In this document: positions 1 to 64,000 of the stretch, in pieces
Layout of the letters: each line of letters begins with the position of its first letter
Position numbering within the stretch: position 1 is the first letter of the stretch
From: Deltaproteobacteria bacterium
Lineage (GTDB): Bacteria; Myxococcota; Myxococcia; SLRQ01
NCBI GenBank assembly: GCA_029210625.1
Contig: JARGFU010000001.1
Location: forward strand, 133,806-197,805
Direction: 5' to 3'
Length of the DNA: 64,000 bases
The notes under the pieces: model-generated
Databases searched by the model: none
Told to the model about the DNA's origin: nothing
What the model saw: the letters and a program-made list of their open reading frames with translations, nothing else
Position numbers and translations under genes: made by a program

Positions 1-94
1 CAGGGCGAGGGCGCCCAGGCCGATGAGGACGCGCAGGGCGCGCTCGACGACGTGCTCGTTGTTGGGGAAGAGCTTGGCGATCATGGGGGCCCCC
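1..94 (-). CDS. Partial CDS (5' end only, runs off the left edge). Hypothetical protein with N-terminus MIAKLFPNNEHVVERALRVLIGLGALAL.
   Basis: The reverse complement of 1-94 reads an ATG followed by an open, protein-like frame to the window edge. No family could be assigned. Confidence 0.3.
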
Positions 95-240
95 TTCTCG
101 GTGGCGGTGGTTGAAAATCTTTCTCAAGACGTGAGAGCCGCCGCTCCCGGAAAAGGGTGCATGCGCCCGACCGCTGCCGCGAGGGCGCGCTGTTCGCGCC
201 CCGCCCGGCGGCCTAACCTATCCCCCCTCGACGGCCCACC

Positions 241-1626
241 ATGACCTCCTCCCGGAACCCCTTCGGCCTGCAGGCCCTGCTCCACCTGGCCTGGCCGGTG
301 GTGGTGGCCCGCTCCTCCCAGGCGGTCATCGGCTTCTCGGACGCCCTGATGACCGCCCCCCTGGGTGAGGTGGGCCTGGCCGCGGTCACCACCGGGGCGA
401 TGAACACCTTCATGATCACCATCCTCCCGATGGGGGTGGTCTTCATCGGCCAGAGCTTCGCCGCCCAGCTCTCGGCCCGGGGCCGGCCGAGGACGACCGT
501 CCGCTACGCCTGGTACGCCCTCATCGTGGCCGGCGTCGCGGCGCTGGCGTCGCTCGCCGCGATCCCTGCGGTGAGCTCGATCCTGGGCCTGCTCGGCTAC
601 CAGCCCGACGTGCACCGGCTGATGACCCTCTACCTGCAGATCCGCCTGCTCTCGATCGGCGCGGCGGTGGCCACCGAGGCCCTGGGGAACTGGTACGGGG
701 GGCTGGGCAACACCCGCCTCCACATGGTCGCCGGCGTGATCGCGATGCTCATCAACGTCTTCCTCAACTGGGTGCTGATCTTCGGGCACCTCGGCTTCCC
801 GGCCCTCGGCGTGGAGGGCGCCGCCTGGGCCAGCGTGATCGCCACCGGGATCGGCTTCCTGGTGCTCCTCGCCGCCTTCGGGCTGAAGATCGCCGTGCCC
901 ACCGACTCGGTGCGGCCCGCGGGCCTCTCCCTGGCCGAGCTGCGTCGCTTCCTGCGCTTCGGCCTGCCCCACGGCGTGAACTGGTTCCTCGAGTTCACGG
1001 CCTTCGCCTTCTTCATCAACATCGTGGTGGCGGGCCTCGGGACGGTGGTGCTCGCCGCGATGATGGTGGTCATCCAGCTCAACTCGGTCTCCTTCATGCC
1101 CGCCTTCGGCTTGACGAGCGCCGGCGCGATCCTCACCGGCCAGGCGATCGGCGAGGGCAAGCTCGACGAGGTGGGCCGGATCGTCCGGCGGACCCTGGCG
1201 GTCACCCTCTGCTGGCAGGGCTCGGTGGGGCTCGCCTACCTCCTCCTCCCCGCGCCCCTGATGCGCCTCTTCCAGACCCCGACCGAGAACAGCGCCGAGC
1301 TGGTCGCCATCGGCGCGACCCTCCTGGCGATCAGCGCGCTCTGGCAGCTCTTCGACGCCGCCGCCCTGACCCTGGGCGAGGCGCTGCGCTCCGCCGGGGA
1401 CACCGCCTGGGTGCTCTGGGCGCGGGTGGTGATCGCCTGGGTGATCTTCACCCCCTCGGCCTACTTCGCCGTCCGGATGATGGAGGGAGGGCACATCGCC
1501 GCCATGCTCTGCGTGGCGGGCTACATCGCCCTCCTCGCCGTCGTCCTCGTCTTCCGCTTCCGCTCGGGGGCCTGGAAGGAGATCGATCTGACCGGCGCCG
1601 ACCCGGTCCTCGTGGACGAGAGGTAG
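241..1626 (+). CDS. MATE family multidrug/oligosaccharidyl-lipid efflux transporter
   Basis: 461 aa with about 12 predicted TM helices. Composition and motifs are typical of MATE/NorM/DinF proteins (GxxTxxA, paired 6-TM halves). ATG start at 241. Confidence 0.8.
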   Translation: MTSSRNPFGLQALLHLAWPVVVARSSQAVIGFSDALMTAPLGEVGLAAVTTGAMNTFMITILPMGVVFIGQSFAAQLSARGRPRTTVRYAWYALIVAGVAALASLAAIPAVSSILGLLGYQPDVHRLMTLYLQIRLLSIGAAVATEALGNWYGGLGNTRLHMVAGVIAMLINVFLNWVLIFGHLGFPALGVEGAAWASVIATGIGFLVLLAAFGLKIAVPTDSVRPAGLSLAELRRFLRFGLPHGVNWFLEFTAFAFFINIVVAGLGTVVLAAMMVVIQLNSVSFMPAFGLTSAGAILTGQAIGEGKLDEVGRIVRRTLAVTLCWQGSVGLAYLLLPAPLMRLFQTPTENSAELVAIGATLLAISALWQLFDAAALTLGEALRSAGDTAWVLWARVVIAWVIFTPSAYFAVRMMEGGHIAAMLCVAGYIALLAVVLVFRFRSGAWKEIDLTGADPVLVDER

Positions 1627-1635
1627 AATCGAGTC

Positions 1636-3099
1636 ATGGCCAGAGTGCTGCTGCGTCGCTGCGACGACTACGACCCGGATCGCATCCGGGCGATCATCGG
1701 TGAGTGCATGGACGAGCTGGGCCTCAAGCCCGCCGGCCGCACGATGGTGAAGCCCAACACCGTCATCGCCCACGACCACTTCTTCCCGCACTCCTACACC
1801 CGCAGCGAGTTCCTCGACGGCCTCCTCGGCGCGCTGCGCGAGCGGGACGACGAGGTCACCGAGCTCTCGGTGGGCGAGCGCTGCGGGATCACCATCCCCA
1901 CCCGCTTCGCCTTCGCCCAGGCCCACTACCCGAAGGTGCTGCGCCGCCACCGGGCGAGGCCCCGCTACTTCGACGAGATGCCCCAGGTCCGCCGGAACCT
2001 CTTCGCGGAGGGGAGGCTGCGCGACTACCTCTACATCCCCGAGGCCGTGGCCGAGACCGAGTGGTACGTCTCGGCGCCGAAGTTCAAGGCCCACCCCTGG
2101 ACCAAGGTCACCTTCAACCTGAAGCTCTACATCGGCATCCAGGACGACGAGCACCGGCTCATCGACCACGACCACCGCCTGCACACGAAGATCGCCGACC
2201 TCTACGAGGTCATCCAGCCCAAGCTCTGCGCCATGGACGCCATCACCGCCGGCGCCAAGAGCATGCTCGTCCCCGAGCCCTACCCCCTGGGCCTGATCAT
2301 CGTCAGCGACGACGCCGTGGCCGCCGACGCGGTCTCCACCCACATCGTCGGCCTCGATCCCCGGGAGGTGGACCACATCCGGATCGTGGCCGAGCGCGGC
2401 TGGGGCCCCATCGACCTCGAGCAGATCGAGATCGACGGCGACTGCACCCTCGACGAGGCCCGCGCCCGGGCCAGCGGCTTCGGGCTCGCCCTCGAGCGCG
2501 TCGACGAGAACCTCAACCGGGACTCGAACCTGAAGGTGTACGCCGGCCCGCCCCCGGACACCTACGACTACTGCTGGGGCGGCTGCCCCGGGGCCCTCCA
2601 GGAGGGCCTGGCGGTGATCGAGCGCCTCCAGCCGGAGGTGAAGAAGGAGATCGAGCCGATCCACATCGTCTTCGGCGCCTACCAGGGGCCCATCGAGGTG
2701 GAGGGGGACGAGAAGGTCCTCTTCATCGGGGACTGCGCCTGCTGGAAGGGCGAGATCGCCGGTGAGCCGGTGGAGATCGAGAGCCGCTACCGCGAGCGGC
2801 ACCTCATCCGGCCGGAGTCGGTGAAGGCCACCGACCTGCCGGGCAAGATCACCAAGGTCCTCGGCGAGCGGCTGCAGGCGCTGGGCAAGCGGGTGATCCG
2901 GGTGCCGGGCTGCACGGTGAGCGTCGCGGAGAACGTCCTCTACCTCTCGGCCCTCGGGAAGACGAAGAACCCCTACTACGACCCCCGGATGGTCTTCGGC
3001 TTCGCCTGGCACTGGTCCGCGACGAAGCTCTTCCGCCTCCTGGGCCGCCTGCGCGCCCCGCACCCCGAGGCGCTGCAGCAGCCCGACCGACCGGCCTGA
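1636..3099 (+). CDS. DUF362 domain-containing protein, with a Cys-containing C-terminal extension
   Basis: The N-terminus MARVLLRRCDDYDP...KPN.V is characteristic of the DUF362 family. A plausible RBS (gagaggtag) lies upstream. The start is 10 nt after the MATE stop. Confidence 0.65.
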   Translation: MARVLLRRCDDYDPDRIRAIIGECMDELGLKPAGRTMVKPNTVIAHDHFFPHSYTRSEFLDGLLGALRERDDEVTELSVGERCGITIPTRFAFAQAHYPKVLRRHRARPRYFDEMPQVRRNLFAEGRLRDYLYIPEAVAETEWYVSAPKFKAHPWTKVTFNLKLYIGIQDDEHRLIDHDHRLHTKIADLYEVIQPKLCAMDAITAGAKSMLVPEPYPLGLIIVSDDAVAADAVSTHIVGLDPREVDHIRIVAERGWGPIDLEQIEIDGDCTLDEARARASGFGLALERVDENLNRDSNLKVYAGPPPDTYDYCWGGCPGALQEGLAVIERLQPEVKKEIEPIHIVFGAYQGPIEVEGDEKVLFIGDCACWKGEIAGEPVEIESRYRERHLIRPESVKATDLPGKITKVLGERLQALGKRVIRVPGCTVSVAENVLYLSALGKTKNPYYDPRMVFGFAWHWSATKLFRLLGRLRAPHPEALQQPDRPA

Positions 3100-4194
3100 T
3101 CAGGCGGCGGCGCCGAGCTCGAAGCTCTCGAGCTTGAGGCCGGGCGCCGGCTCGGACTCGCCCCGGTAGATGTCCCAGTAGCGCTTGCGGGCGGCGCCGA
3201 GGGCCTGGGCGATGGGGTGATCGAGCTGGGAGCTCACCTCGCCGATGACCACGCCCTCCATGTCGGCCAGCCAGAGCTTGGTGCAGCGGTTGAGGATCCC
3301 CGCCGTGCCGATGCTGCAGATCGTGGCGACCTCGCCGAACTTCGCCCGGCGGATCAGCTCGCCGTAGGTCATGTCCCGCTCCTCGACCTCGACGCCCTCG
3401 TCCTGGAGGATCGAGGTGATCCCCCGGACGGTGACCGAGGGCAGGATGAGCGGGCTGTCGGGGATGCGGATCACGTGCCCGTTGGTCAGGGCGATCAGCG
3501 CGCAGGAGCTGTCCCACTCGCTGATGGTGCGCTCGGCCAGGGGCAGGTCCGTGCGGTCGTCGAGGAAGAGGGCCGAGGCCGCCTCGACGTGGATCTTGCG
3601 GGCCGCCTGCACCGCCTTCACGCTCATCAGGTAGTTGCCGCCGAGCTTGAGGCAGCCGGTGCCGTTCGCCCGGGTGGCGCGCACCAGGAAGGGGATCGCC
3701 ACGCCGTTGAAGGGCTCGCCGAGGTAGGACTCGTAGTGGTTGCCCACGATCCGGATGGTGGGCCGGCCCGGGAAGGTCACGCCGATGGACTGGTCGGCGT
3801 CGATGGTGAAGGGACGCAGGTAGCCCTGCGAGCCCAGGGCCGCCATCTCCTCGATGAAGGGGCGGTGGATGGGATCCCGCAGGAAGTGGAGGATCAGGCT
3901 GCGCAGCTCGTCGACCGAGGGGACCCAGGCCTGCTGGGGATCCGAGAGGTTGAAGCCGATGCCCCGCTGGAAGCGGCCGAGGTTGTGATCGAGGTTCAGG
4001 AAGGAGGCGTGGTAGCGCCCCCCCTCCTCACGCACGAAGAAGCGGATGCCCTCGAAGGTCAGGCAGAGGCCGTAGTGCACCGAGCGGGAGACCGCGGGGG
4101 TGCCCGCCGAGACCGCGAGCATCTCCCGGCGCTTGTCCTCCAGCGTGTAGGAGAGCTGCCCGGGGGCCCAAACGGTTCCTTCGAATCCTGCCAT
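3100..4194 (-). CDS. Class IV (fold type IV) PLP aminotransferase, branched-chain amino acid aminotransferase-like
   Basis: Carries the FEGIR, GGNYLMSVKA (catalytic Lys region) and GTAG-type C-terminal motifs of IlvE/BCAT. An AAGGAG RBS sits 9 nt upstream of the ATG. Confidence 0.75.
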   Translation of the reverse strand: MAGFEGTVWAPGQLSYTLEDKRREMLAVSAGTPAVSRSVHYGLCLTFEGIRFFVREEGGRYHASFLNLDHNLGRFQRGIGFNLSDPQQAWVPSVDELRSLILHFLRDPIHRPFIEEMAALGSQGYLRPFTIDADQSIGVTFPGRPTIRIVGNHYESYLGEPFNGVAIPFLVRATRANGTGCLKLGGNYLMSVKAVQAARKIHVEAASALFLDDRTDLPLAERTISEWDSSCALIALTNGHVIRIPDSPLILPSVTVRGITSILQDEGVEVEERDMTYGELIRRAKFGEVATICSIGTAGILNRCTKLWLADMEGVVIGEVSSQLDHPIAQALGAARKRYWDIYRGESEPAPGLKLESFELGAAA

Positions 4195-4356
4195 CTCGAT
4201 CGCTCCTTTTCACCGCCGATCCGGGCCCGCACCATGGTCAGGATCCTCCCCTCTGACAAGGCGCCGCGCCGGCACCCATGACGCAGCGCGCCGCGCCGCG
4301 GGCCGGTGGGGAAATCCGGCTCGCTCGGGTAGATTGGTGTCCGGGAGGGCCAGCGC

Positions 4357-4815
4357 ATGAAGCTGAAGCACTGGGACATCGTACTGGCGGCGGCGCTGAT
4401 CGGCGGGGGCCTCGGCTGCCCGAGCGAGAGCGCCGGGAACGCGGTCTGCGGCAACGCCGTGGTCGAGGTGGGCGAGGCCTGCGACGACGGCAACACCACC
4501 GCCGGGGACGGCTGCGACGCGACCTGCCAGTGGGAGCCCTGCACCGACGCGGACGGCGACGGCCACGAGGACGCCACCTGCGGGGGCGACGACTGCGACG
4601 ACGGCGACCCGGCGAACTTCCCCGGAAACCCCGAGGTCTGCGACGGCCTCGACAACGACTGCCAGGGGGGCGCCGACGACGGCCTGACCTTCCTCGACTA
4701 CTGGCCCGACCTCGACCAGGACGACCACGGCGACGCGAGCGCCACGCCGGTGAGCGCCTGCGCGCCGATCGCCGGTTCGGTGACCAACGGCGACGACTGC
4801 GACGACACGCAGTAA
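4357..4815 (+). CDS. Secreted or lipoprotein cysteine-rich repeat protein, N-terminal part. It ends at an in-frame TAA inside a repeat.
   Basis: Signal peptide MKLKHWDIVLAAALIGGGLGC. Contains a Myxococcus cysteine-rich repeat (GNAVVEVGEACDDGNTTAGDGCDATCQ) and MopE-like putative metal-binding motifs (CxDxDGDG...CDDGDPxxxPGNPEVCDGLDNDC). Confidence 0.6.
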   Translation: MKLKHWDIVLAAALIGGGLGCPSESAGNAVCGNAVVEVGEACDDGNTTAGDGCDATCQWEPCTDADGDGHEDATCGGDDCDDGDPANFPGNPEVCDGLDNDCQGGADDGLTFLDYWPDLDQDDHGDASATPVSACAPIAGSVTNGDDCDDTQ

Positions 4816-4917
4816 ACCATCAGCCCCGACGCCACCGAGCTCGAGTGCGATGGCTTCGACAACGACTGCGACCCCCTGACGCCGGACGACCTCGACCTCG
4901 ATCAGGACGGAGTCGGT

Positions 4918-6765
4918 GTGTGCAGCGACTGCAGCGACACCGATCCCGACAACTGGGACTCCTGCGCGACCTGCGTGGACGAGGACGGGGACGGCGCCTA
5001 CGCGGGCTGCGACGCCTACGTGATGCGGGCCGGCGAGGACTGCGAGCCCCTCGACCCCGCCATCCACCCGGGCGCCACCGAGATCTGCGACAACATCGAC
5101 AACGACTGCGTCGGCGGCGTCGACGACAACGTCGCCTACCTCGACTACTACCTGGATGGCGACGGCGACGGCTACGGGGACGGCGGCGCGGCCCCGGTGA
5201 ACGACTGCACGCCCCCGGCCGGGCGCGTGCCGGACGCCACCGACTGCGACGACGGGGACCCCAACAACTGGGCCTCCTGCAGCGCCTGCGTCGACGGGGA
5301 CGGCGACGGCACCTACGCCGGCTGTGACGCCTACCAGACGATCCTCGAGGACTGCGACGACGGGGACGGCGCCAACTTCCCCGGCAACACCGAGGTCTGC
5401 GACGGCGCGGACAACGACTGCGCCGGCGGGGCCGACGACGGCCTGACCTTCAGCGACTACTGGCCGGACATCGACGGCGACGGCTTCGGCGACGCGCTCG
5501 CGGCGCCGGTGAGCGCCTGCGCGCCCCCCGCAGGCACGGCGCCGAACGGCAACGACTGCGCCGACGGCGACCCGACGGTGAACCCCGGCGCCGTCGAGAT
5601 CTGCGAGGACACCATCGACAACGACTGCGTCGGCGGCGACGCGGTCTGCGCCTGCGGCAACGGCTCCCTCGAGAGCGGCGAGGTCTGCGACGACGGCAAC
5701 CTCTGCGCCTACGACGGCTGCTCCGGCGATCCGGCCGGCGCGGTGAACCAGTGCCAGGGCGAGGAGACCGTCGTCCTCACCACCCTGGCCCTCGGCACCG
5801 GCACCACCGGTTTCGACCTCGACGGCGACGGCACCATCGACAACCGGCTGGGCTCCAACGGGACCCTGCGGGGCGAGTTCAACAACATCCTCGCGGGCAC
5901 CCTCGACGACGGCAGCCTGATGCAGGTCTTCACCATCGCCGCCCTCGACAACGTGCCCTACAGCGGCACCGGCACGCCGGGCTACCAGGACGATCCCGAC
6001 GTGGTGGTCTCCCTCTACCCGACCGTCGATCCCGCCTGCACCACCGGCCCGGTCTACGGCGCCGCCAACCCGCCGCCCTGGATCGCGGGCCCCTGGCCGG
6101 TGGAGCTCTACAGCGACGCCGACGCCTGGGACACCGCGACCTGCGTCGGGGGCGCCCAGATCACCGACGCCGACGACCCGGCCAACGGCATCTACCCCAC
6201 CGGGGGAGGCCAGCTCGCGAACCCGGCCCCGCCGGCCCCCTACCTCCGGGCCCACGCCAGCCAGCTCTCCCTGGCGCTGGTCGGCGTCCAGACCGTCCTG
6301 CACGACGCCACCATCGAGGCCACGGTGGTGGACGACACGGCGGGCATCTCCGCGCTCACCAACGGCGTCCTCGGCGGAGCCGTGGCAGCCAGGAGCCTCT
6401 GGGGCATCCCCCTCGACGGCCCCGGCGGCAGCTGCGAGACCGCCCTCCACGCGGTCCGGGCGGTCGCCGGCGTCCCGGACATCGACATCGACGGCGACGG
6501 GTCCATGACGATCTCGGTGAGCTGCGCCGGCGGCTGGCTGGCCTGCCTGGTGCCCTGCGGTGGGGCGATCTGGTCCCTGGGCGACTGCGTGGACGAGGCC
6601 GGCACGGTCATCCCGGACAGCGACCTGAACGGCGATGGCGTCGTCTCCGACGGTGAGTGTCTCCTCGATCCCCGGATGGACGACGGCTACTCGGCGGGCA
6701 TGACCTTCACCGCCCAGGAGGTCAGCGTCACCCGCCAGGTCAGCGCGAGCACCTACTGCCCCTGA
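4918..6765 (+). CDS. Cysteine-rich repeat protein, continuation. Same frame as 4357..4815 and has no signal peptide of its own. Carries further MopE-like motifs and a C-terminal domain.
   Basis: Listed with a GTG start at 4918, but the frame is open and repeat-like immediately after the TAA at 4813-4815. Carries at least 6 more CDDGDPxxxPGAxExCDxxDNDC units. Confidence 0.55.
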   Translation: MCSDCSDTDPDNWDSCATCVDEDGDGAYAGCDAYVMRAGEDCEPLDPAIHPGATEICDNIDNDCVGGVDDNVAYLDYYLDGDGDGYGDGGAAPVNDCTPPAGRVPDATDCDDGDPNNWASCSACVDGDGDGTYAGCDAYQTILEDCDDGDGANFPGNTEVCDGADNDCAGGADDGLTFSDYWPDIDGDGFGDALAAPVSACAPPAGTAPNGNDCADGDPTVNPGAVEICEDTIDNDCVGGDAVCACGNGSLESGEVCDDGNLCAYDGCSGDPAGAVNQCQGEETVVLTTLALGTGTTGFDLDGDGTIDNRLGSNGTLRGEFNNILAGTLDDGSLMQVFTIAALDNVPYSGTGTPGYQDDPDVVVSLYPTVDPACTTGPVYGAANPPPWIAGPWPVELYSDADAWDTATCVGGAQITDADDPANGIYPTGGGQLANPAPPAPYLRAHASQLSLALVGVQTVLHDATIEATVVDDTAGISALTNGVLGGAVAARSLWGIPLDGPGGSCETALHAVRAVAGVPDIDIDGDGSMTISVSCAGGWLACLVPCGGAIWSLGDCVDEAGTVIPDSDLNGDGVVSDGECLLDPRMDDGYSAGMTFTAQEVSVTRQVSASTYCP

Positions 6766-6785
6766 ACCAGAGTCCGGACCGCTCG

Positions 6786-7238
6786 TCAGGAGAGCGCGGC
6801 CTCGGCGGCCCGCTTGAGGGCCACCGCCTCCTCCTGCAGGTGGCGGTGCGCCGAGTGGAGGGTGTTCGAGCTGCGGCCCCGCAGGCCGAGGCGGCTGCTC
6901 GAGCGCAGGAGGGTCGCCCGTCCCTCGTCGAGGGGCTGGAGGTCGAAGGCGCAGCCCGGGATGAGCAGGGACATCGGCCAGACGGGGCGGAACTCCACGT
7001 GCCGGTTCTCGATCACCTCGACGAAGATCAGCCGGGAGCGCCAGAGCCTCCCGAGGACGAAGGCCTCGGCGTAGCAGATCGAGCCGGTCTGGAAGGGCGC
7101 GCCCCGCGTCCACTCCAGGTGCTCGTGGGCGCGGTGCCACTGCCGGTAGTTGCGGGTGTCGGAGAGGAAGATCTCGAGCTGGGCGTAGACCACCTCGGGC
7201 GGCGCCTCGATCCGGACCGCGTCCTCGAGCTTCGACAT
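6786..7238 (-). CDS. SRPBCC (Bet v1 / polyketide cyclase-like) family protein
   Basis: The N-terminus MSKLEDAVRIEAPPEVVYAQL is typical of SRPBCC proteins. A GGGAGGTG RBS lies upstream of the ATG at 7238. The track's longer start (7256) is less likely. Confidence 0.65.
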   Translation of the reverse strand: MSKLEDAVRIEAPPEVVYAQLEIFLSDTRNYRQWHRAHEHLEWTRGAPFQTGSICYAEAFVLGRLWRSRLIFVEVIENRHVEFRPVWPMSLLIPGCAFDLQPLDEGRATLLRSSSRLGLRGRSSNTLHSAHRHLQEEAVALKRAAEAALS

Positions 7239-7310
7239 CTCACACCTCCCGGCCAAGGGTGTTCGAGTGGGCTCGATCCCAATCTAGGCCCGGCGCACCC
7301 GGGTGGCCGA

Positions 7311-8039
7311 TCAGCGCCGGCGCTGGGCCTCGCCGGTCATGGGCACGAAGCGCACCGGGGCGATGCTCCGGGAGGTGAAGCCCTCGGGGGTGCGGGTGAT
7401 CACCCGCAGGGACTGGAAGTGCTCCCCCACCGGGATGACCAGGCGCCCGCCCACCTTCAGCTGGGCCTTCAGGGGCTCGGGCACCTGCGGGGGCGCGGCG
7501 GTGACGACGATGGCGTCGAAGGGGGCCTTCTCGGGCCAGCCGGCGTAGCCGTCGCCGTGGCGGACGGTGACCGGGTAGCCCAGGGCCTTCAGCCGGGCGT
7601 CGGCCTCCTTCGCCAGGGCCTCGAGGATCTCGATGCTGTAGACCTCGGCCCCCATCCGGGCGAGGACCGCCGCCTGGTAGCCCGAGCCGGTGCCCACCTC
7701 CAGGACCCGGTCGCCTGGCTCGATCCCGGCCGCCTGGCTCATCAGGGCGACGATGTAGGGCTGGCTGATCGTCTGGCCGTGGCCGATGGGCAGGGGGTGG
7801 TCCGCGTGGGCCTCGGCCCGGTAGGCCGGCGGGACGAAGCGGTGCCGGGGGACCTCCCGCATCGCCACCAGCACCCTCGGATCGTCGATGCCCCGCTCCT
7901 CGATCTGGCTTCGGACCATGCTCGACCTCGCCGCGGCGGAGGCGTCCTTCTTCCCGGCCGGCTCACCTGAGGCGGCAGGAGAAGAGAGCAGCGCCACGAT
8001 CACGAGCGCCCGGCTGAACACGCCCCGCATGGGATCCAA
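7311..8039 (-). CDS. pcm: Protein-L-isoaspartate O-methyltransferase with an N-terminal signal peptide (exported form)
   Basis: Carries the PIMT motifs [24 protein letters not shown] and RLVIPVG. The N-terminus [22 protein letters not shown] is signal-like. Confidence 0.8.
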
Positions 8040-8064
8040 TCTAGTCGCCCCCGGGGGGGCTGGC

Positions 8065-8892
8065 TCACTCCAGCCAGGTGCTGATCTTCTCCAGGAGGAC
8101 CGCGCCCTGGCTCACCGGCTTCTCCCCGTGCTCCACGCTGTCGAGGAGACCCTGGAGGGAGAGGACCAGCTTCTTGCGGTGCTGGCGCACGGCGCGCTCG
8201 GCGGCCAGCGTCCCCAGGCCGAGGGTGGTGGCCAGCGCGAGCGGGGCCACCAGGAGGAGGGGGAGCCCCCCGGCCAGGACCGCCGCGACCGAGAGCCCGA
8301 CCGTGCCGGCGGTGAAGCCGCTGTAGCTGCCGGCCGCCGCCGACACCCGCAGGTTCGAGAGGTCGACGGTGAGGGTGACCATCGAGCGCTCCTCGTCCAG
8401 GGACTCGATGCTCACCGCCAGGCTCCTGGCCTCGGCGAGCCGGTAGGGGCGGCCGGCGAAGTTCATGCCCCGCTGCAGCTTGCTGACGAAGCCGTCGGAG
8501 GGCTCCCAGAGGGTACGCCCGGGCTGGTTGCGGACCTTCCGCAGGCACTCCTGGGTGGTGAGGAAGCCCTCGAGCCGCCCGCTGACCTCCGCGAGGGTGC
8601 CGGGCACCACCCGGCTGACCTGCACGATGGCCGAGCCGAAGAGGAAGGTGGGCAGCTCCGCCTCCGGCGGCAGGTCGGGCACCAGGGAGAGGGCCTTCAC
8701 CTCCGAGAGGGCCTGCTGCACGTGGGCCGGATCGAGGCCGACCTCCTCGCCGATCTGCAGGACCTCGGCCCGGGTGAGCTCGGCGGCGTACTCCCGGCGG
8801 CGGAACTGCAGCTCGGTCGCCCGGCGGATGACCTTCTCCAGCTCGGCCTCGGTGATGGAGTCGCGCCGATCCGGCTCGTCATGGGCACTCAT
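8065..8892 (-). CDS. Hypothetical protein with a C-terminal hydrophobic segment
   Basis: Protein-like composition. The start [10 protein letters not shown] at 8892 has an AGGTAGAGGA RBS. No family recognised. Confidence 0.45.
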
Positions 8893-8946
8893 CGGATCCT
8901 CTACCTGACATGTGGCGTACACGAGCGATAGGGGGCCGGCCGCCGC

Positions 8947-9705
8947 TCATCTGACGGCCGCGAGCGCCTCCCGCGCCCGGGCGCCGAGGGCCTCCCGGGG
9001 CAGGCCGCCGGGGTAGACGGGGAAGCCCCCGCCCTCCTCCCGGGCGGCCAGGTGGGCGAGGAGGGGCGCGCGCAGCTCGGCGGCGCCGGGCACGCCCCGA
9101 CCTTGCGCCTCCCGGAGGATGGCCTCGGCGTCGAGGAGCTCGTGGAGCCCGACCTCGGCGGTGCCGATCCCACCGACGTGGCCGATGGCGCCGTCCGCCT
9201 GGCGGCGGGTCCGCAGCAGGGCGACCCAGTGGGCGACCTCCTCGTCGGCCACGCGGCCAGGGTGCTCCAGGGCCTCCCGCCAGCGCCACAGGGGCAGCTC
9301 CCGCCGGTGTTGGGGCAGGGAGAGGCCCAGGAGGAGCGCGACCGCCAGGATCACCGCCGTCTCCTCGCTCACCGGCAGGTGCGGGCCGAGGAGCCACCAG
9401 AGCGGCGCGACCCCCAGGAGGGGCAGGCAGAAGCCACCGATCACCGCGGCGGTGAGCCAGAGGGTCCCCCACCACCCCTCCCGGGCCGAGCGCTGGCGAT
9501 CGAAGGTCCAGCTCCAGGCGAGGAAGCGCACCCGGGTGGTGCCCTCCATCACCATGCCACCGCCCGGCGGGCGGAGAGCGGCCAGGGCCGCCGCGAGGGT
9601 GAGCTGGGCGACCAGGGCGAGGACCGAGGTGCTCGCGAGCCAGGCCAGGCTCGCCGCGGCGGCGAGGGGCAGGATCAGGCCGGCCAGGAGGGCGAGGAGG
9701 TTCAA
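8947..9705 (-). CDS. Hypothetical membrane protein
   Basis: Three or four TM helices at the N-terminus. High GC3 codon bias consistent with a real gene. No family recognised. Confidence 0.4.
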   Translation of the reverse strand: MNLLALLAGLILPLAAAASLAWLASTSVLALVAQLTLAAALAALRPPGGGMVMEGTTRVRFLAWSWTFDRQRSAREGWWGTLWLTAAVIGGFCLPLLGVAPLWWLLGPHLPVSEETAVILAVALLLGLSLPQHRRELPLWRWREALEHPGRVADEEVAHWVALLRTRRQADGAIGHVGGIGTAEVGLHELLDAEAILREAQGRGVPGAAELRAPLLAHLAAREEGGGFPVYPGGLPREALGARAREALAAVR

Positions 9706-9741
9706 GGGATCCTCCTTGAGGGGAGAGGGTCTCCCTCGACT

Positions 9742-11019
9742 CTACCTCCGGCGGAGCGCCACGGCCTCCCCCAGGGGCGCGCGGCGCTGCGCCAGCCAGG
9801 CGCGCCGGCCCAGGGCGAAGATCACCCCCACCGCCAGGCCGGCCTCGATGCCGAGGGCGAGGGTGCCGGCGAAGGTGAGGGCCGCCTCCGCGAACTCGCC
9901 CCTCGCCTCCCGGTAGAGGCGGCGCAGCTCGGCGTGATCGAAGAGCTTGCTCACCGCCACCACGATGATCGCCGCGAGGACGGCCCTCGGCAGGTGCTCG
10001 AAGAGCGGGGTCAGGAAGAGGAGGGTCGCGAGCAGCACGACGCCGCTGACCAGGGAGGCCACCGGGCTCTTCGCGCCAGCCTGGGCGTTCACCGCCGTGC
10101 GGCCGAAGCCTCCGGTCACGGGGAAGGCGCCGACCAGGGAGCCGCCGAGGTTCGCCAGGGAGAGCCCGAGGAGCTCCCGGCGCGGATCGATCTCGTGGCC
10201 GCTGCGTCGGGCGAAGGCCCGCGCCACCGAGATCGACTCGACGTAGGCCACCAGGGCGATGGCCAGGGCCGCGCCGCCCAGCGAGCCCAGGGGGAGCCCG
10301 GTGAGGGTGGGCAGCGCCACGGCGGGGAGGCCCGCGGGCACCTCCCCCACCACGGCGATCCCCTCGGCGGCGGGCCCGAGGAGGAGGACCCCGAGGGTGG
10401 CCAGCGCCATCACGAGGAGGGCGCGGGGCAGCCGCCGGAAGGTCCGCTCCAGGACGAGCAGGAGGGCCACGCTGCCGGCGCCCAGGACCGCCGTGAGGCC
10501 GTGGACCTGGTCGAGGCGGGCGATCACCGCCCCGAGGACCTGGTGGAGGGCGTGGGTGCGGGGCAGCTCCACGCCGAGGAGGTGCCGGAGCTGGCTGGCG
10601 CCGATGATCAGGGCCGCCGCTCCGGTGAAGCCCACCAGCACCGGGTGGGTGAGGACCCGGGTGAGGCGATCCAGGCGCAGGGCCGCCATCCCCAGCATCA
10701 CGATCCCCACCAGCGCGGCGAGGAGCACCGCGGCGGGGACACGGCCCGCGGGCTCGGGGGAGAGGCCGCCCACCGCCGTCCCCACCATCAGGGCGATCAT
10801 CGCCGCCGGCCCGACGGCCAGCTGCCGGGAGCTGCCGACCAGGGCGTAGAGGAAGAGCGGCGCGGTGGAGGCGTAGAGCCCGACCACCGGGGGCAGCCCC
10901 GCCAGCATGGCGTAGGCCATCCCCTGGGGGATGAGCAGCACCGCCGTGGTGAGCCCGGCGCTGAGGTCCCCGGGCAGGTCCTCGCGGCGATAGCCCTTCA
11001 GCCAAGGGGGGACGAGCAC
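9742..11019 (-). CDS. SulP family inorganic anion transporter. Transmembrane core only, with no C-terminal STAS domain.
   Basis: Carries the SulP signature GLYASTAPLFLYALVGSSRQLAVGPAAM. At 425 aa it is about 100 aa shorter than canonical SulP proteins. Confidence 0.75.
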   Translation of the reverse strand: MLVPPWLKGYRREDLPGDLSAGLTTAVLLIPQGMAYAMLAGLPPVVGLYASTAPLFLYALVGSSRQLAVGPAAMIALMVGTAVGGLSPEPAGRVPAAVLLAALVGIVMLGMAALRLDRLTRVLTHPVLVGFTGAAALIIGASQLRHLLGVELPRTHALHQVLGAVIARLDQVHGLTAVLGAGSVALLLVLERTFRRLPRALLVMALATLGVLLLGPAAEGIAVVGEVPAGLPAVALPTLTGLPLGSLGGAALAIALVAYVESISVARAFARRSGHEIDPRRELLGLSLANLGGSLVGAFPVTGGFGRTAVNAQAGAKSPVASLVSGVVLLATLLFLTPLFEHLPRAVLAAIIVVAVSKLFDHAELRRLYREARGEFAEAALTFAGTLALGIEAGLAVGVIFALGRRAWLAQRRAPLGEAVALRRR

Positions 11020-11034
11020 TAGGGATCGCTGCCC

Positions 11035-11946
11035 CTAGGGGCGCGCCTCGGAGATCGGCTCCTCGCGCAGCGAGGTGGCCTCGGCGCCCTTCGGGGCGGG
11101 CTCCGGCCGGAAGACGTTGACCGGGATCTTGAAGTAGCGCAGCAGCCGGCCGCCGCCGACGTTCACCTGCACGCTCTGGAAGAGCAGCCGGGGCGAGGAG
11201 AGGCCCGCGTCCCGCTGGCTGCGGAAGGCGACGAAGTCCGCTCGCGAGCGGGAGGCCGGCAGCTGGACGTTCGAGGCCTTCTGAGCGGCGAGGGTCGTCT
11301 CCCAGGCGAGCTCCCGGCCGCCGGGCTGGTAGTCGTGCCCGACGAAGACCCGAGTCTCGTCCGGCAGCGCGTAGAGGCGCCCGGTGATCGAGTCGTAGAG
11401 GTCCTCGGCGCTCCCCCCGGGGAAGTCGCAGCGGCCGGTCCCCATGTCGGGCATGAAGAGGGCGTCGCCGGTGAAGATCGCGTCCTCGAAGAGGTAGGTG
11501 ACGCAGGCCGGGGTGTGGCCCGGCGTCGAGATGACCTCGAAGGCGAGCTTCCCGGCCTCGACCACCTCACCGTCCTCGAGGAGGAGATCGAACTGGCTGC
11601 CGTCGGTGGCGAAGTCCGCGGGCAGCTCGAAGACCTTCTGGAAGACCTGCTGCACCTCGGTGATCCGGCGGCCGATGGCCAGGCGGGCCCCGGGGAAGCG
11701 GGCCTTGAGCTCCTGCGCCCCGGAGAGGTGATCGGCGTGGGCGTGGGTCTCGAGGATCAGGTGGAGCTTCAGCCCCTCGGCCTCGAGGAAGGCCGCCACC
11801 TTCTCCACCGGCCCGGCGCTGACCCGCGACTCGACCGTGTCGAGCGCGAGGACCGGATCGATCACCACGGCGTCACCGCTCTCGGGCTCGAACACCACGT
11901 AGGTGAAGGTGGAGGTGGCCTCGTCGTGGAAGGTCTCGATCTGCAT
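11035..11946 (-). CDS. MBL-fold metallo-hydrolase, persulfide dioxygenase (ETHE1/type II PDO)-like
   Basis: Carries the THAHADH metal-binding motif and ISTPGHTP. Sits directly upstream of a rhodanese gene. Confidence 0.7.
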
Positions 11947-11970
11947 GGGAGCGGCTCCTGCCTTCGAAGA

Positions 11971-12345
11971 TCAGGGGGCGATCCGGCTCCAGCCGATCAT
12001 CCCGCCCTGGAGGTTGTGGACGGTCGCGAAGCCCATCTGCATGAGGGCCATCGTCGCCCGGGCCGAGCGGGCGCCGGAGCGGCAGACCATCACCAGGGGC
12101 GGGTCGCGGTCCCAGGTGGAGGCGGCCTGGATCAGGCTCCCCAGGGGCACCAGCTCGGCGCCTTCGATGTGCCCGGCCTCGTACTCGTAGGGCTCCCGCA
12201 CGTCGATGACCCGCAGGCCGTGGTCGGGCTTCTCGAGCTGCCCGGCCAGCCATCCAGGGCCGGTCTGGGAGATCCCTCCCATCACCCGGGGCACTCCGTC
12301 GAGGTCGCTGGCTCCACCCATCCGTCTCTGGAAATCGAAGAGCAT
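11971..12345 (-). CDS. Single-domain rhodanese-like sulfurtransferase
   Basis: Active-site loop CRSGARS within a 124-aa rhodanese fold. Confidence 0.85.
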   Translation of the reverse strand: MLFDFQRRMGGASDLDGVPRVMGGISQTGPGWLAGQLEKPDHGLRVIDVREPYEYEAGHIEGAELVPLGSLIQAASTWDRDPPLVMVCRSGARSARATMALMQMGFATVHNLQGGMIGWSRIAP

Positions 12346-12496
12346 CCGGCTCTCTCCTCCAAGGCTCCAAATGGAGATTGATTCTCAACAGACAAGAGCC
12401 TGCGCCGGCCCCCGAGGATTCACCAGCCGGCATTTTCCCGGGTGGCCCTCGGGAAAATCTAGGGGGCGGAGGCCCGTGCTACCCTGGTTTGCGCAG

Positions 12497-13693
12497 ATGA
12501 AGTGGACCCTCGCCATCCTCACCGTGGTCCTGTTCTTCATGGCCGCCGGCTCACTGGTGGAGCGCCGCGAGGCGTCCCCGCCCGAGGTGGCGGCCGCGGA
12601 GCCGCCGCCGCCCGCCGGCCTCGAGGACCTCCAGGCGGGCCTGCGGCTCCTCGAGGCGGGCGACTACGACGCGGCTCAGCCCCCCCTCCTGCGGGCGGCG
12701 GCCAGCCCCGAGGCCACCCTGGCGGAGGAGGCGAGAGAGGGCCTGCTCACCTGCGAACGCGAGCTCCTCACCCTCGGCCTCCTCGAGTCGGTCCCCGAGG
12801 CCCTGCGCGAGGGCGACCTTGCGCGGGCGCGCCACCTGCTCGCCGAGGTGCCGGAGGCGAGCAAGCTCCACGAGGAGAGCCAGCGCGACCTCGCCGCCCT
12901 CTCCTCCCTGGCGGAGGGGCTCGGGAAGATGGAGGAGCCCTCCCGGCTGGAGGTCCTCCGGCACGTCCGGGCGCTCGCCGACGAGCACCCCCGCGCCTCA
13001 CAGCTCGTCGAGGCGCTCCACCCGAGGCTGGAGGCGGAGCTGCGCCAGCTCCGGGACGCCGCCCACCGCAGCTTCGAGCGTGACCCCGAGAGCGCGGAGG
13101 AGCTCGCCCGGCGGGGCCTGAGCTTCGCCCCGGCCTTCGGCGAGAAGAGCTCCCTCGTCCTCGTCGACCTGCAGGCGATCGTCGATCGGTTCGAGGCGCT
13201 GCCCCCGGCGCCGGCGGCGCCCCCGCCGGGGAGCTCGGCGGCCCGCACCGAGCCGGGCATCGCGCTGGCGCTGCGCGCCTTCGACGGCGAGCGCTTCGAA
13301 GAGGCCCGCAAGTTCCTCTGGGACGTCGGCAACCACGGCTCGAACGCGGGCGCCCGGCAGGAGGCCAGCCGCCTGAGCGTCGCCGTCGCCGAGTTCCTGC
13401 CCGACTTCCAGAGCGGGATGACCGCCCTGCGCCGGGGTGAGGCGGACGAGGCCATCGAGGACCTCACCCGGGCCGAGCAGACCATCGAGACGATCTCCCC
13501 CGGGGGCGCGCTGCGAGGGCGCCTCCGGCAGCAGCTCTCCCTCCTCCACGTGGGGCAGGGCAAGGCGGCCGCCGAGCTGGGGATGCCCCGGGAGGCCCGC
13601 GCCCACTTCCGGGCCGCCCTCGAGCTCGAGCCCGACAACCTCGAGGCGAAGCTCGGGATGGCCGCGACGAAGAGCCGGAAGAAGCCGCGCTGA
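12497..13693 (+). CDS. Hypothetical exported alpha-helical (TPR-like) protein
   Basis: ATG at 12497 (MKWTLAILTVVLFFMAAG, signal/anchor) is in frame with track ORF 12206. Helical repeat composition. The track's longer start lies in the divergent intergenic region. Confidence 0.5.
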   Translation: MKWTLAILTVVLFFMAAGSLVERREASPPEVAAAEPPPPAGLEDLQAGLRLLEAGDYDAAQPPLLRAAASPEATLAEEAREGLLTCERELLTLGLLESVPEALREGDLARARHLLAEVPEASKLHEESQRDLAALSSLAEGLGKMEEPSRLEVLRHVRALADEHPRASQLVEALHPRLEAELRQLRDAAHRSFERDPESAEELARRGLSFAPAFGEKSSLVLVDLQAIVDRFEALPPAPAAPPPGSSAARTEPGIALALRAFDGERFEEARKFLWDVGNHGSNAGARQEASRLSVAVAEFLPDFQSGMTALRRGEADEAIEDLTRAEQTIETISPGGALRGRLRQQLSLLHVGQGKAAAELGMPREARAHFRAALELEPDNLEAKLGMAATKSRKKPR

Positions 13694-13754
13694 TTGCGTC
13701 CTGGCCCGCGGGGAACACCCTCTACCTCTCGACTCTCGATCCGGAGGTGACCCC

Positions 13755-14426
13755 ATGACCGCGCGCCGACCCGCCCTCGCCCTCGCCCTGCTGCTCGCCA
13801 CGAGCCTCACCGCCTGCAACGATCCCGCCGAGGGCAAGCCCGCGGCGAAGACCGAGGCCGCCGCCTCGGCCACGCCTCCCGCGGCGCCCGCCACCACCGG
13901 CGCACCCGCCCCCGCGGCCGCGGCCGCGGCGATCCCCGAGGGGGCCGTCGCCTTCGATCAGCGCGCCGGCACGATCCAGTGGGTCGGCAGCAAGGTGACC
14001 GGCTCGCACCTGGGCGGCTTCGAGCGCTTCCACGGCTGGATCCAGCACGATCCCGGGAGCGGCAGCTACGCCTTCGAGGTGGTCATCGACATGGCCTCGG
14101 TGACGAGCGACTCGGGAGGCCTCACCCGCCACCTGCAGAGCGGCGACTTCTTCCTGGTCTCCGAGCACCCCACCGCGACCTTCCGGACCACCGAGCCCAT
14201 CCTCCCCTCGGAGGGGAAGGCGACGGTCGTCGGCGAGCTCACCCTGCGGGGCGTGACGAAGAAGCTCTCCTTCCCCGCCGAGATCTCGGTGCGCGAGGAC
14301 GGCTACACCTTCAAGAGCGAGTTCACCCTCGAGCGCTTCGACTGGGGCGTCGCCTACGAGGGCGCGGCCGACGACCTCATCCGCAACGCCGTGGTCGTGA
14401 AGCTCGCCTTCGAGTCGACGCTCTAG
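13755..14426 (+). CDS. YceI family lipoprotein
   Basis: ATG at 13755 with a GGAGGTGA RBS. Lipobox LTAC. YceI-like motifs (WVGSKVTGSHLGGF, ELTLRGVTK). Confidence 0.75.
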   Translation: MTARRPALALALLLATSLTACNDPAEGKPAAKTEAAASATPPAAPATTGAPAPAAAAAAIPEGAVAFDQRAGTIQWVGSKVTGSHLGGFERFHGWIQHDPGSGSYAFEVVIDMASVTSDSGGLTRHLQSGDFFLVSEHPTATFRTTEPILPSEGKATVVGELTLRGVTKKLSFPAEISVREDGYTFKSEFTLERFDWGVAYEGAADDLIRNAVVVKLAFESTL

Positions 14427-15154
14427 GGCCGGTAGACGTCGAAGCGCACGGACTTCCCGGCGAGCACGAAGTCCGGCTTGCGGCCGTCGGGGCCCGCCTC
14501 GGGGTCGTGCAGGCGGCGCTTGACCACCACCCGCTCCCGGGCCCGCGCGAGTGCCAGCCGGACGAGCTCCTCGTGGGGCGACTCGTCGTGCCCCACCAGC
14601 TCGGCCAGGTAGCGGGCGCGCTTGTTGGGCAGGGCCTTCTTGCTGCGCTCGGGGAAGATCGGGTCGAGGTAGATGACGTCGTAGAGGCCCTCCTGCTCCA
14701 GGATCAGTCGCGCCTCGGCGCGGACCGCCTCCACCTCTCCCGGGGCGTCGGGCGCCGGGCCGAGGCGCCGGAGGCCGTCCACGAGGATCTCGAAGACCAG
14801 CGGGTGCCGCTCGCAGAGGGTCACCGAGCAGCCCAGCGCCGCGAGGGTGAGACCGTCGAGGCCGAAGCCCGCGGTGGCGTCGAGGACGGTGATGCCGGGC
14901 GCCGCCTTGCAGGCCCGGGCCAGCAGCAGCTTCTTGCCCTGCTGTAGCCGCCGCTTCAGATCCTGGGGCCGCAGCATCGCGCCGCCGCGCTCGCCGTCCT
15001 TGCAGAGCTGCAGCCCCGAAGGCAGCTCGTCGACGTGAAAGCCCATCCGCTCCGCCTCTCTGTGGACTCGACCGGGGAATCCTACCATGTCCGATCGAGG
15101 TCCATCAGAAGCGAAGGGCGAGGACGAGCCGCTCGGAGAGATGCCACACCGCAC
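14423..15154 (-). CDS. rsmJ: 16S rRNA (guanine1516-N2)-methyltransferase RsmJ-like class I SAM methyltransferase. Start ambiguous: M1, M23 or M37.
   Basis: VLDATAGFGLDGLTLAALGCSV...YLDPIFP...VVVKRR matches the RsmJ core. The longest start overlaps the upstream OMP gene by 50 nt. The ATG at about 15046 has a GAGAGGCGGAG RBS. Confidence 0.65.
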   Translation of the reverse strand: MRCGISPSGSSSPFASDGPRSDMVGFPGRVHREAERMGFHVDELPSGLQLCKDGERGGAMLRPQDLKRRLQQGKKLLLARACKAAPGITVLDATAGFGLDGLTLAALGCSVTLCERHPLVFEILVDGLRRLGPAPDAPGEVEAVRAEARLILEQEGLYDVIYLDPIFPERSKKALPNKRARYLAELVGHDESPHEELVRLALARARERVVVKRRLHDPEAGPDGRKPDFVLAGKSVRFDVYRP

Positions 15155-15674
15155 CCTCGGGGAAGGAGACCCAGGCCCCGTCGATCACCAGCAGGAGCCC
15201 CAGCGCCTTGCCGATCCGCCACTCGAGCGAGCCGGCGAGGAGCGGGGAGACCGGGAAGCCCGCCGAGGAGCGGTCGTTGGGGTCGGTGGAGGCCGGCAGG
15301 CCCAGGAGCTCCCGGCTCGCCACCAGCGCGCCGATCCGCAGGCCCGCGCCCAGGGCCGGGCGAAGAGGCGCCCGATCGTCGAGGAAGCGATACATCCCCA
15401 CCACCGCGACGGCGGCCTGCGCCCAGCTCGCCTTCCCCTCCTCGATGCCGCGGGAGAGGCTCCCCTCGAGGCGCAGCGCCCAGGCCGGAGCGAGGCCGAG
15501 CTGGAAGCCCAGGTGCTGGACGACCCCCACGGCCGCCCCCCCGGGCCCCACGGCCTCCACCGGGCCGACCCCCAGCTCGACGCGCAGACCCCAGCCCAGG
15601 AGGCCGTCCTCGGCCCGGGCCTGCGTGGCGCCGAGCAGGCCGACCAGGGTCAGGAGGTGGAGAGCTCGCCTCAC
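15105..15674 (-). CDS. Small outer-membrane beta-barrel protein (OmpA-like barrel / OmpW-type)
   Basis: GTG start with signal peptide VRRALHLLTLVGLLGATQARA. Alternating beta-strand pattern and a C-terminal aromatic residue (…LALRF). It is the only protein-like part of the 484-aa track ORF. GTGA overlap with the upstream gene's stop. Confidence 0.5.
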   Translation of the reverse strand: MRRALHLLTLVGLLGATQARAEDGLLGWGLRVELGVGPVEAVGPGGAAVGVVQHLGFQLGLAPAWALRLEGSLSRGIEEGKASWAQAAVAVVGMYRFLDDRAPLRPALGAGLRIGALVASRELLGLPASTDPNDRSSAGFPVSPLLAGSLEWRIGKALGLLLVIDGAWVSFPEGAVWHLSERLVLALRF

Positions 15675-16483
15675 CTTCGCCGCTCTCGCTCGTGGGCCAG
15701 GCGGGTGAGGGCCACCTGCATGATGCTCTCGACCTGCCGGGCGCAGCGCTCGACGTAGGCCTCGTCCGCGGCGGCCTCCTCCCCCTGCCGATCGAAGTGG
15801 ATGGGCTCGAGGACCTCGATCAGGATCTTCGAGGGCCAGGGCAGGTAGAGGAGCTGCGGCCCCACGACCACGCCCCAGGGCAGGCAGAGGGTGATCGGCC
15901 AGACCTTCACCCGCAGCAGGCGGTCGGCCCGCAGCAGGCGCGCCAACCGGCGGCCGTCGGTGAGCACCCGGAAGGTGGCGTGCGCGCCCGCGGCCACCAC
16001 CGGCACCAGGGGCACACCCCCGCGCAGGGCCAGGCGGACGTAGCCGCGCCGGCCGCCGAAGACGATCCGATCCCGATCCCGGTAGGGGCGCATGGCCTCG
16101 TAGTCGCCGCCCGGGTAGACCAGCACCTTGTGGCCGGCCTCGAAGAGGCGCAGGCCGTTCTCGTGGCTCGCCCGCACCGCGCCCAGGGGGGCGGTGATCT
16201 CGTTGAGCACGGGCAGGGAGATCGCGAACTCGTGGCCGAGGCCGTAGGGCATCCCGGCCAGCCCCAGCTCGCGGTAGACGGCCGCCCCGAAGAGGAAGGC
16301 CTCGGGGATCATCAGGCCGCCGTTGTGGTTTCCCACGTAGAGGGCCGCCCCCGGGGGGATCCGCTCCAGGCCGCTGACCTCGGCCCGGTAGTAGGGCTCG
16401 AGCACCCCCTCCACGATCCGCACGAAGCGCTCGAGCCAGCGCTCGTCCCGGTTGTCCAGGCTGTCGATGTCGAAGCGGGGCAC
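15671..16483 (-). CDS. Lysophospholipid/glycerolipid acyltransferase family protein (PlsC superfamily)
   Basis: Protein-like from VPRFDIDSLDN onward. Carries VGNHNGG (HX4-like block) and VYPGGDYE (FPEGTR-like block). The upstream 170 aa of the track ORF is RGAP-rich and spans an AT-rich promoter patch, so it is judged non-coding. GTG start; exact start uncertain. Confidence 0.55.
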   Translation of the reverse strand: MPRFDIDSLDNRDERWLERFVRIVEGVLEPYYRAEVSGLERIPPGAALYVGNHNGGLMIPEAFLFGAAVYRELGLAGMPYGLGHEFAISLPVLNEITAPLGAVRASHENGLRLFEAGHKVLVYPGGDYEAMRPYRDRDRIVFGGRRGYVRLALRGGVPLVPVVAAGAHATFRVLTDGRRLARLLRADRLLRVKVWPITLCLPWGVVVGPQLLYLPWPSKILIEVLEPIHFDRQGEEAAADEAYVERCARQVESIMQVALTRLAHERERRR

Positions 16484-16675
16484 GGCAGCACACTCTCGGC
16501 GCAGAACGGGTGCCAGGTCCAGGGGGCGGCCCCGGGAACTCGTCAGGACCACCTGACATTCATGCAGGAATTTTACAACTACAATAGATTTGGGTCCGCT
16601 CCTGGCTGGAAGGAGCGGGATCGTCGACGGCGGGGCGCCGCCGACGGAAGAGACGTCAACATCAGGGGAACACAG

Positions 16676-16972
16676 ATGAAGAAGAACTGCTGGGAATCGA
16701 CCTCCTGTGGCAGGGAGCCGGGAGGCAAGAAGAGCTCGGAGCTGGGCGTCTGCCCGGCCGCGACCGAGAAGCGGACCGACGGGATCAACAGCGGCAAGAA
16801 CGGTGGGCGGGCCTGCTGGGCGGTCACCGGCACCCTCTGCGGCGGCCAGGTGCAGGGCTCCTACGCCATCAAGCTCTCCAACTGCATGGCCTGCGACTTC
16901 TACCAGCAGGTGAAGGCGGAAGAGGGGAGCGCCTACGTCTACTCCCGCAAGATCGTCGCTCAGCTGAGCTAG
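16676..16972 (+). CDS. Two-CW domain small cysteine-rich protein
   Basis: 98 aa with two Cys-Trp cores (NCWESTSCGREPGG…LGVCPAA and GGRACWAVTGTLCGG…NCMACDFY). Matches the 'two-CW' domain seen at sensor-kinase N-termini. RBS AGGGGA. AT-rich leader. Confidence 0.65.
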   Translation: MKKNCWESTSCGREPGGKKSSELGVCPAATEKRTDGINSGKNGGRACWAVTGTLCGGQVQGSYAIKLSNCMACDFYQQVKAEEGSAYVYSRKIVAQLS

Positions 16973-17040
16973 ACCGCGCCAAGGACCGGGCCTTTTGGGG
17001 TAGGGTGCCACGCGCCGTGAGCACCCACGAGATCAGCACC

Positions 17041-17574
17041 ATGAAGCGCGCCACCCTCCCCGGCCGCATCGCCGCCCTCTGGGGCGTGGCGGGGGTCGTG
17101 CTGCTCTGCACCAGCGCGATCGTTCGCCTGGCCCCCCTGGCCTGGGAGCCGATCCGGACGGGGGAGCTTCTCTGGTGGCACGGCCTCCTCTACGCCCTGA
17201 GCGTCGTCCTGATGGCCTACTCGGAGGGCTACAAGGGCTTCCAGAAGGCCTTCGCCCCCCGGGTGGTGAGCCGGGCGGCTCACCTCGCCCGCGACCCTCG
17301 CCTCCTCCACGCGCTGCTGGCCCCCTTCTTCTGCATGGCCCTCTTCCACGCCCCCCGCCGCCGGAAGATCGTCTCCTGGTCGATCACCACCGGGGTGATC
17401 CTCCTGATCGTGCTGGTGCGCCTGACCCCTCAGCCCTGGCGCGGCATCATCGACGCCGGGGTGGTGGTGGGCCTCGGCTGGGGCGTGGCGGCGATCCTCG
17501 CCTTCGCCCTGCGCACGCTGATGGGCGCACCGCCGCCGGCCGCGCCCGAGCTGCCCGAGCCGGCCGCTGGCTAG
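17041..17574 (+). CDS. Hypothetical 4-TM membrane protein
   Basis: MKRATLPGRIAALWGVAGVVLL… contains four hydrophobic helices. The track start at 17005 (GTG) is also possible. Confidence 0.4.
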   Translation: MKRATLPGRIAALWGVAGVVLLCTSAIVRLAPLAWEPIRTGELLWWHGLLYALSVVLMAYSEGYKGFQKAFAPRVVSRAAHLARDPRLLHALLAPFFCMALFHAPRRRKIVSWSITTGVILLIVLVRLTPQPWRGIIDAGVVVGLGWGVAAILAFALRTLMGAPPPAAPELPEPAAG

Positions 17575-17576
17575 AA

Positions 17577-18656
17577 TCAGGTGGTGAAGTTGACCGCCCG
17601 CTCCAGGTCGCTGGGGTTGGTGGCCGCCTCCTTGGCGACATCCAGGGTGACCTTCCCCTGGGAGAGCAGCTCCGCCAGGTGCTGATCGAAGGACTGGGTG
17701 CCGAGCAGGCCCCGGTTCTTCTCCAGGTAGTCCTTGATCTCGCCGGTGCGCTCCTCGTCCCGGATGAACTCCTGGATCGAGCGGGTGGTGAGCATCACCT
17801 CGCAGGCCACCACCCGGCCCGACCCCTGGGCCGGCGGTAGCAGGCGCTGGGAGACGGTCGACTTGAGGGCGTCGGCCAGCCGGGCGCGCACGCCGTGATG
17901 GGCCTCGGGGGGATAGGCCCCGAGCAGGCGGTTGATGGTGCGGACCGCGTCCTGGGTGTGCACCGTGGAGAGGACCAGGTGGCCGGTCTCGGCGGCCTTC
18001 AGCGCGATCTCGATGGTCTCGATGTCGCGCATCTCACCGAGCATGATCACGTCGGGGTCCTGGCGCAGCGAGGCCTTGAGCGCCGCCGCGAAGGAGGGCG
18101 TGTCGGGGCCGATCTCCCGCTGGGTCACCCGGGAGAGCTTGTCCTCGTGGAAGAACTCGATGGGGTCCTCGATGGTGAGGACGTGCTTGCGCTCGTGGGC
18201 GTTGATGTAGCCCACGATGGCCGCCAGGGTGCTGGACTTGCCCGAGCCGGTGACGCCGGTGACCAGCACCAGGCCCCGCTCGGTCTGGGCCACCTTCTCG
18301 AGCACCGCCGGGAGGTTGAGGCTGGCGAAGCTCGGGACGTCGTAGGGGATGGCCCGCAGGATGATCCCGAGGTTGCCCTCGCTCCGGAAGATGCTGGCCC
18401 GGAAGCGCGCCACCCCCGGCAGGGCGTAGGAGGCGTCGTGCTCGGTGAGCTCCTCGAGGCTGCCCTTGTAGCGGGAGCGGCTCAGGATGTGCCCGGCGAC
18501 CCGCTGGGTGTCCTCGGCCGAGAGGGCGGGGACCTTCACGGCGAGGAGCTCTCCGTTCACTCGCAGCGCGGGCGACGCGCCGACCTTGAAGTGGATGTCC
18601 GACGCGCCGGTGTTCACCGAGGCGCCCAGGAAGCGGTTGAAACTCTCGAGCTCCAT
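17577..18656 (-). CDS. pilT: Type IV pilus retraction ATPase PilT
   Basis: Walker A GVTGSGKST and the PilT motifs TIEDPIEF and LGEMRD. At 359 aa the length is typical. Confidence 0.9.
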   Translation of the reverse strand: MELESFNRFLGASVNTGASDIHFKVGASPALRVNGELLAVKVPALSAEDTQRVAGHILSRSRYKGSLEELTEHDASYALPGVARFRASIFRSEGNLGIILRAIPYDVPSFASLNLPAVLEKVAQTERGLVLVTGVTGSGKSSTLAAIVGYINAHERKHVLTIEDPIEFFHEDKLSRVTQREIGPDTPSFAAALKASLRQDPDVIMLGEMRDIETIEIALKAAETGHLVLSTVHTQDAVRTINRLLGAYPPEAHHGVRARLADALKSTVSQRLLPPAQGSGRVVACEVMLTTRSIQEFIRDEERTGEIKDYLEKNRGLLGTQSFDQHLAELLSQGKVTLDVAKEAATNPSDLERAVNFTT

Positions 18657-18672
18657 CGTGCTCTCCTCTCGC

Positions 18673-19170
18673 CTAGCGCATCCCGAGCTCGAAGGCCTTC
18701 GCGGCCGTGAGCTCGTCGTTGGTCTTCCGCAGCCGCTCGGCGAGCGTCTGGCAGAAGCCCCGGTAGATCTTCCGGGCCAGGGTGTCGTCCGCGGCCAGCA
18801 CCTTCTCGAAGGCGTCCCGCTCCATCACCAGCAGGCGGGCGTCCCTCGTCACCCGCACCCGGGCGCTGGTGAGCATGTCGTCGACCAGGGCCATCTCGCC
18901 GAAGATCTGCCCGGGGCCGAGGCGGCCGAGCTCCTCGTCGTCGCCGTCCCCGTCGGTGTCCTCGCCGCGGGTGACCAGGACCTCGCCCTCGATGATCACG
19001 TAGAGGGCATCCCCCAGGGCGCCCCGCTCGATCACGACCTCCCCGGCGGGCACGTCGCGGTGCGCGGCGATCTCCCCCAGGCGGGTGGTCTCGTCGAAGT
19101 TCAGCTGCGAGAAGATGCGGAGCTTCTGGAGCAGCTCCACCCCCTCCACCTCACCGAGTGCATTGTCCAC
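18673..19170 (-). CDS. Cyclic nucleotide-binding (cNMP/CAP effector) domain protein
   Basis: Carries FGEMALV…RSARV phosphate-binding-cassette-like motifs. Sits immediately upstream of pilT on the same strand. Confidence 0.7.
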   Translation of the reverse strand: MDNALGEVEGVELLQKLRIFSQLNFDETTRLGEIAAHRDVPAGEVVIERGALGDALYVIIEGEVLVTRGEDTDGDGDDEELGRLGPGQIFGEMALVDDMLTSARVRVTRDARLLVMERDAFEKVLAADDTLARKIYRGFCQTLAERLRKTNDELTAAKAFELGMR

Positions 19171-19223
19171 GGCTCACCTCCGAGGCCGGCATCATGGCCC
19201 GAACCGCTCCCGTGGATCCAGCT

Positions 19224-19688
19224 TCAGGGGCAGAGGTCGACGGTGAAGAAGCCCTCGGCGTGGTGACCCTCGTAGGAGGTCTTCAGGCCGGCGGTCACGG
19301 TGGTCTCGGTGATCTCGGTGACGATGATCCCGCCGGTGGTGCCGATCATGTTCACCCCGGGCTCGGTCACGAAGGTCGCGTTCAGGTGCAGCCCGTAGAG
19401 GTGCTCCCCGAGGGTCGTGGGGACGTTCACGAGCATGTAGGGCGGGTCCGGCTCGGTGAACTCGTCACAGGAGGTGTAGGGGGCGGCGTGGAGCTTGGAG
19501 AACCAGCCCTCGGCGTCGGAGAGGAAGGCGTTGGTGCTCCCCTGGACGAAGGTCCAGGGCTGCCCGGCGATCTCCCCGCTCAAGACCTGATCGGCGACGG
19601 TGAAGGCCGTCCCGTCGTCGTCCTCCGGTGCGCCGCAGGCGGCGAGCGCGAGGACCAGCGAGGGGAGGAGGAAGAGGCGCCGGCGCAT
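19224..19688 (-). CDS. Hypothetical lipoprotein
   Basis: ATG at 19688 with signal peptide and lipobox MRRRLFLLPSLVLALAACG. The upstream part of the track ORF is a G/R-rich artefact. Confidence 0.5.
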   Translation of the reverse strand: MRRRLFLLPSLVLALAACGAPEDDDGTAFTVADQVLSGEIAGQPWTFVQGSTNAFLSDAEGWFSKLHAAPYTSCDEFTEPDPPYMLVNVPTTLGEHLYGLHLNATFVTEPGVNMIGTTGGIIVTEITETTVTAGLKTSYEGHHAEGFFTVDLCP

Positions 19689-19696
19689 TCTCCCCC

Positions 19697-21214
19697 CTAC
19701 TCGCAGACCTGATCCCGCCGGATGCACTGCTTGGGCAGGTAGAAGAGCTCCGGATCGTCCCAGAGCCGGGCGCAGCGGTAGCCCTGACCACAGGCGGCGT
19801 CCGTGGTGCAGGCCACCCCGCAGGCCGCCCCCTCCGAGTAGGCGAGGCAGTAGTTGCCGCCGGCGCCGCAGTCGGCGTCGGTCTCGCAGCCCGAGCACAT
19901 CATCGTCTGCCCGCCGTTGGGGTTCAGCTGGGGATCCTGATCGATGCCGTGGACCCCGTAGTGGACATCCCAGAAGTCCTTGTTCACGCCCCGCAGGAGG
20001 GTCAGCCAGGAGAGGGGGTAGTGGGTGCCGTCCTCCTCGGTGATGGTGAACCAGAAGAGCAGCTCGTGGATCAACTGGTAGCCGGCCGAGAAGGGGGTGG
20101 TGTTCACCGTGGTGACCATGTCGACGTTGTCGAAGGTCTTCGCGGGGTTCTTCATCATGTCGTCGACGTAGGAGCGGTAGGAGTTGCAGCCGTCGAAGAT
20201 GAAGATCTGGTACTTGCTCGCCAGCGGCAGGTCGGCGAAGGCGCTGGCCCGCAGCTCGTAGCGCGGGTGGTAGTCCAGCAGGAAGCCGGCGCCCTCACCG
20301 GCGTGGCCCGAGTAGACGACGATGTCCCGGGCGGCGAAGGAGGCGGCCATGGCCTGGGAGAGGACGCCCTGATCGCCACCCCCGTCCATCTCGGCGGTGT
20401 AGACGTAGACGTTCACGGCCACCTCCTTGCCCTCGACCTTCAGGGTCCGGGTGAAGGGCTCGGACTCGAGGGTGAGGCTCTCGAGGCTGGTGGCGCTCGG
20501 GTGGGTCCAGCCCCCCTCCAGGAGGTACTCGACCGTCCACTTCGCGGTCTCGAGGTCGTAGCGCTCGGTGTTGTAGTCGCCGCCGAAGTGGATCGCGATG
20601 TCGAAGATCCCGTCGGCGAAGAGCTCGTCGTACTTGGGGAAGGCGTCGCGGCTCTCCGAGCCGGCGATGGTGACGGTCACCTGCTCGCCGGTCGCCTCAC
20701 CCCAGTCCTTCACCTCGACCACGAAGGTGCGCGGATCGTTGGACTCGGGGGCGACCTTGCTCATCAGGAGGTTGTGCCCGATGAACTCCATCTCGAAGGG
20801 GAAGACCGCCCGGGTGGCGTCCACCACCGTGGCGGCCTCCGCGCTGGCGTTGTTGCGCTTGAAGTAGGTGAAGAACTCGTTGGCCCCCTCGGGGAGCTCG
20901 GCGTTGGCGTCGCGCTCCACCTGCTGGATGTGGCTCTTCACCGCCCGGCCGACGGTACCCAGGCGCGCGGCGACCAGGCGCTCGAGGGTGGCCGTCTGCT
21001 CCTCGGGCGTCTGGGTGGCGTAGTCCGCCGGCAAGGTGGCGTGGGCCTCGCCGGAGAGGACGTACTCGCGGGCGGTGTCCGAGACGTAGTTGTCGGTCTT
21101 CCCGTCGCCCAGCGGCGGCAGGGCGTGAGGGCCCTCGGGGTTCTCCCCCGGGCAGCCCACGGAGAGGGCGAGGGGTGCGAGGAGGGCGAGAGCGAGGACC
21201 GACGCGAGCCGCAT
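19697..21214 (-). CDS. Secreted or lipoprotein putative clan CD (caspase/legumain/gingipain-like) cysteine peptidase with a C-terminal Cys-rich tail
   Basis: Start MRLASVLALALLAPLALSVGC. A hydrophobic strand followed by His-Gly (IVVYSGHAGEGAG) and a hydrophobic strand followed by Gly-Cys (IFIFDGCNSY) resemble the clan-CD catalytic dyad. C-terminal CxxC-rich segment. Confidence 0.5.
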   Translation of the reverse strand: MRLASVLALALLAPLALSVGCPGENPEGPHALPPLGDGKTDNYVSDTAREYVLSGEAHATLPADYATQTPEEQTATLERLVAARLGTVGRAVKSHIQQVERDANAELPEGANEFFTYFKRNNASAEAATVVDATRAVFPFEMEFIGHNLLMSKVAPESNDPRTFVVEVKDWGEATGEQVTVTIAGSESRDAFPKYDELFADGIFDIAIHFGGDYNTERYDLETAKWTVEYLLEGGWTHPSATSLESLTLESEPFTRTLKVEGKEVAVNVYVYTAEMDGGGDQGVLSQAMAASFAARDIVVYSGHAGEGAGFLLDYHPRYELRASAFADLPLASKYQIFIFDGCNSYRSYVDDMMKNPAKTFDNVDMVTTVNTTPFSAGYQLIHELLFWFTITEEDGTHYPLSWLTLLRGVNKDFWDVHYGVHGIDQDPQLNPNGGQTMMCSGCETDADCGAGGNYCLAYSEGAACGVACTTDAACGQGYRCARLWDDPELFYLPKQCIRRDQVCE

Positions 21215-21295
21215 GGGGACTCCTTCTTTGGCCGGCGCCGCCGGCCCACGAGAGTATCCGGACAGTCTATCAGCCCGGCCGGGCCCGGCCACGCT

Positions 21296-21751
21296 TCAGG
21301 GCACGGTCAGGGTCGCCGAGCCGATGAGGACCGGCTCGTTGGGATCGTTGAGATCGTCCCAGCGCCGGTAGAGGGTGAGGGTGGTCTCCCCCGCGACGTC
21401 CACCAGGCTGAAGCTGATGTCGTAGAGGCAGTCGCAGCCGGCGACGGCCTTCGGGGTCAGATCCCGGGGCTGGACCAGCAGGTCGATACTCTGACCCGCG
21501 CGCCGCTCGAAGGCCTCCACCTCCTGCTCGCAGCGGAAGTGGGCCTCCTTGTACTCGACCTGGATGCCGCCGCCGCCCACCGCCGCCTCCAGGCGCTCGT
21601 CGTGGGTGCCCTGGTAGGGATCACCGGCGCACTCGGCCTGGACCAGGCCGTCGATGCGGGTGGCCTCCTCCCAACCCGAGGGCAGCGAGCCGCCGCAGGC
21701 GGGCAGGGAGAAGATCGTGAGCAGGAGAGCGGGAACGACGAGGTTTCGCAT
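21296..21751 (-). CDS. Hypothetical lipoprotein
   Basis: Signal peptide and lipobox MRNLVVPALLLTIFSLPACG. 151 aa. Confidence 0.5.
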   Translation of the reverse strand: MRNLVVPALLLTIFSLPACGGSLPSGWEEATRIDGLVQAECAGDPYQGTHDERLEAAVGGGGIQVEYKEAHFRCEQEVEAFERRAGQSIDLLVQPRDLTPKAVAGCDCLYDISFSLVDVAGETTLTLYRRWDDLNDPNEPVLIGSATLTVP

Positions 21752-21760
21752 GGTCCCATT

Positions 21761-22240
21761 CTAGCCCGATGCGCCCAGGCGTCCGCCGAGGGCGGCCACC
21801 AGGAAGAACTGCACCCGCCGCTGCAGCCCGGGAGCGCCGCTCTCCCGGCTGCCGGCGACGTTCAGCACCCGCACCCCGTGCTCGGCGCAGAAGTCGATGA
21901 AGCGCCCGGCCCAGCGCTCGTCGTTCCGGGAGAGGTCGACGTGGAGGAGCGGCCGGCCGTGACGGCGGGTCAGCGAGGCGGTCAGGGCCGAGCCGCCGGT
22001 GGGCTCCCCGTAGGTGAAGAGCACGGTGGCGTCGGCGGCCAGCACGTTCCTCTCGGTGCGGACCGCGTAGTCGCGCTCCGGGGTCTCCTCGAGGTGGTAC
22101 CGCTCGGGGATCCGCCCGTCCTCGGCGCGGCGGCCGGCGGGGCAGGCGCCGCCGTGGGAGAGACCGAGGAAGAGGGCGGCGTCCAGGCCACCCCGGTCGG
22201 CGCCCGTCTGCCCGCCGGAGATGATCTTCTCGACGCTCAC
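21761..22240 (-). CDS. SLOG-family 'putative molybdenum carrier' (YpsA/LOG-like Rossmann) protein
   Basis: IISGGQTGADRGGLDAA is the signature of the MoCo_carrier/SLOG family. Confidence 0.65.
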   Translation of the reverse strand: MSVEKIISGGQTGADRGGLDAALFLGLSHGGACPAGRRAEDGRIPERYHLEETPERDYAVRTERNVLAADATVLFTYGEPTGGSALTASLTRRHGRPLLHVDLSRNDERWAGRFIDFCAEHGVRVLNVAGSRESGAPGLQRRVQFFLVAALGGRLGASG

Positions 22241-22287
22241 GCCCCAGAGACTACCGTAGGGGGTGAGGAGAAGGAGGTGGTCGCACG

Positions 22288-23319
22288 ATGAAGGCGATGG
22301 TGCTCGAGGGCGTGGTCGATCTGCGCCAGGACCGCGAGCCCCTGAGGCTCGTGGAGCTGCCCGAGCCCGAGCCGGGCCCCGGTGAGGTCCGGCTCCGGGT
22401 CCGGGTCTGCGGGGTCTGCCACACCGAGCTCGACGAGATCGAGGGGCGCCTGAAGCTCCCCCGCTTCCCGGCGACCCTCGGCCACCAGGTGGTCGGCACC
22501 GTCGATGCCCTCGGAGCGGGGGTGCGGGGCGTCGCCGAGGGGGAGCGCCTCGGGGTCGCCTGGATCCACTCGGCCTGCGGCGCCTGCGAGCACTGCCGGC
22601 GCGGCGAGGAGAACCTCTGCGCCACCTTCCAGGCCACCGGGCGCGACGCCCCCGGCGGCTACGCCGAGAAGCTGGTCGTCCCCGCCGACTTCACCCACGC
22701 CCTGCCCTCCCAGCTCTCCGACGAGGCCGCCGCGCCCCTCCTCTGCGCCGGCGCGATCGGCCACCGCTCGCTGGCCCTCTGCGATCTCGCCGACGGAGAC
22801 CGGCTGGGGCTGACGGGCTTCGGCGCCTCCGGTCACCTCGTCCTCAAGCTCGCCCGCTACCTCTACCCCTCCACCGAGATCTACGTCTTCGCCCGGGATC
22901 CGGTGGTGCGCGACTTCGCCCGCTCCCTGGGCGCGACCTGGTCGGGCGACACCCAGGAGGCCCCGCCGGTGAAGCTGCGGGCCATCATCGACACCACCCC
23001 CGCCTGGACGCCGGTGGTGGCGGCCCTCGCCCACCTGCAGCCCGGCGGCCGGCTGGTGGTGAACGCCATCCGCAAGGAGGCCGCGGACAAGGCGGCCCTC
23101 CTCGAGCTCGACTACCCCCGCCACCTCTGGCTGGAGAAGGAGCTCAAGACCGTGGCCAACGTCACCCGCGCCGACGTGCGGGACTTCCTCTCGGTGGCCG
23201 CCGCCGCGGGCATCCAGCCCAAGACCGAGGTCTACGCCCTCGAAGACGCGAACGCCGCGCTGCTGGCCCTCAAGGAGAAGCCAACGCGCGGCGCGCTCGT
23301 GCTGAGGGTCTCCGGCTAG
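22288..23319 (+). CDS. Zinc-dependent alcohol dehydrogenase (MDR superfamily)
   Basis: Carries GVCHTE…H (catalytic Zn), the structural-Zn Cys cluster CGACEHCRRGEENLC and a GxGxxG-like NAD motif GFGASGHLV. Confidence 0.85.
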   Translation: MKAMVLEGVVDLRQDREPLRLVELPEPEPGPGEVRLRVRVCGVCHTELDEIEGRLKLPRFPATLGHQVVGTVDALGAGVRGVAEGERLGVAWIHSACGACEHCRRGEENLCATFQATGRDAPGGYAEKLVVPADFTHALPSQLSDEAAAPLLCAGAIGHRSLALCDLADGDRLGLTGFGASGHLVLKLARYLYPSTEIYVFARDPVVRDFARSLGATWSGDTQEAPPVKLRAIIDTTPAWTPVVAALAHLQPGGRLVVNAIRKEAADKAALLELDYPRHLWLEKELKTVANVTRADVRDFLSVAAAAGIQPKTEVYALEDANAALLALKEKPTRGALVLRVSG

Positions 23320-23322
23320 GAA

Positions 23323-23997
23323 TCAGCCAGCGTCCCACCAGGCGTCGACGACCTCGAGGTCGGAGTCGAGGGTGTAGGTCACCGTCTCGGTGATGCCGCC
23401 CTCGGGATCGATGACCCGGCCCACCTGCACGCTGGCCTCGGTGACCACGGTGCCGTGCCCGGTGACCTCGGCCCAGTAGAAGCGGAAGTCCGCGGAGTAG
23501 CAGCCCCAGCCCGAGGAGGGGTCGCAGACCCTGGACTCCTCGGCGAGGACGATGAGGCCGTCGACCGCCTCCTGCAGGTAGGTCGGCAGGGCGGCGTAGC
23601 TCTCGTAGAGGGTGGTCGTGTCGGGCTGGATCCAGCCCTTGTCGTAGGCGCAGTCGGTCAGGCGGGAGAGGTTGTAGACGCCCACGTTGTTCACGTCGGC
23701 GATCTGCTCGAGGGTGTCGAAGACGCCGTTGCGCCGGAGCTTCTCGCGGATGATGTGCTTGGCGGCGTCGCTCTGCAGGCCGCAGTCCACGTCGAGGACC
23801 TGCACGGTGGTGAGCGCGGAGTTGACCAGCCAGACCGTGCCCTTGCGCTCGTACTCGGAGAGCGAGGCGATGTAGGCCTCCTCGTCGCCATCGAGGATGG
23901 CGGCGCGGCCGACCGAGGCGCCGGACTCGAAGGTGCCGGCCGAGCCGCAGGCGGTGAGGAAGAGGGCGAGGGCGAGAGACGAGAGAGCGAGGCGCAT
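23323..23997 (-). CDS. Hypothetical lipoprotein
   Basis: MRLALSSLALALFLTACG lipobox. 224 aa. Confidence 0.5.
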   Translation of the reverse strand: MRLALSSLALALFLTACGSAGTFESGASVGRAAILDGDEEAYIASLSEYERKGTVWLVNSALTTVQVLDVDCGLQSDAAKHIIREKLRRNGVFDTLEQIADVNNVGVYNLSRLTDCAYDKGWIQPDTTTLYESYAALPTYLQEAVDGLIVLAEESRVCDPSSGWGCYSADFRFYWAEVTGHGTVVTEASVQVGRVIDPEGGITETVTYTLDSDLEVVDAWWDAG

Positions 23998-24164
23998 GGG
24001 GAGCTCCTGGACCGAGGGTTTCGACTCGGCGCGTCAGAGAGCAACCCTCGTGCCATCCCAAGTGCCTGAAAATACGAGACCGGAGCCGTCCATACTCTGA
24101 TCGATCGCCTGGATCGATCAGGACGTGGACGCTCCGATCCCGGCCCCCCCCTCGGGGACCCCCC

Positions 24165-25532
24165 CTAGCGGCAGAGGGGCGCCATGGCCAGGGCCTCCTC
24201 GAAGAGGACCCGGTGCTCCTTCAGCCGCACGTCCACCACCGCGCCCTCGCGTTCGACGCCCGCCAGGTCGCGGAAGCGCAGGCTGGCGCGCTCGACCTCG
24301 CAGTTGCCCCGCTCGTCGCAGCGCGGCTGGCTCTGGTGGCTCAGGGCCAGGGAGAGCAGCCCGGCCGAGCGCAGGCTGCGCAGCTCGGCGGGCTGGCTCC
24401 GGCGATCGCCGTTGGCGTCGGCCCAGAGCAGCAGGCGGTAGAAGGCCGGATCCCGCCGGTCGATCTGCCCGTCGCCGTTGGCGTCGAGGGCCGCGAGGGC
24501 CTCGAAGCCGTTCGCCGCCGGCCGGCCGTCGATCAGCACCGCCGAGCCGAAGAGCTCCTGCCCGGAGGTGATCGCCCCGTCGCCATCCCGATCGAGGGCC
24601 AGCCAGGGGGTGACCGCCGAGGGCCAGTCGGTGCGCAGCACGGGCGTCCGGCCGGGCGCCGCCAGGTCGAAGCGGCTCTCCCCGTCGTCGGGGAGGAAGC
24701 TCACCCGCTCGCCGCGCCCGAAGACGACGACCAGGGGGGTGGTGCAGCCGTGGGTCTCACAGCCGGAGCTGTCGACGCAGTAGTACTCGGTGTAGCGGTC
24801 CTGGTGCAGGCGGGTGAGCACCTGCCCCTCGCAGCGGCTGGTGACCCAGTCGCGGATCATGGTCTCCCAGCGGGTGGGCGAGGGATCGACCCGGCGCGAG
24901 CACCAGGCCTCGAGCCAGGCCTGGGAGCAGCCCCCCGAGTTGCCGGCGGCCAGGCAGGCCTGGAAGTCGTCGCCCAGGTGGCCGTTGCAGTTGCCCTTGC
25001 TGTCGTTCGCCTCGCAGGTCAGCTTGTCCTCGCAGACGGCGCAGCTCGGATCCGCGGCGCAGTCGGGGTCGTCACAGTCCAGAAGGCCATCGCAGTCGTC
25101 GTCGCTGCCGTTGGCGCAGTACTCGGCGCCGAGGTCCTGGCAGACCGCGCAGGCCGCGGCGCCGTTGCAGTCGGGATCCTCGCAGTCGATCGCGCCGTCG
25201 CAGTCCTCGTCGAGCCCGTTGCTGCAGTGCTCACCGCCCGGCTCGGGCTCACAGAGGTCGTCGCCGCCGCCGGGATCCCCGCCCCCCGGGAGGTCGTTGC
25301 CGCCGCCGGGCTCGCCGCCCCCGTCGGAGGAGGCGCCGCCCCCCGCGATGTCACCGGCGCTGGAGAGGCGCTGCCCTCCGCTCTCGATCGTCACCTCGCC
25401 GCCGCCGCAGCCGGGGGTCAGCAGGAAGGAGGGGACCAGGAGAGAGATGACGAGGGGCAGGAGGAAGCGCGGAGAGAGGGAGGGGTTCGCTCTCACGTCC
25501 TGCTGCCACCGATCGCCAGTCTTCGTCGTCAT
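24165..25532 (-). CDS. Cysteine-rich lipoprotein with duplicated CxNGxD[ED]DCDGxxDCxDPDC motifs and C-terminal DxDGDG (EF-hand/dockerin-like) calcium-binding repeats
   Basis: ATG at 25532 preceded by an AGGAGG RBS. Lipobox LLTPGC. The first 100 aa of the track ORF are rejected. Confidence 0.55.
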   Translation of the reverse strand: MTTKTGDRWQQDVRANPSLSPRFLLPLVISLLVPSFLLTPGCGGGEVTIESGGQRLSSAGDIAGGGASSDGGGEPGGGNDLPGGGDPGGGDDLCEPEPGGEHCSNGLDEDCDGAIDCEDPDCNGAAACAVCQDLGAEYCANGSDDDCDGLLDCDDPDCAADPSCAVCEDKLTCEANDSKGNCNGHLGDDFQACLAAGNSGGCSQAWLEAWCSRRVDPSPTRWETMIRDWVTSRCEGQVLTRLHQDRYTEYYCVDSSGCETHGCTTPLVVVFGRGERVSFLPDDGESRFDLAAPGRTPVLRTDWPSAVTPWLALDRDGDGAITSGQELFGSAVLIDGRPAANGFEALAALDANGDGQIDRRDPAFYRLLLWADANGDRRSQPAELRSLRSAGLLSLALSHQSQPRCDERGNCEVERASLRFRDLAGVEREGAVVDVRLKEHRVLFEEALAMAPLCR

Positions 25533-25834
25533 CTCTGCCTCCTGGGTTCCCACCCCGGAGGTGCTTGCAAGGTTGGATCCACTCCCCTTGCTCGCATGCG
25601 AGGCCGTGATTCCAGGACCTTGGCCCTCCCGGTCGGGCCGGGGGGTCCGGGGCCTCCTCCCCCCGAAGGCGGGGTCCCCACGCCTCAACCCCCGGCCGGC
25701 CGCCGCCTCGACGTGGCGCATTGACAAGGTGCGGCAGGATTGCGGAAAAGTCGTAACTTCGAGCTGCCCGGGAGCAGCAGCGCACGATCTCAACCCCGGC
25801 CCCGCGAGGGTCCGGACAACATGCGGGTACATCG

Positions 25835-27061
25835 GTGGACTACGAGAAGTTCTTCGGCGAGCAGATCGAGCAGCTCCAGGACGAGGGCAACTACCGGATC
25901 TTCGCGGATCTGGAGCGGATGGCCGGGGAGTTCCCCCGGGCGAAGGCCCACCACGGCGACTCGGTGGACGAGATCGTCGTCTGGTGCAGCAACGACTACC
26001 TGGGCATGGCCCAACACCCGGAGGTCCTCGCGGCGATGGTGGACGCGACCGAGCGCTACGGCGCCGGCGCCGGTGGCACCCGCAACATCGGGGGCACCCA
26101 CCACGAGATCGTGCTGCTCGAGCAGGAGCTCGCCGACCTCCATCAGAAGGAGGCCGCCCTGGTCCTGACCTCGGGCTGGGTGGCGAACCTCACCGCCCTG
26201 TGCACCCTCGGCGCCAAGCTCCCCGGAGCGGTGATCGTCTCGGACGCCTGGAACCACAACTCGATGATCGAGGGCATCCGGGCGGGCCGCTGCGACAAGG
26301 TCGTCTTCCGCCACAACGACGTCGACCACCTGGAGCTGATCTTGAAGGCCCTGCCCGAGGGCACGCCGAAGATCGTCGCCTTCGAGTCGGTCTACTCGAT
26401 GGACGGCGACATCGCCCCCATCGCCGACATCCTCGAGGTCTGCGAGCGGCACGGCGCCCTCTCCTACATCGACGAGGTCCACGCGGTGGGCCTCTACGGT
26501 GAGCGGGGCGGCGGCGTCTGCGAGCGCGAGGGCCTGATGGACCGGGTGGACGTCATCCAGGGCACCATGGCCAAGGGCTTCGGCGTCATCGGCGGCTACG
26601 TCGCGGGCAGCCGCAAGATGGTCGACTTCGTCCGCTCCTTCGGGCCGGGCTTCATCTTCTCCACCGCCCTGCCCCCGCCGGTGGCCGCGGCCTGCCGGGC
26701 CAGCGTGGCCTGGGTGAAGGCGCACCCGGAGATCCGGGAGAAGCACCAGGAGCGGGCCCGGGCCCTCTCCGACCGCCTCCTCTCCGCCGGCCTGCCGGTG
26801 ATGGTGAACCAGAGCCACATCGTCCCGGTGAAGGTGGGCGATCCGGTGCTCTGCCGCCGGGCCAGCGACCTCCTCGAGGAGCGCGGCCACTACGTCCAGC
26901 CGATCAACTACCCGACGGTGCCCAAGGGCACCGAGCGCCTTCGCTTCACCCCCTCGCCGAACCACGACGAGCAGATGATGGGCAGCCTCGAGCGCGCCAT
27001 GGTGGCGGTCTGGAAGGAGCTGGGCCTGCCCCTCTCCGGTGCGGAGAGCTCCGCCGCCTGA
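25835..27061 (+). CDS. hemA: 5-aminolevulinate synthase (ALAS; alpha-oxoamine synthase family)
   Basis: MDYEKFF…[12 protein letters not shown]…[10 protein letters not shown]…[12 protein letters not shown] aligns closely with Rhodobacter HemA along its whole length. GTG start. Confidence 0.8.
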
Positions 27062-27063
27062 GG

Positions 27064-28011
27064 TTGCCCATGCGCCCGGTCTCCCTGCTCCTTCGCCCCC
27101 TCCTCCTCGCTCTCCTCGTCAGCTCGGGCTGCGCCAACCTCGGCCGCAACATGGTCGAGGGGCACTTCGCCCGGCAGATGAAGAAGGCCGAGCTCGCGGC
27201 GAAGCGCCTCGAGATCGACGGACAGCCGATCGCCTACGTCGAGGGCGGCGACGCCGAGGGACCGGTGGTGGTGATGGTCCACGGCTTCTCGGGCGACAAG
27301 AGCAACTGGTACGCCTTCGCCCGCTACCTCGCCGAGGATCACCACCTCTACGCCCTGGACCTGCCGCCCTTCGGCGAGAGCCCCGAGCTCCCGGGCCGCC
27401 CCTACGACATCCGCACCCACGCCGCCGCCCTGGCGAGCTTCCTCGCGGCCGTGGGCGTGGAGCGCGCCCACCTGGTGGGCAACTCGATGGGCGGCCACAC
27501 CATCGGCCTCTTCGCCCTCGAGCACCCCGAGCAGGTGATGAGCCTGGCCCTCTTCGACGCCGCCGGCGTCCGCTCGCCGGTGAAGAGCGAGGCCATGCGC
27601 CTGGGCGAGGAGGGGAAGAACCCCTTCGAGATGCAGGAGCTCGAGGACGTCGACCGCCTGATGGCCCTGACCTTCGTCGACCCCCCGATGATGCCCGGCC
27701 CGGCGAAGCGCTACTTCTTCGAGCAGCGGCGAGCCCGGGATGCGCTGAACGCGCGCCTGCTGGAGGACTACCTGGCGAGCTACGTGGACCTCCAGCCCGA
27801 CCTCCCGAAGATCAGCGCCCCCACCCTCGTCCTCTGGGGCGACGGCGACCGCATCACCGACCCCTCGGCGGTGCAGGTCTTCGCCGACGGCCTGCCGAAC
27901 GAGACCGTGGTGATCATGGAGAAGTGCGGCCACTCCCCGATGATGGAGCGGCCCGAGGAGACGGCCCGGCACTACCGGGCCTTCCTCGCCTCGCTCGCGG
28001 CGGGCGACTAG
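27064..28011 (+). CDS. Alpha/beta-hydrolase fold lipoprotein
   Basis: Lipobox LLVSSGC. HGFSG oxyanion region and GNSMGG nucleophile elbow. A C-terminal His is present. Confidence 0.8.
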   Translation: MPMRPVSLLLRPLLLALLVSSGCANLGRNMVEGHFARQMKKAELAAKRLEIDGQPIAYVEGGDAEGPVVVMVHGFSGDKSNWYAFARYLAEDHHLYALDLPPFGESPELPGRPYDIRTHAAALASFLAAVGVERAHLVGNSMGGHTIGLFALEHPEQVMSLALFDAAGVRSPVKSEAMRLGEEGKNPFEMQELEDVDRLMALTFVDPPMMPGPAKRYFFEQRRARDALNARLLEDYLASYVDLQPDLPKISAPTLVLWGDGDRITDPSAVQVFADGLPNETVVIMEKCGHSPMMERPEETARHYRAFLASLAAGD

Positions 28012-28113
28012 GGGGTGTCCGCCCACGCATCGGTCGTTCGACCGATGCGATCGGGGTGAACCTTTCGCCGGGGGGGCGCGCTTCCCTGACGAACCCCAAC
28101 CAAGGAGCACCCC

Positions 28114-28371
28114 ATGTTCACGAAGATCCGCAAGAGCCTCCGCGACGAGTCGGGCCAGGGCATGACCGAGTACATCATCATCGTCTCCCTGATCGGCATC
28201 GCCAGCATCGGCGTCGTCAGCCTCTTCGGCGACAACGTCCGCGCCCTCTTCGCCGCCGCCGGCGACGGCATCGCCGGCAACGAGAACCGCTCGGTGAACA
28301 CCCGGGAGGACGGCGCGAAGTACGAGGTCCACCAGAACCTCAAGAACTTCTCCGAGGGCAACGGCGCCTAG
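28114..28371 (+). CDS. Flp/Fap family type IVb (Tad) pilin
   Basis: ESGQGMTEYIIIVSLIGIA is the Flp class-III prepilin motif. AAGGAG RBS. 85 aa. Confidence 0.7.
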   Translation: MFTKIRKSLRDESGQGMTEYIIIVSLIGIASIGVVSLFGDNVRALFAAAGDGIAGNENRSVNTREDGAKYEVHQNLKNFSEGNGA

Positions 28372-39566: not shown

Positions 39567-41505
39567 AGGCGCCGGCGTCCCAGCAGTCGGGGGCCGTGCC
39601 GCTCTGGCAGACGTTGCGGGCGGCGCCGAGCAGGTCGGTGCTCACCCCGTAGGCCGTGAGGTCCATGCCGATGTCGAGGGCCGCGGAGGTGGCGTCGAGG
39701 CGGTAGTCGAAGAGCTGGTAGCTCGCGCCCGCCAGCACGAAGGGCCGCAGGTCGCCCAGCACGGTGAGGGTCGTGGCGGAGTTCGCCAGGATCGGGAACT
39801 GGTGCACCGTCGCCGTGTCCGCCTGCACGAAGCGCCCGGCGTGCTCGCCGGCGGTCCAGCCGGCGTCGGCGTCGGTGAGGGTGGTCTCGACGACCTGGGG
39901 ATCCCAGCTGACCTCGTCCCAGGCGCCGCTGGCGGTCCCCGGCACGGTGACGAAGCCGGGCGCGGCGTCGACGACCCCGGCCCCGAGCGCGCAGGTCCCC
40001 TGGCCCCCACAGCCGAACCCCTCGAAGAGGGAGGCCTCGACCTCGATCACACCGGCGGCGGTGTTGCACCAGAGATCGGAGCCCGGCTCGTGATCGGCCA
40101 GGACGCTCCCGTAGACGCGGGAGAGGTTGCCCCGGTTCCAGAGGATCCCGCCGTAGGCCGTCGGGAGGTTGTTCGCCACGAGGTTCGAGTCGTGGGAGGC
40201 CGCGTTGGCGAAACAGAGCGTCTGCTCCGCGGCCTCGTTCCCGGCGACGACCGTCCGGCGCAGCTCGGTCGCGCTCCAGTTCGACATGAGCGCTGCGCAG
40301 CGGTTCCACTGGACGTCGTTCCAGGTCTCGTTGGCGACGAAGGAGCAGTCCTCGAAGACCACCGACGACTCGTGGATCCGGGCGCCGCCCCCTTCCGTGC
40401 GGGCGGAGTTGCTGACGAAGGCGGTGTTGGCCACCCGCACGTTCTGTGCGCCGACGGCGAGGAAGCCACCGCCGTCGTCGTCGACGATCTCGTAGTCTCC
40501 GAAGCGGCCCTCGGCCCGCCCACCGGTCACCACGAAGCCATCGAGGGTCGAGTTGCTCGTGGCGGTGACCACGTGCCAGACCTGCTCGGCCGAGTCGGGG
40601 CCGGCGTGGCCGTCGAGGATGGTGCGGTTCGTCCGCCAGTCACGCTCGGCGCGGGTCTGCTCGGTGCCGGCGAAGCCACCGTAGAGGGCCACCCAGGGCC
40701 GGAGCGCGATCGTGTCGGTCGGGTGGTCGTCGTAGACCCAGTAGTGCCCGGCCCGCACCCAGACCTCGCAGTGCTGCCCGTAGCCCGCGGCCCGCTTCGC
40801 CGCGAGCGCGATCCCGGCGTCGATCGAGGGCAGCGCGCCGGCCCAGGACTCGCCGTCGCAGCCGGTGCAGGTCGCCGCCGGATCGACCATCACCCGGCAG
40901 GTGCCGCAGTCCGTACCGGTCCAGCTCGGCCGGCAGACGCACTGCGACCCGTCGCAGTCCTGGTGAACTCCGCAGGCAGGGTCGCAGGCCACCAGCTCGC
41001 AGAGCCCGTCGAGGGGCTCAACCTCGGCGTCGAGAGCGCAGGCCCGCGCCACCTGCCCGCTCGAGTCGTCGCAGACCTCGTGGGGCTCGAGGGGCGGCAG
41101 GGCGATGTTGTCGCAGCCGGGCAGGCAGCTGCCGTCCCGATCGTGGTCCTGGTAGCCGGCCCGGCACCAGCAGCCGCTCATCGGCTCCTGGTAGCCACAG
41201 ACCCAGTCGGGCTCGACCTGACACTGGAAGCAGCCGTCACCCGGAAGATCGTTGCCGTCGTCGCACTCCTCGGCGGCGCCGAAGCCGTCGACCCAGGCGA
41301 AGCCGTCCCCGCAGAAGGCCTCCTGGCAGGTCCCCTGCGGACCGCTGGGGCAGGCGTCGTTGATCGAGAGGTTGCCGTCCTCGCAGCCCTCCCCCGGATC
41401 GAGGGTCGTGTTGCCGCAGGCCGGCTCTCCACCCCCGGGGAGGGCGAAGTCCCGATTGCAGGCGGACAGGGCCAGGAGCAGCAGGGGGAGCCGGGCGGTT
41501 CTCAC
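39553..41505 (-). CDS. Lipoprotein with Myxococcus cysteine-rich repeats and a right-handed parallel beta-helix domain
   Basis: Lipobox LLALSACN. Cys-rich repeats GEGCEDGNLSINDAC… and EECDDGNDLPGDGCFQC. Beta-helix repeat pattern in the C-terminal half. Confidence 0.6.
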   Translation of the reverse strand: MRTARLPLLLLALSACNRDFALPGGGEPACGNTTLDPGEGCEDGNLSINDACPSGPQGTCQEAFCGDGFAWVDGFGAAEECDDGNDLPGDGCFQCQVEPDWVCGYQEPMSGCWCRAGYQDHDRDGSCLPGCDNIALPPLEPHEVCDDSSGQVARACALDAEVEPLDGLCELVACDPACGVHQDCDGSQCVCRPSWTGTDCGTCRVMVDPAATCTGCDGESWAGALPSIDAGIALAAKRAAGYGQHCEVWVRAGHYWVYDDHPTDTIALRPWVALYGGFAGTEQTRAERDWRTNRTILDGHAGPDSAEQVWHVVTATSNSTLDGFVVTGGRAEGRFGDYEIVDDDGGGFLAVGAQNVRVANTAFVSNSARTEGGGARIHESSVVFEDCSFVANETWNDVQWNRCAALMSNWSATELRRTVVAGNEAAEQTLCFANAASHDSNLVANNLPTAYGGILWNRGNLSRVYGSVLADHEPGSDLWCNTAAGVIEVEASLFEGFGCGGQGTCALGAGVVDAAPGFVTVPGTASGAWDEVSWDPQVVETTLTDADAGWTAGEHAGRFVQADTATVHQFPILANSATTLTVLGDLRPFVLAGASYQLFDYRLDATSAALDIGMDLTAYGVSTDLLGAARNVCQSGTAPDCWDAGAYERP

Positions 41506-42314
41506 CCTCCGAGCCTAGAACGAGATCCGGACTCCCGAACAGCCTCGGGCTCCCCGAGCGGCGCCGCGACGAAGTAGCCGTAGGTGTAGGCGTCGGAGAA
41601 GCGCTCGAAGAGCGCGATCTCCTCCCGGGCCGTGGCGGCGATCTCGCCGGCCACCGGATCCTCCGGCAGGTCGCGCACGAGCTCTTCGATCCTCTGCCGC
41701 ATGGGCGCGTAGTACTCGTCCCACCAGGCCGAGGGAGGCAGAGGGAAGGACGCCAGGGACGCGTAGCCCGCCGCCTCGATCTCGGCGCGAACCCCGGCCT
41801 CGTCGGTGATGGCCGGATACTCGGCCTCCCACCACCGGCGGAGCTCCGGCGGGGGATCGGGCACCCGCCAGATCGCCTCGGTGAAGATCACCACGCCTCC
41901 GGGAGCGAGCAGCCGCCTCCAGGCCTCCAACCCCACCCGCACGCCGAGGTTGTAGATCGCTCCCTCCGAGCAGATCAGGTCCTGGCTGGCGGGCTCCACC
42001 GGCGGGGAAGCCATGTCCCCGACCTCGACCCGCACCCTCCCGGCGAGGCCGACCTGCTCGATCCGCTCGCGAGCCCGCGCCACCAGCGGCGCCGAGAGAT
42101 CGAGGGCCAGGATCTCGGCGCCGGGGAGCGCTGCCGCGAGGGCCAGGGTCTGCGCCCCCGGGCCACAGCCCAGATCGAGCACCCTCGCCGGCGCCTCACC
42201 CGGGACGAGCGCCAGGGCGCGGCGGGTGTGCGCGTCCGCACCAGGACCCGCCCGGGGCAGCGTCCCGTAGACCCGGAGGAAGAGCGCCATGGTTCGCGGA
42301 TCGGCGAGGTCCAT
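41502..42314 (-). CDS. Class I SAM-dependent methyltransferase
   Basis: Motif I VLDLGCGPGAQT. Confidence 0.7.
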   Translation of the reverse strand: MDLADPRTMALFLRVYGTLPRAGPGADAHTRRALALVPGEAPARVLDLGCGPGAQTLALAAALPGAEILALDLSAPLVARARERIEQVGLAGRVRVEVGDMASPPVEPASQDLICSEGAIYNLGVRVGLEAWRRLLAPGGVVIFTEAIWRVPDPPPELRRWWEAEYPAITDEAGVRAEIEAAGYASLASFPLPPSAWWDEYYAPMRQRIEELVRDLPEDPVAGEIAATAREEIALFERFSDAYTYGYFVAAPLGEPEAVRESGSRSRLGG

Positions 42315-42348
42315 GGCGGTCAGGGTAGCACCGGGGATCCCCGGCTGC

Positions 42349-45300
42349 TCAGCCCAGCGCCTCGGCCACGGCCCGGAGCAGATCCTCGCTGCGGACCGGC
42401 TTGGCCAGCAGCTTGAACTCCTGGCGGAGGAGGCCGGGATCCAGCTCGCGAGGCAGATACCCGGAGCAGACGACGATGGGGCGCCCCGGGTAGCGCTCCC
42501 GGAAGTCCGCCACCAGCCGGTGGCTCGGATAGCCGGGCATCACCCCGTCGGTGAAGAGGAGATCGATGTCGGCGTGGAGCTCCACCAGGCGCCGCGCCTC
42601 GTCCCCGTCGGCGGCCTGGAGGACCTCGAAGCCCGCTTCCTGGAGGATCGCGCAGAAGACGCTGCGGACCAGCTCGTGATCCTCGGCGACCAGCACCTTC
42701 CCCCGGCGCTCCCCCGAGCTGGGCGCCGGCGCCCGCGCGGGGCTGCCCGGCGCGCTCTGGAGCGGCCAGCGGACCTCGAAGCGGGTGCCCTCCCCCGGTG
42801 CGCTCTGCACCGAGAGGCTCCCCCCGCTGCGATCGATCAGGTGCCGGACCGCGGCGAGGCCGAGGCCGGTGCCCCGCCCCTTCTCCTTGGTGGTGAAGAA
42901 GGGCTCGAAGGCCTGCTCGAGGGTCCGGGCGTCCATCCCCACGCCGTCGTCGGCGACCACCAGGGTCACGCGCTCCGCGTCCCGCGAGGTCCGGACCGTG
43001 AGCCGCCCTCCCGCCGGCATGGCGTGGATCGCGTTCTGGGTGAGGTTGAAGACGATCCGGTTGAGATCCCGCACCTGGGAGAGGACGTGGCAGCCCGGCG
43101 CGAGCTCGAAGTCGAGCTCGATCGAGCGGGGGGCGCGCCGCTCGACCAGCCGCAGCGCGCGCTGGAGCGTGGACGAGAGCTCCACGACCTCGTCGGCCCC
43201 CGTCACGATGTCCGAGTCGGTCGTGAACTGCTCGACCAGGGTCTCCGCGTAGTCCGCCGCCATCTCGAGATCCAGGACAGCCCGGCGGCGGCCCGCCTCG
43301 TCGAGCATCTCGAAGCGCTCCAGGATCCAGGTGCTGGAGACGAGGGTCTGGATGGCGTTGTTGAAGTCGTGCACGACCGCCCCGGCCAGCTGACCCATGT
43401 CCTCGATCCGGGCGGTCCGGGCCTCCATCTGCTGCAGCCGCTCGACCTTCTCGCCCTCCTCCTCCCGGAGGGCCTGCGCGGCCTCGAGATCGGCGATGGC
43501 GTGGGTCATGTCCTCGATGGTGCGCTGGGCTCCCCGGAAGACCCCGAAGGTCAGCACGCCGCTGCAGGTGAAGGCGGTCCCCAGCATGAAGGCGACCCTG
43601 AACCAGTTGCGGGCGTGGACCGGCGAGAAGTCCTCCAGCGGCACCGACAAGATCCCCTGCTGGTGCAGGAGGCCGCCGGCGAGGAAGAGGAGGGCGAAGA
43701 GGGCCAGGAGCGAGACGATCATCCACCGGCGGCTGAAGACCGCCGCCAGGGCGGCCACCAGGCTCAGGAGCGCCACCGAGATCGCGGAGAGGAAGCTGTT
43801 GAACACCAGGAGCGGCGCGGCGACGCAGAGGATGCTCGCGTAGAGCAGCCCGTTGCGTACTCCCCGGCCGAGCCCCGGCACCCAGCCGCCGATGGCCCCG
43901 AGGATCGCGGCGCCCGCCACGCCGAAGAGCGAGCGCAGCAGCACCGCCCGATCGAACTGGATGAAGGGATAGGGGGCCAGCGCGACGAAGTAGAGCACCG
44001 TGAAGACCCGCAGCATCTTCTGGACGAGCCGGTGGGACCAGTCGTCCAGATCCTCGGGCGCGGCGGGGGCCACCGGCCCGGGGAGCGGCGCGGGGGTGGC
44101 CTCGGCAGGAGCGGCGCCGATCGACGGCCCTCGCGAGACGACCGCGGCCGGGGTGGGGATCCCGGCGAGGGGGGCGGGCTCCCGGGCGGGCGCCTCGCTC
44201 GCCTCCAGATCCGGGAAGAGAGCCCGGACCCTCGTGCCCTCTCCCACCTCGCTCTCGATGGCGAGGGTGCCGCCGAAGGCCTCGACCAGCCCGATGGCGG
44301 TCGAGAGCCCCAGCCCCGAGTGCTTCTCGGGGCTCCGGGTCGTGAAGAAGGGCTCGACCGCCCGGCGCCTCACCTCCTCCTCCATCCCCTCTCCCGTGTC
44401 TCGCACCGAGACCTCCACGTAGCGCCCGGGAGGGATGGGGGTGATGGCATCGAGGGGCGTCTCCGCGAGCTCCCGGCGCTGGACCCGCACCTCGATCGTG
44501 CCGCCCGCCTCCACGGCGTCGGAGGCGTTGAGCACCAGGGAGAGGAGGACCTGCCGCAGCCCCTCGGGGCTGAGCTCGGCGAGGCAGCCCTCGTCCGCGG
44601 AGATGGTCACCCGGACGTCCTCCCGCAGGGCGCTGATCAGCCCCTCGCGGTGGCCGAGGACCTCCGCCCCCACGTCCACCCGCTTCGGCTCGACCGGGTC
44701 GCGACGGCTGAAGGCCGTCAGGTCCGAGAGCAGGGTGACGCCCTGCTCCGTGATCTGCTGGATCCGCCGGGCGAGGCGCTGCGCCGCCTCCGGCGTCGCC
44801 TCGGCGCGCAGCTCGTCCACGGCGAAGCGCACGACCGTGAGGATGTTGTTGAAGTGATGGGCGAGGCCGTGGGCGAGGTGCCGGATGGCCTGGGAGCGGT
44901 AGCTGTCCCGCAGCTCGTCCTCCCGCGCGGCCCGCTCGCTCCGCAACGCCTCCGATCGCATCGTCTCCGCGGCCGTCTCCTCGAGGAGCTCCCGGGTCGA
45001 GGCATGGAGGCGGCGCATGCTCGTCATCGCGAAGCGGAGCATCGCGACCATCACCGAGGTGATCAGCAGGAAGAGGGTCCCCGAGCGCAGCCAGTGATCC
45101 AGCACCGTGGGGTCGATCGCCCGGCCGTCGATGTCGAGGACCCCGGCCCGGATCAGCGCGCCCCCCGCCAGGAAGGCCGCCGTGATCCCGGCGGCCACGA
45201 CGTAGAACGCCCGCCGTCCGAGGAGCAGCACGGCGAGGGAGACCAGGAGGAAGCTCGTCGCCGTGTTCACCGGGGTCCAGCCCAGCTGGAGGATGAAGAC

Positions 45301-45564
45301 CACGAGGGCGAGCGCGAGGCTGCTGACCAGGTACCAGCTCCGCAGCCGCTGGGTGACCCCGGGAGCCCGCAGGAGCAGCACCCCGAGGAGGCCGACCCCG
45401 AAGGCGATCCCGACCGAGGGGAGATAGGTGCGCGGCAGCCAGAAGACGGCGACGAGGGGGATGAGGACGAGGCCGCCGACCACCAGGCGATAGGCGGTGC
45501 GAGAGAGCCGCAGCTGCCAGTCGCGCAGGTCGCTCGCGCCGGTGGCTCCCTCCAGCCCGACCAT
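42349..45564 (-). CDS. Hybrid sensor histidine kinase/response regulator with two tandem TM-sensor + HisKA/HATPase modules and a C-terminal receiver
   Basis: Two H-boxes (HGLAHHFNNIL, VVHDFNNAIQTL) and two G-boxes (GLGLSTAIGL, GTGLGLAAV). Two blocks of 5-6 TM helices. C-terminal REC (VLVAEDHELV…DLLFTDGVMPG). Confidence 0.85.
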   Translation of the reverse strand: MVGLEGATGASDLRDWQLRLSRTAYRLVVGGLVLIPLVAVFWLPRTYLPSVGIAFGVGLLGVLLLRAPGVTQRLRSWYLVSSLALALVVFILQLGWTPVNTATSFLLVSLAVLLLGRRAFYVVAAGITAAFLAGGALIRAGVLDIDGRAIDPTVLDHWLRSGTLFLLITSVMVAMLRFAMTSMRRLHASTRELLEETAAETMRSEALRSERAAREDELRDSYRSQAIRHLAHGLAHHFNNILTVVRFAVDELRAEATPEAAQRLARRIQQITEQGVTLLSDLTAFSRRDPVEPKRVDVGAEVLGHREGLISALREDVRVTISADEGCLAELSPEGLRQVLLSLVLNASDAVEAGGTIEVRVQRRELAETPLDAITPIPPGRYVEVSVRDTGEGMEEEVRRRAVEPFFTTRSPEKHSGLGLSTAIGLVEAFGGTLAIESEVGEGTRVRALFPDLEASEAPAREPAPLAGIPTPAAVVSRGPSIGAAPAEATPAPLPGPVAPAAPEDLDDWSHRLVQKMLRVFTVLYFVALAPYPFIQFDRAVLLRSLFGVAGAAILGAIGGWVPGLGRGVRNGLLYASILCVAAPLLVFNSFLSAISVALLSLVAALAAVFSRRWMIVSLLALFALLFLAGGLLHQQGILSVPLEDFSPVHARNWFRVAFMLGTAFTCSGVLTFGVFRGAQRTIEDMTHAIADLEAAQALREEEGEKVERLQQMEARTARIEDMGQLAGAVVHDFNNAIQTLVSSTWILERFEMLDEAGRRRAVLDLEMAADYAETLVEQFTTDSDIVTGADEVVELSSTLQRALRLVERRAPRSIELDFELAPGCHVLSQVRDLNRIVFNLTQNAIHAMPAGGRLTVRTSRDAERVTLVVADDGVGMDARTLEQAFEPFFTTKEKGRGTGLGLAAVRHLIDRSGGSLSVQSAPGEGTRFEVRWPLQSAPGSPARAPAPSSGERRGKVLVAEDHELVRSVFCAILQEAGFEVLQAADGDEARRLVELHADIDLLFTDGVMPGYPSHRLVADFRERYPGRPIVVCSGYLPRELDPGLLRQEFKLLAKPVRSEDLLRAVAEALG

Positions 45565-45806
45565 CAGTGCCCCCAGACCTCGTCGATGAAGAGCTCGAGG
45601 CCCCCGAAGAAGACCTGGCCGATCAGGACGACCAGCCCGAGGAGCGCCAGCAGGAGGATCCCGCTGACCACGACGCAGCCGGCGGTGCCGATCCCGAGGC
45701 CGAGGAAGAACTGGCGGGGCGTCTCTCCGGGGTGGATCCCGGCGGCCGCGAGCTCCTCCCCCGAGAGGGCCTCGACCTCGTCGGGAGGGCGTGGCGAATC
45801 GGTCAT
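45564..45806 (-). CDS. Small (80 aa) membrane protein translationally coupled to the hybrid kinase
   Basis: AGGAG RBS. One or two TM helices. Its stop overlaps the kinase start (ATGA). It starts 11 nt after the TonB-dependent receptor stop. Confidence 0.45.
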   Translation of the reverse strand: MTDSPRPPDEVEALSGEELAAAGIHPGETPRQFFLGLGIGTAGCVVVSGILLLALLGLVVLIGQVFFGGLELFIDEVWGH

Positions 45807-45817
45807 CAGGAGATCTC

Positions 45818-48040
45818 CTAGAAGCGGCTGCGCAGGTAGCCCTGGAGGCGGGGCAGGATGGGGTGGCCGTAGTAGTTGCTGCCGTCCTCGAGGTACTCGC
45901 CCGAGGTCTCCCGCATCTCCAGGCCGAGGATCGGGGTGTGACCCTGGAGGCCGGCCTCCCACTCGGTCCCGCCGAGCCCGAAGGCCCAGCCCGCCCGGGC
46001 GAAGACCAGGGTGTTCGCCGCCAGCGGGGTGTTGCGGTTCGGCGAGAGGATGGAGTCGGGGGAGACGTGCCCCCCCCAGAAGCCCGAGGTCCAGAAGGCG
46101 AAGGCGGAGAGGCGCAGACCCTCGCCCCCGTAGCGGGCCCCGAGGATCAGGTGGTGGGTGGGCTCCCGCTTGTTCCTCCGCTGCTCCACCTCGCCGCCCG
46201 GCAGCTCCACCCGCTCGTAGACCTGATCGAGCCCGTAGGCGAGGTCGAGCTCGAGCCCCTCGATCGGCAGGCGCCAGGACGCGGCGATCTCCGCGCCCGC
46301 CGACCAGCTCTTGCTCGGGAAGGACTCGAAGACGAGCTTCACCTCGTCCCCGATGATCGGCAGCCCGGCGAAGTACTGGACGTCCCAGAGGGAGGAGGCG
46401 TCGAGTTCGATCTCGTCCCGGTAGCGGGAGAGATAGAGCTCGACCTCCACCCGGAGCTTCTCCTGGAGGAAGCGGCCCCGCCAGCCGAGCTCGGCGATGT
46501 CGACCTTGGTGTTGACCAGCTCCTCGCCGCCGAGGCCGGTCGCGAAGATGTGCTGGATGCGCCGGAAGAGATCCTGGTCCTGCAGGGTGCCGGGCTCGAG
46601 GAGGAGGTGGCCCTTCTGCTCGAAGAAGGAGGGCTGCCGGTAGGCGCGCGCCACCGAGGCCCGCACCGTGTGGTGCTCCATCGGCCGGTAGACGGCGGTC
46701 AGGCGGGGAGAGAAGCCGGGCTCGGGGACCAGGGTGTTGTAGCCCGCCCGGACCCCGGCGTTCAGCTCGAGCGACGAGGCGACCCGCCACTCGAGCTGGG
46801 TGAAGCCCTCGACGCGGCCCTCGAAGAGCACGCTCGGCTCGCAGGCGGCCGGATCGAAGGCCGTCGGGGCGCTCTCGGGGCAGGTGACGAACGATCCCTC
46901 GCCGTGGTGGACGAGCCGGGTCGAGAGCCCGGTGAGGAGGCGCAGGTCGTCCGAGAGCTTCCAGATGCGCTCGGCGTCGGCCACGTAGGCCCGGGTGGGG
47001 TGGAAGACGGGCTGGGGGAGCTGCGCCATCACCATCGACGGGTCGTTCGGCATGCGCAGGTTCAGGTCGAGGGTCAGCTCGGTGTCGAGGAGATCGAAGA
47101 AGAAGCGCAGCCGCCAGTCGTGGACGATGGCGTCGGCCCGCACGTAGAGGTGCTCGTAGTAGCCGTCCCCGTTCCCGGCGAAGGTCACGATGTCGCCGCG
47201 CTCGGCGCCGCCGCCGACCTCGAGGGTCGCCTCGACCTCGTCGCCCTCGTAGCGCAGCCAGTTCCGGCTCCGGAAGAACCAGGCCCCCACCCGCCCGGGC
47301 TCGTGGAAGGGCGACCGGCGGTCGTAGCCCCAGGAGCTCCACCAGCTGAAGCGGCCCCTCGTCCCCGAGGCCTTCAGGTTGCCGGAGAGGGTCTCGGGGC
47401 GGTAGCCGGAGAGCTCGGCCTCGACCGTCAGCAGGCCCTTCTCGGCCCGGCGGGTGACGATGTTCACCACGCCCTGCAGGGCGTTCGCCCCGTAGAGGGT
47501 GGAGGCCGGGCCCCGGATGACCTCGATCCGCTCGATGGAGGCCAGGTCGACCGGCATCGCCAGCCAGAGGGGCAGCTGGAAGATCGGCAGGAGCACGTCG
47601 CGCCCGTCCACCAGCACCAGGATGTTCGAGCCCTCGTTGCTCGAGCCCGAGCGGGAGCCACTGGAGGGGAACGCGATCGTCAGGAGCCAGACGTCCATCC
47701 CCGGCACCGTGCGCAGGACGTCCGCGACGTTGTCGAAGGGCATCAGGCGCAGGTCTTCCCGGGTGATGACCGTGATCGCCGAGGGCGAGTCGTCGATCCG
47801 CTGGGCGCGGCGCGAGGCCGAGACGACGATGTCCTCCTGCACCAGCAGGGCGAACTCGTCGCTGATGTCGAGATCCTCGAGGGACTCGAAGTCGAAGGCC
47901 GCCTCGAGGGCCGCCTCGTCGATCAGCGCCTCCTCGGGGACGCCCTCCTCGGCGGCGCGCACCTCACCGGGCGCCACCGCACAGCAGAGCACGGCAAGCA
48001 GTCCCCCCACTCGAATTCGACCCACACGCTCGAGTGACAT
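45818..48040 (-). CDS. TonB-dependent outer-membrane receptor
   Basis: Signal peptide MSLERVGRIRVGGLLAVLCCAVAPGEVRA. Plug motifs (DSPSAITVITRED, IEVIRGPASTLYG). Terminal Phe on the barrel. The upstream 730 aa of the track ORF are rejected. Confidence 0.8.
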   Translation of the reverse strand: MSLERVGRIRVGGLLAVLCCAVAPGEVRAAEEGVPEEALIDEAALEAAFDFESLEDLDISDEFALLVQEDIVVSASRRAQRIDDSPSAITVITREDLRLMPFDNVADVLRTVPGMDVWLLTIAFPSSGSRSGSSNEGSNILVLVDGRDVLLPIFQLPLWLAMPVDLASIERIEVIRGPASTLYGANALQGVVNIVTRRAEKGLLTVEAELSGYRPETLSGNLKASGTRGRFSWWSSWGYDRRSPFHEPGRVGAWFFRSRNWLRYEGDEVEATLEVGGGAERGDIVTFAGNGDGYYEHLYVRADAIVHDWRLRFFFDLLDTELTLDLNLRMPNDPSMVMAQLPQPVFHPTRAYVADAERIWKLSDDLRLLTGLSTRLVHHGEGSFVTCPESAPTAFDPAACEPSVLFEGRVEGFTQLEWRVASSLELNAGVRAGYNTLVPEPGFSPRLTAVYRPMEHHTVRASVARAYRQPSFFEQKGHLLLEPGTLQDQDLFRRIQHIFATGLGGEELVNTKVDIAELGWRGRFLQEKLRVEVELYLSRYRDEIELDASSLWDVQYFAGLPIIGDEVKLVFESFPSKSWSAGAEIAASWRLPIEGLELDLAYGLDQVYERVELPGGEVEQRRNKREPTHHLILGARYGGEGLRLSAFAFWTSGFWGGHVSPDSILSPNRNTPLAANTLVFARAGWAFGLGGTEWEAGLQGHTPILGLEMRETSGEYLEDGSNYYGHPILPRLQGYLRSRF

Positions 48041-48157
48041 TGCCGGACTCGATCCTATTCGAGCGCCGGGGGCTTGGACAGCTTCCGGCCGTGCCCCCCT
48101 GAAACGCGCTCGGCGCCGGTGTTCGATCCGGGATCGAAGCAGGTATGCTGCGCCGCC

Positions 48158-49783
48158 ATGCGTGCCCCGAAGATCGACGCCCTCGCCCTCTGCGCTCTCC
48201 TCACCCTGACCGCCTGCGGTGGAGGCGAGGCCGGTGGGGGCGACGGGGGTCAGCCGCCCTGCGGCGAGTGCGACGGCGGGACGTCCTCGGACCTGGAGGC
48301 CGACCTGACGATCGACAGCGGCCCGATCCACGGCGTGGAGGACGGCGACCTCGTCATCTTCCGGGGCGTCCCCTACGCCGAGGCGCCGGTGGGCGCGCTG
48401 CGCTTCCGCAAGCCCGTGCCGGTGAGCCCCTGGACCTCGCCGAGAGATGCGACGGCCTTCGGGCCGCCCTGCGTGCAGCGGGATCACACCGGCGCGATGG
48501 TGGGCGACGAGGACTGCCTCACGGTCAACATCTGGGCCCCGCGCGCGGCCGGCGCGCCGAGGCCGGTGATGGTCTTCATCCACGGCGGAGCCTTCCTGCA
48601 GGGCAGCGCGAACCTCCCGGTCTACGACGGCGCCTCCATCGCCCGCACCGGCGAGGTGGTGGTGGTGACGCTCCAGTATCGCCTCGGGGCGCTCGGCTTC
48701 TTCGTCGACGACGCGCTCCTGACCGAGGAGAGCGGCGCGGGCAACCAGGGGATCCGCGATCAGCAGCTCGCCCTCGACTGGGTGCAGCGCAACGCCGCCT
48801 TCTTCGGGGGCAACCCCGGAGAGGTCACGATCTTCGGCGAGTCCGCCGGCGGCATCTCGGTCTGCGCTCACCTCGGGGCGCCGAGCAGCGACGGCCTCTA
48901 CGCCCGGGCCATCGTCCAGAGCGGCACCGGCTGCTACGGGATGCAGCGCCTGCGGGTGCCCACCGTCGTGCACGTCTCGGCGATCAGCCAGGCCGAGAAC
49001 GTGATCACCGAGGCGGGCTGCCAGAACGCGAGCGACGCCCTGGCCTGCCTGCGGGCCCTGCCGGCGACCACCGTGATCGACGCGGGCCTCTCCGGCGCCG
49101 CCAACAACCTCGGCCTCGCCGACTTCGGACCGGTGATCGATCAGGTCCTGCTCTCCGAGGCCCCCTTCGACCGCGTGCGGCGCGGTGAGCGCAGCACCAT
49201 CACCATCGTCTCCGGCGCGAACGCCGACGAGGGGAAGACCTTCACCCAGGGCCTCTCGATCCCCGACACCGCGACCTACGAGTCGACGGTGCGCGCGGTG
49301 CTCCCCCTGCAAGCCGACGAGGTCCTCGCCCTCTATCCGGCCTCGGCCTTCGCCTCGCCCAAGGACGCCTACGACGCGCTCCTCTCCGACCTGGCCTTCA
49401 TCTGCCCCGCCCTCTCCTTCGCCGAGGCCGCCGGGGAGGGCGGCGGCGAGGCCTACAGCTACCACTTCACCCACACCCTCACGGGCCTGGCCTCCTCCTG
49501 GGGCAGCTTCCACGCCCTCGAGCTCTGGTACCTCTTCGACACCCTCGACACCTTCCCGAGCTACTCGGCCACCGCCGCCGACCAGCGGGTCTCCCTGATG
49601 CTGCGCGAGGCCTGGACCGACCTGGCCCACGGGCGGACGCCGCTCGCCGACCTGCCCTGGCTCACGACCACCGGCGCCGCGCCGCAGATCGGCCTGCTGG
49701 CCGATCCCCCCTCCACCGCCACCGAGATCCGCGGTGGCCGCTGCGACGGCCTCGAGGGGCTGGGCCTGGTGCGGGCGCCCTGA
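48158..49783 (+). CDS. Carboxylesterase type B family lipoprotein
   Basis: Lipobox LLTLTACG. EDCLTVNIWAP and the nucleophile elbow GESAGG. Confidence 0.8.
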   Translation: MRAPKIDALALCALLTLTACGGGEAGGGDGGQPPCGECDGGTSSDLEADLTIDSGPIHGVEDGDLVIFRGVPYAEAPVGALRFRKPVPVSPWTSPRDATAFGPPCVQRDHTGAMVGDEDCLTVNIWAPRAAGAPRPVMVFIHGGAFLQGSANLPVYDGASIARTGEVVVVTLQYRLGALGFFVDDALLTEESGAGNQGIRDQQLALDWVQRNAAFFGGNPGEVTIFGESAGGISVCAHLGAPSSDGLYARAIVQSGTGCYGMQRLRVPTVVHVSAISQAENVITEAGCQNASDALACLRALPATTVIDAGLSGAANNLGLADFGPVIDQVLLSEAPFDRVRRGERSTITIVSGANADEGKTFTQGLSIPDTATYESTVRAVLPLQADEVLALYPASAFASPKDAYDALLSDLAFICPALSFAEAAGEGGGEAYSYHFTHTLTGLASSWGSFHALELWYLFDTLDTFPSYSATAADQRVSLMLREAWTDLAHGRTPLADLPWLTTTGAAPQIGLLADPPSTATEIRGGRCDGLEGLGLVRAP

Positions 49784-49787
49784 AGCG

Positions 49788-50747
49788 ATGTCGCTCGCCT
49801 CGCTCACCCGATGGGGGCTGACGCTCGCCCTGCTGCTGGCCCTCACCGCCTGCCAGGATCCGACCGGTGAGATCTTCACGCCGGCCGGCCTCCTGGAGCG
49901 GTACAACACCATGTGGTCGTGGCCGGCGGCCCACCGCGGCAAGTGCGCGGCGGGCGTCCCCGAGAACACCCTGGCCGCGATCGACTCCTGCGAGGAGCGG
50001 CGGATCGCGCTGATCGAGCTCGACCTGCGGGTGAGCGCCGACGGGGTCGTCTTCCTGATGCACGACGCGGACGTCGAGCGCACCACCGACGGTGAGCTGC
50101 GCTTCCCGGGCCGCACCTCGGTCGACGAGCTCACGGCCGGGGAGCTGCGCTCCCTGGTGATCGACGATCCCCTCTGCCACGCCGCCGCGAGCGCCCTGCC
50201 CCGCCGCTGCCGGGTGCCCACCCTGGCCGAGGCCCTGGCCTCCACCCGCGAGTCGGTGCTCCTCCTCGACTACAAGGGCGGCTCGCTCGAGGCGATCGCC
50301 GCCACCCTCGAGGCGGGCCACCCCGACAGCCGGCGGACGATCTTCCTCGACTCCAGCCTCGCGACCCTCCGGGAGATGCAGGTGCGCCTCCCCGAGCTGC
50401 AGCTGATGCCCCGGGCCGCCAACGTCCCGGAGACCGAGGCCTTCCTCACCTCGGGCTTGAGCTTCTCCTGGCTCCATGGCGACACCGGCTGGCTGGGTGC
50501 CATGCGCGAGACCTTCGCCGAGCTGGAGGTGCGCCCCTACGCCAACGTCTTCGACCTCGACGTGGGGATCTCCCTCGCCGCCGAGACCCTGAGCGAGGAG
50601 GAGTACGAGGCCTTCCTCGAGGAGACCATCCGCCCCACCCTCATGGACTACCGGGAGCTCGGCCTGGTCGGCTTCGGCACCGAGAGCCCCGCCACGATCG
50701 ACCGCCTCCTCAACGGCCACGGCGGCTTCGGCTGCTGTCCTCTCTGA
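49788..50747 (+). CDS. Glycerophosphodiester phosphodiesterase (GDPD) family lipoprotein
   Basis: Lipobox LLALTAC. HRG…PENT and IELDLRVSADGVVFLMHD motifs. Confidence 0.7.
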   Translation: MSLASLTRWGLTLALLLALTACQDPTGEIFTPAGLLERYNTMWSWPAAHRGKCAAGVPENTLAAIDSCEERRIALIELDLRVSADGVVFLMHDADVERTTDGELRFPGRTSVDELTAGELRSLVIDDPLCHAAASALPRRCRVPTLAEALASTRESVLLLDYKGGSLEAIAATLEAGHPDSRRTIFLDSSLATLREMQVRLPELQLMPRAANVPETEAFLTSGLSFSWLHGDTGWLGAMRETFAELEVRPYANVFDLDVGISLAAETLSEEEYEAFLEETIRPTLMDYRELGLVGFGTESPATIDRLLNGHGGFGCCPL

Positions 50748-50754
50748 GCAAACC

Positions 50755-51669
50755 TTGAGCACCCTCCTCGGCGAGCTGGCCTGCCTGGGCGCGGCGGCGG
50801 TCTGGGCCTTCTCCCTGACCCTCTTCCGGGGGCCCATCGCCGCGCACGGCTCGGTGGCGGTGAACCTCGTGAAGTGCGCGGTGGCCACCCTGCTGCTGGG
50901 CGGGACCACCCTCGCCCTCGGCCAGCTCGAGGCCCTGACCGGGGCGAGCCCCGCGGCGCTGATCTTCCTCGCCGCCTCGGGGGTCGTCGGCCTCTCCCTG
51001 GGCGACAACGCCCTCTTCGCGGCGGTGCACCGGCTGGGGGTGCACCGCACCCTGCTGCTGCAGACCACCGCCCCGATCTTCACCGCGCTGCTGGCCTGGG
51101 GCTGGAAGGGCGTGATCCCCACCGGCCCTCAGCTCCTCGCGGCGGTCGTCATCCTGGTGGGCGTGGCCCTGGTCGTCGCCCCCTCGCGAGGGGAGAGCGT
51201 CGAGGCGGACGGCGCCGACCACCCGGCGCCCCTCTCTCTCGGCGTCGCCTTCGCGGTGCTGGCCGCCCTCGGGCAGGGCTTCGGCATCGTGCTCGCCAAG
51301 GAGGGCATGAGCGAGGTGAGCGTCATCCCCGCCGCGACCTTTCGCCTCGGCGCGGCGGCCCTCGGCCTCTTCCTCCTGGCGATCCCGGGCGGCGGCCTCG
51401 GGCGCACCCGCGCGCTGCTGACGCACCGCCCCTCGGTGAAGCGGGTGATGCCGGCGACCTTCCTGGGCTCCTACCTCGCCATGATGCTGATGATGGCCGG
51501 CATCGCCTTCGCCCCCGCGGCCATCGCGGCGGTGCTCCTGGGCACCACCCCGATCTTCAGCCTGCTGGTCGAGTCGGCGGAGCAGCGCCGCCTGCCCGAT
51601 CTGCGCCCCACCGCCGGCACCCTCGTCGCCGTCGTCGGCGTCGCCGCCCTGGCCCTGCTCTCGGCCTAG
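50755..51669 (+). CDS. DMT-superfamily (EamA-like) transporter
   Basis: Ten TM helices with duplicated halves. Non-ATG (TTG) start as listed in the track. Confidence 0.65.
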   Translation: MSTLLGELACLGAAAVWAFSLTLFRGPIAAHGSVAVNLVKCAVATLLLGGTTLALGQLEALTGASPAALIFLAASGVVGLSLGDNALFAAVHRLGVHRTLLLQTTAPIFTALLAWGWKGVIPTGPQLLAAVVILVGVALVVAPSRGESVEADGADHPAPLSLGVAFAVLAALGQGFGIVLAKEGMSEVSVIPAATFRLGAAALGLFLLAIPGGGLGRTRALLTHRPSVKRVMPATFLGSYLAMMLMMAGIAFAPAAIAAVLLGTTPIFSLLVESAEQRRLPDLRPTAGTLVAVVGVAALALLSA

Positions 51670-52211
51670 CCAGGCACGTACGTCAGACCCACGCCGCCAC
51701 CACCGGGCCAGAGCAGCGGCGTGACGACCACCTCGGCCGGACGGCGGCGCCTCGAGAGGAGCCGCTGGGCGATCATGGCCGCGCCGATCGCGAGGACCCC
51801 GAAGCCCACGCCCGCCAGGGCCGGCTCACCGTGGTAGAGCGCGAAGCCCGCCAGGGTCGCGCCGGCGAGGCCGAACACGATGGCGGGGCCCACCGGCCCC
51901 AGCTCCAGGAGCGACCAGCCGGCGAGCCCGACGAGGAAGCCTCCGGCGGTCAGGGCGCCACCGAGCAGGATGCCCGTCGTGTAGGACCACGGAGCACAGT
52001 CACCCGGGCTCGCCATCCAGCAAGGAAAGGCCAGCGAGAGCCCCCCCGCCACCATCAGGGCGCCGCCCGCGGAGAGCAGGACCGTGCCATCGACTCGCCG
52101 GTGCTCCTTCTGGACCTCCGCCTGCGCCGCGCTCGAGTCGGCCCGAGCGTGAGCCGAGGGAGCGCAGAGGAAGAGAACCACCAACAGCGACGTCACTCCG
52201 TACCGCGTCAT
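51666..52211 (-). CDS. Hypothetical membrane protein
   Basis: MTRYGVTSLLVVLFLCAPSAHARA signal peptide followed by 3-4 TM helices. GGAGGGA RBS. It is the only protein-like part of the 767-aa track ORF. Confidence 0.45.
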   Translation of the reverse strand: MTRYGVTSLLVVLFLCAPSAHARADSSAAQAEVQKEHRRVDGTVLLSAGGALMVAGGLSLAFPCWMASPGDCAPWSYTTGILLGGALTAGGFLVGLAGWSLLELGPVGPAIVFGLAGATLAGFALYHGEPALAGVGFGVLAIGAAMIAQRLLSRRRRPAEVVVTPLLWPGGGGVGLTYVPG

Positions 52212-52255
52212 GCCGACTCCCTCCATCTGCCAGGCCGCTCTCTCCGTGGCCGCCC

Positions 52256-55200
52256 TCAGACGAGCGCGGAGAGGTAGTCGGCGCGCAGGCCCTCGTCGCG
52301 CAGGACGTCGTAGGCGTCGTCGAGGCCGCGGCGGATCTCCTCGAGCTTGCCCCAGAGATCCTGGTAGATGACGTCGGCGTAGCGGGCCGGCTGCATCTCC
52401 CGGGAGAGGCGCTCGTAGGCCTCCTTGATCTCGTAGGCGGTGGCGTCGCGGGTGACGCCGAGGATCTCGAAGTAGTCGGCGTCCAGCGCCTGGCGGAACT
52501 TCTCCTCGATGCGGGTGCGGTCGATCACCGCCTGGCTCTGCGCCTCCTCGGGAGTCGAGGCCCGGCCCTCGGGCATGGCGCCGCGCACGCGCACGGAGAC
52601 CTGACCAGTCGACTCGAGGACGTAGAGCACCTGGTAGGTGGGCTCCTCGCCGAGCCCCGAGAGGAAGACCAGCTCCTCGGCGGAGTGGAGCCCATCGACG
52701 CTGGTGGCCACCCGCCGCTCGCGGGCCGAGAAGCCGAAGACCTGCCAGTCGCCCGCGGTCTCGGTGGGAGCGAGCACGGTGGCCGGCCCGCCGAGGCAGC
52801 GGTGGATGCGATCGAGGGTGTACTTGCGGCGGATGCCCTCGGCGACGAGCGCGAAGGGATGATCGGGCAGGGCCACCCGGGCGTCCTCCGGGCAGACGGC
52901 CTGGATCCAGCGCCAGCGCCCCTCCTCCTCGGAGAAGGCCCCGAAGAGCGCCGCCTGGGCCTGGGCCCGGACCGTGTCGTAGAGCTCCTGGGCCTTGAGC
53001 TGCCCGGCCTCGACCAGGGCGACGGCCGCCTGGCGGGGGAGCAGATCGCCCTCGGCCCGGATCTGCCGCGCCTGCTGGCGGGTGATCCGGCCCAGGCGGC
53101 AGGCGACCTCCTCCAGGCGCTCCGCCGCCGAGGTGGAGCTGGCGCCCACGACCCGGCCGAGCTCGACGAAGACGGCGCGGTTCACCGCGGCGCCGTGGAT
53201 CTCCAGCACGCCGGTGGCCCGGGCCCGGTAGAGGTCGGCCAGGAGCCGCGGCAGATCCCGCTCGAGGAGATCGCCCTCCTCGGGGAAGGGCGCGCCGGTG
53301 GGGTTCGGCTGGATGTCCTGGGGCGCCGGCGAGTGCGGCGCGGGCGCCGGCGGCGGCGCGGGGTTGCGGGGCGGGAGGGGCTGCGGCATGGGCGGCGGCT
53401 CCACGGGAGGCGGCGGCGGGGGCGCGGCCTGCTGCACCGGCGCCGGGGCGACGGGCGCGGGCGCCATCGCGGGGGCGGCGAGGCCTCCGTAGGAGGGTGC
53501 CGGCGGAGGCGGAGGTGGGGGCGGCTGCTCGGCGATGATCGGCGCCGGGGGCGGCGGCGGTACGGCGATGATCGGCGCGGGAGGCGGTGGAGGTGGCGGG
53601 GCAGGCGTCGGGGGCTCGTAGCCCCCCCAGGTGGGCGCGGCCAGGGCCTCGGGGTCGAGCCCCTCGGCACCCTCCACCACCCCCTCCTCCGTGGCGGTCT
53701 CGGCGGCACCCCAGCCTGCGGCGGCGCTGGCCTCGATCTCGGGTCCGCCCCCGAAGGGATCGAGGAGCATCGAGCCCTCTTCGACCTCGGCCGGCGGGGC
53801 CGGGATCGGAGGCTCGGGCTCCGGGTCGGGCGCATCGAGATCGATCGCCAGCCGGCTGCTGCGCTCGACGGGCTCTCCCTGCAGGGACTCCAGCTCGTAG
53901 GTGGTCGGACCGCCGGCGCCCCAGCCCGAGGCCCGGGTCGGCGCAACCTCGCGCTCGAAGGAGGTCCACCCTCCCTCGACCACCGCCGAGCGAGCGGGCC
54001 GTGGCGCCGGAGCAGGTGCGGGGGCGGGCGCCGGGGGCTCGGGCTCGGGCGGCGTGGCCGCCACCTCGATGGGCCCGGCGCCGGGTTCGTCCGGGAGCGC
54101 CTCGTCCTCGAGCATCGACTCGAGGTCCTCGAGATCCTCGTCGCGCTCGGCCTCCTGCTGGGCCCGGCGCTCGGCCTCGGCCTGGGCAGCCCGCTCGGCC
54201 TCGGCCTCGGCCAGGCGGCGGGCCTCCTCGCGGGCCTTCTCCTTCGCGGCGCGCTTGGCCGCCTTGCGGGCAGCCTCCTCCGCCTCGGCCTTGCGGCGCA
54301 GCTCCTCCGCCTCACGGCGGGCTTCCTCCGCGGCCAGGCGGGCAGCCTCCTCGGCCGCGAGCCGCGCCGCCTCGGCCTCGGCCTCCCGGCGCGCTGCCTC
54401 CTCGGCCGCCTGACGCTCCGCCTCCTCGGCCGCGAGCCGCGCTGCCTCCTCGGCCGCCTGACGCTCCGCTTCCTCGGCCGCCTTCTGCGCTGCCGCCTCT
54501 TCGGCCGCGAGCCGCGCTGCCTCTTCCTCGGCCGCCTGACGCTCTGCCTCCTCGGCCGCGAGCCGCGCCGCCTCTTCCTCGGCCGCCCTCTGCGCTGCCG
54601 CCTCTTCGGCCGCGAGCCGCGCCGCCTCTTCCTCGGCCGCCTGACGCTCTGCCGCCTCTTCGGCCGCGAGCCGCGCTGCCTCTTCCTCGGCCGCCTGACG
54701 CTCTGCCTCCTCGGCCGCGAGCCGCGCCGCCTCTTCCTCGGCCGCCTTCTGCGCTGCCTCCTCGGCGGCCTTGCGGGCCTCCTCCTCGAGGGCCCGCGCC
54801 CTGGCGTCCTCCTCCTCCCGGCGCTTGCGCGCGGCCGCGACCTTCTTCTTGGCCTCCGCCGCGGCGCGCTGCTTCATCGCCTCGGCCCGGCGCTTCGCCT
54901 CGGCCTCGGCCCGCTCCTTCACCAGGGCCTCTTCCTCTTCCGGGCTGGCGGCCTCGGCGCCGGCGGCGATCTCCCGGGCGGCCCGCTCCAGGTCGGCGGT
55001 GCGCTGGCGCTCGAGGGCGTCGGCCACCTCTCCCGCCGAGGCCGCGGTGACGGCGTCGTCGTCGGAGCCGGCCTCGGCGTCGCCCATCATCTCGGAGCCG
55101 ATGTCACCGAAGAGCTCGTCGGCCAGCTCCCCGGAGCGGCCCGGCTCGGTGACCTCCCAGGCGCCGGTGAAGCCCCGCTCCTCCTCCTCGGGGGCCGGGG

Positions 55201-55855
55201 CCCCACCCCCGGCGGCCGCGAAGGCCTCCTCGGCCCCCGTCGCGGTGAGGGCCTGGGCGCCAGGATCGGTGAGCGGCTCGTGCTCGTCCTCGTCGAGGGG
55301 CGAGGCCATGAAGGAGACCGAGGCCCCGGGGTCGGTGGCGCCGTCGTCCATCGCGGGGACCGGCGGCGGCGCCGCGGGAAGCCCGCTGATCGCGGCCAGG
55401 AACTCGGAGGCCTCCTCGTCGCTGGGACCGGGGAGGTCGGGGAGGTCGGGGACGGCGGTCACCGCGGTCTGCTCGCGGTCGCGGTCCATCCCCAGGTAGG
55501 CGTCGACCTTGGCGGCCACTTCGGCCCAGGGCACGGGCCGCCGGAAGAAGCCGTCGCCGCCGTTGGCCAGCGCCGAGGCCGCGTCGGTGACCTCGCCCTG
55601 GCCGTCGCCGATCATCAGCACCGGCAGCATCGGATCCTTGGCCTGCTGCCGGATCGTCTTGCAGATCTCCAGGCCCGAGTGCTCGTCGGTGGAGAGCGAG
55701 AGGATCACCAGCGCGGGATCGTCGTGCTCGATCACGACCTCGGCGTCCGCCGCGTTCGAGGCGACGACCGGCTCGTAGCCACCCTCCTTGAGGATTCGCC
55801 GGGCCGCGGAGACGGACGCGATGTCGTCGTCGATGACGAGGATGCGCTTGGGCAT
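52256..55855 (-). CDS. Multi-domain protein: pseudo-receiver (REC lacking the phospho-Asp), acidic region, E/A-rich 17-aa tandem coiled-coil repeats, Pro-rich region, DUF4388 (PATAN-like) domain, and a J-like domain lacking the HPD motif
   Basis: The N-terminal CheY-like fold (ILVIDDD…) has Ser where the phospho-acceptor Asp is expected (ALVILSLS). About 10 AAEEEAARLAAEEAERQ units. A PPPPPAP-rich tract. DUF4388 core GDLLERDLPRLLADLYRARATGVLEI…RAVFVELGRVV. C-terminal DYFEILGVTRDATAYEIKEAYERLSREMQPARY (J domain with HPD replaced by QPA). Confidence 0.8.
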   Translation of the reverse strand: MPKRILVIDDDIASVSAARRILKEGGYEPVVASNAADAEVVIEHDDPALVILSLSTDEHSGLEICKTIRQQAKDPMLPVLMIGDGQGEVTDAASALANGGDGFFRRPVPWAEVAAKVDAYLGMDRDREQTAVTAVPDLPDLPGPSDEEASEFLAAISGLPAAPPPVPAMDDGATDPGASVSFMASPLDEDEHEPLTDPGAQALTATGAEEAFAAAGGGAPAPEEEERGFTGAWEVTEPGRSGELADELFGDIGSEMMGDAEAGSDDDAVTAASAGEVADALERQRTADLERAAREIAAGAEAASPEEEEALVKERAEAEAKRRAEAMKQRAAAEAKKKVAAARKRREEEDARARALEEEARKAAEEAAQKAAEEEAARLAAEEAERQAAEEEAARLAAEEAAERQAAEEEAARLAAEEAAAQRAAEEEAARLAAEEAERQAAEEEAARLAAEEAAAQKAAEEAERQAAEEAARLAAEEAERQAAEEAARREAEAEAARLAAEEAARLAAEEARREAEELRRKAEAEEAARKAAKRAAKEKAREEARRLAEAEAERAAQAEAERRAQQEAERDEDLEDLESMLEDEALPDEPGAGPIEVAATPPEPEPPAPAPAPAPAPRPARSAVVEGGWTSFEREVAPTRASGWGAGGPTTYELESLQGEPVERSSRLAIDLDAPDPEPEPPIPAPPAEVEEGSMLLDPFGGGPEIEASAAAGWGAAETATEEGVVEGAEGLDPEALAAPTWGGYEPPTPAPPPPPPPAPIIAVPPPPPAPIIAEQPPPPPPPPAPSYGGLAAPAMAPAPVAPAPVQQAAPPPPPPVEPPPMPQPLPPRNPAPPPAPAPHSPAPQDIQPNPTGAPFPEEGDLLERDLPRLLADLYRARATGVLEIHGAAVNRAVFVELGRVVGASSTSAAERLEEVACRLGRITRQQARQIRAEGDLLPRQAAVALVEAGQLKAQELYDTVRAQAQAALFGAFSEEEGRWRWIQAVCPEDARVALPDHPFALVAEGIRRKYTLDRIHRCLGGPATVLAPTETAGDWQVFGFSARERRVATSVDGLHSAEELVFLSGLGEEPTYQVLYVLESTGQVSVRVRGAMPEGRASTPEEAQSQAVIDRTRIEEKFRQALDADYFEILGVTRDATAYEIKEAYERLSREMQPARYADVIYQDLWGKLEEIRRGLDDAYDVLRDEGLRADYLSALV
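54431..54770. repeat. Tandem 51/54-nt direct repeats (about 6 units) encoding the AAEEEAARLAAEEAERQ coiled-coil repeat
   Basis: The unit cgcgagccgcgc[c/t]gcctcttcctcggccgcctgacgctctgcc… recurs at 54431, 54506, 54557, 54611, 54665 and 54716. Confidence 0.8.
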
Positions 55856-55933
55856 GAAGAGTTCGAGGGCAGGCGAGGAAGGAGGCCTGGCAGGTCGCTC
55901 GACTCTAGCACCGGCTCCCGGATCGGATCCAAG

Positions 55934-55975
55934 AAGCGGCCGCCAAAGAGCCCGACTTTCGGCCGCTTAGCCGCG
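55934..55975 (-). terminator. Possible intrinsic terminator or hairpin downstream of priA
   Basis: On the minus-strand RNA, AAGCGGCCGAAAG…CUUUGGCGGCCGCUU forms a roughly 13-bp imperfect stem followed by a CUUCUUGG run. The U-tract is weak. Confidence 0.25.
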
Positions 55976-55989
55976 GTGGGAGACGTGCG

Positions 55990-58431
55990 CTAGAGCATGT
56001 TGCCCGGATCCACGTCCAGGCTCATCCGCACCCCGCTGCGCGGCGGCAGGGAGGCGAGGTAGCCCCCCAGCCAGCGCACCGCGGCCGGGCTGCCGGCCTT
56101 CACCAGGAGCTGCCAGCGGGCCTTGTTGCGCAGGCGGGAGAGGGGCGCCGGCGCCGGCCCGAGGATCTCCAGGTCGGCCTCCGGGCTCTCCATGGCGGCG
56201 ATCTCGGCGGCCCGCCCGGCGGCCAGGGCCGCCAGCTCCACCTTCCGCGGGCTCCCACCGTCGAAGCGCACCAGGAGCAGGCGGCAGTAGGGGGGCCAGC
56301 GCATCTCCTCCCGGGTGACCAGCTCACGGCGGGCGAAGCCGGCGTAGTCCCCGGCCAGGGCCGCCTGGATCGCGGGGTGATCGGGCTGCCAGCTCTGGAG
56401 GATGACCCGCCCGGGATCCTCTCCGCGGCCGGCCCGCCCGGCCACCTGGGAGAGGAGCTGCACCGCCCGCTCGGCGGCGCGCAGGTCGGGGATCCACAGG
56501 CCCTGATCGGCGAGCACCACCCCCACCAGGGTCACCCCCGGGAAGTCGTGCCCCTTCGCCACCATCTGCGTCCCCACCATCACGTCGAAGTGGCCGGAGG
56601 CGAAGCCGGCGAGGCCCTCGGCCAGGGCGCCGCGCTGCCGGGTGGCGTCGCGATCGAGGCGCAGCACCCGCACCCCGGGGAAGCGCCGCAGCACCTCGTG
56701 CTCCAGGGCCTGGGTGCCGGCCCCCGCCGCCTGCAGCTCCCCGCCGCAGCCCTCGCAGTGGCGGGGGATCTCGGCGTCGTGGCCGCAGTAGTGGCAGAGC
56801 ACCACCGGCGGCGAGCGGTGCAAGGTCAGGCTGATGTCGCAGTTCGGGCAGCGCCGGGTCTCGCCGCAGCTCGGGCAGAGCAGGGCCGGCGCCTGGCCGC
56901 GCCGGTTCAGGAAGAGGATGGCCTGCTGGCCGGCGCCGAGGGTCTCCTCGAGGGCGCCGATGAGGGTGCCGGTGAGGAGGGGCAGCACCTCCTCGCGCCC
57001 GCCGCCCTCGAAGCTCGCCGGCCGCTGCTGGCGCAGGTCCACCACCTGCACCTCCGGCAGCGAGCGCCGCGCGACCCGTTCCAGAAGGCGGTGGTGGGCG
57101 TAGCGGCCGCGCTCGACGTTCGCCAGGGACTCGAGGGAGGGCGTGGCCGAGCCCAGCACCAGGAGCGCGTCGCTCTGCCGGGCCCGCACCACCGCCAGAT
57201 CTCGGGCGCTGTAGCAGAGGCCCTCTTCCTGCTTGAACGAGCCGTCGTGCTCCTCGTCGACCACGACCACGCCGAGCCGCTCCACCGGGGCGTAGATCGC
57301 CGAGCGAACCCCCACCGCGATCCGCGCCTCGCCGCGGTGCAGGCGCCACCAGCTCTCGCGGCGCTCGGCGTCCGAGAGCCCGGAGTGGAGCAGGGCCACC
57401 GTCGGCCCGAAGCGCGCCTGGAAGCGTCCGACGAGCTGGGGCGTCAGGGCGATCTCGGGCACCAGCACCAGGGCGCCCAGCCCCCGCTCGAGGGCCGCAT
57501 CGATCAGGCGCAGGTAGATCTCGGTCTTGCCGCTGCCGGTGACCCCCTCGATCAGGTGGGCGGAGAAGGCGCCGAGGGAGGCCACCAGCGCCTCGACCAC
57601 CGGTCCCTGCTCGGGCGTGAGCTCTCCGGGGCGGCCGGGATCGGCCTCGACGGCCACCCCTCCGCCGGACTCCGGGGCCTCCTCCAGGGCGACCAGGCCC
57701 CGCTCCTCCAGCTTCTTGAGCAGGGGCCCCGCGCCGGGGACGGCGGCCATCAGCTCCTGGCGGCTCGCCTCGCCCCGCGCCTCCAGCCACTCCATCACCG
57801 CCCGCTGCGCCGGGGCCCGCTCCAGCTCGAGCCGGGCGTCGTCCAGGGAGTGGAGCTGCCGCACGGTGACCGGCACGGCGCGCCGGCCCTCGCGGACCCC
57901 CTCCCAGGACTCGCGCACCTCGGCCACCCCCGCCTCGAGCAGGCGCGCCGCCACCGGCGTGGGCACGCCGCCGCGCCCACCCACCCGCAGGCGCCCGGCC
58001 GGCGCCTCGCGCAGGCGCGCGAGCACCTCCTCGGCGGCCTTGCCGAGGGCGGGCGCCTCTTCTGGCGCGGGGCTCGAGGGCACGAGGAAGCGGGAGCCCC
58101 GCAGCGCCATCCCCGGCGGCAGGGCGGTGCGCAGGACGTCACCGAGGGGATGCAGGTAGTAGTCCGCGGCGAAGACGCAGAGGGAGATCAGCTCCTCGGA
58201 GAGCAGGGGCTCGAGGTCGAGGATCTCCAGCAGGTCCCGGGCCTCGTAGCCCTCGGGGGTGGCCCCCTCCGGCTCGATGACGATCCCGGTGAGGCGGCGG
58301 CCGCCGAAGGGGACGAGCACCCGCTGCCCGCGAGCGAGCGGCACCCCGGCGAGGTGCTCGGGCACCCCGTAGGTGAAGGTGCCGTCCACCGGCACGGTGA
58401 CGGCGACCTCGACGAAGCGACCCGCTGCCAA
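55990..58431 (-). CDS. priA: Primosomal protein N' (replication restart helicase PriA)
   Basis: Walker A GVTGSGKTE, a DEEH helicase motif, and the Cys4/Cys4 zinc-binding insert CPSCG…CPNC…CHYCG…CEGCG. Confidence 0.9.
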   Translation of the reverse strand: MAAGRFVEVAVTVPVDGTFTYGVPEHLAGVPLARGQRVLVPFGGRRLTGIVIEPEGATPEGYEARDLLEILDLEPLLSEELISLCVFAADYYLHPLGDVLRTALPPGMALRGSRFLVPSSPAPEEAPALGKAAEEVLARLREAPAGRLRVGGRGGVPTPVAARLLEAGVAEVRESWEGVREGRRAVPVTVRQLHSLDDARLELERAPAQRAVMEWLEARGEASRQELMAAVPGAGPLLKKLEERGLVALEEAPESGGGVAVEADPGRPGELTPEQGPVVEALVASLGAFSAHLIEGVTGSGKTEIYLRLIDAALERGLGALVLVPEIALTPQLVGRFQARFGPTVALLHSGLSDAERRESWWRLHRGEARIAVGVRSAIYAPVERLGVVVVDEEHDGSFKQEEGLCYSARDLAVVRARQSDALLVLGSATPSLESLANVERGRYAHHRLLERVARRSLPEVQVVDLRQQRPASFEGGGREEVLPLLTGTLIGALEETLGAGQQAILFLNRRGQAPALLCPSCGETRRCPNCDISLTLHRSPPVVLCHYCGHDAEIPRHCEGCGGELQAAGAGTQALEHEVLRRFPGVRVLRLDRDATRQRGALAEGLAGFASGHFDVMVGTQMVAKGHDFPGVTLVGVVLADQGLWIPDLRAAERAVQLLSQVAGRAGRGEDPGRVILQSWQPDHPAIQAALAGDYAGFARRELVTREEMRWPPYCRLLLVRFDGGSPRKVELAALAAGRAAEIAAMESPEADLEILGPAPAPLSRLRNKARWQLLVKAGSPAAVRWLGGYLASLPPRSGVRMSLDVDPGNML

Positions 58432-58445
58432 GGCCTGCCCTCTCC

Positions 58446-59195
58446 CTAGCTCGCGGGCTTGAAGAGCTTGGGATCGAGGTCGAGGTTCTGCTCGAGGCGC
58501 TCGGCCACGAAGCGGGCCCGGAGCTTTCCGTCGACGCGCAGCTGGATCTCGCGGGGGTGGAGCTCGCCGGTGGCCGGATCGTTGAAGCCGGTCATGCGCA
58601 GCTCGAGCAGCTGCTCGCCCGATTTCGTCCGCACCTGCACCGGCAGGAGCTTCTCCTTGTCGAACCAGATCGAGGGCTTCTCCACCTCGCTCGGCTTCGC
58701 CCCCACGACGTAGACCATCCGGTCATCGAGGCGGGAGAGGCCGCTGTAGGCGAGGTCGATCTTCCAGCGCTTGGCCAGGGCGTCGAGCTTCTCGGCGCCG
58801 AGCTCCTTGATGGAGAGGACCGGGCAGGCCAGGGAGACCAGCTCGTCGAGGAGCGCGAGCTTGCCGGCGGCCTTCGCGATGAGCTTGCCGTCGCGCACGA
58901 TGACGTGGGTGCCGCCGAGCTCGCCGGCCACTCCGTCCTCGTCGATCTCGAAGCGGCAGTCGCCCGGGAAGCGCAGGGTGTGGGTCGCCGGCAGCACCGT
59001 CCGCACCCCGGCCGCGTCGGTGATCACCAGCCGGCCGCCGACCTGCTGGTTGTCGGACTTCAGCTTCTCCCGCTGGCTGGCGAAGAGCTCGAAGATCGCG
59101 GTGGCGGGCAGCACGTAGGCCAGGGCCGGAGCGGCGACGCCGAGGGTGAGGGCCGCCAGCGCGGCGAGGAGGTGCTTTCGATGCAGACGCTTCAT
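58446..59195 (-). CDS. Hypothetical periplasmic protein (LolA-like size/fold is only a guess)
   Basis: Signal peptide MKRLHRKHLLAALAALTLGVAAPALA. 249 aa. Confidence 0.45.
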   Translation of the reverse strand: MKRLHRKHLLAALAALTLGVAAPALAYVLPATAIFELFASQREKLKSDNQQVGGRLVITDAAGVRTVLPATHTLRFPGDCRFEIDEDGVAGELGGTHVIVRDGKLIAKAAGKLALLDELVSLACPVLSIKELGAEKLDALAKRWKIDLAYSGLSRLDDRMVYVVGAKPSEVEKPSIWFDKEKLLPVQVRTKSGEQLLELRMTGFNDPATGELHPREIQLRVDGKLRARFVAERLEQNLDLDPKLFKPAS

Positions 59196-60070
59196 GATCC
59201 TTCTCTCTCGAGCAGCTCGCGCATCATCGCGAGCACGCCCTCCCGCAGCTCCTCGCGCTCGAGGGCGTAGGCGAGGTTGGCGTGCAGGTAGCCCAGCTTG
59301 TCCCCGGCGTCGAAGCGCTCACCCTTCACCACGATGCCGAGCATCCCCTCCTCGGCGCAGAGGGACTGGAGGGCGTCGGTGAGCTGGATCTCGCCGCCGT
59401 GTCCCCGCCCGGTGCGGGCGAGGTGGTCGAAGATCGAGCCGGGCAGGAAGTAGCGGCCCATGATCGCCAGGTTGGAGGGGGCCTGGCCCTGCGCCGGCTT
59501 CTCGACCAGCTCCTCGATCCGGAAGACCTCGCCCTCCCACTGACCGGCGACGATGCCGTAGCGGTGGGTCTGATCGTCCGGGACCTCCATCAGGGCGATG
59601 ACGCCCTTGCCCTCGCGCTCCCCCACGACCTTGAGCTGCTCGATGGCCGGGACCTCGCAGCGCATCAGGTCGTCACCGAGGATCACCGCGAAGAACTCGT
59701 CGTCGGCGACCGGCCCGCGGGCGCAGAGGACGGCGTGGCCGAGCCCCAGGGGCCGTTTTTGCCGGACGCTGGTGAGGCGGCACATCATGCTCACCGCATG
59801 AACCGCCTCGTACTCGGCGCTCTTCCCGCGGTCCTGCAGGGTGCGCTCGAGCTCGAAGGCGATGTCGAAGTGATCCTCGATGGTGCCCTTCCCCCGCCCG
59901 TTGACGAGCACGATCTGCGAGAGCCCCGCCGCCACCGCCTCCTCGACGTTCAGCTGGAGGGTGGGCACGTCGACGATGGGCAGCATCTCCTTGGGGATGG
60001 CCTTGGTCGCCGGCAGGAAGCGGGTGCCGAGGCCCGCGGCGGGGATCACCGCCTTGGTCGCGTTGCGCAT
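59192..60070 (-). CDS. galU: UTP--glucose-1-phosphate uridylyltransferase
   Basis: KAVIPAAGLGTRFLPATKAIPKEMLP is the GalU N-terminal signature. Start taken at MRNATK (60070), not the track's longer start. Confidence 0.85.
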   Translation of the reverse strand: MRNATKAVIPAAGLGTRFLPATKAIPKEMLPIVDVPTLQLNVEEAVAAGLSQIVLVNGRGKGTIEDHFDIAFELERTLQDRGKSAEYEAVHAVSMMCRLTSVRQKRPLGLGHAVLCARGPVADDEFFAVILGDDLMRCEVPAIEQLKVVGEREGKGVIALMEVPDDQTHRYGIVAGQWEGEVFRIEELVEKPAQGQAPSNLAIMGRYFLPGSIFDHLARTGRGHGGEIQLTDALQSLCAEEGMLGIVVKGERFDAGDKLGYLHANLAYALEREELREGVLAMMRELLEREGS

Positions 60071-60132
60071 GGGGCTCGAAAGGTACCGGGGGGCAGCGGA
60101 GGGGACAAGGGAGCAGGCCCTCGCCCCGCCGC

Positions 60133-60414
60133 TCACTCGTCCCTGGAGGCCGCCTCGACGGTGTGGTCGAGGCAGCGCGCGATCTCGTCCGCGTCGAGGT
60201 GCTCGCCCTCCTTCGGCTCGAGCCGCAGGGCGATGCGATCCCCGGAGGCCTCGACCTCCAGGCGCCCGAGCTTCTCGTACTCGGTGGTCGGGCAGCCGCA
60301 GCGCCCCTCCCGGCAGGCCTGGAAGGCCTCGAGGAGCGCCTCCTTCTTCTCCCCGGTCTCCTCGAGCTTCACCTCGAGGTGATCCGGCTTCTCTTCCAGC
60401 TCGTAGCGCACCAT
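60133..60414 (-). CDS. Small hypothetical protein (93 aa) with a CxxxxCGC cluster
   Basis: GAGGAGGA RBS. The sequence MVRYELEEKPDHLEVKLEE… is protein-like. It is the only real part of the 339-aa track ORF. Confidence 0.45.
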   Translation of the reverse strand: MVRYELEEKPDHLEVKLEETGEKKEALLEAFQACREGRCGCPTTEYEKLGRLEVEASGDRIALRLEPKEGEHLDADEIARCLDHTVEAASRDE

Positions 60415-60443
60415 TCGATGGTCCTCCTCTTCGGTGGCCACGT

Positions 60444-61484
60444 CTACAGCAGCTCGAGCGAGGTGGCGACCCAGGCCTCGACCTCGGCCCAGCGCTCGAA
60501 GACCCAGGCGGCCCGCCCTTCCGCCGGGATGCTCGCGGCGGGGATCCGCCAGAGGCGCACCCGCAGGCGCCGCCCGACCAGCGCGCCCCCGAAGAACTCG
60601 GCGAAGCTCTCCACCCCCTCGAAGCCGGTGTGGGCGAGGATCACCACGTCGGTCTTTGGCGCCGCCTCCAGCAGCGCCAGGACGCCACCGAGCCGCGGGG
60701 GCAGGACGTGGTGGAGGGCCTCGGCGCGCTCGACCAGCGCCGCTTCCCCCGCCTCGCGCAGCCGCGCCAGCGCCCGCTCGCGCTTGGCCGGGGAGAAGCG
60801 GGTCCCCTCCGGGAAGATGAGCACCCCGCTGCGATCGTCGAGGTCCCGGCCCAGCCCGGCCACCGCCGCGACGGCCTCCTCGCTGCGCCGGCCGGAGCGA
60901 TCCACGAAGGCGTTGGGGAGGCGTCGGCCGACGACGTCGAGGCAGGGATCCCAGAGCAGCTCCTCCTTGAGGACGTAGCGCAGCAGGAGGTCGTGGGGGT
61001 TGGCGAGGACGAAGGCGGCCAGCACCGTGTCGGCGGTGCTGGCGTGGCGCACCCAGAGGAGGAAGGGCGGCGGGAGCACCTCCGCGGCGCCCTCCACCTC
61101 CAGCGTCATGCCGTAGATGCGCAGGGCCCCGCCGAAGAGGTGGTCGCTCCACCAGCGCTGGAGGATCCGGTTGCGCTCGAGGTAGCGGGCGTGGCCGCCG
61201 AGGCGGCCCCCGTGGGCCCGAAGCCAGATCGCGCCCGCGGAGAGGAGGCCGGCGGCCTCCAGCCCGAGGTAGAGCCCGAAGAAGAGGACGGCTCGCAGCT
61301 TCCCGGCCCGGCGTCGCCCCGCCCCCGCGAGGTCGGCGAGCCCGGCGAGGAGGAGCCAGGCCGGCGCCAGCCCCCAGACGAGGGCGAAGAGGAAGAGCAC
61401 GAAGGGGATCGAGAGGAGGCGGCGGCGCCAGATCTGCCAGAGGGTCTCGCCGCGCCGGCGCCCGATCGGCAGCGGCCCCGTCAC
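60444..61484 (-). CDS. Lysophospholipid (1-acyl-glycerol-3-phosphate-type) acyltransferase, membrane-anchored
   Basis: Carries the RHASTAD (HX4D) and FPEGTR motifs. Two N-terminal TM helices. Confidence 0.7.
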   Translation of the reverse strand: MTGPLPIGRRRGETLWQIWRRRLLSIPFVLFLFALVWGLAPAWLLLAGLADLAGAGRRRAGKLRAVLFFGLYLGLEAAGLLSAGAIWLRAHGGRLGGHARYLERNRILQRWWSDHLFGGALRIYGMTLEVEGAAEVLPPPFLLWVRHASTADTVLAAFVLANPHDLLLRYVLKEELLWDPCLDVVGRRLPNAFVDRSGRRSEEAVAAVAGLGRDLDDRSGVLIFPEGTRFSPAKRERALARLREAGEAALVERAEALHHVLPPRLGGVLALLEAAPKTDVVILAHTGFEGVESFAEFFGGALVGRRLRVRLWRIPAASIPAEGRAAWVFERWAEVEAWVATSLELL

Positions 61485-62026
61485 CGCCCGGCCAGGCCCT
61501 CGATCGCCGCCATCACCTCGTCGAGGGGCGCGTGATCGCCCGCCTCCCGGCTGCGCTGCTGGTAGACCGTCTTGCCAGCGGCGGTGATGAGGAAGACCCC
61601 GCCGAGCTGCCAGGGGTCACCCTTCACCGCCGTCTGCCGGAAGCCCGCCTTGAGGGCCCGCAGGGTGTGCCCGGGGCTGCGCAGGGAGAAGGCCCCCCAG
61701 GCCCCGCCGGCCTTCAGCCCGGCGGCGGCGTAGGCCTTCATCTCGGGGTCGACCCAGAGCTCGAAGTCGATCCCCGCCTCCTCCCGGAAGGCGCGGGCGT
61801 AGTCCGGCGTCCCGTTGCCGATCACCACCAGCCGCACGCCCCTCGCCTCGATCTCGGCTTGCGCGCCGCGCAACTGCGCGACCTGCTCGCGGCAGAAGAT
61901 TCACCCGAAGTGGCGGATGAAGACGAGGAGGACCGGCCCCCGCTCCCAGGCCGAGCGCACCACCACCGGCGCGCCTCCATCGTCGACCAGCTCGATCGCC
62001 GCGAGCTTCTTCGCCGGATCACTCAA
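61481..62026 (-). CDS. Candidate selenoprotein: PRXL2/PAMM-family (AhpC/TSA_2) thioredoxin-fold protein with TGA (61901..61903) read as Sec in a U-x-x-C redox motif
   Basis: TTG start with a GGAGGTGA RBS, overlapping the SDR stop. Two track ORFs lie in the same frame, separated only by a TGA: …LLVFIRHFG-[TGA]-IFCREQVAQL…GGVFLITAAG. The motif G[C/U]xxCRE matches PRXL2A RRPGCFLCREE. A GC-rich hairpin starts about 10 nt 3' of the TGA. Confidence 0.5.
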
Positions 62027-62997
62027 GGCCTCACCTCCACGTCGCAGATCTCCTCGCAGAAGCGCCAGAGGGCCTCCCGCTCGGCGGGCGCTTCCCGCGT
62101 CCCGGGCAGGAGGTAGGGCGAGACGACTCGCCGGTCGAAGAAGAGCTTGCCGCTCTCGCCCTCCACCCGCTCGGCCACCGCCAGCCACAGCGCGGTGTCC
62201 GCCCCCTCCTCGGCCGTGCGCAGGCGCTTCTTCGTGAAGCGGTAGAAGGCCGGGAGCGAGCGCTCGACCCCCGGGGTCGCGGCCCAGCCCGGGTGCATGG
62301 CGTTGACGGTGGTCCCCGAGCCCCGCAGGACCTCGGCCCACTGCGCGGCCTGCACCACCTGCGCTCGCTTGGTGTGGGCGTAGGCGACCACGCCGTCGTA
62401 GGGGCCTTCCGTGGCGCGCATCGCCTCGAGGTCCAGGCGCCGGGCGTACATGCCCCCCGAGGAGACGTAGATCACCCGCGAGGAGGCGAGCCGCTCGCGC
62501 AGCAGGTGGTTGAGCAGGAAGGGCCCCACCACGTGGGTCGCCAGCGTCAGCTCGAGGCCCTCCTCGGTCAGCTCTCGCTCCGGCGGGAGCAGGCCGGCGT
62601 TGTGCACCAGCACGTCGATCTTGCGGTCGCCCTCCCGGCCCTCCAGCTCGGCGGCGAAGGCCCGGATCGACGCGGGGCTAGCGAGGTCGATCACCTCGAG
62701 GTGCAGCTCACCGTTGCCGGTCTCCTCGATCAGGGCCTGGCGCGCCGCCTCGCCGCGCTCGGCGCTGCGGCAGAGCAGGTGGACCCGGGCGCCCAGGCCC
62801 GCCAGGCCGCGGGCCACGGCGAGCCCCAGGCCGCTGTTGGCGCCGGTGACCAGGCAGACCTTCCCCGCCATCGAGCGCTGGAGATCCTCGGGATGGAAGG
62901 CGCGCTGATGGCGCAGGAATCCCGTGCGATCGAAGGAGTAGTAGATGCTCGCGTCGAGCAGTCGATCGAAGATCCCCATGTCCCGGCCTCCCACCAC
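62023..62997 (-). CDS. SDR-family short-chain dehydrogenase/reductase
   Basis: TGANSGLG (NAD(P) binding) and YAHTK (YxxxK). The start could be MGIF at 62979. Confidence 0.8.
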   Translation of the reverse strand: MVGGRDMGIFDRLLDASIYYSFDRTGFLRHQRAFHPEDLQRSMAGKVCLVTGANSGLGLAVARGLAGLGARVHLLCRSAERGEAARQALIEETGNGELHLEVIDLASPASIRAFAAELEGREGDRKIDVLVHNAGLLPPERELTEEGLELTLATHVVGPFLLNHLLRERLASSRVIYVSSGGMYARRLDLEAMRATEGPYDGVVAYAHTKRAQVVQAAQWAEVLRGSGTTVNAMHPGWAATPGVERSLPAFYRFTKKRLRTAEEGADTALWLAVAERVEGESGKLFFDRRVVSPYLLPGTREAPAEREALWRFCEEICDVEVRP

Positions 62998-63228
62998 TCT
63001 AGCCCCCTCCGGCCCCGGGGCACCCCCCGGAAGGTGAGAACCAGGCGCCTTTTCGGGAGGAGGAGGAAGGGAGGGGTCTGGGCAGGAAGGACGACCGCCT
63101 CTTGCCGGGGAGGGAGTCGTTCGAGGCTCCAGCCTAGCCTACAGGGGGGCCTCGGGTATGAGGCCTTCACCCGGCCGAAGAGCTTTCATCTGAAGCTGCT
63201 CGGGTCCTAGAGGCGCTGGTCTAGACGC

Positions 63229-63351
63229 GACACGGCTCACGGCTCACGGCTCATCGAGGTCGACAGCGCGCCCGGGAGGTGAATCGGCTTGCCTCTTCAC
63301 CTTCCTGGACTACCGAGGCACCACCGTGAGCCGTGAGCCGTGAGCCGTGTC
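63229..63351. repeat. Perfect 25-bp inverted repeat, each arm a heptamer (cggctca) triplicated, flanking a 73-nt core that has its own nested dyad (GGAGGTGAA…TTCACCTTCC). MITE-like element or long structured RNA.
   Basis: gacacggctcacggctcacggctca (63229-63253) and tgagccgtgagccgtgagccgtgtc (63327-63351) were read directly from the sequence. Confidence 0.6.
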
Positions 63352-63541
63352 GGTCACCCACACACCTCGAAAGCGAGCCCGGCACCGGAGCACCAATCCA
63401 TGCCCCTACCGAAGTCGGGCAAGGGTGTCAGGGTGAGAAAGGAACTTCCCGGAGGGGTAGGAAGAATAGCCGCCCTTTTGGCGAGGCGGAGTGAACGTAG
63501 ACTGAGTTATCAGACCCAGGGCGGGGCTCGTTCGAGTCAGG

Positions 63542-63880
63542 CTAGGGGGCGCCAACCCGCGCACGGCGCAGCGCCAGGGCCCCGAGGAAGCCGACGCCGA
63601 GCAGGGCGAGCAGCGCGCCGGGCGCGGTCGCGGTCTGGCAGCCGCCCTTGTCGTCGCGGGGCGTGCCCTCGACGCAGTAGAGGCATTCGTCGACGTGGGT
63701 ATCCGGGTTGTCGGTGCAGCCGCTCACGGGGCTGCAGACGCCGGTGCCGGTGGGGTAGAGGTCGCAGGCGTCACCTGCGGCCTTGTCCTCACAGGCCCAC
63801 CACGGCGCCGGCGCGTTGGCCCGGGCCGGCGCGGCCCAGAGGATGCAGACGAGCGGGAGCAGCCAGAGAAGGTGACGCAT
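63542..63880 (-). CDS. Small secreted Cys-rich protein with a MYXO-CTERM-type C-terminal sorting tag
   Basis: Signal peptide MRHLLWLLPLVCILWAAPARA and 8 Cys. The C-terminal GCQTATAPGALLALLGVGFLGALALRRARVG (Cys, hydrophobic helix, Arg cluster) fits the MYXO-CTERM pattern. Confidence 0.6.
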   Translation of the reverse strand: MRHLLWLLPLVCILWAAPARANAPAPWWACEDKAAGDACDLYPTGTGVCSPVSGCTDNPDTHVDECLYCVEGTPRDDKGGCQTATAPGALLALLGVGFLGALALRRARVGAP

Positions 63881-64000
63881 CGATTTCCTCCCCGCATCCC
63901 TTCCGGAAGAGACGCGACCGCGGACCAGTCTCCACCGCCGCCCCGCCTGGTGACAAGGTAGAAGCCCTCCATGGTGACCTACCTCAGCGCCCTCGCGATC

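Follow-up and report, generated by a model that had tools for sequence, protein, structure and literature searches.

Pairs of a persulfide dioxygenase (PDO) and a rhodanese are a well-known disposal route for sulfide-derived persulfides in heterotrophic bacteria and mitochondria. In the 64-kb stretch of DNA analysed here (hereafter, the window), such a pair is followed by a SulP anion transporter without a STAS domain, raising the question of whether the three genes form one sulfur module and what the transporter would carry, and in which direction. Our analysis supported the interpretation of the locus proposed in the first-pass annotation, and we consider it on balance probable that the locus is a compact cytoplasmic persulfide-disposal module with a dedicated sulfur-oxyanion transporter.

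Gene content and boundaries of the cluster

The cluster consists of tightly spaced minus-strand genes in the order rhodanese, MBL-fold enzyme and SulP, with a palindrome upstream:

11971-12345, minus strand: single-domain rhodanese (sulfurtransferase), 124 aa, first gene of the cluster (PF00581)
11035-11946, minus strand: type II PDO (MBL fold) as judged from its Blh dioxygenase domain and PDB matches, 303 aa
9742-11019, minus strand: SulP/SLC26 anion transporter without STAS, 425 aa (PF00916, AF2 model)
12432-12458, no strand: AT-rich perfect palindrome (inverted-repeat scan)

Three minus-strand genes had been described previously, and the open reading frames (124, 303 and 425 aa) agreed exactly with that description in position and length. 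Exact-sequence searches with SulP and PDO gave no record with annotated flanks, and genes of the window were called from GC3, which was 0.89–0.97 in the three frames (rhodanese, 0.89), a signature of real genes in a contig of ca. 72% GC; furthermore, the NCBI annotation of an identical 425-aa protein, from a Deltaproteobacteria MAG, is SulP transporter. A GGAGGAG Shine–Dalgarno sequence lies 8 nt upstream of the rhodanese ATG, and an AGGAG ribosome-binding site precedes the PDO ATG. Because the intergenic gaps are only 24 and 15 nt, the three genes probably form a single transcription unit, whose promoter would lie in the divergent region at ca. 12346–12496. A terminator scan of the cluster found no consensus. 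The next open reading frame after SulP (8947–9705) has its own AGGAGG ribosome-binding site, and its product is an unrelated membrane protein of restricted lineage. Two downstream genes, orf252 and orf285, were considered as additional members and rejected, since neither had a Pfam or NCBIfam match or a counterpart in 84 SulP loci or in loci L165–L169. A search of 5.8 billion proteins gave only eight homologues of orf252; two of these were examined in context, and both contexts were unrelated to sulfur. Given this lack of family match, locus match and sulfur context, we conclude that the module ends at SulP.

The palindrome, ATTTTCCCG-N9-CGGGAAAAT, lies upstream of the rhodanese gene, within the divergent intergenic region of ca. 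150 bp. It was the sole inverted repeat in 12300–12560 and had no second match in the window even when 3 mismatches were allowed; no match arose in 100 shuffles. We infer that it might be a candidate operator of some regulator. Scans of this region gave no match to a sigma-70 or sigma-54 promoter consensus, and a FisR-type sigma-54 promoter ahead of the cluster was specifically considered and not found. In some Proteobacteria, the PDO gene adjoins sqr under FisR control. A domain search of all called genes in the 64-kb window detected neither an SQR gene nor a regulator of the CstR, BigR/SqrR or FisR type; the check for SqrR/CstR-type regulators suggested by the first-pass annotation was thus negative for this stretch. 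On this evidence, the cluster would take persulfide to sulfite and thiosulfate but does not constitute a full sulfide-oxidation pathway in cis, which qualifies the earlier description of the PDO and rhodanese as a sulfide detoxification pair.

The persulfide dioxygenase and the rhodanese

On the evidence of its sequence, the MBL-fold enzyme belongs to the type II PDOs, as it clusters with experimentally characterised members of that class and not with glyoxalase II. Its Pfam match is the generic Lactamase_B domain only (PF00753, 1.6e-21, residues 13–204), and its whole-model score against the NCBIfam model Blh (NF040641) is 295 bits, below the whole-protein cut-off of 625, with GloB as the second-best family (4.8e-27). 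These results would also suit a glyoxalase II-type thiolesterase or other hydrolase, placed in a neighbourhood without a common sulfur function. However, the Blh cut-off is meant for a two-domain protein, of which the N-terminal sulfurtransferase domain is absent here, and the dioxygenase part (model positions 143–423) was matched end to end at 6.4e-88. The strongest PDB matches were 9g8t (PaPDO, 3.3e-74), 4ysk (PpPDO2, 2.6e-72) and 4efz (1.9e-71), whereas those to glyoxalases II were far weaker (1e-12 to 1e-16). The corresponding bit scores were 244–253 for these three type II PDOs or close homologues, compared with 103–127 for type I PDOs (4chl, 4ysb and 9rhq), 32–51 for type III PDOs (3r2u and 3tp9) and 40–62 for glyoxalases II.

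PaPDO and PpPDO2, among these top matches, have both been characterised by experiment. The proteins from P. aeruginosa (PaPDO, 9G8T) and P. putida (PpPDO2, 4YSK/4YSL) are ca. 48% and 46% identical to the window's PDO over nearly the full length, and all three share a length of ca. 295–303 aa, the T-H-x-H-A-D-H motif, the Fe triad and the C-terminal extension that, along with extra loops, is specific to type II enzymes (PMC12856154; PMC6060420). The window's PDO differs from them in its host, which is high-GC and Deltaproteobacteria/Myxococcota-like, and in the position of its gene between a free rhodanese and SulP. Mapping of the PaPDO ligands His71/His146/Asp163 (PMC12856154) through the PDB-match alignment predicted a 2-His-1-carboxylate Fe triad of His68/His144/Asp161. 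Residues 67–75 read T-H-A-H-A-D-H-L-S, and the consensus motif of type I/II PDOs is T-H-h-H-A-D-H-h-S/T (PMC6060420). This mononuclear Fe triad, the type II extension and a PDO–SulP–rhodanese neighbourhood that recurs in ca. 70% of relatives (see below) all argue against a hydrolase, which we regard as highly improbable. The first-pass annotation had assigned an 'ETHE1/type-II' motif set; this label merges two classes, ETHE1 being a type I enzyme and the window's PDO a type II enzyme. Clustering with glyoxalase II, named there as evidence to the contrary, was not found, as the scores side with the characterised type II PDOs.

The first gene encodes a member of the rhodanese family (PF00581, 8.7e-19) with an intact catalytic loop and a predicted sulfur-transfer activity. 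The CRSGARS motif reported previously is present, with the catalytic Cys88 in a six-residue loop of the active-site pattern C-R-x-G-x-R. The best PDB matches were 1yt8, a thiosulfate sulfurtransferase from P. aeruginosa (2e-17), and 5ve3 (4.7e-16), in which the active rhodanese domain of the PDO–rhodanese fusion BpPRF aligns with the window's protein. Rhodaneses encoded on their own are frequent in clusters of sqr and pdo, and they stimulate PDO (PMC9163753). A 'split Blh', in which the rhodanese and PDO would be an unfused Blh, was rejected; the rhodanese had no match to the Blh model, and the Blh cut-off was missed.

In the proposed module, Cys88 of the rhodanese would accept sulfane sulfur and relay it among low-molecular-weight thiols, persulfides and sulfite, supplying glutathione persulfide to the dioxygenase and forming thiosulfate from sulfite and persulfide. 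The mononuclear Fe(II) site of the PDO (His68/His144/Asp161) would then convert the sulfur of the persulfide to sulfite with the help of O2.

Similar logic is found in known systems. The cst operon of Staphylococcus aureus consists of cstR, tauE, cstA, cstB and sqr. Like the window's cluster, it combines a PDO with a sulfurtransferase of the rhodanese type and a membrane protein that transports the oxidised anionic product. It differs in that CstB is a type III multidomain MBL–rhodanese fusion, the transporter is TauE/SafE rather than SulP, and the operon itself also encodes SQR and the CstR repressor, neither of which is present in the window's 64 kb. In the BigR–Blh operon of Xylella/Agrobacterium, the PDO domain is likewise type II and membrane transport proteins are co-encoded. 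However, Blh carries an N-terminal sulfurtransferase fused to the dioxygenase, whereas the window's PDO is unfused; a BigR/ArsR regulator is present there and absent from the window, and the window's transporter is a SulP. BpPRF of Paraburkholderia phytofirmans (5VE3-5) shows the same PDO–rhodanese pairing with a close rhodanese domain, although there the two are joined in one polypeptide whose PDO domain is type I (PMC6060420), whereas the window has two genes and a type II PDO.

A SulP transporter without a STAS domain

The third protein matched PF00916 (Sulfate_transp) at 4.1e-94 over profile positions 2–374 of 380, and its best PDB match was AtSULTR4;1 (7lhv, 1.7e-82, query residues 6–404). 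The AF2 model (pLDDT 87.3, pTM 0.86) showed all 14 helices of the SLC26 membrane domain in the core/gate architecture of a 7+7 inverted repeat, including beta-strand and half-helix pairs at 68–84 and 302–313, and Foldseek superimposed it on 7lhv and 7v75 with a TM-score of 0.90 and an rmsd of 1.6–1.7 Å. The claim that this SulP ends before the STAS domain was confirmed: PF01740 had no match, the protein ends about 22 residues past TM14, and the TIGR00815 match (328 bits, cut-off 380) stops at model position 426 of 565. A frameshifted or pseudogenised STAS was also ruled out, since tblastn with the last 190 aa of 39 homologues that carry STAS found no STAS remnant downstream in any frame; the homologue C-termini matched the window up to nt ~9811 (SulP residue ~403) and no further. 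Without STAS, this SulP probably lacks STAS-mediated regulation and STAS-stabilised dimerisation. It ends about where AtSULTR4;1 was cut in an engineered STAS deletion (residue 503), a monomer in which sulfate transport was reduced but retained (PMC8298490).

AtSULTR4;1 (7LHV) is the best match in both sequence and fold, and its site residues (PMC8298490) were mapped through the PDB-match alignment. Gln112, Tyr116 and Arg393 of the anion site are kept as Q32, Y36 and R307, and Glu347, the proton-coupling residue (PMC8298490), is kept as E261, whereas Ser392 is replaced by Gly306. Ser occupies this position in 234 of 268 relatives, and the S392A mutant of AtSULTR4;1 is almost inactive (PMC8298490). 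Otherwise, the predicted catalytic and binding residues of all three proteins of the cluster are intact. The window's SulP further differs from AtSULTR4;1 in being bacterial and PDO-linked, in lacking STAS, and in the diverged sequence of the short helices that lie between TM4 and TM5 and between TM12 and TM13.

These differences raise the alternative that, beside two functional enzymes, SulP is a remnant in decay or with a shifted function, which lost STAS, is drifting and either is inactive or carries an unrelated anion. It is the most divergent of 74 relatives, with 29 departures at positions conserved at ≥ 90% (median 4), and has lost 8 of 73 residues otherwise invariant in 73 relatives. 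The change at the ligand position resembles a mutation that nearly abolishes AtSULTR4;1 activity, STAS deletion lowers or abolishes activity in several SLC26 proteins (PMC8298490), and a 72% GC genome readily yields long open frames. However, the GC3 of 0.97 is in frame, the AF2 model is complete and confident, and the retention of 65 of the 73 invariant columns and of 128 of the 157 columns conserved at ≥ 90% (82%), at only ca. 53% overall identity, argues for purifying selection. The closest relative, P0131 (58% identity), shares the architecture, Gly306 and a PDO neighbour, which implies long maintenance. Moreover, the positions separating STAS-less from STAS-bearing proteins are not scattered but clustered in three segments, namely the short helices between TM4/5 and between TM12/13 and the end of TM14, which may be cytoplasmic. 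Decay of SulP is therefore quite unlikely.

STAS-less forms accounted for at most 31 of 269 relatives of the window's SulP. The first-pass annotation had called such a protein unusual; it is indeed a minority form, but it is not unique, having arisen at least twice. In a neighbour-joining tree, the window's SulP grouped with 12 other STAS-less sequences. A coherent STAS-less subfamily was nevertheless rejected, because a profile of its members retrieved canonical STAS-bearing proteins above its own members; the tree clade may thus reflect long-branch attraction. Since another STAS-less protein, P0034, nests among STAS-bearing proteins, at least two independent STAS losses can safely be deduced from the sequences. 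Four of the five other STAS-less copies examined adjoin genes for PDO or YeeE/YedE-type sulfur transporters, and the fifth contig has a rhodanese fragment only. For example, P0034 is accompanied by a type I PDO, a rhodanese and YeeE/YedE, and P0131 has directly upstream a type II PDO 60% identical to that of the window. P0162 lies in the gene series sigma-54 activator, SulP, type II PDO and YeeE/YedE. Unlike the window's cluster, L168, the locus of a STAS-less relative, shows a sigma-54 activator in divergent orientation together with the promoter TGGCAC-N5-CTGCT.

SulP–PDO linkage and the direction of transport

The inclusion of SulP in a sulfur module, as proposed from the sequence alone, gains strong backing from synteny across phyla. 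Of 57 loci in species genomes that are flanked by 3 kb or more, 42 have a PDO-like MBL gene within 3 kb of SulP, 39 of them on the same strand. Among the metagenome matches listed, 30 contigs had sufficient flanks, and 20 of these carry a PDO within 3 kb; no relative in that listing was closer than those from the genome scan. This linkage, found in ca. 70% of relatives in Bacteroidota, Myxococcota, Actinomycetota, Deinococcota, Bacillota, Gemmatimonadota and Proteobacteria, is not due to chance. The partners include all three PDO types and are mostly CstB-like type III MBL–rhodanese fusions (e.g., in L062, 3.6e-70 to 3tp9 and 5.6e-61 to 3r2u). Type II partners were found in L013, L026, L041 and L043, type I partners in L001 and L021, and a BpPRF-like fusion in L003 and L030. 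As the PDO type varies beside SulP, the transporter follows the reaction and not one enzyme lineage. YeeE/YedE-family genes accompany many of these clusters; in a Polyangiaceae locus (L041), the gene order is the same as in the window, with a YeeE/YedE half between PDO and SulP. In the searched literature, the only example of a pdo-sulP cluster was Methylophaga thiooxydans, whose mto clusters (mtoX ... pdo-sqrB-sulP) contain a sulP annotated as 'sulfate/sulfite permease' and expressed during growth on DMS (PMC6548844). These clusters include methanethiol oxidase and SQR, both absent from the window's cluster, which has a rhodanese instead.

As the last step of the persulfide-disposal module, SulP would carry sulfite, thiosulfate or, after further oxidation, sulfate over the inner membrane, most likely outwards, filling the role of the TauE/SafE or YeeE/YedE-type proteins of other PDO operons; we infer this substrate and direction, as well as the physiological trigger of the cluster. 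Characterised YeeE/YedE members are thiosulfate importers, and their frequent presence in these clusters would suit an acquisition module. In that case, SulP would be an H+-coupled importer, the rhodanese would split thiosulfate into sulfite and persulfide, and the PDO would turn the persulfide into a second sulfite, both feeding assimilatory sulfite reduction. The proton-coupling Glu, kept as E261 together with Q32, Y36 and R307 (PMC8298490), points in the same direction, because H+-coupled symport would favour uptake over export, and the closest solved relatives of SulP are cytosol-directed H+/sulfate symporters. Rv1739c, a characterised bacterial SulP, mediates sulfate uptake inhibited by sulfite and thiosulfate, as summarised in PMC5840216. 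On the other hand, the Gly at the sulfate-ligand Ser makes classical sulfate uptake doubtful, and a second importer would be redundant in relatives that also have YeeE/YedE. No assimilatory sulfate or sulfite reduction genes were present near the cluster among the called genes of the 64 kb. Moreover, characterised PDO operons, namely cst and BigR, respond to stress by sulfide or persulfide and encode exporters, for example TauE. Import is therefore unlikely, and we retain persulfide disposal with export as the preferred reading.

A more specific view, offered tentatively and as somewhat doubtful in its full form, is that the SulP clade nearest to eukaryotic sulfate transporters serves as a rule as the sulfur-oxyanion carrier of PDO systems, with repeated origins of STAS-less 'minimal SLC26' forms. 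In that case, the window's SulP would work as an exporter free of regulation, possibly as a monomer, and its specificity would have shifted from sulfate to sulfite or thiosulfate. Two features of this protein touch on such a view, namely the Gly at the sulfate-ligand Ser and the divergent inter-helix segments, which may have faced STAS.

The enzymes of the window's cluster are ordinary, and the locus would be an ordinary sulfur-detoxification module. Its significance lies in the transporter. The linkage of SulP with PDO is common in bacteria and suggests a general, uncharacterised step, the exit or entry of sulfite or thiosulfate during sulfide oxidation. To our knowledge, the contribution of STAS has so far been studied only through engineered deletions. 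Natural STAS-less SLC26 proteins such as that of the window could thus provide ready material on the role of STAS in dimerisation, regulation and transport rate.

Composition of the gene cluster

Three minus-strand ORFs, whose coordinates in the first-pass annotation proved exact, are separated by intergenic gaps of 24 and 15 nt:

11971-12345, minus strand: rhodanese (124 aa; Pfam Rhodanese, 8.7e-19)
11035-11946, minus strand: MBL-fold protein, a persulfide dioxygenase (PDO) homologue (303 aa; Pfam Lactamase_B, 1.6e-21)
9742-11019, minus strand: SulP transporter (425 aa; Pfam Sulfate_transp, 4.1e-94, profile positions 2-374 of 380)

The window has a GC content of ca. 72%, and third-codon-position GC was 0.89-0.97 across the frames of all three ORFs, indicating that they are real genes. 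Good Shine-Dalgarno sequences precede the rhodanese and PDO genes, and the three genes are probably co-transcribed. The divergent intergenic region (ca. 150 bp) that separates the rhodanese gene from a TPR-protein gene contains a perfect AT-rich palindrome, ATTTTCCCG-N9-CGGGAAAAT (12432-12458), which is unique in the window, was matched in 0/100 shuffles and is a candidate operator. Scans of the cluster's surroundings gave neither a terminator nor a consensus promoter of the sigma-54 or sigma-70 type, and the 64-kb window encodes no SQR, TauE, YeeE/YedE or CstR/BigR/SqrR/FisR-type regulator. The next gene after SulP (8947-9705, minus strand) encodes a membrane protein with only eight homologues in a 5.8-billion-protein database. 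Because this gene has its own AGGAGG site and neither of the two homologue contexts examined was sulfur-related, the module appears to end at SulP, where it had originally been drawn. Neither this gene nor the following co-directional one (8065-8922, minus strand) had a Pfam or NCBIfam match, and tblastn of both against 84 fetched SulP loci and against L165-L169 gave no match.

Elsewhere in the window, a 782-aa ORF (30660-33008, plus strand; Pfam MVP_shoulder 6.1e-31, Vault_3 6.4e-09) encodes a bacterial protein homologous to the eukaryotic Major Vault Protein. Large secreted-looking proteins of Cu-binding_MopE and DUF4215 Cys-rich repeats are encoded at 4333-6765 (plus strand) and 39553-41514 (minus strand). 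A cyclic-nucleotide-binding-domain ORF (18673-19173, minus strand) adjoins a T2SSE-type secretion ATPase ORF (17577-18824, minus strand), the two overlapping by stop-to-stop coordinates.

Judged by homology, the MBL-fold protein belongs to the type II PDOs, with predicted activity. Its three best matches among solved structures were PaPDO of P. aeruginosa (9G8T, 3.3e-74), PpPDO2 of P. putida (4YSK/4YSL, 2.6e-72) and 4EFZ (1.9e-71), with nearly full-length identities of ca. 48% to PaPDO and ca. 46% to PpPDO2. The metal ligands of PaPDO, His71, His146 and Asp163 (PMC12856154), align with His68, His144 and Asp161, and residues 67-75 (THAHADHLS) match the type I/II PDO motif T-H-h-H-A-D-H-h-S/T (PMC6060420). 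The top NCBIfam family was the dioxygenase half of Blh, a bifunctional sulfurtransferase/dioxygenase (6.4e-88, model positions 143-423), whereas the GloB (glyoxalase II) model reached only 4.8e-27, under its cut-off. Type I PDOs (ETHE1, MxPDO) scored 103-127 bits and glyoxalases II only 40-62 bits, far below the type II enzymes. The protein thus did not cluster with glyoxalase II, and with these top structures it is most improbable that it is a non-PDO hydrolase. Of the initial label "ETHE1/type II", the second half agrees with the PaPDO and PpPDO2 matches, but ETHE1 is a type I PDO (PMC5702731; PMC6060420).

In the rhodanese, the catalytic Cys88 sits in the loop CRSGARS. Among solved structures the protein lies closest to a P. 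aeruginosa thiosulfate sulfurtransferase and to the rhodanese domain of BpPRF, a PDO-rhodanese fusion. It had no match to the sulfurtransferase part at the N-terminus of the NCBIfam Blh model, so the rhodanese and PDO are not just the two halves of a Blh. In sqr-pdo clusters free-standing rhodaneses are common, and it has been demonstrated that they stimulate PDO and curb sulfane sulfur accumulation (PMC9163753).

The SulP transporter and loss of the STAS domain

The SulP membrane domain aligned with residues 85-490 of the SLC26 sulfate transporter AtSULTR4;1 (1.7e-82). AlphaFold2, given 74 homologues, produced a confident model (pLDDT 87.3, pTM 0.86) with the two strand-plus-half-helix elements characteristic of this fold predicted at residues 68-84 and 302-313. 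Its query-normalised TM-score was 0.90 against both AtSULTR4;1 and prestin (rmsd 1.6-1.7 Å). The protein ends 22 residues past TM14, near the cut point of an engineered AtSULTR4;1 STAS deletion that retains reduced sulfate transport and runs as a monomer (PMC8298490). No Pfam STAS match was found in the protein and no STAS remnant downstream of it, the last 190 aa of 39 STAS-bearing homologues matching the window only to nt ca. 9811; the proposed truncation before STAS was thereby borne out.

The anion site of AtSULTR4;1 comprises Gln112, Tyr116, the sulfate ligand Ser392 and Arg393, with Glu347 coupling protons (PMC8298490). Q32, Y36, R307 and E261 are the conserved counterparts of Gln112, Tyr116, Arg393 and Glu347, and Gly306 replaces Ser392, a serine kept in 234/268 relatives. 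Among 74 relatives the window SulP diverges most, with 29 departures at positions conserved in ≥90% (median, 4), as might be expected of a decaying transporter. Nevertheless, it keeps 65/73 otherwise invariant and 128/157 highly conserved columns at ca. 53% overall identity, a pattern in keeping with a modified protein under purifying selection, which makes decay unlikely.

The absence of STAS had been called unusual. It is indeed a minority state. Across the two locus sets described below (genomes and metagenome), every complete SulP gene (148) carries a STAS-length C-terminal extension, but other STAS-less copies exist. Only one, P0034, was found among the best 120 homologues, and when 50%-identity cluster representatives were searched, at most 31 of 269 sequences, a few of which look like frameshifted gene calls, stop within 60 residues of TM14. 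In a neighbour-joining tree the window SulP grouped with 12 other STAS-less sequences; however, a profile of this group ranked canonical STAS-bearing proteins above its own members, so the grouping may reflect long-branch attraction. P0034 is nested among STAS-bearing proteins, implying at least two independent losses.

Gene neighbourhoods of the STAS-less SulP homologues that could be placed
P0034: after a type I PDO, a rhodanese and two YeeE/YedE halves
P0131 (nearest relative, 58% identity): directly after a type II PDO 60% identical to that of the window
P0162: first in an operon SulP - type II PDO - YeeE/YedE halves, with a divergent sigma-54 activator and TGGCAC-N5-CTGCT promoter alongside
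P0125: near a sigma-54 activator and YeeE/YedE halves; no PDO within 5 kb
P0130: 1.7-kb contig; a rhodanese fragment after SulP is the only visible neighbour

P0131 also has Gly306 and a basic tail similar to that of the window SulP. The positions best separating STAS-less from STAS-bearing sequences are residues 118-124, 367-379 and 402 (nt ca. 10650-10668, 9885-9921 and 9814); Asn121, for example, is Arg in 15/31 STAS-less versus 12/237 STAS-bearing sequences. In the model these positions lie where TM14 ends and in the short helices joining TM4 to TM5 and TM12 to TM13; from topology they may be cytoplasmic surfaces left without a STAS partner, possibly former STAS contacts.

A MAG (GCA_003565935.1; loci L168/L169, 4783-5000 and 8747-9424) carries a STAS-less SulP / type II PDO / YeeE-YedE operon. 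Two ca. 40-bp direct repeats lie ahead of its sigma-54 promoter (TGGCAC-N5-CTGCT), and the divergent sigma-54 activator lacks a receiver and is FisR-like. A PCMT gene ca. 0.6 kb past the operon is 56% identical to the window PCMT (7311-8039), which hints at partial synteny.

Linkage of PDO and SulP genes across bacteria

Loci encoding relatives of the window SulP (ca. 37-58% identity) were fetched and their flanks searched for PDO-like MBL genes, with ≥3 kb upstream and ≥3.5 kb downstream considered adequate. A PDO gene lay within 3 kb at 42 of 57 such loci in species-representative genomes (39 on the same strand) and, among the metagenome contigs in the matches listed, at 20 of 30 (18 on the same strand). 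As a genome has perhaps one to three PDO genes, adjacency by chance is expected to be well under 1% (an estimate rather than a computed value). The commonest partner was a ca. 470-aa CstB-like type III MBL-rhodanese fusion with the H-x-H-A-D-F motif; that of locus L062 matched 3TP9 (3.6e-70) and S. aureus 3R2U (5.6e-61). Other loci encoded type II (L013, L026, L041, L043) or type I PDOs (L001, L021) or BpPRF-like fusions (L003, L030). The hosts belong to Bacteroidota, Myxococcota, Actinomycetota, Deinococcota, Bacillota, Gemmatimonadota, Rhodothermota and Gammaproteobacteria. The transporter thus tracks the reaction rather than one enzyme lineage. The searchable literature yielded one explicit description of a PDO-SulP cluster, pdo-sqrB-sulP in Methylophaga thiooxydans (PMC6548844).

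Proposed function

The cluster belongs to a known kind, in which a PDO-rhodanese pair for sulfur detoxification is accompanied by an anion transporter, and the first-pass interpretation was essentially right. The rhodanese would shuttle sulfane sulfur, the type II PDO would oxidise persulfide to sulfite, and SulP would move the product oxyanion (sulfite, thiosulfate or sulfate), probably outwards. The analysis shows what each of the three proteins is and the PDO-SulP linkage; we infer the substrate and direction of transport, the co-transcription of the genes and the trigger of the system. In the cst operon, TauE/SafE fills the transporter role proposed here for SulP. We regard this three-step reading as the best supported and rather probable. 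Its main rival, import of thiosulfate or sulfite for assimilation, draws on the conserved proton-coupling Glu (E261) and on the YeeE/YedE proteins that often accompany such clusters; we consider it doubtful, yet likelier than a decaying SulP or a non-PDO hydrolase. Two features are of modest interest, a PDO-SulP partnership that is widespread yet experimentally untouched and an SLC26 transporter that is naturally STAS-less and site-modified.

Follow-up and report, generated by a model that had tools for sequence, protein, structure and literature searches.

Zinc in CZB domains is held by three histidines and one cysteine within a helical bundle, and these domains sense oxidants. CZB stands for chemoreceptor zinc-binding domain, and H. 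pylori TlpD and E. coli DgcZ are examples (PMC6715182, PMC8262984). The two-CW proteins, one of which is the subject of this study, have a layout like that of CZB. Each is a small metal-thiolate module of the cytoplasm, the metal being a presumed one in the two-CW case, and both occur at the C-terminus of chemoreceptors, in GGDEF proteins and as separate proteins. The likeness ends there, since our two-CW protein gives neither a sequence match to CZB (Pfam, E up to 1) nor a fold match, and has no histidine and seven cysteines; it is not a member of the CZB family.

WhiB-like (Wbl) proteins, which are confined to Actinobacteria and their phages, carry a [4Fe-4S] cluster on four cysteines. Like the two-CW protein they are free-standing, measure ~80–120 aa, keep invariant cysteines for a cofactor and act via a partner protein instead of an effector domain of their own, although cofactor and partner are putative for two-CW. 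Wbl differs in having four cysteines in another pattern, and the two-CW protein gives no profile match to it. A further comparison is offered by the CCG domain of HdrB/SdhE, CXnCCGXmCXXC, two copies of which hold unusual [4Fe-4S] clusters (PMC2754724). Both families have a duplicated cysteine-rich motif with a Cys-Gly pair, but the two-CW motif reads C-W-x4/6-C-G-x13-C, Pfam CCG is not matched at E up to 1, and CCG resides in redox enzymes while two-CW resides in signalling proteins. The eukaryotic zf-CW zinc finger also has conserved Cys and Trp. It shares with two-CW only the name and these residues, and our protein is not a zf-CW member; nor does it show the hallmarks of a 4Fe-4S ferredoxin, be it the CxxCxxCxxxCP motif, the Fer4 profile or the fold. 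The one described family from which it shows no sequence difference is NCBIfam NF045718 (two_CW_domain): it has the two CW dipeptides and the full set of seven family cysteines.

The gene lies in a stretch of 64 kb that is called the window below. Its coding sequence and ribosome-binding site are:

16676..16972, plus strand: coding sequence of the two-CW protein (open reading frame and translation, NF045718 match, third-position GC 0.94)
16664..16669, plus strand: Shine-Dalgarno-like AGGGGA, 6 nt 5' of the ATG (from sequence)

The gene model is secure and the gene is real because of the third-codon-position GC of 0.94, the Shine-Dalgarno sequence and a start that is common to the homologues. 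The frame opens with ATG at 16676 and closes with a TAG stop at 16970–16972 after 98 codons; homologue starts coincide with this ATG, 1–5 residues before N-C-W, and a GGAGG-like ribosome-binding site stands at the equivalent place in most of 84 family loci. Just upstream of the ATG, third-position GC in the same frame is 0.70, yet the frame is open over 1.6 kb. The 98-aa product starts MKKNCWESTSCGRE and also reads MKKNCWESTSCGREPGG...GGRACWAVTGTLCGG...NCMACDFY. An antisense ORF (16579..16833, minus strand) overlaps the gene, and an antisense ORF of at least 80 aa does likewise in 52 other loci. It is the sense frame that carries the invariant Cys and Trp and the high third-position GC, and we therefore read the antisense ORF as a shadow of conserved coding sequence.

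A preliminary description of this DNA, made from its letters, had proposed a 98-aa product with two Cys-Trp cores, assigned it to the two-CW family and presented its free-standing state as a departure from the family's habit. The cores are present (C5-W6 and C47-W48), and the family call holds because the NF045718 match scores 113.7 bits (cut-off 35, E 3.7e-33), with residues 3–81 aligned to profile positions 1–79 of 80, whereas no Pfam model matches the protein at E up to 1. By every sequence criterion the protein belongs to NF045718, as a typical rather than an unusual member. It does stand alone here, but not as an exception: 119 of the closest 120 protein clusters at 90% identity are at most 130 aa long (median length 99 aa). 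When 1.84 billion cluster representatives were searched with a profile, at least 1865 clusters were recovered (at 50% identity, E up to 0.001), and 100 of the best 150 representatives are no longer than 170 aa. Similarly, a scan of one genome per species found two-CW relatives at at least 569 loci, each in the genome of a different species, and among the best 80 of these about 76 are genes for about 100 aa, in stop-to-stop frames of roughly 100–170 codons. The free-standing form is the rule in this family, and although histidine kinases lead the list of fusion partners, they are not the setting in which two-CW is most often found.

The hosts of the best 80 loci span more than 20 bacterial phyla plus Methanomicrobiales, mostly at 55–70% identity; besides these archaea they include Nitrospirota, Desulfobacterota, Acidobacteriota, Planctomycetota, Bacteroidota, Ignavibacteriota, Spirochaetota, Armatimonadota, Omnitrophota, Chloroflexota, Bacillota and a cyanobacterium, among others. 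Median identity over the 80-residue core is 63%, and the lowest value is 49%. Among genomic sequences our protein has its nearest relative in an archaeon, Methanoregula (75%), ahead of an Anaeromyxobacteraceae sequence. In NCBI an identical protein is listed as hypothetical protein P1V51_00690 of a Deltaproteobacteria MAG, and the next-best protein is 71% identical. The window's gene is an ordinary member of a family with a curated profile, already deposited as hypothetical. Plasmid and phage collections held no two-CW homologue, so there is no sign of an origin on mobile elements. We found no published study of the 'two-CW domain', either under this name or among work on cysteine-rich sensor kinases and Fe-S clusters; CheWS (PMC10653840), which we considered, is unrelated to the family. 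Membership in NF045718 consequently gives the protein a name, not a function.

Some relatives deserve separate mention. Two homologues of 99–102 aa (P0004 and P0046) are labelled 'SurE nucleotidase' by JGI, presumably a mis-annotation; a G-I-N-x-G-x-N-x-G stretch, which we take to resemble a SurE loop, is perhaps where the label came from. Two-CW genes stand in tandem in one locus (L077, 4565–4813 and 5001–5291), and two further proteins (P0121, P0122) contain two two-CW domains each; with such tandem copies the working unit may be a dimer. Within the window, a paralogue search returned the two-CW gene itself only. A weak match at 7769–7879 was dismissed as noise, being in the wrong reading frame relative to the 242-aa ORF (7311..8039, minus strand) that spans it.

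An alignment of 39 sequences has 24 invariant columns, among them 7 Cys, 2 Trp and 2 Arg: N4, C5, W6, C11, G12, R13, G17, G24, C26, G40, G44 and R45 in the first part, and C47, W48, G52, T53, C55, G57, Q60, G61, K66, C70, C73 and F75 in the second. The invariant cysteines are accordingly C5, C11, C26, C47, C55, C70 and C73, with C70-x2-C73 forming a CxxC; a nearly invariant Pro directly follows C26. In 45 longer, fused relatives six of the seven cysteines are invariant and the seventh is kept in at least 90%. Histidine is absent from the 98-aa protein, and no conserved His occurs in the family. The sequence can be read as two half-motifs, C-W-x4/6-C-G-x13-C, plus the extra cysteine of the CxxC, and C11..C26 and C55..C70 have the same 15-residue spacing. 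This suggests an internal duplication, although the alignment of the two halves to each other by hhalign is not significant (P 0.058, probability <1%).

An AlphaFold2 model built from the family alignment (pLDDT 85.4, pTM 0.76) is compact and mostly helical, with little regular secondary structure in the first half and the C55 loop as its sole low-confidence segment. No fold relative of the model was found among solved structures. The protein is thus predicted to form one compact domain, with a fold that would be new to the solved structures.

In the 45 relatives longer than ~190 aa, the partners are HATPase_c (13), HisKA (8), PAS (8), REC (6), Pkinase (4), MCPsignal (3), cNMP-binding (3), GGDEF (2), STAS (2), GAF (2) and PP2C. 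Example architectures are two-CW-PAS-HisKA-HATPase, two-CW-HisKA-HATPase-REC and two-CW-cNMP-Pkinase on the one hand, and PAS-HisKA_2-HATPase-two-CW, NIT-MCPsignal-two-CW and HAMP-MCPsignal-two-CW on the other. In all fused proteins examined the two-CW domain is terminal and on the cytoplasmic side; in kinases it forms the very N-terminal end, in chemoreceptors the very C-terminal one. Such a layout is that of an input or sensory module.

We lean, somewhat beyond an even balance, towards the two-CW protein being a cytoplasmic metal-thiolate sensor module, likely of the Fe-S type, that acts in trans. The seven thiolates would hold a metal centre, most likely one or two Fe-S clusters, with zinc as the alternative. 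What the domain would sense is redox state or a small reactive ligand, and it would pass this information on to signalling proteins. In the fused relatives the receivers would be the attached histidine or Ser/Thr kinases, chemoreceptors and GGDEF enzymes, reached in cis; the free-standing form, as here, would act in trans by binding a kinase or chemoreceptor partner. The fusions to signal-output domains and the terminal placement speak for the sensor role. It speaks against a metal sensor that none of the standard motifs for a single cluster accommodates seven cysteines, and that the protein matches no profile of a ferredoxin, rubredoxin or zinc finger (Pfam, E up to 1).

As to the metal itself, we give Fe-S clusters about an even chance and regard zinc as distinctly less probable. 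Fe-S is favoured because of the lack of His, the Cys-Pro pair, the CxxC, the mostly anoxic hosts and the C55 loop, which is disordered in the apo model. Zinc could also be purely structural, folding a small protein-binding adaptor that senses nothing. The protein's small size, its many cysteines and the little regular secondary structure in its first half would suit such an adaptor, as would its use as a terminal add-on across many architectures; furthermore, some hosts are apparent aerobes or oxygenic phototrophs (Terriglobales, a Xenococcaceae cyanobacterium), for which an oxygen-labile cluster would be a liability. We nevertheless consider a structural adaptor unlikely: its partners are almost all signal-output domains and two-CW occupies the place where input domains usually sit, invariant Trp and Arg beside the cysteines together with the lack of His are atypical of structural zinc sites, and neither a zinc-finger profile nor a zinc-finger fold is matched.

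Clustering of all ORFs within 5 kb of the gene in 84 loci revealed no conserved neighbour, and no family recurs in more than 7 loci. This result also concerns a quite different idea, namely that a short, cysteine-rich, stand-alone gene might encode the precursor of a ribosomally made, cysteine-modified peptide. We give this idea almost no credence, since no conserved maturase, radical-SAM or transporter gene adjoins the two-CW gene (within 5 kb, 84 loci), conservation extends over the whole length with no division into leader and core, the model is confidently globular, and cytoplasmic signalling proteins contain this very domain in fused form.

In individual loci, genes of potential interest were noticed by eye. 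Rrf2-like ORFs are divergent from the two-CW gene, 160–208 nt off, in two loci (L011, 4308–4793, and L019, 4395–4841, both on the minus strand), and IscU-like and cysteine-synthesis-like ORFs lie ~4–4.5 kb upstream in three (L011, L019, L027). Such neighbourhoods hint, if weakly, at a connection with Fe-S or cysteine metabolism.

They can also be cited, as an apparent Rrf2/IscU/cysteine-synthesis operon beside the gene in L011, L019 and L027, for a small ferredoxin-type electron carrier rather than a sensor. Seven cysteines recall 7Fe ferredoxins, a Cys-Pro pair is present, and most hosts come from anoxic habitats. Yet neither Fer4 nor any other ferredoxin profile is matched at E up to 1, no ferredoxin fold was recovered for the model, no oxidoreductase gene is a conserved neighbour, and two-CW is fused to kinases and chemoreceptors instead of redox enzymes; a role as electron carrier is, in our view, quite improbable.

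We return to the sensor acting in trans, for which, in part of the family, the missing conserved neighbour, adjoining chemoreceptor genes and sigma-28-type promoters can all be adduced. The commonest neighbour is indeed a chemoreceptor gene (MCPsignal), found on the same strand and 49–487 nt off in 5 loci from five lineages, including Methanospirillum:

L021, 5343–7670, same strand as the two-CW gene: chemoreceptor gene
L034, 5368–7389, same strand as the two-CW gene: chemoreceptor gene
L077, 5778–7547, same strand as the two-CW gene: chemoreceptor gene
L085, 483–1688, same strand as the two-CW gene: chemoreceptor gene
L070, 2822–4867, same strand as the two-CW gene: chemoreceptor gene

CheW and CheR genes lie near the two-CW gene in L070, L083 and L038. 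In addition, a sigma-28/FliA-type sequence, T[AG]A[AT]-N15/16-[GT]CCGATA, precedes the start in 7 of 84 loci, where 0.145 would be expected from the remainder of the same loci. The E. coli sigma-28 consensus is TAAAGTTT-N11-GCCGATAA (PMC2859248). The boxes stand 57–84 nt before the start codon (L011, L026, L035, L038, L044, L046, L056) in at least four phyla, with Acidobacteriota (4 loci), Nitrospiraceae, Neomarinimicrobiota and Oscillospiraceae represented; the four Acidobacteriota matches among the seven may share descent. This relaxed pattern was shaped after the data had been seen, and the retest used patterns fixed beforehand: TAAA-N14-16-GCCGATAW has 3 upstream matches against 0 in 1.46 Mb of background, and GCCGATA alone occurs 7 times against 1.35 expected (P 5e-4). 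Other loci have sigma-70-like (8) or sigma-54-like (2–3) boxes at similar distances from the start. Altogether, free-standing two-CW genes usually appear to have their own promoter and a short leader, and part of the family, only ~12–15 of the 84 loci, seems to be tied to motility and chemotaxis.

One may go further and propose, though with considerable doubt, that two-CW is a new metal-thiolate, probably Fe-S, sensor of redox state or small molecules with a fold of its own. Its free form of ~100 residues, which keeps ~63% identity in hosts that range from methanogens to Acidobacteria, would serve as a diffusible input module that docks on chemoreceptor arrays or kinases and belongs, in flagellated hosts, to the sigma-28 motility regulon. 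The new leads are the association with sigma-28 promoters and chemoreceptor genes and the missing fold relative among solved structures. The family is noteworthy for its size (at least 1865 clusters), for an unusually tight conservation over two domains of life and for its recurrent fusions to signal output, and we regard it as a well-defined 'known unknown' that is worth experimental work. Were its cofactor and ligand identified, the known repertoire of cytoplasmic input domains would gain a widespread member, and a class of signals for redox or energy taxis might find an explanation as well.

The gene in the window itself has none of these chemotaxis signals: no sigma-28 motif occurs in the entire 64 kb, and no che or chemoreceptor gene is near the two-CW gene. 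Its immediate neighbours are:

15671..16483, minus strand: divergent acyltransferase gene, PlsC/DAGAT-like (Pfam Acyltransferase and DAGAT matches)
17041..17574, plus strand: downstream gene for a 177-aa hydrophobic protein (open reading frame, third-position GC 0.96)

The acyltransferase frame is part of a 446-aa ORF (15671..17011, minus strand) that runs on across the intergenic region, and the preliminary description had supposed that this ORF is not coding over the AT-rich patch found there. Two observations concur: the Pfam Acyltransferase and DAGAT matches begin at residue 210 of the ORF, and third-position GC on the minus strand is 0.97 for 15674–16483 as opposed to 0.56 for 16484–17011. 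The acyltransferase thus probably starts with the GTG at 16483, and the remainder of the ORF up to 17011 is a non-coding shadow. On the other side, the gene for the hydrophobic protein begins 68 nt after the two-CW stop with no terminator detected between the two, and may be co-transcribed with the two-CW gene; its product matches no Pfam or NCBIfam model and is not found beside two-CW genes in other loci. Convergent with both is a pair of genes at 17577..19170 (minus strand), namely a gene for a PilT/PilU pilus-retraction ATPase (TIGR01420, 413 bits) and, preceding it, one for a stand-alone cNMP-binding protein. In two proteins elsewhere (P0221, P0123), two-CW is fused to a cNMP-binding domain and a Ser/Thr kinase; the presence of a cNMP-binding gene in the window may be a coincidence.

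The divergent acyltransferase and two-CW genes leave a spacer of ~192 nt, which contains the following:

16556..16595, no strand assigned: AT-rich patch (lowest GC in the 64-kb window, divergent intergenic)
16580..16585, plus strand: TACAAT, a -10-like hexamer (5/6 match to the -10 consensus)
16596..16618, plus strand: hairpin CCGCTCCT-N7-AGGAGCGG (8 bp, 7-nt loop) in the putative leader
16625..16646, plus strand: second GC-rich hairpin, imperfect (arms of 9 nt with 89% complementarity, loop of 4 nt)

Since its start lies 192 nt from the divergent acyltransferase, the two-CW gene is probably transcribed from a promoter of its own. The likeliest place for it is the AT-rich patch, a probable promoter region for one or both flanking genes; in a 72% GC genome, a divergent spacer of this kind is where one would look for promoters. 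GC falls to 0.27 in the 30 nt from 16562, compared with a window mean of 0.722, and the patch has the lowest GC of the 64 kb at the 20-, 30-, 40- and 60-nt scales; this dip, like the family match of the protein, exceeds chance. Its earlier portrayal as the only AT-rich patch in 20 kb goes slightly too far, as a weaker dip exists at 12368 (GC 0.37 over 30 nt). The -10-like TACAAT is found where it had been placed, at 16580–16585, but no -35 accompanies it: the hexamers 16–18 nt away match TTGACA at 0–2 of 6 positions. CTGACA at 16553–58 is 21 nt from TACAAT and 15 nt from a neighbouring TACAAC, and a consensus promoter scan of 15500–18000 returned 0 promoters. TACAAT as a specific sigma-70 promoter is not supported by these data; a promoter here is plausible, if unproven. 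We also discarded by eye a sigma-54 reading of the leader stretch TGGCTGGAAGGAGC, in which the spacing is not that of GG-N10-GC. Just 5' of the patch lies a perfect 6-bp palindrome, GTCAGG-ACCA-CCTGAC (16542..16557), which could be a regulator site and is short enough to occur by chance.

A hairpin in the leader had been pointed out as well, and TACAAT followed by a 5' hairpin might be read as a specific regulatory leader that controls stability or translation. The patch, being intergenic and the most AT-rich of the window, would be a suitable site; a start ~7 nt past TACAAT would put the hairpin at the 5' end of a leader of ~85 nt, a length that resembles the promoter-to-ATG distances at other family loci. 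The hairpin does exist, with 8 bp and a 7-nt loop, but as a feature it is noise at chance level: the window holds 41 perfect 8-bp hairpins with 3–10-nt loops, as against 34 ± 7 in first-order Markov simulations. The leader fold has a z-score of only -1.2 to -1.6, and folding of the leaders at 83 family loci gave a mean z of -0.06, which is no more structure than expected. Alignment by eye of the 110 nt upstream of 84 family genes revealed no common leader sequence, and a search of Rfam (E up to 1) matched nothing in the vicinity of the two-CW gene, either here or at three homologous loci. Given, in addition, the missing properly spaced -35 and promoter call, and 83 family loci without a common leader sequence or structure, we consider a regulatory leader of this kind quite improbable. 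The second hairpin (16625..16646) appears in the minimum-free-energy fold.

Signalling proteins were sought among the window's ten largest frames, where two were seen: a large hybrid histidine kinase with two HATPase_c stretches and REC (42352..46146, minus strand), and a REC-DUF4388-DnaJ protein (52259..55966, minus strand). Neither has an evident link to the two-CW gene, and the nearest histidine kinase found is 26 kb away from it. Elsewhere in the window, a 782-aa frame (30660..33005, plus strand) matches Pfam MVP_shoulder (E 6e-31) together with a vault repeat, and its predicted product seems to be a bacterial homologue of the major vault protein of eukaryotes.

Follow-up and report, generated by a model that had tools for sequence, protein, structure and literature searches.

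A predicted lipid-anchored clan-CD cysteine peptidase from an unannotated Myxococcota family, without conserved flanking partners

Gene organization and lipoprotein signals

Three adjacent genes on the minus strand of the window (the whole 64-kb stretch of DNA that was analysed) were found to carry lipoprotein signals. The upstream gene (21296-21751) encodes a 151-aa lipoprotein whose family is conserved yet unannotated, the middle gene (19697-21214) a 505-aa lipoprotein with a predicted clan-CD cysteine-peptidase domain, and the downstream gene (19224-19688) a 154-aa orphan lipoprotein whose start lies 8 nt past the protease stop codon. The starts chosen for the three ORFs agree with the NCBI gene calls P1V51_00720, P1V51_00715 and P1V51_00710. 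An initial sequence-only reading had described three closely spaced lipoprotein genes on one strand, and this description was borne out, with intergenic gaps of 81 nt (21215-21295) and 8 nt (19689-19696) and a lipobox cysteine in each product.

The 505-aa gene begins with an ATG at 21214 and has an AAGGAG Shine-Dalgarno sequence 7 nt before the start, while the ATG of the 154-aa gene, at 19688, is preceded by GGGGGAGA. GC3 values of 0.92, 0.97 and 0.97 were obtained for the three ORFs, compared to 0.62-0.67 for the overlapping plus-strand ORFs, and all three were therefore taken as real coding frames. We considered whether the 154-aa orphan might be a spurious ORF and rejected this, since both its GC3 of 0.97 and its canonical lipobox argue for a real gene.

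All three proteins combine a basic N-terminus and a hydrophobic core with an [LS][PVA][AG]C box. The signal peptide and lipobox read MRNLVVPALLLTIFSLPAC in the 151-aa protein, MRLASVLALALLAPLALSVGC in the 505-aa protein, and MRRRLFLLPSLVLALAAC, with the canonical lipobox LAAC, in the 154-aa protein. The lipobox cysteine was invariant among 30 homologues of the 505-aa protein (C21; alignment A1) and among 32 homologues of the 151-aa protein (alignment A3). In the protease, this signal occupies residues 1-21 (21152-21214, minus strand), with C21 as the predicted lipidated cysteine, and is followed by a disordered tether to about residue 37 (pLDDT below 50 for residues 18-37 in the AF2 model). 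A crude lipobox scan of the 64-kb window, which overlooked the 154-aa gene, flagged 13 ORFs, of which approximately 10 were plausible by inspection; a set of three neighbouring lipoprotein genes is therefore statistically unremarkable here.

Genes on the same strand continue beyond the triplet on both sides, and its boundaries are thus arbitrary. On the upstream side, a cpYpsA gene (21761-22240) is separated from the 151-aa gene by 9 nt. On the downstream side, a cNMP-binding gene (18673-19170) follows after a 53-nt gap, and a PilT-like gene (17577-18656) lies 16 nt beyond it. The flanking lipoprotein genes may be co-transcribed with the protease gene. No promoter or terminator was detected in a scan of 18500-22500, and the two intergenic RNAs folded no better than shuffled sequence (z of -0.05 and +0.57). 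A tblastn search of the rest of the window turned up no paralogues of the three genes, and PADLOC returned no defence-system match for the three proteins.

Domain architecture and fold of the 505-aa protein

When the three proteins were scanned against Pfam and NCBIfam, no match exceeded its threshold, which agrees with the earlier statement that the flanking lipoproteins lie outside known families; the 505-aa protein therefore belongs to an unannotated family as well. Its AF2 model (pLDDT 86.6, pTM 0.84) contains three folded parts. The N-terminal domain (residues 38-195; 20630-21103, minus strand; pLDDT approximately 90) was delimited by secondary structure and has no assigned function or family match in the searches. 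In this domain, a long helix (residues 70-105) and a β-sheet accompany a conserved segment, GKxDNY..NAREF; E50 is invariant and D41, Y43, S45, N47, A48 and R49 are nearly so. At the other end of the protein, a module with 10 cysteines, all invariant, and five predicted disulfides spans residues 440-504 (19703-19897, minus strand). The sequence-only reading had described this tail as CxxC-rich; the cysteine richness stands, and only one literal CxxC is present. Weak matches of the module were noted to TIGR04201 Myxo_Cys_RPT (E 0.0087) and, in 11 of 30 members, to Dickkopf_N.

Between these two parts lies a caspase-like catalytic domain (residues 196-435; 19910-20629, minus strand), modelled as an α/β/α sandwich whose central sheet has five strands in parallel and one running antiparallel, flanked by five helices. 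A structure prediction had been proposed as a check for the caspase-hemoglobinase fold, and the AF2 model matches the element order by which the clan is defined, with its small hairpin separating β3 from α3 (PMC4357240). The predicted catalytic His comes first in the sequence, in loop L3 at the C-terminal end of β3, and the predicted catalytic Cys follows in loop L4, at the same end of β4.

Both motifs of the earlier reading, a strand leading to His-Gly and a second strand leading to Gly-Cys some 40 residues later, were recovered as IVVYSGHAGEGAG (H304) and IFIFDGCNSYRSY (C343), 39 residues apart. The predicted catalytic histidine H304 (motif YSGHAG; codon 20303-20305, minus strand) lies two residues past the strand 298-302 of the AF2 model, and the predicted catalytic cysteine C343 (motif FDGC; codon 20186-20188, minus strand) two residues past the strand 336-341; both codons were checked. 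H304 and C343 are invariant in the 30 orthologs of A1. Among 43 relatives with 20-51% identity, H304 was retained in 42, C343 in 41 and G303 in all 43. Apart from the lipobox cysteine and the ten in the C-terminal knot, C343 is the only cysteine of the mature protein. The predicted catalytic histidine is followed by Ala-Gly instead of the usual Gly. The placement of the two residues in the loops after β3 and β4, and their conservation in distant relatives, support the clan-CD peptidase call of the sequence-only reading.

Two aspartates near the predicted dyad were also considered. D213 (FGGDYN; codon 20576-20578, minus strand) lies in the loop after β1 and is kept in 39 of the 43 relatives, and D341 (codon 20192-20194, minus strand) lies two residues before C343. 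Comparable acidic-pocket residues are Asp95 and Asp211 of TbMCA2, Asp365 and Asp462 of MALT1, and Asp163 of RgpB (PMC4357240). By this analogy, D213 and D341 are candidates for an acidic S1 pocket that would choose Arg or Lys at P1, a weak prediction given that D341 is invariant in the ortholog clade only. It was also noted that the sequence alone is equally consistent with hydrolysis and with transpeptidation by the 505-aa protein.

Sub-threshold matches to Pfam Peptidase_C25 and Peptidase_C14 recurred in several members and covered exactly the His-to-Cys segment. C25 (PF01364) scored 11.9-14.8 bits, below the 23-bit gathering threshold, in eight of the ten catalytic domains scanned, namely the window protein (11.9 bits, E 0.13) and seven homologues. 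C14 (PF00656) scored 13.3-16.5 bits, below the 21.4-bit gathering threshold, in two of the ten, both from homologues; the window protein gave no C14 match. CHAT (PF12770), Peptidase_C11 (PF03415) and Peptidase_C13 (PF01650) were absent from the Pfam matches that the 30 family members gave with E set as high as 10, a scan limited by HMMER filters that discard most matches above E of approximately 0.1. Against PDB sequences, phmmer with the 505-aa protein and hmmsearch with A1 returned nothing meaningful. An hmmsearch with a more diverse alignment, A2, matched designer PPR proteins (E 5e-7), and these were rejected as a summed-repeat artefact on a 27-residue helix, with zero passing stretches. 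Foldseek against the PDB gave weak, mixed α/β matches, led by Rab/Rho GTPases and peptidyl-tRNA hydrolase at E 2.8e-3 or worse, with the C11 protease iotapain third (E 5.9e-3). An hhalign comparison of A1 with an approximate sequence of human caspase-3 returned an uninformative probability of 2%.

Some distant relatives possess either a lamin tail domain (LTD) or a pre-peptidase C-terminal (PPC) domain. The LTD was mapped in six of seven cases and is C-terminal in these six. Both domains are typical of secreted proteins. Together with the invariant lipobox cysteine and the ten invariant tail cysteines, they support an extracytoplasmic setting.

Family distribution and genomic context

The profile search retrieved 437 cluster representatives of the protease family, labelled 'hypothetical' wherever a source names any, and literature searches found no description of the family. 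All 38 taxonomically labelled genome loci belong to Myxococcota, including Bradymonadia. Genomic context was examined in 54 protease genome loci, all from MAGs, which were retrieved by two peptide patterns that leave out very divergent relatives.

Homologues of the 151-aa or 154-aa gene were encountered in none of these 54 loci, and no conserved neighbour cluster surrounds the protease gene in the genome loci. Beside the closest protease homologues (64% and 62% identity), the neighbours are unrelated and neither flanking gene is found. Of 35 loci, 5 had a small same-strand ORF within 150 nt upstream of the protease gene, and 2 had one within 150 nt downstream. Conversely, the protease gene was beside the 151-aa family in 0 of 33 metagenome loci, and one further context of a 151-aa homologue (three contigs of one place), looked up separately, also contained no protease. 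For the 151-aa protein, the model is a generic β-sandwich without any inhibitor-like match. The flanking lipoprotein genes are neighbours of the protease in this genome only and are very probably not cognate partners.

The 154-aa protein has a single match among 5.8 billion protein clusters, which is itself. The absence of synteny is compatible with a lineage-specific interaction between the protease and this orphan, encoded 8 nt downstream.

Discussion

The product of the middle gene is very probably a membrane-anchored cysteine protease of the caspase/gingipain class, for which we infer activity, P1 specificity, membrane location and substrates. It very probably represents a new sequence family within a known enzyme class, the clan-CD cysteine peptidases. 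We consider it likely that 19697-21214 encodes a stand-alone, lipid-anchored, extracytoplasmic clan-CD cysteine endopeptidase of a Myxococcota family outside all curated models, without cognate flanking partners. In the proposed mechanism, the protease would be exported, signal peptidase II would cut before C21, and C21 would be lipidated. A disordered linker of approximately 16 residues would then tether the N-terminal part (38-195), the catalytic part (196-435) and the five-disulfide knot (440-504). Catalysis would fall to H304 and C343, the dyad located in the loops that follow β3 and β4, and the acidic S1 pocket of D213 and D341 would restrict P1 to Arg or Lys, a choice shared with metacaspases, paracaspases and gingipain R.

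The clan-CD fold could instead serve a non-degradative role, either as a transpeptidase or sortase-like processing enzyme or as a non-catalytic scaffold. Precedents for the clan fold in transpeptidases or ligases include PorU of the type IX secretion system (T9SS), GPI transamidase and legumain-type ligases, while Raptor is an example of a scaffold. We regard such a role as unlikely here. The near-universal retention of the His, the Cys and the preceding Gly speaks against a scaffold, and the surroundings of the protease gene contain no conserved partners of T9SS or sorting-signal type, which counts against a transpeptidase or sortase.

A bolder, and quite unlikely, scenario is a Myxococcota-specific, surface-tethered counterpart of gingipains or of PorU that is independent in its evolution of the Bacteroidota C25 enzymes. 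Such a protein could be an Arg/Lys protease for prey digestion or remodelling of the cell's own surface, or a sortase-like transpeptidase for exported proteins, maybe with the 154-aa orphan as a lineage-specific partner.

The sequence-only reading had also proposed a three-gene operon in which lipoproteins from both flanks act as inhibitors, immunity proteins or dedicated substrates of the protease, and had suggested a check of the co-occurrence of the triplet. The close same-strand spacing described above was the setting of this proposal, and we now find a functional three-gene module very improbable. The triplet did not recur in any of the 54 protease loci or the 33 loci of the 151-aa family, and the 154-aa protein is an orphan. 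Few loci offer even a positional analogue in the form of a nearby small ORF, the closest protease homologues have unrelated neighbours, and the 151-aa family occurs widely in loci that lack the protease. In addition, the same-strand run takes in the cpYpsA, cNMP-binding and PilT-like genes.

Extremely improbable is a spurious clan-CD resemblance, in which a generic three-layer α/β protein would keep its His and Cys for a purpose such as metal binding; the GTPase and hydrolase matches at the top of the Foldseek results (E of at least 2.8e-3), the lack of a significant sequence-search match and the low hhalign probability against the approximate caspase-3 sequence favour it, and the element order of the AF2 model and the conserved loop positions of the two residues favour the clan-CD assignment.

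If the prediction of a lipid-anchored clan-CD cysteine protease is true, a well-conserved 'hypothetical' family gains a testable function, and a new sequence family joins the clan of caspases, gingipains, separase and legumain. Many Myxococcota live as micropredators and depend on hydrolases that are secreted or displayed at the surface, and the enzyme is therefore a reasonable candidate for surface proteolysis. No new mechanism is revealed, and the value lies mainly in annotation and in the choice of enzymes for characterisation.

Comparison with known systems

The gingipains Kgp and RgpB (MEROPS C25, PF01364) share 8-11% sequence identity with the window protein, and the Pfam scores of 12-15 bits compare with a cut-off of 23. 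The window protein is anchored by an N-terminal lipid, whereas gingipains use a T9SS C-terminal domain, and it has a 10-cysteine knot where gingipains have an Ig-like domain. The His motif is GHAG in the window protein and GHG in gingipains. Unlike the Bacteroidota C25 gingipains, the protease family was found in Myxococcota only.

No Pfam CHAT match was obtained for the window protein even at E 10, which sets it apart from the CHAT-domain proteases (SAVED-CHAT, TPR-CHAT/Csx29 and DdvA). CHAT proteases and separase (C50) are cytoplasmic, are controlled through nucleotide signals or through partner proteins, and occur in conserved defence or signalling operons. The window protein, in contrast, is a predicted exported lipoprotein with neither a PADLOC match nor conserved neighbours.

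For the clostripain-like C11 proteases (PmC11, iotapain and clostripain), the window protein gave no Pfam Peptidase_C11 match, C25 and CHAT had higher structural scores, and the accessory domains are unlike. Compared to metacaspases and paracaspases (C14B, PF00656), for which the window family scores 13-16 bits against a cut-off of 21.4, no p20/p10 linker or Ca-binding features were identified in the window protein, which is instead predicted to be extracytoplasmic and disulfide-rich, with a different N-terminal domain.

The lipoprotein gene triplet

The window has a G+C content of approximately 70%. The sequence-only reading had placed three same-strand lipoprotein genes in it; they lie on the minus strand and were confirmed by third-position G+C, lipoboxes, and agreement with the genes annotated in the source MAG. 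These encode proteins of 151 aa (21296-21751; P1V51_00720), 505 aa counted from the ATG (19697-21214; P1V51_00715), and 154 aa (19224-19688; P1V51_00710). Because third-position G+C reached 0.92-0.97 in the three frames compared to 0.62-0.67 in the overlapping plus-strand ORFs, we regard them as genuine coding frames. All three proteins begin with a signal peptide ending in a lipobox cysteine, and in comparisons with homologues (30 for the 505-aa protein, 32 for the 151-aa protein) this cysteine never varied. An AAGGAG motif lies 7 nt ahead of the 505-aa gene start, while GGGGGAGA precedes the start of the 154-aa gene.

It was noted that the triplet sits within a longer minus-strand run (17577-22240), in which a cpYpsA/SLOG gene (21761-22240; PF12694, E 1.4e-50), the 151-aa, 505-aa, and 154-aa genes, a stand-alone 165-aa cNMP-binding gene (18673-19170; PF00027, E 3.6e-20), and a PilT-like ATPase gene (17577-18656) are separated by gaps of 9, 81, 8, 53, and 16 nt, respectively, the 8 nt being counted from the stop codon preceding the 154-aa gene. 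No terminator-like site was found within this run, and no promoter or terminator consensus in the intergenic regions of the triplet, whose RNA structure was unremarkable. Co-transcription of the triplet is possible in this genome, and it would not be peculiar to these three genes. A crude lipobox scan of the window flagged 13 ORFs, of which about 10 were plausible on inspection, and three consecutive lipoprotein genes are therefore not unusual here.

Other features of this neighborhood were also recorded. In PADLOC the cNMP-binding protein hit the sensor portion of Pycsar TIR effectors (E 1.8e-10), and it has no effector domain. About 3 kb from the triplet, a Cys-rich predicted lipoprotein (24165-25496, minus strand) carries acidic double-disulfide repeats (NF033662, E 3.9e-14) together with weak calcium-binding motifs of the EF-hand/dockerin type, and a 224-aa predicted lipoprotein (MRLALSSLALALFLTAC; 23323-23997, minus strand) belongs to no Pfam or NCBIfam family.

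A protease-like family in Myxococcota

Pfam and NCBIfam scans assigned the 505-aa protein to no family at threshold, the sole hint being a weak match of its Cys-rich tail to the Myxococcales repeat TIGR04201. Its close homologues number more than 180 (~500 aa, 50-64% identity) and were found in Myxococcota and Bradymonadia MAGs, all named hypothetical and none with a Pfam domain. When 1.84 billion cluster representatives were searched in full with an HMM, 437 relatives were returned at E ≤ 1e-3, 102 of them at E ≤ 1e-30. Surveying one genome per GTDB species gave 54 loci, every one from a MAG, labeled as Myxococcota/Polyangia/Nannocystaceae (28), Bradymonadia (10), or unclassified "delta/proteobacteria" or "bacterium" (16). 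Several MAGs hold an ortholog (46-64% identity) plus a paralogue of 31-33% identity, so diversification of the family has taken place inside individual genomes. Pairs of loci within one MAG (L015/L047, L038/L048, L040/L045, L041/L042) comprised an ortholog (~50%) and such a paralogue, or two paralogues. A literature search found no description of this family.

Given 30 sequences, AlphaFold2 produced a confident model (pLDDT 86.6, pTM 0.84), with disorder confined to the post-lipobox tether (residues 18-37). Its elements run β203-210, α219-233, β263-273, α282-295, β298-302, and H304, followed by a hairpin (311-321), α323-328, β336-341, C343, α348-354, β364-369, α375-389, and β419-422. As modeled, this order is the one that McLuskey and Mottram give for the caspase-hemoglobinase fold (PMC4357240), in which loop L3 bears the His, loop L4 bears the Cys, and β3 is separated from α3 by a small β-element. 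Foldseek by itself was not informative, as its best match (E 2.8e-3) headed a list of mixed α/β folds in which the C11 protease iotapain ranked third. Dips in model confidence coincide with L1, L3, and L5, the substrate-binding loops of clan CD.

Both motifs of the predicted dyad were found 39 residues apart, and across 43 relatives (20-51% identity) conservation was high for G303 (43/43), H304 (42/43), Q336 (42/43), C343 (41/43), and D213 (39/43). Among the divergent members, P0281 reads DGG rather than DGC and has thereby lost the catalytic cysteine, and in P0342 neither the His nor the Cys is retained. Pfam matches below threshold recur: Peptidase_C25 was matched by 6 of the 30 full-length members and by 8 of the 10 domains scanned in isolation, and Peptidase_C14 was matched as well. 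They score 12-16 bits where 21-23 would be needed, and their extent is precisely the stretch from His to Cys. CHAT, C11, and C13 gave no match. The earlier clan CD peptidase reading is thus supported by modeled element order and dyad conservation. The protein does not reach the C25 and C14 sequence thresholds, and the most apt description is that of a new sequence family inside clan CD.

Searching the PDB with the more diverse alignment gave designer pentatricopeptide-repeat proteins (hmmsearch, E ~5e-7). These were rejected, since no single stretch passes and a 27-residue helix (profile positions 239-265) matches each repeat weakly, an artefact that could mislead automated annotation.

Linkage to the flanking lipoproteins

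A search of 5.8 billion protein clusters returned no homologue of the 154-aa protein. The 151-aa protein belongs to a conserved unannotated family (83 hits; loci L055-L057 and L062-L094) with four invariant non-lipobox cysteines, the motifs HFRCEQ, LVQP, CDCLY, and RRWD, and a confidently modeled β-sandwich. Its gene is usually solitary, and at L055 it lies between UvrD-type helicase and AhpC/TSA peroxiredoxin genes.

The flanking genes had been proposed to form an operon with the protease gene and to encode cognate inhibitors or immunity proteins, which our comparisons did not support. A tblastn search of both flanks, the cpYpsA, cNMP-binding, and PilT-like proteins, and other neighbors recovered nothing in the 54 protease loci, and clustering every neighboring ORF revealed no conserved partner. 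The two closest homologues adjoin unrelated genes, one lying between a phosphoglycerate mutase gene and an opposite-strand thiolase gene. Small same-strand ORFs within 150 nt occurred upstream in 5 and downstream in 2 of 35 loci with adequate flanks. Reciprocally, protease homologues were absent from all 33 metagenome loci encoding the 151-aa family (17 of at least 4 kb) and from one further context (three contigs of one place). All linkage tests were negative.

Proposed activity and comparison with known systems

We propose that the 505-aa protein would be exported, lipidated at C21, and held by a short flexible tether, with catalysis through the predicted H304-C343 dyad. In Arg/Lys-specific clan CD enzymes, one Asp lies close to the beginning of α1, and there is often a second one two residues ahead of the Cys (Asp95/Asp211 of TbMCA2, Asp365/Asp462 of MALT1, Asp163 of RgpB). 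Because D213 (FGGDYN, after β1) and D341 (FDGC) occupy analogous positions, a basic P1 preference is tentatively predicted; confidence is low since D341 varies outside the ortholog clade and the argument is positional.

Besides the lipobox, the mature protein has 11 cysteines, namely C343 and ten invariant residues within 440-504. The latter would form five disulfides, which implies an oxidising, extracytoplasmic location, and C343 would be the sole free thiol. The N-terminal domain (38-195) has no recognisable relative, contains a highly conserved GKxDNY..NAREF segment, and may serve either as a prodomain or, like its counterpart in gingipains, as a structural subdomain.

Among the 43 distant relatives, seven carry a lamin tail domain and two a PPC (pre-peptidase) domain. 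Such domains are characteristic of proteins that bacteria secrete, and PPC in particular of secreted peptidases. The six mapped lamin tails (PF00932, E down to 4e-21) are C-terminal, in distant paralogues of ~650-720 aa (P0231, P0238, P0261, P0281, P0283, P0290).

These results usefully annotate an uncharacterised family that, in this analysis, was seen in Myxococcota only; they do not point to a new kind of system. As modeled, the 505-aa protein is structurally nearest to CHAT, gingipains, and separase, whereas its cellular setting is closest to that of extracytoplasmic bacterial enzymes (gingipains, C11). Compared to CHAT, gingipains, separase, and C11, it is distinguished by its predicted lipid anchor, a GHAG rather than GHG His motif, its N-terminal domain, and a 10-Cys C-terminal knot.

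Follow-up and report, generated by a model that had tools for sequence, protein, structure and literature searches.

The synthesis of 5-aminolevulinate (ALA) by a 5-aminolevulinate synthase (ALAS), the enzyme that opens the heme pathway, is assigned among bacteria, in reviews published up to 2026, to the alpha-proteobacteria only (PMC13564367, PMC7242693). Exceptions are known: cyclizing enzymes (cALAS) occur in actinomycetes, stand-alone classical ALASs found in Chromobacterium, some Streptomyces, and Geobacillus have been ascribed to horizontal transfer (PMC4525017), and a phage-borne enzyme, vAlaS, has been described as well (PMC11480375). We searched the literature on Myxococcota, Myxococcales, and Deltaproteobacteria and came upon no paper that describes an ALAS there. 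An ALAS-like gene located in a 64-kb window (the whole stretch of DNA analysed here) of a metagenome-assembled genome (MAG) with a myxobacterial context raises the questions of whether the gene product is an ALAS of the classical type, how the gene came to reside in such a host, and what it does there. We consider it very probable that the gene product is a working ALAS of the classical, non-cyclizing type, and that the gene moved from Alphaproteobacteria to Myxococcota in an old transfer and was then inherited mostly vertically in a few high-GC lineages.

The synthase gene, its family, and its catalytic residues

The coding sequence for the classical, HemA-type ALAS (EC 2.3.1.37) extends from 25835 to 27061 on the forward strand and specifies a protein of 408 residues, with a GTG start and a TGA stop codon at 27059–27061. 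The nearest upstream in-frame stop ends at 25756, and the frame offers no ATG, GTG, or TTG from there up to 25835. The start is also backed by homology, because residues 1–400 of the 408 align with positions 1–401 of the 402-position ALAS model TIGR01821. GC contents at codon positions 1, 2, and 3 are 0.69, 0.43, and 0.98, a pattern typical of real genes in the window, and the gene as a whole has a GC content of 69.8% vs 72.2% for the window. The reading frame is as given in the preliminary description, and both of the sequence blocks named there are present. The N-terminal block (residues 1–28, 25835–25918, forward strand) aligns from residue 1 with the ALASs of Rhodobacter capsulatus and PDB entry 7x98 and includes Arg21, a succinyl-CoA carboxylate contact. 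The second block, GTMAKGFG, contains Lys247, the PLP Schiff-base lysine (Lys248 in R. capsulatus), whose AAG codon lies at 26573–26575 on the forward strand. An identical protein is already public at NCBI as "5-aminolevulinate synthase [Deltaproteobacteria bacterium]" (MDF1561534.1); the enzyme is entirely conventional, and its NCBI name is already correct.

The other alpha-oxoamine synthases, KBL, BioF, serine palmitoyltransferase (SPT), and CqsA, share both the fold and the PLP-lysine block with the window protein, and the HMMs for these sister families give significant matches to it (E values from 1e-99 to 1e-32), as might be expected if the protein belonged to one of them and merely resembled an ALAS. 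Every one of these models, however, scores far below its own curated cut-off: BioF reaches 331 vs a cut-off of 426, the two KBL models 295 vs 460 and 258 vs 493, the three SPT models at most 246 vs cut-offs of at least 500, and CqsA 187 vs 428. The NCBIfam ALAS equivalog model TIGR01821, in contrast, scores 608.1 bits vs a cut-off of 338.55, while Pfam recognizes only the generic Aminotran_1_2 fold. The top solved structures retrieved in a PDB search are all ALASs, led by 7x98 (E 4.5e-148) and including the R. capsulatus enzyme 2bwn (2.2e-137), human ALAS2 (1e-123), and yeast Hem1 (2e-114), and the next family appears only at 1.6e-66. Identity to the solved bacterial ALASs is 55–57%, with R. 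capsulatus at 55%, vs 33% to Escherichia coli Kbl and 31% to E. coli BioF. In neighbour-joining trees rooted on these two E. coli proteins, the window protein nests among the bacterial ALASs, which split from Kbl and BioF with 100% bootstrap support; the clustering with KBL or BioF that the preliminary description had set as its refutation was not seen. Moreover, Arg21, Thr82, and Lys155, the residues specific for succinyl-CoA, are all present. The HMM cut-offs, structural matches, tree, and full set of catalytic residues together support the prediction that the window protein is an ALAS and not a KBL, BioF, SPT, or CqsA, as first proposed, and make a look-alike from a sister family scarcely conceivable.

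Alignment with the R. capsulatus enzyme (55% identity) allowed us to map the contact residues in greater depth. At the PLP site, K247, H141, D213, H216, T244, S188, S276, and T277 are kept (R. capsulatus Lys248, His142, Asp214, His217, Thr245, Ser189, and Ser277/Thr278). The glycine-carboxylate contacts R370 and N53 (Arg374 and Asn54) are likewise conserved, as are the succinyl-CoA contacts R21, T82, N84, I85, S136, K155, and T361 (Arg21, Thr83, Asn85, Ile86, Ser137, Lys156, and Thr365). All catalytic residues, including Arg21 and Lys247, are invariant across the seven members of the clade described below. The protein would be a PLP-dependent homodimer of fold-type I, and its predicted reaction follows what is known for the family, for which a general scheme is available (PMC7242693). 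Glycine would displace Lys247 from PLP to give the external aldimine and would then be deprotonated; the deprotonated glycine would condense with succinyl-CoA, whose carboxylate would be held by Arg21, Thr82, and Lys155; and the 2-amino-3-ketoadipate intermediate would decarboxylate to 5-aminolevulinate, which would enter tetrapyrrole (heme) synthesis in the uncultured Myxococcota host. Both the ALAS activity and this physiological role in heme supply are what we infer. One regulatory feature may differ from that of a relative. In Caulobacter crescentus ALAS, the heme ligands His340 and Cys398 mediate feedback inactivation (PMC6154995). In the window protein, Leu339 aligns with the ligand His and the C-terminal tail carries no Cys; as these ligands are not conserved, feedback regulation by heme of the C. 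crescentus type is probably absent.

Myxobacteria are prolific producers of secondary metabolites. One may ask whether the window gene codes for a cyclizing ALAS that supplies a secondary-metabolite pathway with the C5N unit (2-amino-3-hydroxycyclopent-2-enone), like its counterparts in the asukamycin, moenomycin, and bafilomycin clusters of Streptomyces, a use that the preliminary description had raised. The ALAS genes of actinomycetes, outside the Alphaproteobacteria, are often of the cyclizing type (PMC4525017). The cALAS signature consists of the substitutions T83S, I149L/V, D231T, and T365S (Petrickova et al., PMC4525017), and within a biosynthetic cluster the cALAS gene forms a triad with the genes for ALA-CoA ligase and amide synthase (PMC4525017). 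The window protein, however, has Thr82, Ile148, and Thr361 at the corresponding sites, so that T83S, I149L/V, and T365S are absent, and these three residues are invariant across the clade. Furthermore, a Pfam scan of the roughly 50 genes in the 64-kb window revealed no AMP-dependent (ALA-CoA) ligase, amide synthetase, PKS, NRPS, or heme genes, and relatives of the window ALAS are placed among housekeeping genes. The proposed C5N use thus finds no counterpart in the residues or the surroundings of the gene and is very improbable. The window ALAS does not mark C5N production and is therefore irrelevant to the discovery of natural products.

The host contig and the genes flanking the synthase

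The window is a piece of ordinary chromosome, with genes for MatE, PCMT, sulfate permease, a T2SSE ATPase, ThiC, GH92, a TonB-dependent receptor, PriA, histidine kinases, and others. The priA gene (55990–58395, reverse strand) and the ALAS gene are both part of one NCBI MAG contig of 530,391 bp. The named relatives of PriA, at 45–56% identity, are all from Myxococcota: Stigmatella, Corallococcus, Cystobacter, Archangium, Melittangium, Anaeromyxobacter, and several Myxococcaceae MAGs. The window also encodes Cys-rich repeat proteins of the DUF4215/MopE type and DUF4388 proteins, which we take to be typical of Myxococcota. Together with the PriA relatives, these proteins support a placement of the host in Myxococcota at the phylum level, and the myxobacterial context proposed earlier is upheld.

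Several other features of the window deserve mention in their own right. Cys-rich repeat proteins encoded at 4357–6765 (forward strand) and 39553–41505 (reverse strand) bear MopE-type putative metal-binding motifs and DUF4215 and fit a Myxococcota origin, as does a protein of 1199 residues (52256–55855, reverse strand) with an unusual architecture in which an N-terminal response-regulator receiver is followed by DUF4388 and a C-terminal DnaJ (J) domain. A 671-residue homologue of the eukaryotic Major Vault Protein (MVP) is encoded at 30993–33008 on the forward strand (longest open reading frame from 30678). It matches the Pfam families MVP_shoulder (4.8e-31) and Vault_3, and its residues 144–655 align with MVP positions ~289–839 of PDB entries 7pkz/4hl8 (E 3e-34); the occurrence of an MVP-like protein in a bacterium, here a Myxococcota MAG, may merit separate study. 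A circularly permuted YpsA protein of the SLOG family (21761–22240, reverse strand; PF12694, 1.4e-50) adjoins an ADH-like gene. Finally, the region (33628–33807) upstream of thiC (33808–35676, forward strand) yielded no TPP riboswitch, whether the whole window was searched at Rfam gathering thresholds or 33000–34000 at E ≤ 1. A thiC gene without an upstream TPP riboswitch is unusual in bacteria.

Immediately downstream of the ALAS gene, an alpha/beta-fold hydrolase with an N-terminal signal or lipobox-like sequence is encoded at 27064–28011 on the forward strand (Pfam Abhydrolase_1, 3.4e-31). Its start is either the TTG at 27064, 2 nt after the ALAS stop, or the ATG at 27070, 8 nt after it, rather than at the distance of 4 nt given in the preliminary description. 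With a gap of 2–8 nt, the hydrolase gene is probably co-transcribed with the ALAS gene. A functional pairing of the two was nevertheless rejected, because they are never adjacent in the 167 other ALAS loci and because no synteny around the ALAS gene was seen between the window and the clade contigs examined. Just 3′ of the hydrolase gene lies a small open reading frame of 85 codons (28114–28371, forward strand) with a GC3 of 1.00, whose product gives a weak Flp/Fap pilin match (1.9e-4) that falls under the Pfam cut-off.

On the other side of the ALAS gene, a divergently oriented gene codes for a Cys-rich secreted protein or lipoprotein with acidic double-disulfide repeats (24165–25532, reverse strand; NCBIfam NF033662, 1e-13). 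Although its longest open reading frame extends to 25832, GC3 and the ATG at 25532 mark the latter as the most likely start, leaving about 300 bp between the two genes. The C-terminal half of the protein contains several DxDxDG-type loops, and no Pfam family matches it. The Cys-rich protein is a neighbour only and has no part in ALAS function. Homologues of it and of the hydrolase are found beside the ALAS gene in 0 of the 167 other loci, in agreement with the earlier view that the flanking genes give no pathway context.

The divergent intergenic region (25533–25834), as read from the sequence, holds the TTGACA hexamer to which a −35-like role had been given. The hexamer is indeed present, at 25721–25726, but its promoter role did not stand: no matching −10 hexamer accompanies it, and a sigma-70 scan of 25400–28500 returned 0 promoter-like sites vs 0.1 expected, so that the box carries no weight. 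No Rfam element was found in the intergenic region.

Phylogeny and history of the gene

A search of 5.8 billion clustered proteins gave just six further clusters closer to the window ALAS than about 68% identity, one at 78% (P0002) and five at 68–71% (P0003–P0007). The next relatives, at 62–67%, are alphaproteobacterial (Terasakiella, Methylocystaceae, Rhodospirillales, and Marivibrio). In neighbour-joining trees, the seven high-GC sequences form a single clade with 98–100% bootstrap support. This clade nests inside the alphaproteobacterial ALASs, with the R. capsulatus and 7x98 enzymes branching more deeply; these trees are built on a limited sample and do not settle the exact alphaproteobacterial donor or the number of transfers. 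The horizontal acquisition suggested by the preliminary description agrees with this picture, in which Alphaproteobacteria supply the nearest relatives beyond the small high-GC clade. A special kinship to the ALASs of eukaryotes, as would follow from a myxobacterial contribution to eukaryotes, was also considered and rejected: the clade grouped with human or yeast ALAS in 0 of 100 bootstraps. With no such affinity, the view of eukaryotic ALAS as alphaproteobacterial is unaltered.

Three of the seven clade members could be traced to Myxococcota: the window sequence through PriA, P0003, which is labelled as a Myxococcaceae MAG, and P0006, which lies on a contig from the bin Polyangia_GCA_2747355. 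On the latter contig, the ALAS gene is positioned directly 5′ of rpsB-tsf-pyrH-frr (L089, 10001–14733), a core housekeeping setting that contrasts with the surroundings of the window gene. Comparison of the window with the clade contigs examined (L081–L084) revealed no synteny around the ALAS gene, and the neighbourhood differs in every member. A scan of GTDB genomes with query-specific peptide patterns recovered alphaproteobacterial loci only and none from Myxococcota, and a metagenome scan with the clade alignment yielded no further clade members among the matches listed, the best identity there being 63%.

A second small ALAS clade (P0029, P0034, and P0038) includes a sequence from 'Deltaproteobacteria bacterium CG2_30_63_29' (P0029) and is located near the Terasakiella group, apart from the window clade. 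It may represent another acquisition outside the Alphaproteobacteria. Joint monophyly of the two clades receives a bootstrap value of only 26%, and they may or may not stem from one shared transfer event.

The composition of the gene bears on the age of the transfer. GC3 is 0.98 for the window ALAS and 0.88–0.99 across the clade vs 0.48 in Terasakiella; the clade contigs have GC contents of 67–75%, and GC is flat across the ALAS region, without a compositional step. No tRNA, Rfam element, or phage genes were found in the window, nor any integrase or transposase gene among the roughly 50 neighbouring genes. Host-like codon usage and the lack of mobile-element marks indicate that the transfer was old. 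Within the clade, dN/dS values are 0.36–0.52, values of limited weight, as dS is compressed under so extreme a GC3, and purifying selection is probably stronger than these values imply. The simplest reading is that the gene apparently derives from an old transfer from Alphaproteobacteria to Myxococcota, after which it ameliorated and was kept under selection; the direction and age of the transfer we infer from tree topology and base composition.

A gene whose closest named relatives are Alphaproteobacteria, found in a metagenome-assembled genome, could also be an artefact of assembly or binning, with a fragment of alphaproteobacterial DNA chimerically fused to a myxobacterial contig or placed in its bin. 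Against this, the ALAS gene has a central position in the window and shares its 530 kb contig with the Myxococcota-type priA gene, its GC3 matches that of its neighbours and not that of Terasakiella, regional GC shows no break, and its stop codon lies 2–8 nt from the next, host-like gene. In addition, six independent high-GC relatives from other samples join it in one clade. An artefact of this kind is exceedingly improbable.

Role in the host and comparison with known synthases

If the gene was acquired long ago and kept, the question arises whether it has replaced the ancestral C5 route (GluTR plus GSAM) as the only source of ALA in its lineage, which would make the host a true Shemin-pathway member of the Myxococcota. 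The ALAS gene persists in divergent Myxococcota MAGs, where it is conserved, has ameliorated, and evolves under purifying selection, the Polyangia relative carries it in a core housekeeping setting adjoining rpsB-tsf-pyrH-frr, and the presence of both ALA routes in one cell has been described as extremely rare (PMC4525017). Yet stand-alone classical ALASs alongside the C5 route are documented in Streptomyces (PMC4525017), and the 64 kb covered here are free of hem genes. On balance, a complete replacement of the C5 route is a doubtful proposition. Only tentatively, then, can it be suggested that uncultured Myxococcota (Myxococcia-like and Polyangia MAGs) vertically keep an anciently acquired ALAS with the Shemin route as their primary, and possibly sole, ALA source. 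If this were true, Myxococcota would be the second bacterial phylum with an ALAS of primary metabolism, contradicting the statement that alpha-proteobacteria are the sole bacteria with AlaS (PMC13564367), and if the C5 route were absent from these genomes, a pathway would have been replaced through one horizontally acquired gene.

Among the known systems, the closest match to the predicted classical ALAS of the window is the alphaproteobacterial enzyme itself (HemA/AlaS; 2BWN, 7X98, TIGR01821). The two are of the same length and colinear from residue 1, all of the PLP, glycine, and succinyl-CoA contacts are identical, and identity amounts to 55–57% with the solved structures and 62–67% with the Terasakiella/Rhodospirillales sequences. 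The window enzyme differs in its Myxococcota host, its GC3 of 0.98, and its membership in a seven-sequence clade of its own and, with respect to the C. crescentus enzyme, in lacking the His/Cys heme-feedback ligands (Leu339; no C-terminal Cys). The cALASs of actinomycetes, e.g. AsuD2, are homologous members of the same ALAS family and likewise reside in a non-alphaproteobacterial host; they differ from the window ALAS in the signature substitutions T83S, I149L/V, and T365S and in their association with the ALL/AMS triad and a biosynthetic cluster.

The phage-borne vAlaS (PMC11480375) is another ALAS found outside the usual alphaproteobacterial setting, and it and the window enzyme may be alike in lacking the heme-feedback site. 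The window gene, by contrast, is chromosomal, in the company of PriA, ThiC, PCMT, and TonB-receptor genes, with no phage or mobile-element genes seen. An origin as a phage auxiliary gene was accordingly set aside, given that the gene is surrounded by chromosomal genes for housekeeping and envelope functions and that the window has no phage, integrase, or tRNA features.

A further comparison is with the stand-alone classical ALASs of Chromobacterium violaceum, some Streptomyces and Nocardia, and Geobacillus (the 'blue branches' of PMC4525017). Like the window ALAS, these are non-cyclizing, have no C5N link, and occur in contexts that are not conserved, and they too are read as gained by horizontal transfer from a lineage whose primary metabolism employs ALAS. 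Elsewhere, such genes often retain a donor-like, lower GC content or donor synteny, which points to a recent transfer, whereas the window ALAS is fully ameliorated and common to divergent Myxococcota MAGs, which suggests an old acquisition. A well-supported, ameliorated, and selectively kept clade of Myxococcota ALASs is a clean addition to the few exceptions on record (Streptomyces cALAS, Chromobacterium, and others). It departs only modestly from the textbook rule and does not amount to a novel type of system: the host is unusual, the enzyme ordinary.

Follow-up and report, generated by a model that had tools for sequence, protein, structure and literature searches.

Two sensor-kinase units in one protein: a tandem-MASE11 hybrid histidine kinase from a Myxococcota gene cluster

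Organization of the locus

The window analysed here, a 64,000-nucleotide stretch of contig JARGFU010000001.1 from a Deltaproteobacteria bacterium (Myxococcota), carries a cluster of six genes on its minus strand. The first encodes a TonB-dependent receptor of 740 amino acids with Plug and barrel domain matches (45818..48040). It is followed by a hydrophobic orphan ORF of 80 amino acids (45564..45806), with an AGGAG motif 8 nt upstream of its ATG, and by a hybrid histidine kinase of 1071 amino acids (42349..45564), in which two MASE11-like 6-TM sensor-DHp-CA modules precede a receiver (REC). A SAM-dependent methyltransferase gene (41502..42314) starts 34 nt past the kinase stop; the GTG start of a Cys-rich (DUF4215 / myxo_disulf_rpt) lipoprotein gene (39553..41505) overlaps the methyltransferase stop (GTGA), and this lipoprotein gene shares a 14-nt start overlap with the last gene of the cluster, which encodes an EamA-family transporter (38613..39566). 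From receptor to transporter, the junctions measure 11, -1, 34, -4 and -14 nt, and no terminator-like site was detected at any of them. Because the junctions are so tight, we infer from spacing alone that the six genes form one operon.

An earlier note on this DNA had described the order receptor, 80-aa ORF and kinase, and these ORFs were indeed found at the coordinates it gave; the 11-nt gap and 1-nt overlap that couple them favor co-transcription. The operon it proposed holds for these three genes but left out the three downstream ones, joined by the 34-nt gap and the 4-nt and 14-nt overlaps. The 80-aa stop and the kinase start do overlap, not as ATGA but as TGATG, with 1 nt in common. The neighboring genes on the plus strand are divergent, as noted, and the first two bear lipoprotein signals: a carboxylesterase-family lipoprotein (48158..49783, signal LTLTAC) and a glycerophosphodiester phosphodiesterase (GDPD) lipoprotein (49788..50747, signal LALTAC), whose true starts lie at 48158 and about 49788, respectively. 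A second EamA-family transporter gene (50755..51669) ends this divergent operon. The 117-bp intergenic region (48041..48157) is presumed to hold the promoters of both operons; it matched neither the sigma-70 consensus nor any Rfam family. Small corrections aside, the earlier observation as a whole was confirmed.

Architecture of the kinase and its family

Domain matches agree with the reported arrangement of two complete sensor, HisKA and HATPase modules followed by a receiver: the kinase has two HATPase_c matches and H-boxes at H236 and H732. All its parts are encoded on the minus strand. Sensor 1 (residues 10-180; 45025..45537) is MASE11-like, with six TM helices and an invariant Trp158 just N-terminal to TM6. 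Transmitter 1 (residues 181-455; 44200..45024) comprises a DHp domain with H236 (codon 44857-44859) and a CA domain. A Pro/Ala-rich linker predicted to be disordered (residues 456-505; 44050..44199) leads to sensor 2 (residues 506-676; 43537..44049), a homologue of sensor 1 with six TM helices and the conserved Trp654, and then to transmitter 2 (residues 677-940; 42745..43536), whose DHp domain carries H732-D733 (His codon 43369-43371). The receiver (residues 956-1070, domain match 957-1066; 42355..42699) contains D1006 and K1055. The N, G1, F and G2 boxes are intact in both CA domains; in the module-1 H-box the residue after the histidine is itself a histidine, and N240 is kept. The earlier note had suggested that one module might be degenerate, through loss of its H-box histidine or G-box; in this protein neither is lost.

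The two modules are collinear homologues whose kinase cores are 28% identical (E 4e-22). MASE11 (Pfam PF20969) was defined by Galperin & Chou (bioRxiv 10.1101/2021.11.05.467447). Profile comparison by hhalign gave a probability of 99.4% between sensors 1 and 2, and of 98.4% between the sensors and MASE11 exemplars, by which both sensors are classed as divergent MASE11 domains. To our knowledge, the ligand is known for no MASE11 domain. An AlphaFold2 model (pLDDT 84) displayed six TM helices per sensor, a disordered linker and unbroken helices at 155-254 and 651-749. In each module of the model, TM6 is shown as one helix of about 100 residues continuing into the phospho-acceptor helix. The chain is shown to have 12 TM helices, two kinase cores and then one receiver, both cores being cytoplasmic because the TM count is even and the charges follow a positive-inside pattern.

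The linker is of low complexity, and at 72% GC a chance open frame could run through a spacer; an error of sequencing or assembly might then have merged two adjacent kinase genes of this metagenome-assembled genome (MAG). The probability of such an artefact is negligible. GC3 stays at or above 0.90 across the linker and therefore the kinase is a single continuous coding frame. Moreover, an exhaustive HMMER search recovered 32 further cluster representatives with 27-35% identity and the same continuous architecture from end to end. These homologues come from independent NCBI, JGI, ENA and Logan assemblies, and they exclude a frameshift or an assembly error as the source of the double architecture.

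Counts below refer to the 33 members of this family (the present kinase plus the 32 representatives), found so far in Myxococcota MAGs and metagenome contigs. In every one of the 33 members, the conserved tryptophan of each module lies 78 residues from the phospho-acceptor histidine; linker length is variable. A direct Pfam MASE11 match was obtained in 3 of the 33. D1006 and K1055 of the receiver are invariant, the ATP-binding motifs of both modules are shown by the alignments to be conserved across the family, and the two modules evolve at similar rates. In the tree, module-1 cores formed one clade (bootstrap 163/200) and module-2 cores the other, which includes two short proteins taken as fragments. 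This topology indicates that the whole 6-TM MASE11 sensor-DHp-CA module was duplicated once, in an ancient event. Single-module MASE11-HisKA-HATPase-REC kinases resemble these proteins in their 6-TM membrane-embedded sensor, 78-residue Trp-His spacing, CckA-like core and C-terminal receiver. They differ in having one module per chain and in keeping an acidic residue after the histidine (AHDFNN), whereas the present kinase has two modules, the first of which lacks it.

The receptor and the 80-aa protein

The receptor matched the Plug domain at 83-191 (E 4e-18) and the TonB-dependent barrel at 286-688 (E 1e-20). Its N-terminus consists of a signal peptide, an acidic stretch of about 39 amino acids and a TonB box (DIVVSAS), and its C-terminal residue is Phe. 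The N-terminal signalling extension for which the earlier note proposed a check is absent: no STN signalling domain was matched even at E<=10, and residue ~69 of the receptor corresponds to residue ~7 of mature CirA/BtuB, whereas its counterpart is residue 126 in FecA and, according to the entry used, residue 109 or 152 in FpvA. Judged from its sequence, the receptor is best explained as a conventional transporter.

The GC3 of the 80-aa ORF (0.85-1.0) is typical of coding sequence in this genome (72% GC). Its product has an acidic N-terminus and a single 38-residue hydrophobic stretch (about residues 33-70), and no homologue was found among 5.8 billion proteins. A FecR-like part is absent and the chain is too short to hold a FecR-like periplasmic domain; the protein cannot reach the outer membrane, since only about 10 residues remain beyond the hydrophobic stretch. 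The TGATG overlap makes it a candidate for translational coupling to the kinase. It probably serves the kinase as a lineage-specific membrane accessory, a function guessed from this coupling. The small membrane proteins MgrB and SafA, which modulate the sensor kinase PhoQ, are comparable as short single-pass proteins encoded with, or acting on, a membrane kinase; the 80-aa protein is an orphan without sequence similarity to either.

In the model of the earlier note, the 80-aa protein would relay ligand occupancy of the receptor to the kinase in the style of TonB-dependent transducers and anti-sigma factors, with a phosphorelay as output. What speaks for it is solely the order and tight coupling of the three genes, as in FecA-FecR-FecI, where a TonB-dependent receptor adjoins a single-pass membrane protein and a regulator. 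However, the defining features of that system were looked for and are lacking: the receptor is devoid of a signalling domain, the 80-aa protein is too short past its hydrophobic stretch and has no homologues, and the window ORFs that were scanned included no gene for a FecR-like protein or an ECF sigma factor. Moreover, of 16 loci retrieved for the family, about 11 of them independent, none had a receptor or small ORF next to the kinase. The resemblance does not hold, and we consider this model very improbable.

The receptor-kinase link is specific to the source lineage and rests on one genome. A parallel is offered by PfeS/PfeR-PfeA-PfeE and PirS/PirR-PirA of Pseudomonas aeruginosa. There, genes for an inner-membrane kinase, a conventional TonB-dependent receptor and an esterase are neighbors, and ligand sensing is periplasmic and follows import, PfeS responding to ferri-enterobactin only once PfeA has imported it (PMC8001512). 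PfeS is, however, an ordinary kinase of one module that has a periplasmic domain and adjoins its cognate response regulator, whereas here no regulator gene is present, the sensors are membrane-embedded and the receptor linkage is not conserved. The link is best interpreted as co-regulation, or as periplasmic sensing of an imported ligand by the same logic, rather than as signalling through the receptor itself.

Module asymmetry and signal flow

The H-boxes of the two modules differ throughout the family. Module 2 has H-D/E-x-x-N, with an acidic residue after the histidine in 33/33 members, and single-module relatives have AHD(F/L)NN, acidic in nearly all; module 1 has H-[L/V/R/H...]-x-x-N, acidic in 0/33. 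Module 1 keeps its phosphatase Asn and ATP-binding motifs, and its histidine in 29 of the 33; in the four members without this histidine, the CA1 ATP site is intact. In four HisKA kinases, the acid was needed for kinase but not phosphatase activity, and the Asn/Thr at +4 for phosphatase but not kinase activity (Willett & Kirby 2012, PMC3510030).

The reading that we prefer, at about even confidence, is that of a six-gene operon with a tandem-MASE11 kinase in which module 2 serves as main autokinase and module 1 as a modulatory input, the receptor being a conventional transporter. From module 2, phosphate would move to D1006 in the receiver of the same chain and then to an unlinked Hpt protein or response regulator; no such partner was found in the locus. 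Module 1 would be a kinase-weakened partner, still binding ATP and keeping its phosphatase Asn, and could act as a second membrane-embedded input that tunes the output by phosphatase or regulatory activity. It would most likely pair with module 2 like the protomers of an ordinary kinase dimer, and the AlphaFold2 model (pTM 0.59) is weakly suggestive of such intra-chain pairing. A purely regulatory module 1 would not need the strict conservation of the CA1 ATP site.

Two independent fused kinases are a less probable alternative, though one to be taken seriously. Each module would homodimerise with its counterpart in a second chain, forming a four-helix bundle of its own, and autophosphorylate on its own membrane signal, and both would feed the single receiver as an OR gate with two inputs, module 1 using another general base. 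Histidine, ATP motifs and the rigid 78-residue sensor-to-His spacing are found in both modules, their rates are similar, and the present protein has every catalytic motif except the acid after the module-1 histidine. Since HWE/HisKA_2 kinases autophosphorylate without this acid, module 1 may have kept kinase activity. A receiver is, moreover, present in nearly all two-transmitter proteins, where it presumably integrates both transmitters (Williams & Whitworth 2010, PMC3018481). Against fused kinases stand the family-wide contrast in the acid, which HisKA autophosphorylation requires (PMC3510030), and the loss of the module-1 histidine in four members that retain CA1.

A built-in His-Asp-His phosphorelay, as a permuted TodS or RedC-F scheme, appears unlikely. 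Phosphate would pass from H732 to D1006, then to H236 acting as an Hpt-like histidine, and on to an unlinked response regulator. A phosphotransfer histidine can do without the catalytic acid, matching the module-1 H-box, and no Hpt domain was found in the kinase or among the window ORFs scanned. Precedents are provided by RedE, a kinase of M. xanthus, and by the second TodS transmitter, both of which accept phosphate from a receiver (PMC3018481, PMC4321377). However, H236 is missing in 4 of the 33 members that keep all else, the order is T-T-R rather than T-R-T, and the complete CA1 ATP site would be dispensable in a pure phosphotransfer module. Spo0B and ChpT have lost their ATP sites.

TodS, TmoS and StyS of Pseudomonas likewise combine two sensor-plus-autokinase units and one receiver in a polypeptide (PMC4321377), and phosphate flow has been shown to involve both transmitters (Busch et al. 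2009, cited in PMC4321377). TodS differs in being soluble, with PAS sensors and T-R-T order; the chain studied here has 6-TM sensors in T-T-R order and returns to the membrane once its first kinase core is complete. Myxobacteria are 11.75-fold enriched in proteins that, like this kinase, combine one receiver with two or more transmitters (Whitworth 2015, PMC4603909; Williams & Whitworth 2010, PMC3018481). Those highlighted in the census were mostly singletons without orthologues, whereas the present family comprises at least 33 clusters that share a single ancient origin and whose asymmetry is fixed.

As a whole, the earlier interpretation is partly supported: its idea of two inputs or heterodimer-like signalling is viable and is sharpened by the family-wide H-box asymmetry. 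Double-transmitter hybrid kinases were already known from TodS and the myxobacterial censuses, and the tandem-MASE11 family is a variant of them: a real, rare and conserved kinase family with two sensor-kinase units per protein.

Two complete transmitter modules in one chain

The 1071-aa hybrid histidine kinase (42349-45564, minus strand) is 100% identical to a database protein annotated 'MAG: ATP-binding protein [Deltaproteobacteria bacterium]'. Pfam recognised HisKA, two HATPase_c stretches (total E 4e-46) and Response_reg (E 5e-12), in a chain made of two successive modules, each with a sensor, a phospho-acceptor domain (DHp) and an ATP-binding domain (CA), followed by a receiver. The H-boxes read LAH236HFNN in the N-terminal module 1 and VVH732DFNN in the C-terminal module 2. 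Both CA domains have intact N (N346 and N844), G1 (DxGxG), F (FF) and G2 (GxGLGL) boxes, and the receiver keeps D1006 and K1055. The motif set of class I (HisKA-type) hybrid kinases was found in both modules, which settles a doubt raised in the earlier note, that one of them might have lost its H-box histidine or its G-box: neither has been lost.

Each sensor contains six transmembrane helices, as judged by hydropathy, the positive-inside pattern and an AlphaFold2 model (pLDDT 84.1, pTM 0.59). Since this number is even, both kinase cores are cytoplasmic. In the model, the sixth helix (TM6) of each sensor is predicted to continue into the phospho-acceptor helix as one helix of about 100 residues (155-254 and 651-749), and the Pro/Ala-rich linker (457-496) is predicted to be disordered. 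GC3 is at least 0.90 throughout this linker, indicating that the kinase is one continuous reading frame. Against the PDB, Foldseek matched the protein to nothing beyond ordinary DHp-CA and REC domains, at query-normalised TM-scores <=0.18.

The two modules are collinear end to end. Their kinase cores are 28% identical (E 4e-22), their sensors have the motifs DLxDWxxRL, FLAGGxL and P....W.R in common, and comparison of the sensor 1 and sensor 2 profiles by hhalign gave a probability of 99.4% (E 2e-21). The sensors of the window protein had no direct match at E<=10 to Pfam MASE11 (PF20969), a membrane sensor domain with no known ligand (bioRxiv 10.1101/2021.11.05.467447). Direct matches were obtained for three of the 33 members of the kinase family (best E 3.7e-8), and both sensor profiles matched the sequences passing the MASE11 cut-off (hhalign 98.4%, E about 1e-14).

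This family consists of the window kinase and 32 homologues (1023-1186 aa, 27-35% identity) recovered when 1.84 billion representatives were searched exhaustively with HMMER. All 32 align over kinase residues ~10-1070, i.e. over both modules and the receiver. They originate from NCBI, JGI, ENA and Logan assemblies, and the named ones are all 'Myxococcota bacterium'. Pairwise identity among the homologues is just 29-48%, indicating that the family is old. No full-length relative came up in word-index searches, whether the kinase or the family alignment served as query; all matches were generic PAS/CckA-like kinases. A profile scan of genome contigs with 8 sequences, dominated by a generic EPFFTTK pattern, found a family member at none of the 80 loci listed. 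Scanning metagenomes with the module-1 H-box alignment gave eight mostly short loci, including six new family loci, most of them with partial genes.

When the kinase cores were placed in a neighbour-joining tree, the 33 module-1 cores grouped as one clade (bootstrap 163/200). The other clade held all 33 module-2 cores and two short proteins, which are taken to be truncated family members. This split by module indicates a single origin of the architecture, by whole-module duplication, and its retention from then on. An assembly artefact was also considered, and was ruled out by the conservation of the double architecture across the family. Exactly 78 residues separate the conserved Trp preceding TM6 from the phospho-acceptor His, in module 1 and module 2 of every one of the 33 members as well as in single-module relatives. 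This spacing fits a rigid helical link between each sensor and its own DHp. At one family locus (L008), the double kinase is followed, some 1.3 kb downstream, by a single-module paralogue of 595 aa (11413-13200) that matches positions 474-1053 of the family profile with 530 bits.

Two-transmitter proteins accounted for 51 of 4650 hybrid kinases (Williams & Whitworth, PMC3018481), and the class with at least two transmitters and one receiver is 11.75-fold enriched in myxobacteria, with one described case of tandem duplication and fusion (Whitworth, PMC4603909). With two complete transmitters and a receiver in one polypeptide, the window kinase belongs to this 2T+1R class (PMC3018481, PMC4603909). 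It is not of the type of TodS, the characterised example of the two-transmitter class (PMC4321377): TodS is soluble, with PAS sensors and the order T-R-T, whereas the window kinase has the order T-T-R, 12 transmembrane helices and no PAS domain. By its end-to-end alignment and its 78-residue spacing, it falls into a family that we define here as the tandem MASE11 hybrid kinases. What is new is that the family is conserved and not made up of singletons, and that the chain re-enters the membrane between two MASE11-like sensors.

The predicted operon and its TonB-dependent receptor

The window has a GC content of ~72%, and spurious long ORFs are therefore abundant; real genes were chosen by third-position GC and domain matches. 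On the minus strand, the gene of a 740-aa TonB-dependent receptor (45818-48040) is followed, after an 11-nt gap that holds AGGAG, by an ORF of 80 aa (45564-45806). The stop of this ORF overlaps the start of the kinase gene (42349-45564) as TGATG, with one base in common, and not as ATGA as first read. After a further 34 nt comes a SAM methyltransferase gene (41502-42314), overlapping as GTGA with the gene of a Cys-rich DUF4215/myxo_disulf_rpt lipoprotein (39553-41505), which itself overlaps an EamA transporter gene (38613-39566) by 14 nt, all on the minus strand. The plus strand carries, divergently, a carboxylesterase lipoprotein gene (true start 48158), separated from the receptor gene by a 117-bp spacer, a GDPD lipoprotein gene (start ~49788) and a second EamA gene (50755-51669).

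No terminator-like site was detected between the genes of the minus-strand cluster, a promoter scan found nothing, and an Rfam scan of 38000-52500 revealed no riboswitch, including 5' of the receptor gene. Within the 34 nt that separate the kinase gene from the methyltransferase gene is a perfect 14-nt palindrome, CCGGGGATCCCCGG (42331-42344); it is not followed by a T-run and might act as a weak attenuator or as a binding site. Each of the two divergent, predicted operons ends in an EamA-family gene (38613-39566 and 50755-51669), so that one such gene lies at either flank. The EamA gene at 38613-39566 converges with a GH92 alpha-mannosidase gene (36218-38698, plus strand), the 3' ends overlapping by ~86 nt (38613-38698).

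Several other genes of the window were noted. Two adjoining ORFs at 4333-6765 (plus strand) have MopE-type putative metal-binding repeats, the first also DUF4215, and resemble the Cys-rich lipoprotein of the operon. Apart from the kinase, a single two-component element lies near the locus: a 1199-aa protein encoded outside the operon (52256-55855, minus strand), with an N-terminal receiver, DUF4388 and a C-terminal DnaJ domain. Both this DUF4388 protein and the myxobacterial Cys-rich repeat are pointers to Myxococcota. At 17577-19173 (minus strand), stop-to-stop calls gave two overlapping ORFs, one for a T2SSE/PilB-like secretion ATPase and the other with a cyclic-nucleotide-binding domain; they may represent either two genes or one cNMP-regulated ATPase. 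Finally, from its matches to Pfam MVP_shoulder (E 6e-31) and Vault_3 repeat (E 6e-9), a 782-aa ORF at 30660-33008 (plus strand) looks like a bacterial gene resembling that of the major vault protein.

The earlier note had likened the receptor operon to TonB-dependent transducer and anti-sigma signalling, with a phosphorelay as output. Transducers of the FecA type carry an N-terminal STN domain of about 80 aa before the TonB box of the receptor, and FecR-like anti-sigma proteins consist of a cytoplasmic anti-sigma domain, one transmembrane helix and a periplasmic domain. The receptor studied here has the features of a conventional TonB-dependent receptor: a signal peptide, Plug (E 4e-18) and barrel (E 1e-20) domains, the TonB box DIVVSAS and a terminal aromatic residue, Phe (...LRSRF). 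No STN domain matched, even at E<=10. Receptor residue ~69 aligns with residue ~7 of mature CirA/BtuB, whereas its counterpart in FecA is residue 126 and in FpvA residue 109 or 152, according to the entry used; the TonB box is preceded only by an acidic low-complexity stretch of ~39 aa. Both the domain scan and these alignments thus show that the N-terminal signalling extension for which a check had been proposed is absent. A substrate assignment from the likeness of the plug to those of CirA, PirA, PfeA and BtuB was dropped, because the plug alone aligns and the scores are far under the family cut-offs.

The 80-aa ORF is clearly coding (GC3 0.85-1.0). Its product has no Pfam or NCBIfam match, and its sole match among 5.8 billion proteins is itself. 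A hydrophobic stretch of 38 residues is followed by only ~10 residues, so that the protein cannot span the periplasm, and the features of a FecR-like protein were not found in it. None of the window ORFs scanned matched the sigma-70_r2/r4 families (no ECF sigma), and no FecR, TonB, ExbBD or Hpt genes were found among them. With a receptor devoid of STN, a small protein that is not FecR-like and no ECF sigma in the scanned ORFs, the resemblance to transducer signalling is not supported.

Sixteen family loci, about 11 of them independent, were fetched for comparison. In those with called genes, the gene neighbourhoods were unrelated and no receptor was present within 7-10 kb of the kinase. At the nine loci checked, no small hydrophobic ORF preceded the kinase. 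By tblastn, the receptor had no match in any of the 16 loci, and the 80-aa protein gave nothing significant in the nine checked loci. The receptor-kinase linkage, absent at the fetched loci, is therefore peculiar to this genome. Its nearest known logic, as an analogy and not a finding, is that of PfeS/PfeR with PfeA and the esterase PfeE; there, the inner-membrane kinase senses the ligand once a conventional receptor has brought it in (PMC8001512). In this genome, the adjacency of receptor and kinase represents no new kind of TonB-dependent signalling.

Asymmetry and possible pairing of the two halves

The two modules were compared at their H-boxes across the family. The residue following the phospho-acceptor His is acidic in all 33 module-2 sequences and in none of the 33 module-1 sequences, where L (19), V (4), R (3), H (2) and others are found; in the window kinase it is D733 in module 2 and H237 in module 1. 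The Asn at His+4 is kept in both modules (32/33 in module 1, 31/33 in module 2), and single-module relatives retain AHD(F/L)NN. In the H-E/D-x-x-N/T motif, the acid after the His is the kinase-specific residue, whereas the opposite holds for the Asn/Thr at +4 (PMC3510030). Applied to these sequences, this rule would make module 1 weakened as a kinase and competent as a phosphatase. The ATP-binding motifs of CA1, the CA domain of module 1, are intact in 32 of the 33 members. Loss for good of the kinase-specific acid in module 1, with the ATP site kept, is a further new feature of the family.

These patterns suggest that module 2 would be the main autokinase, feeding the attached receiver, and module 1 a modulatory second input that has retained ATP binding. 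Alternatively, H236 could be a site of phosphotransfer on the model of TodS or RedE (PMC3018481, PMC4321377). The phospho-acceptor His is present in 29 of the 33 module-1 and 32 of the 33 module-2 sequences, and all four members without the module-1 His have an intact CA1. Motif loss is mosaic among the members concerned (P0126, P0149, P0130, P0144, P0150 and P0151 in alignment A1): besides these four, P0149 keeps this His with a degenerate CA1, and P0126 has no module-2 His.

Histidine kinases are homodimers whose halves act asymmetrically in catalysis, and the identity of the halves makes this asymmetry hard to study. We tentatively propose, as a possible and rather unlikely arrangement, that the tandem kinase is a natural single-chain pseudo-heterodimer: DHp1 and DHp2 would form one four-helix bundle and the two MASE11-like domains a joint 12-TM sensor, CA1 would phosphorylate H732 in trans, and H236 would be vestigial or regulatory. 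On that reading, the kinase would be a covalently fused form of the usual homodimer. Alternatively, each DHp may pair with the same DHp of a second chain. Considered alone, without PAE or coordinates, the pTM of 0.59 was rejected as evidence for packing of the modules within one chain, being too weak and at most a faint hint.

Altogether, the family presents two diverged halves fixed in one chain over long evolution, with the kinase-specific acid lost in one H-box and both ATP sites kept. For the MASE11 domain, which has no known ligand, the family supplies a delimited group of proteins for study. Should the halves pair inside one chain, a natural protein would let each be mutated on its own, so that one could test directly which His is phosphorylated from which ATP site and how the two membrane-embedded sensors are integrated. 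The pseudo-heterodimer, if true, would be a ready-made system for the study of kinase-dimer asymmetry and cis/trans directionality.
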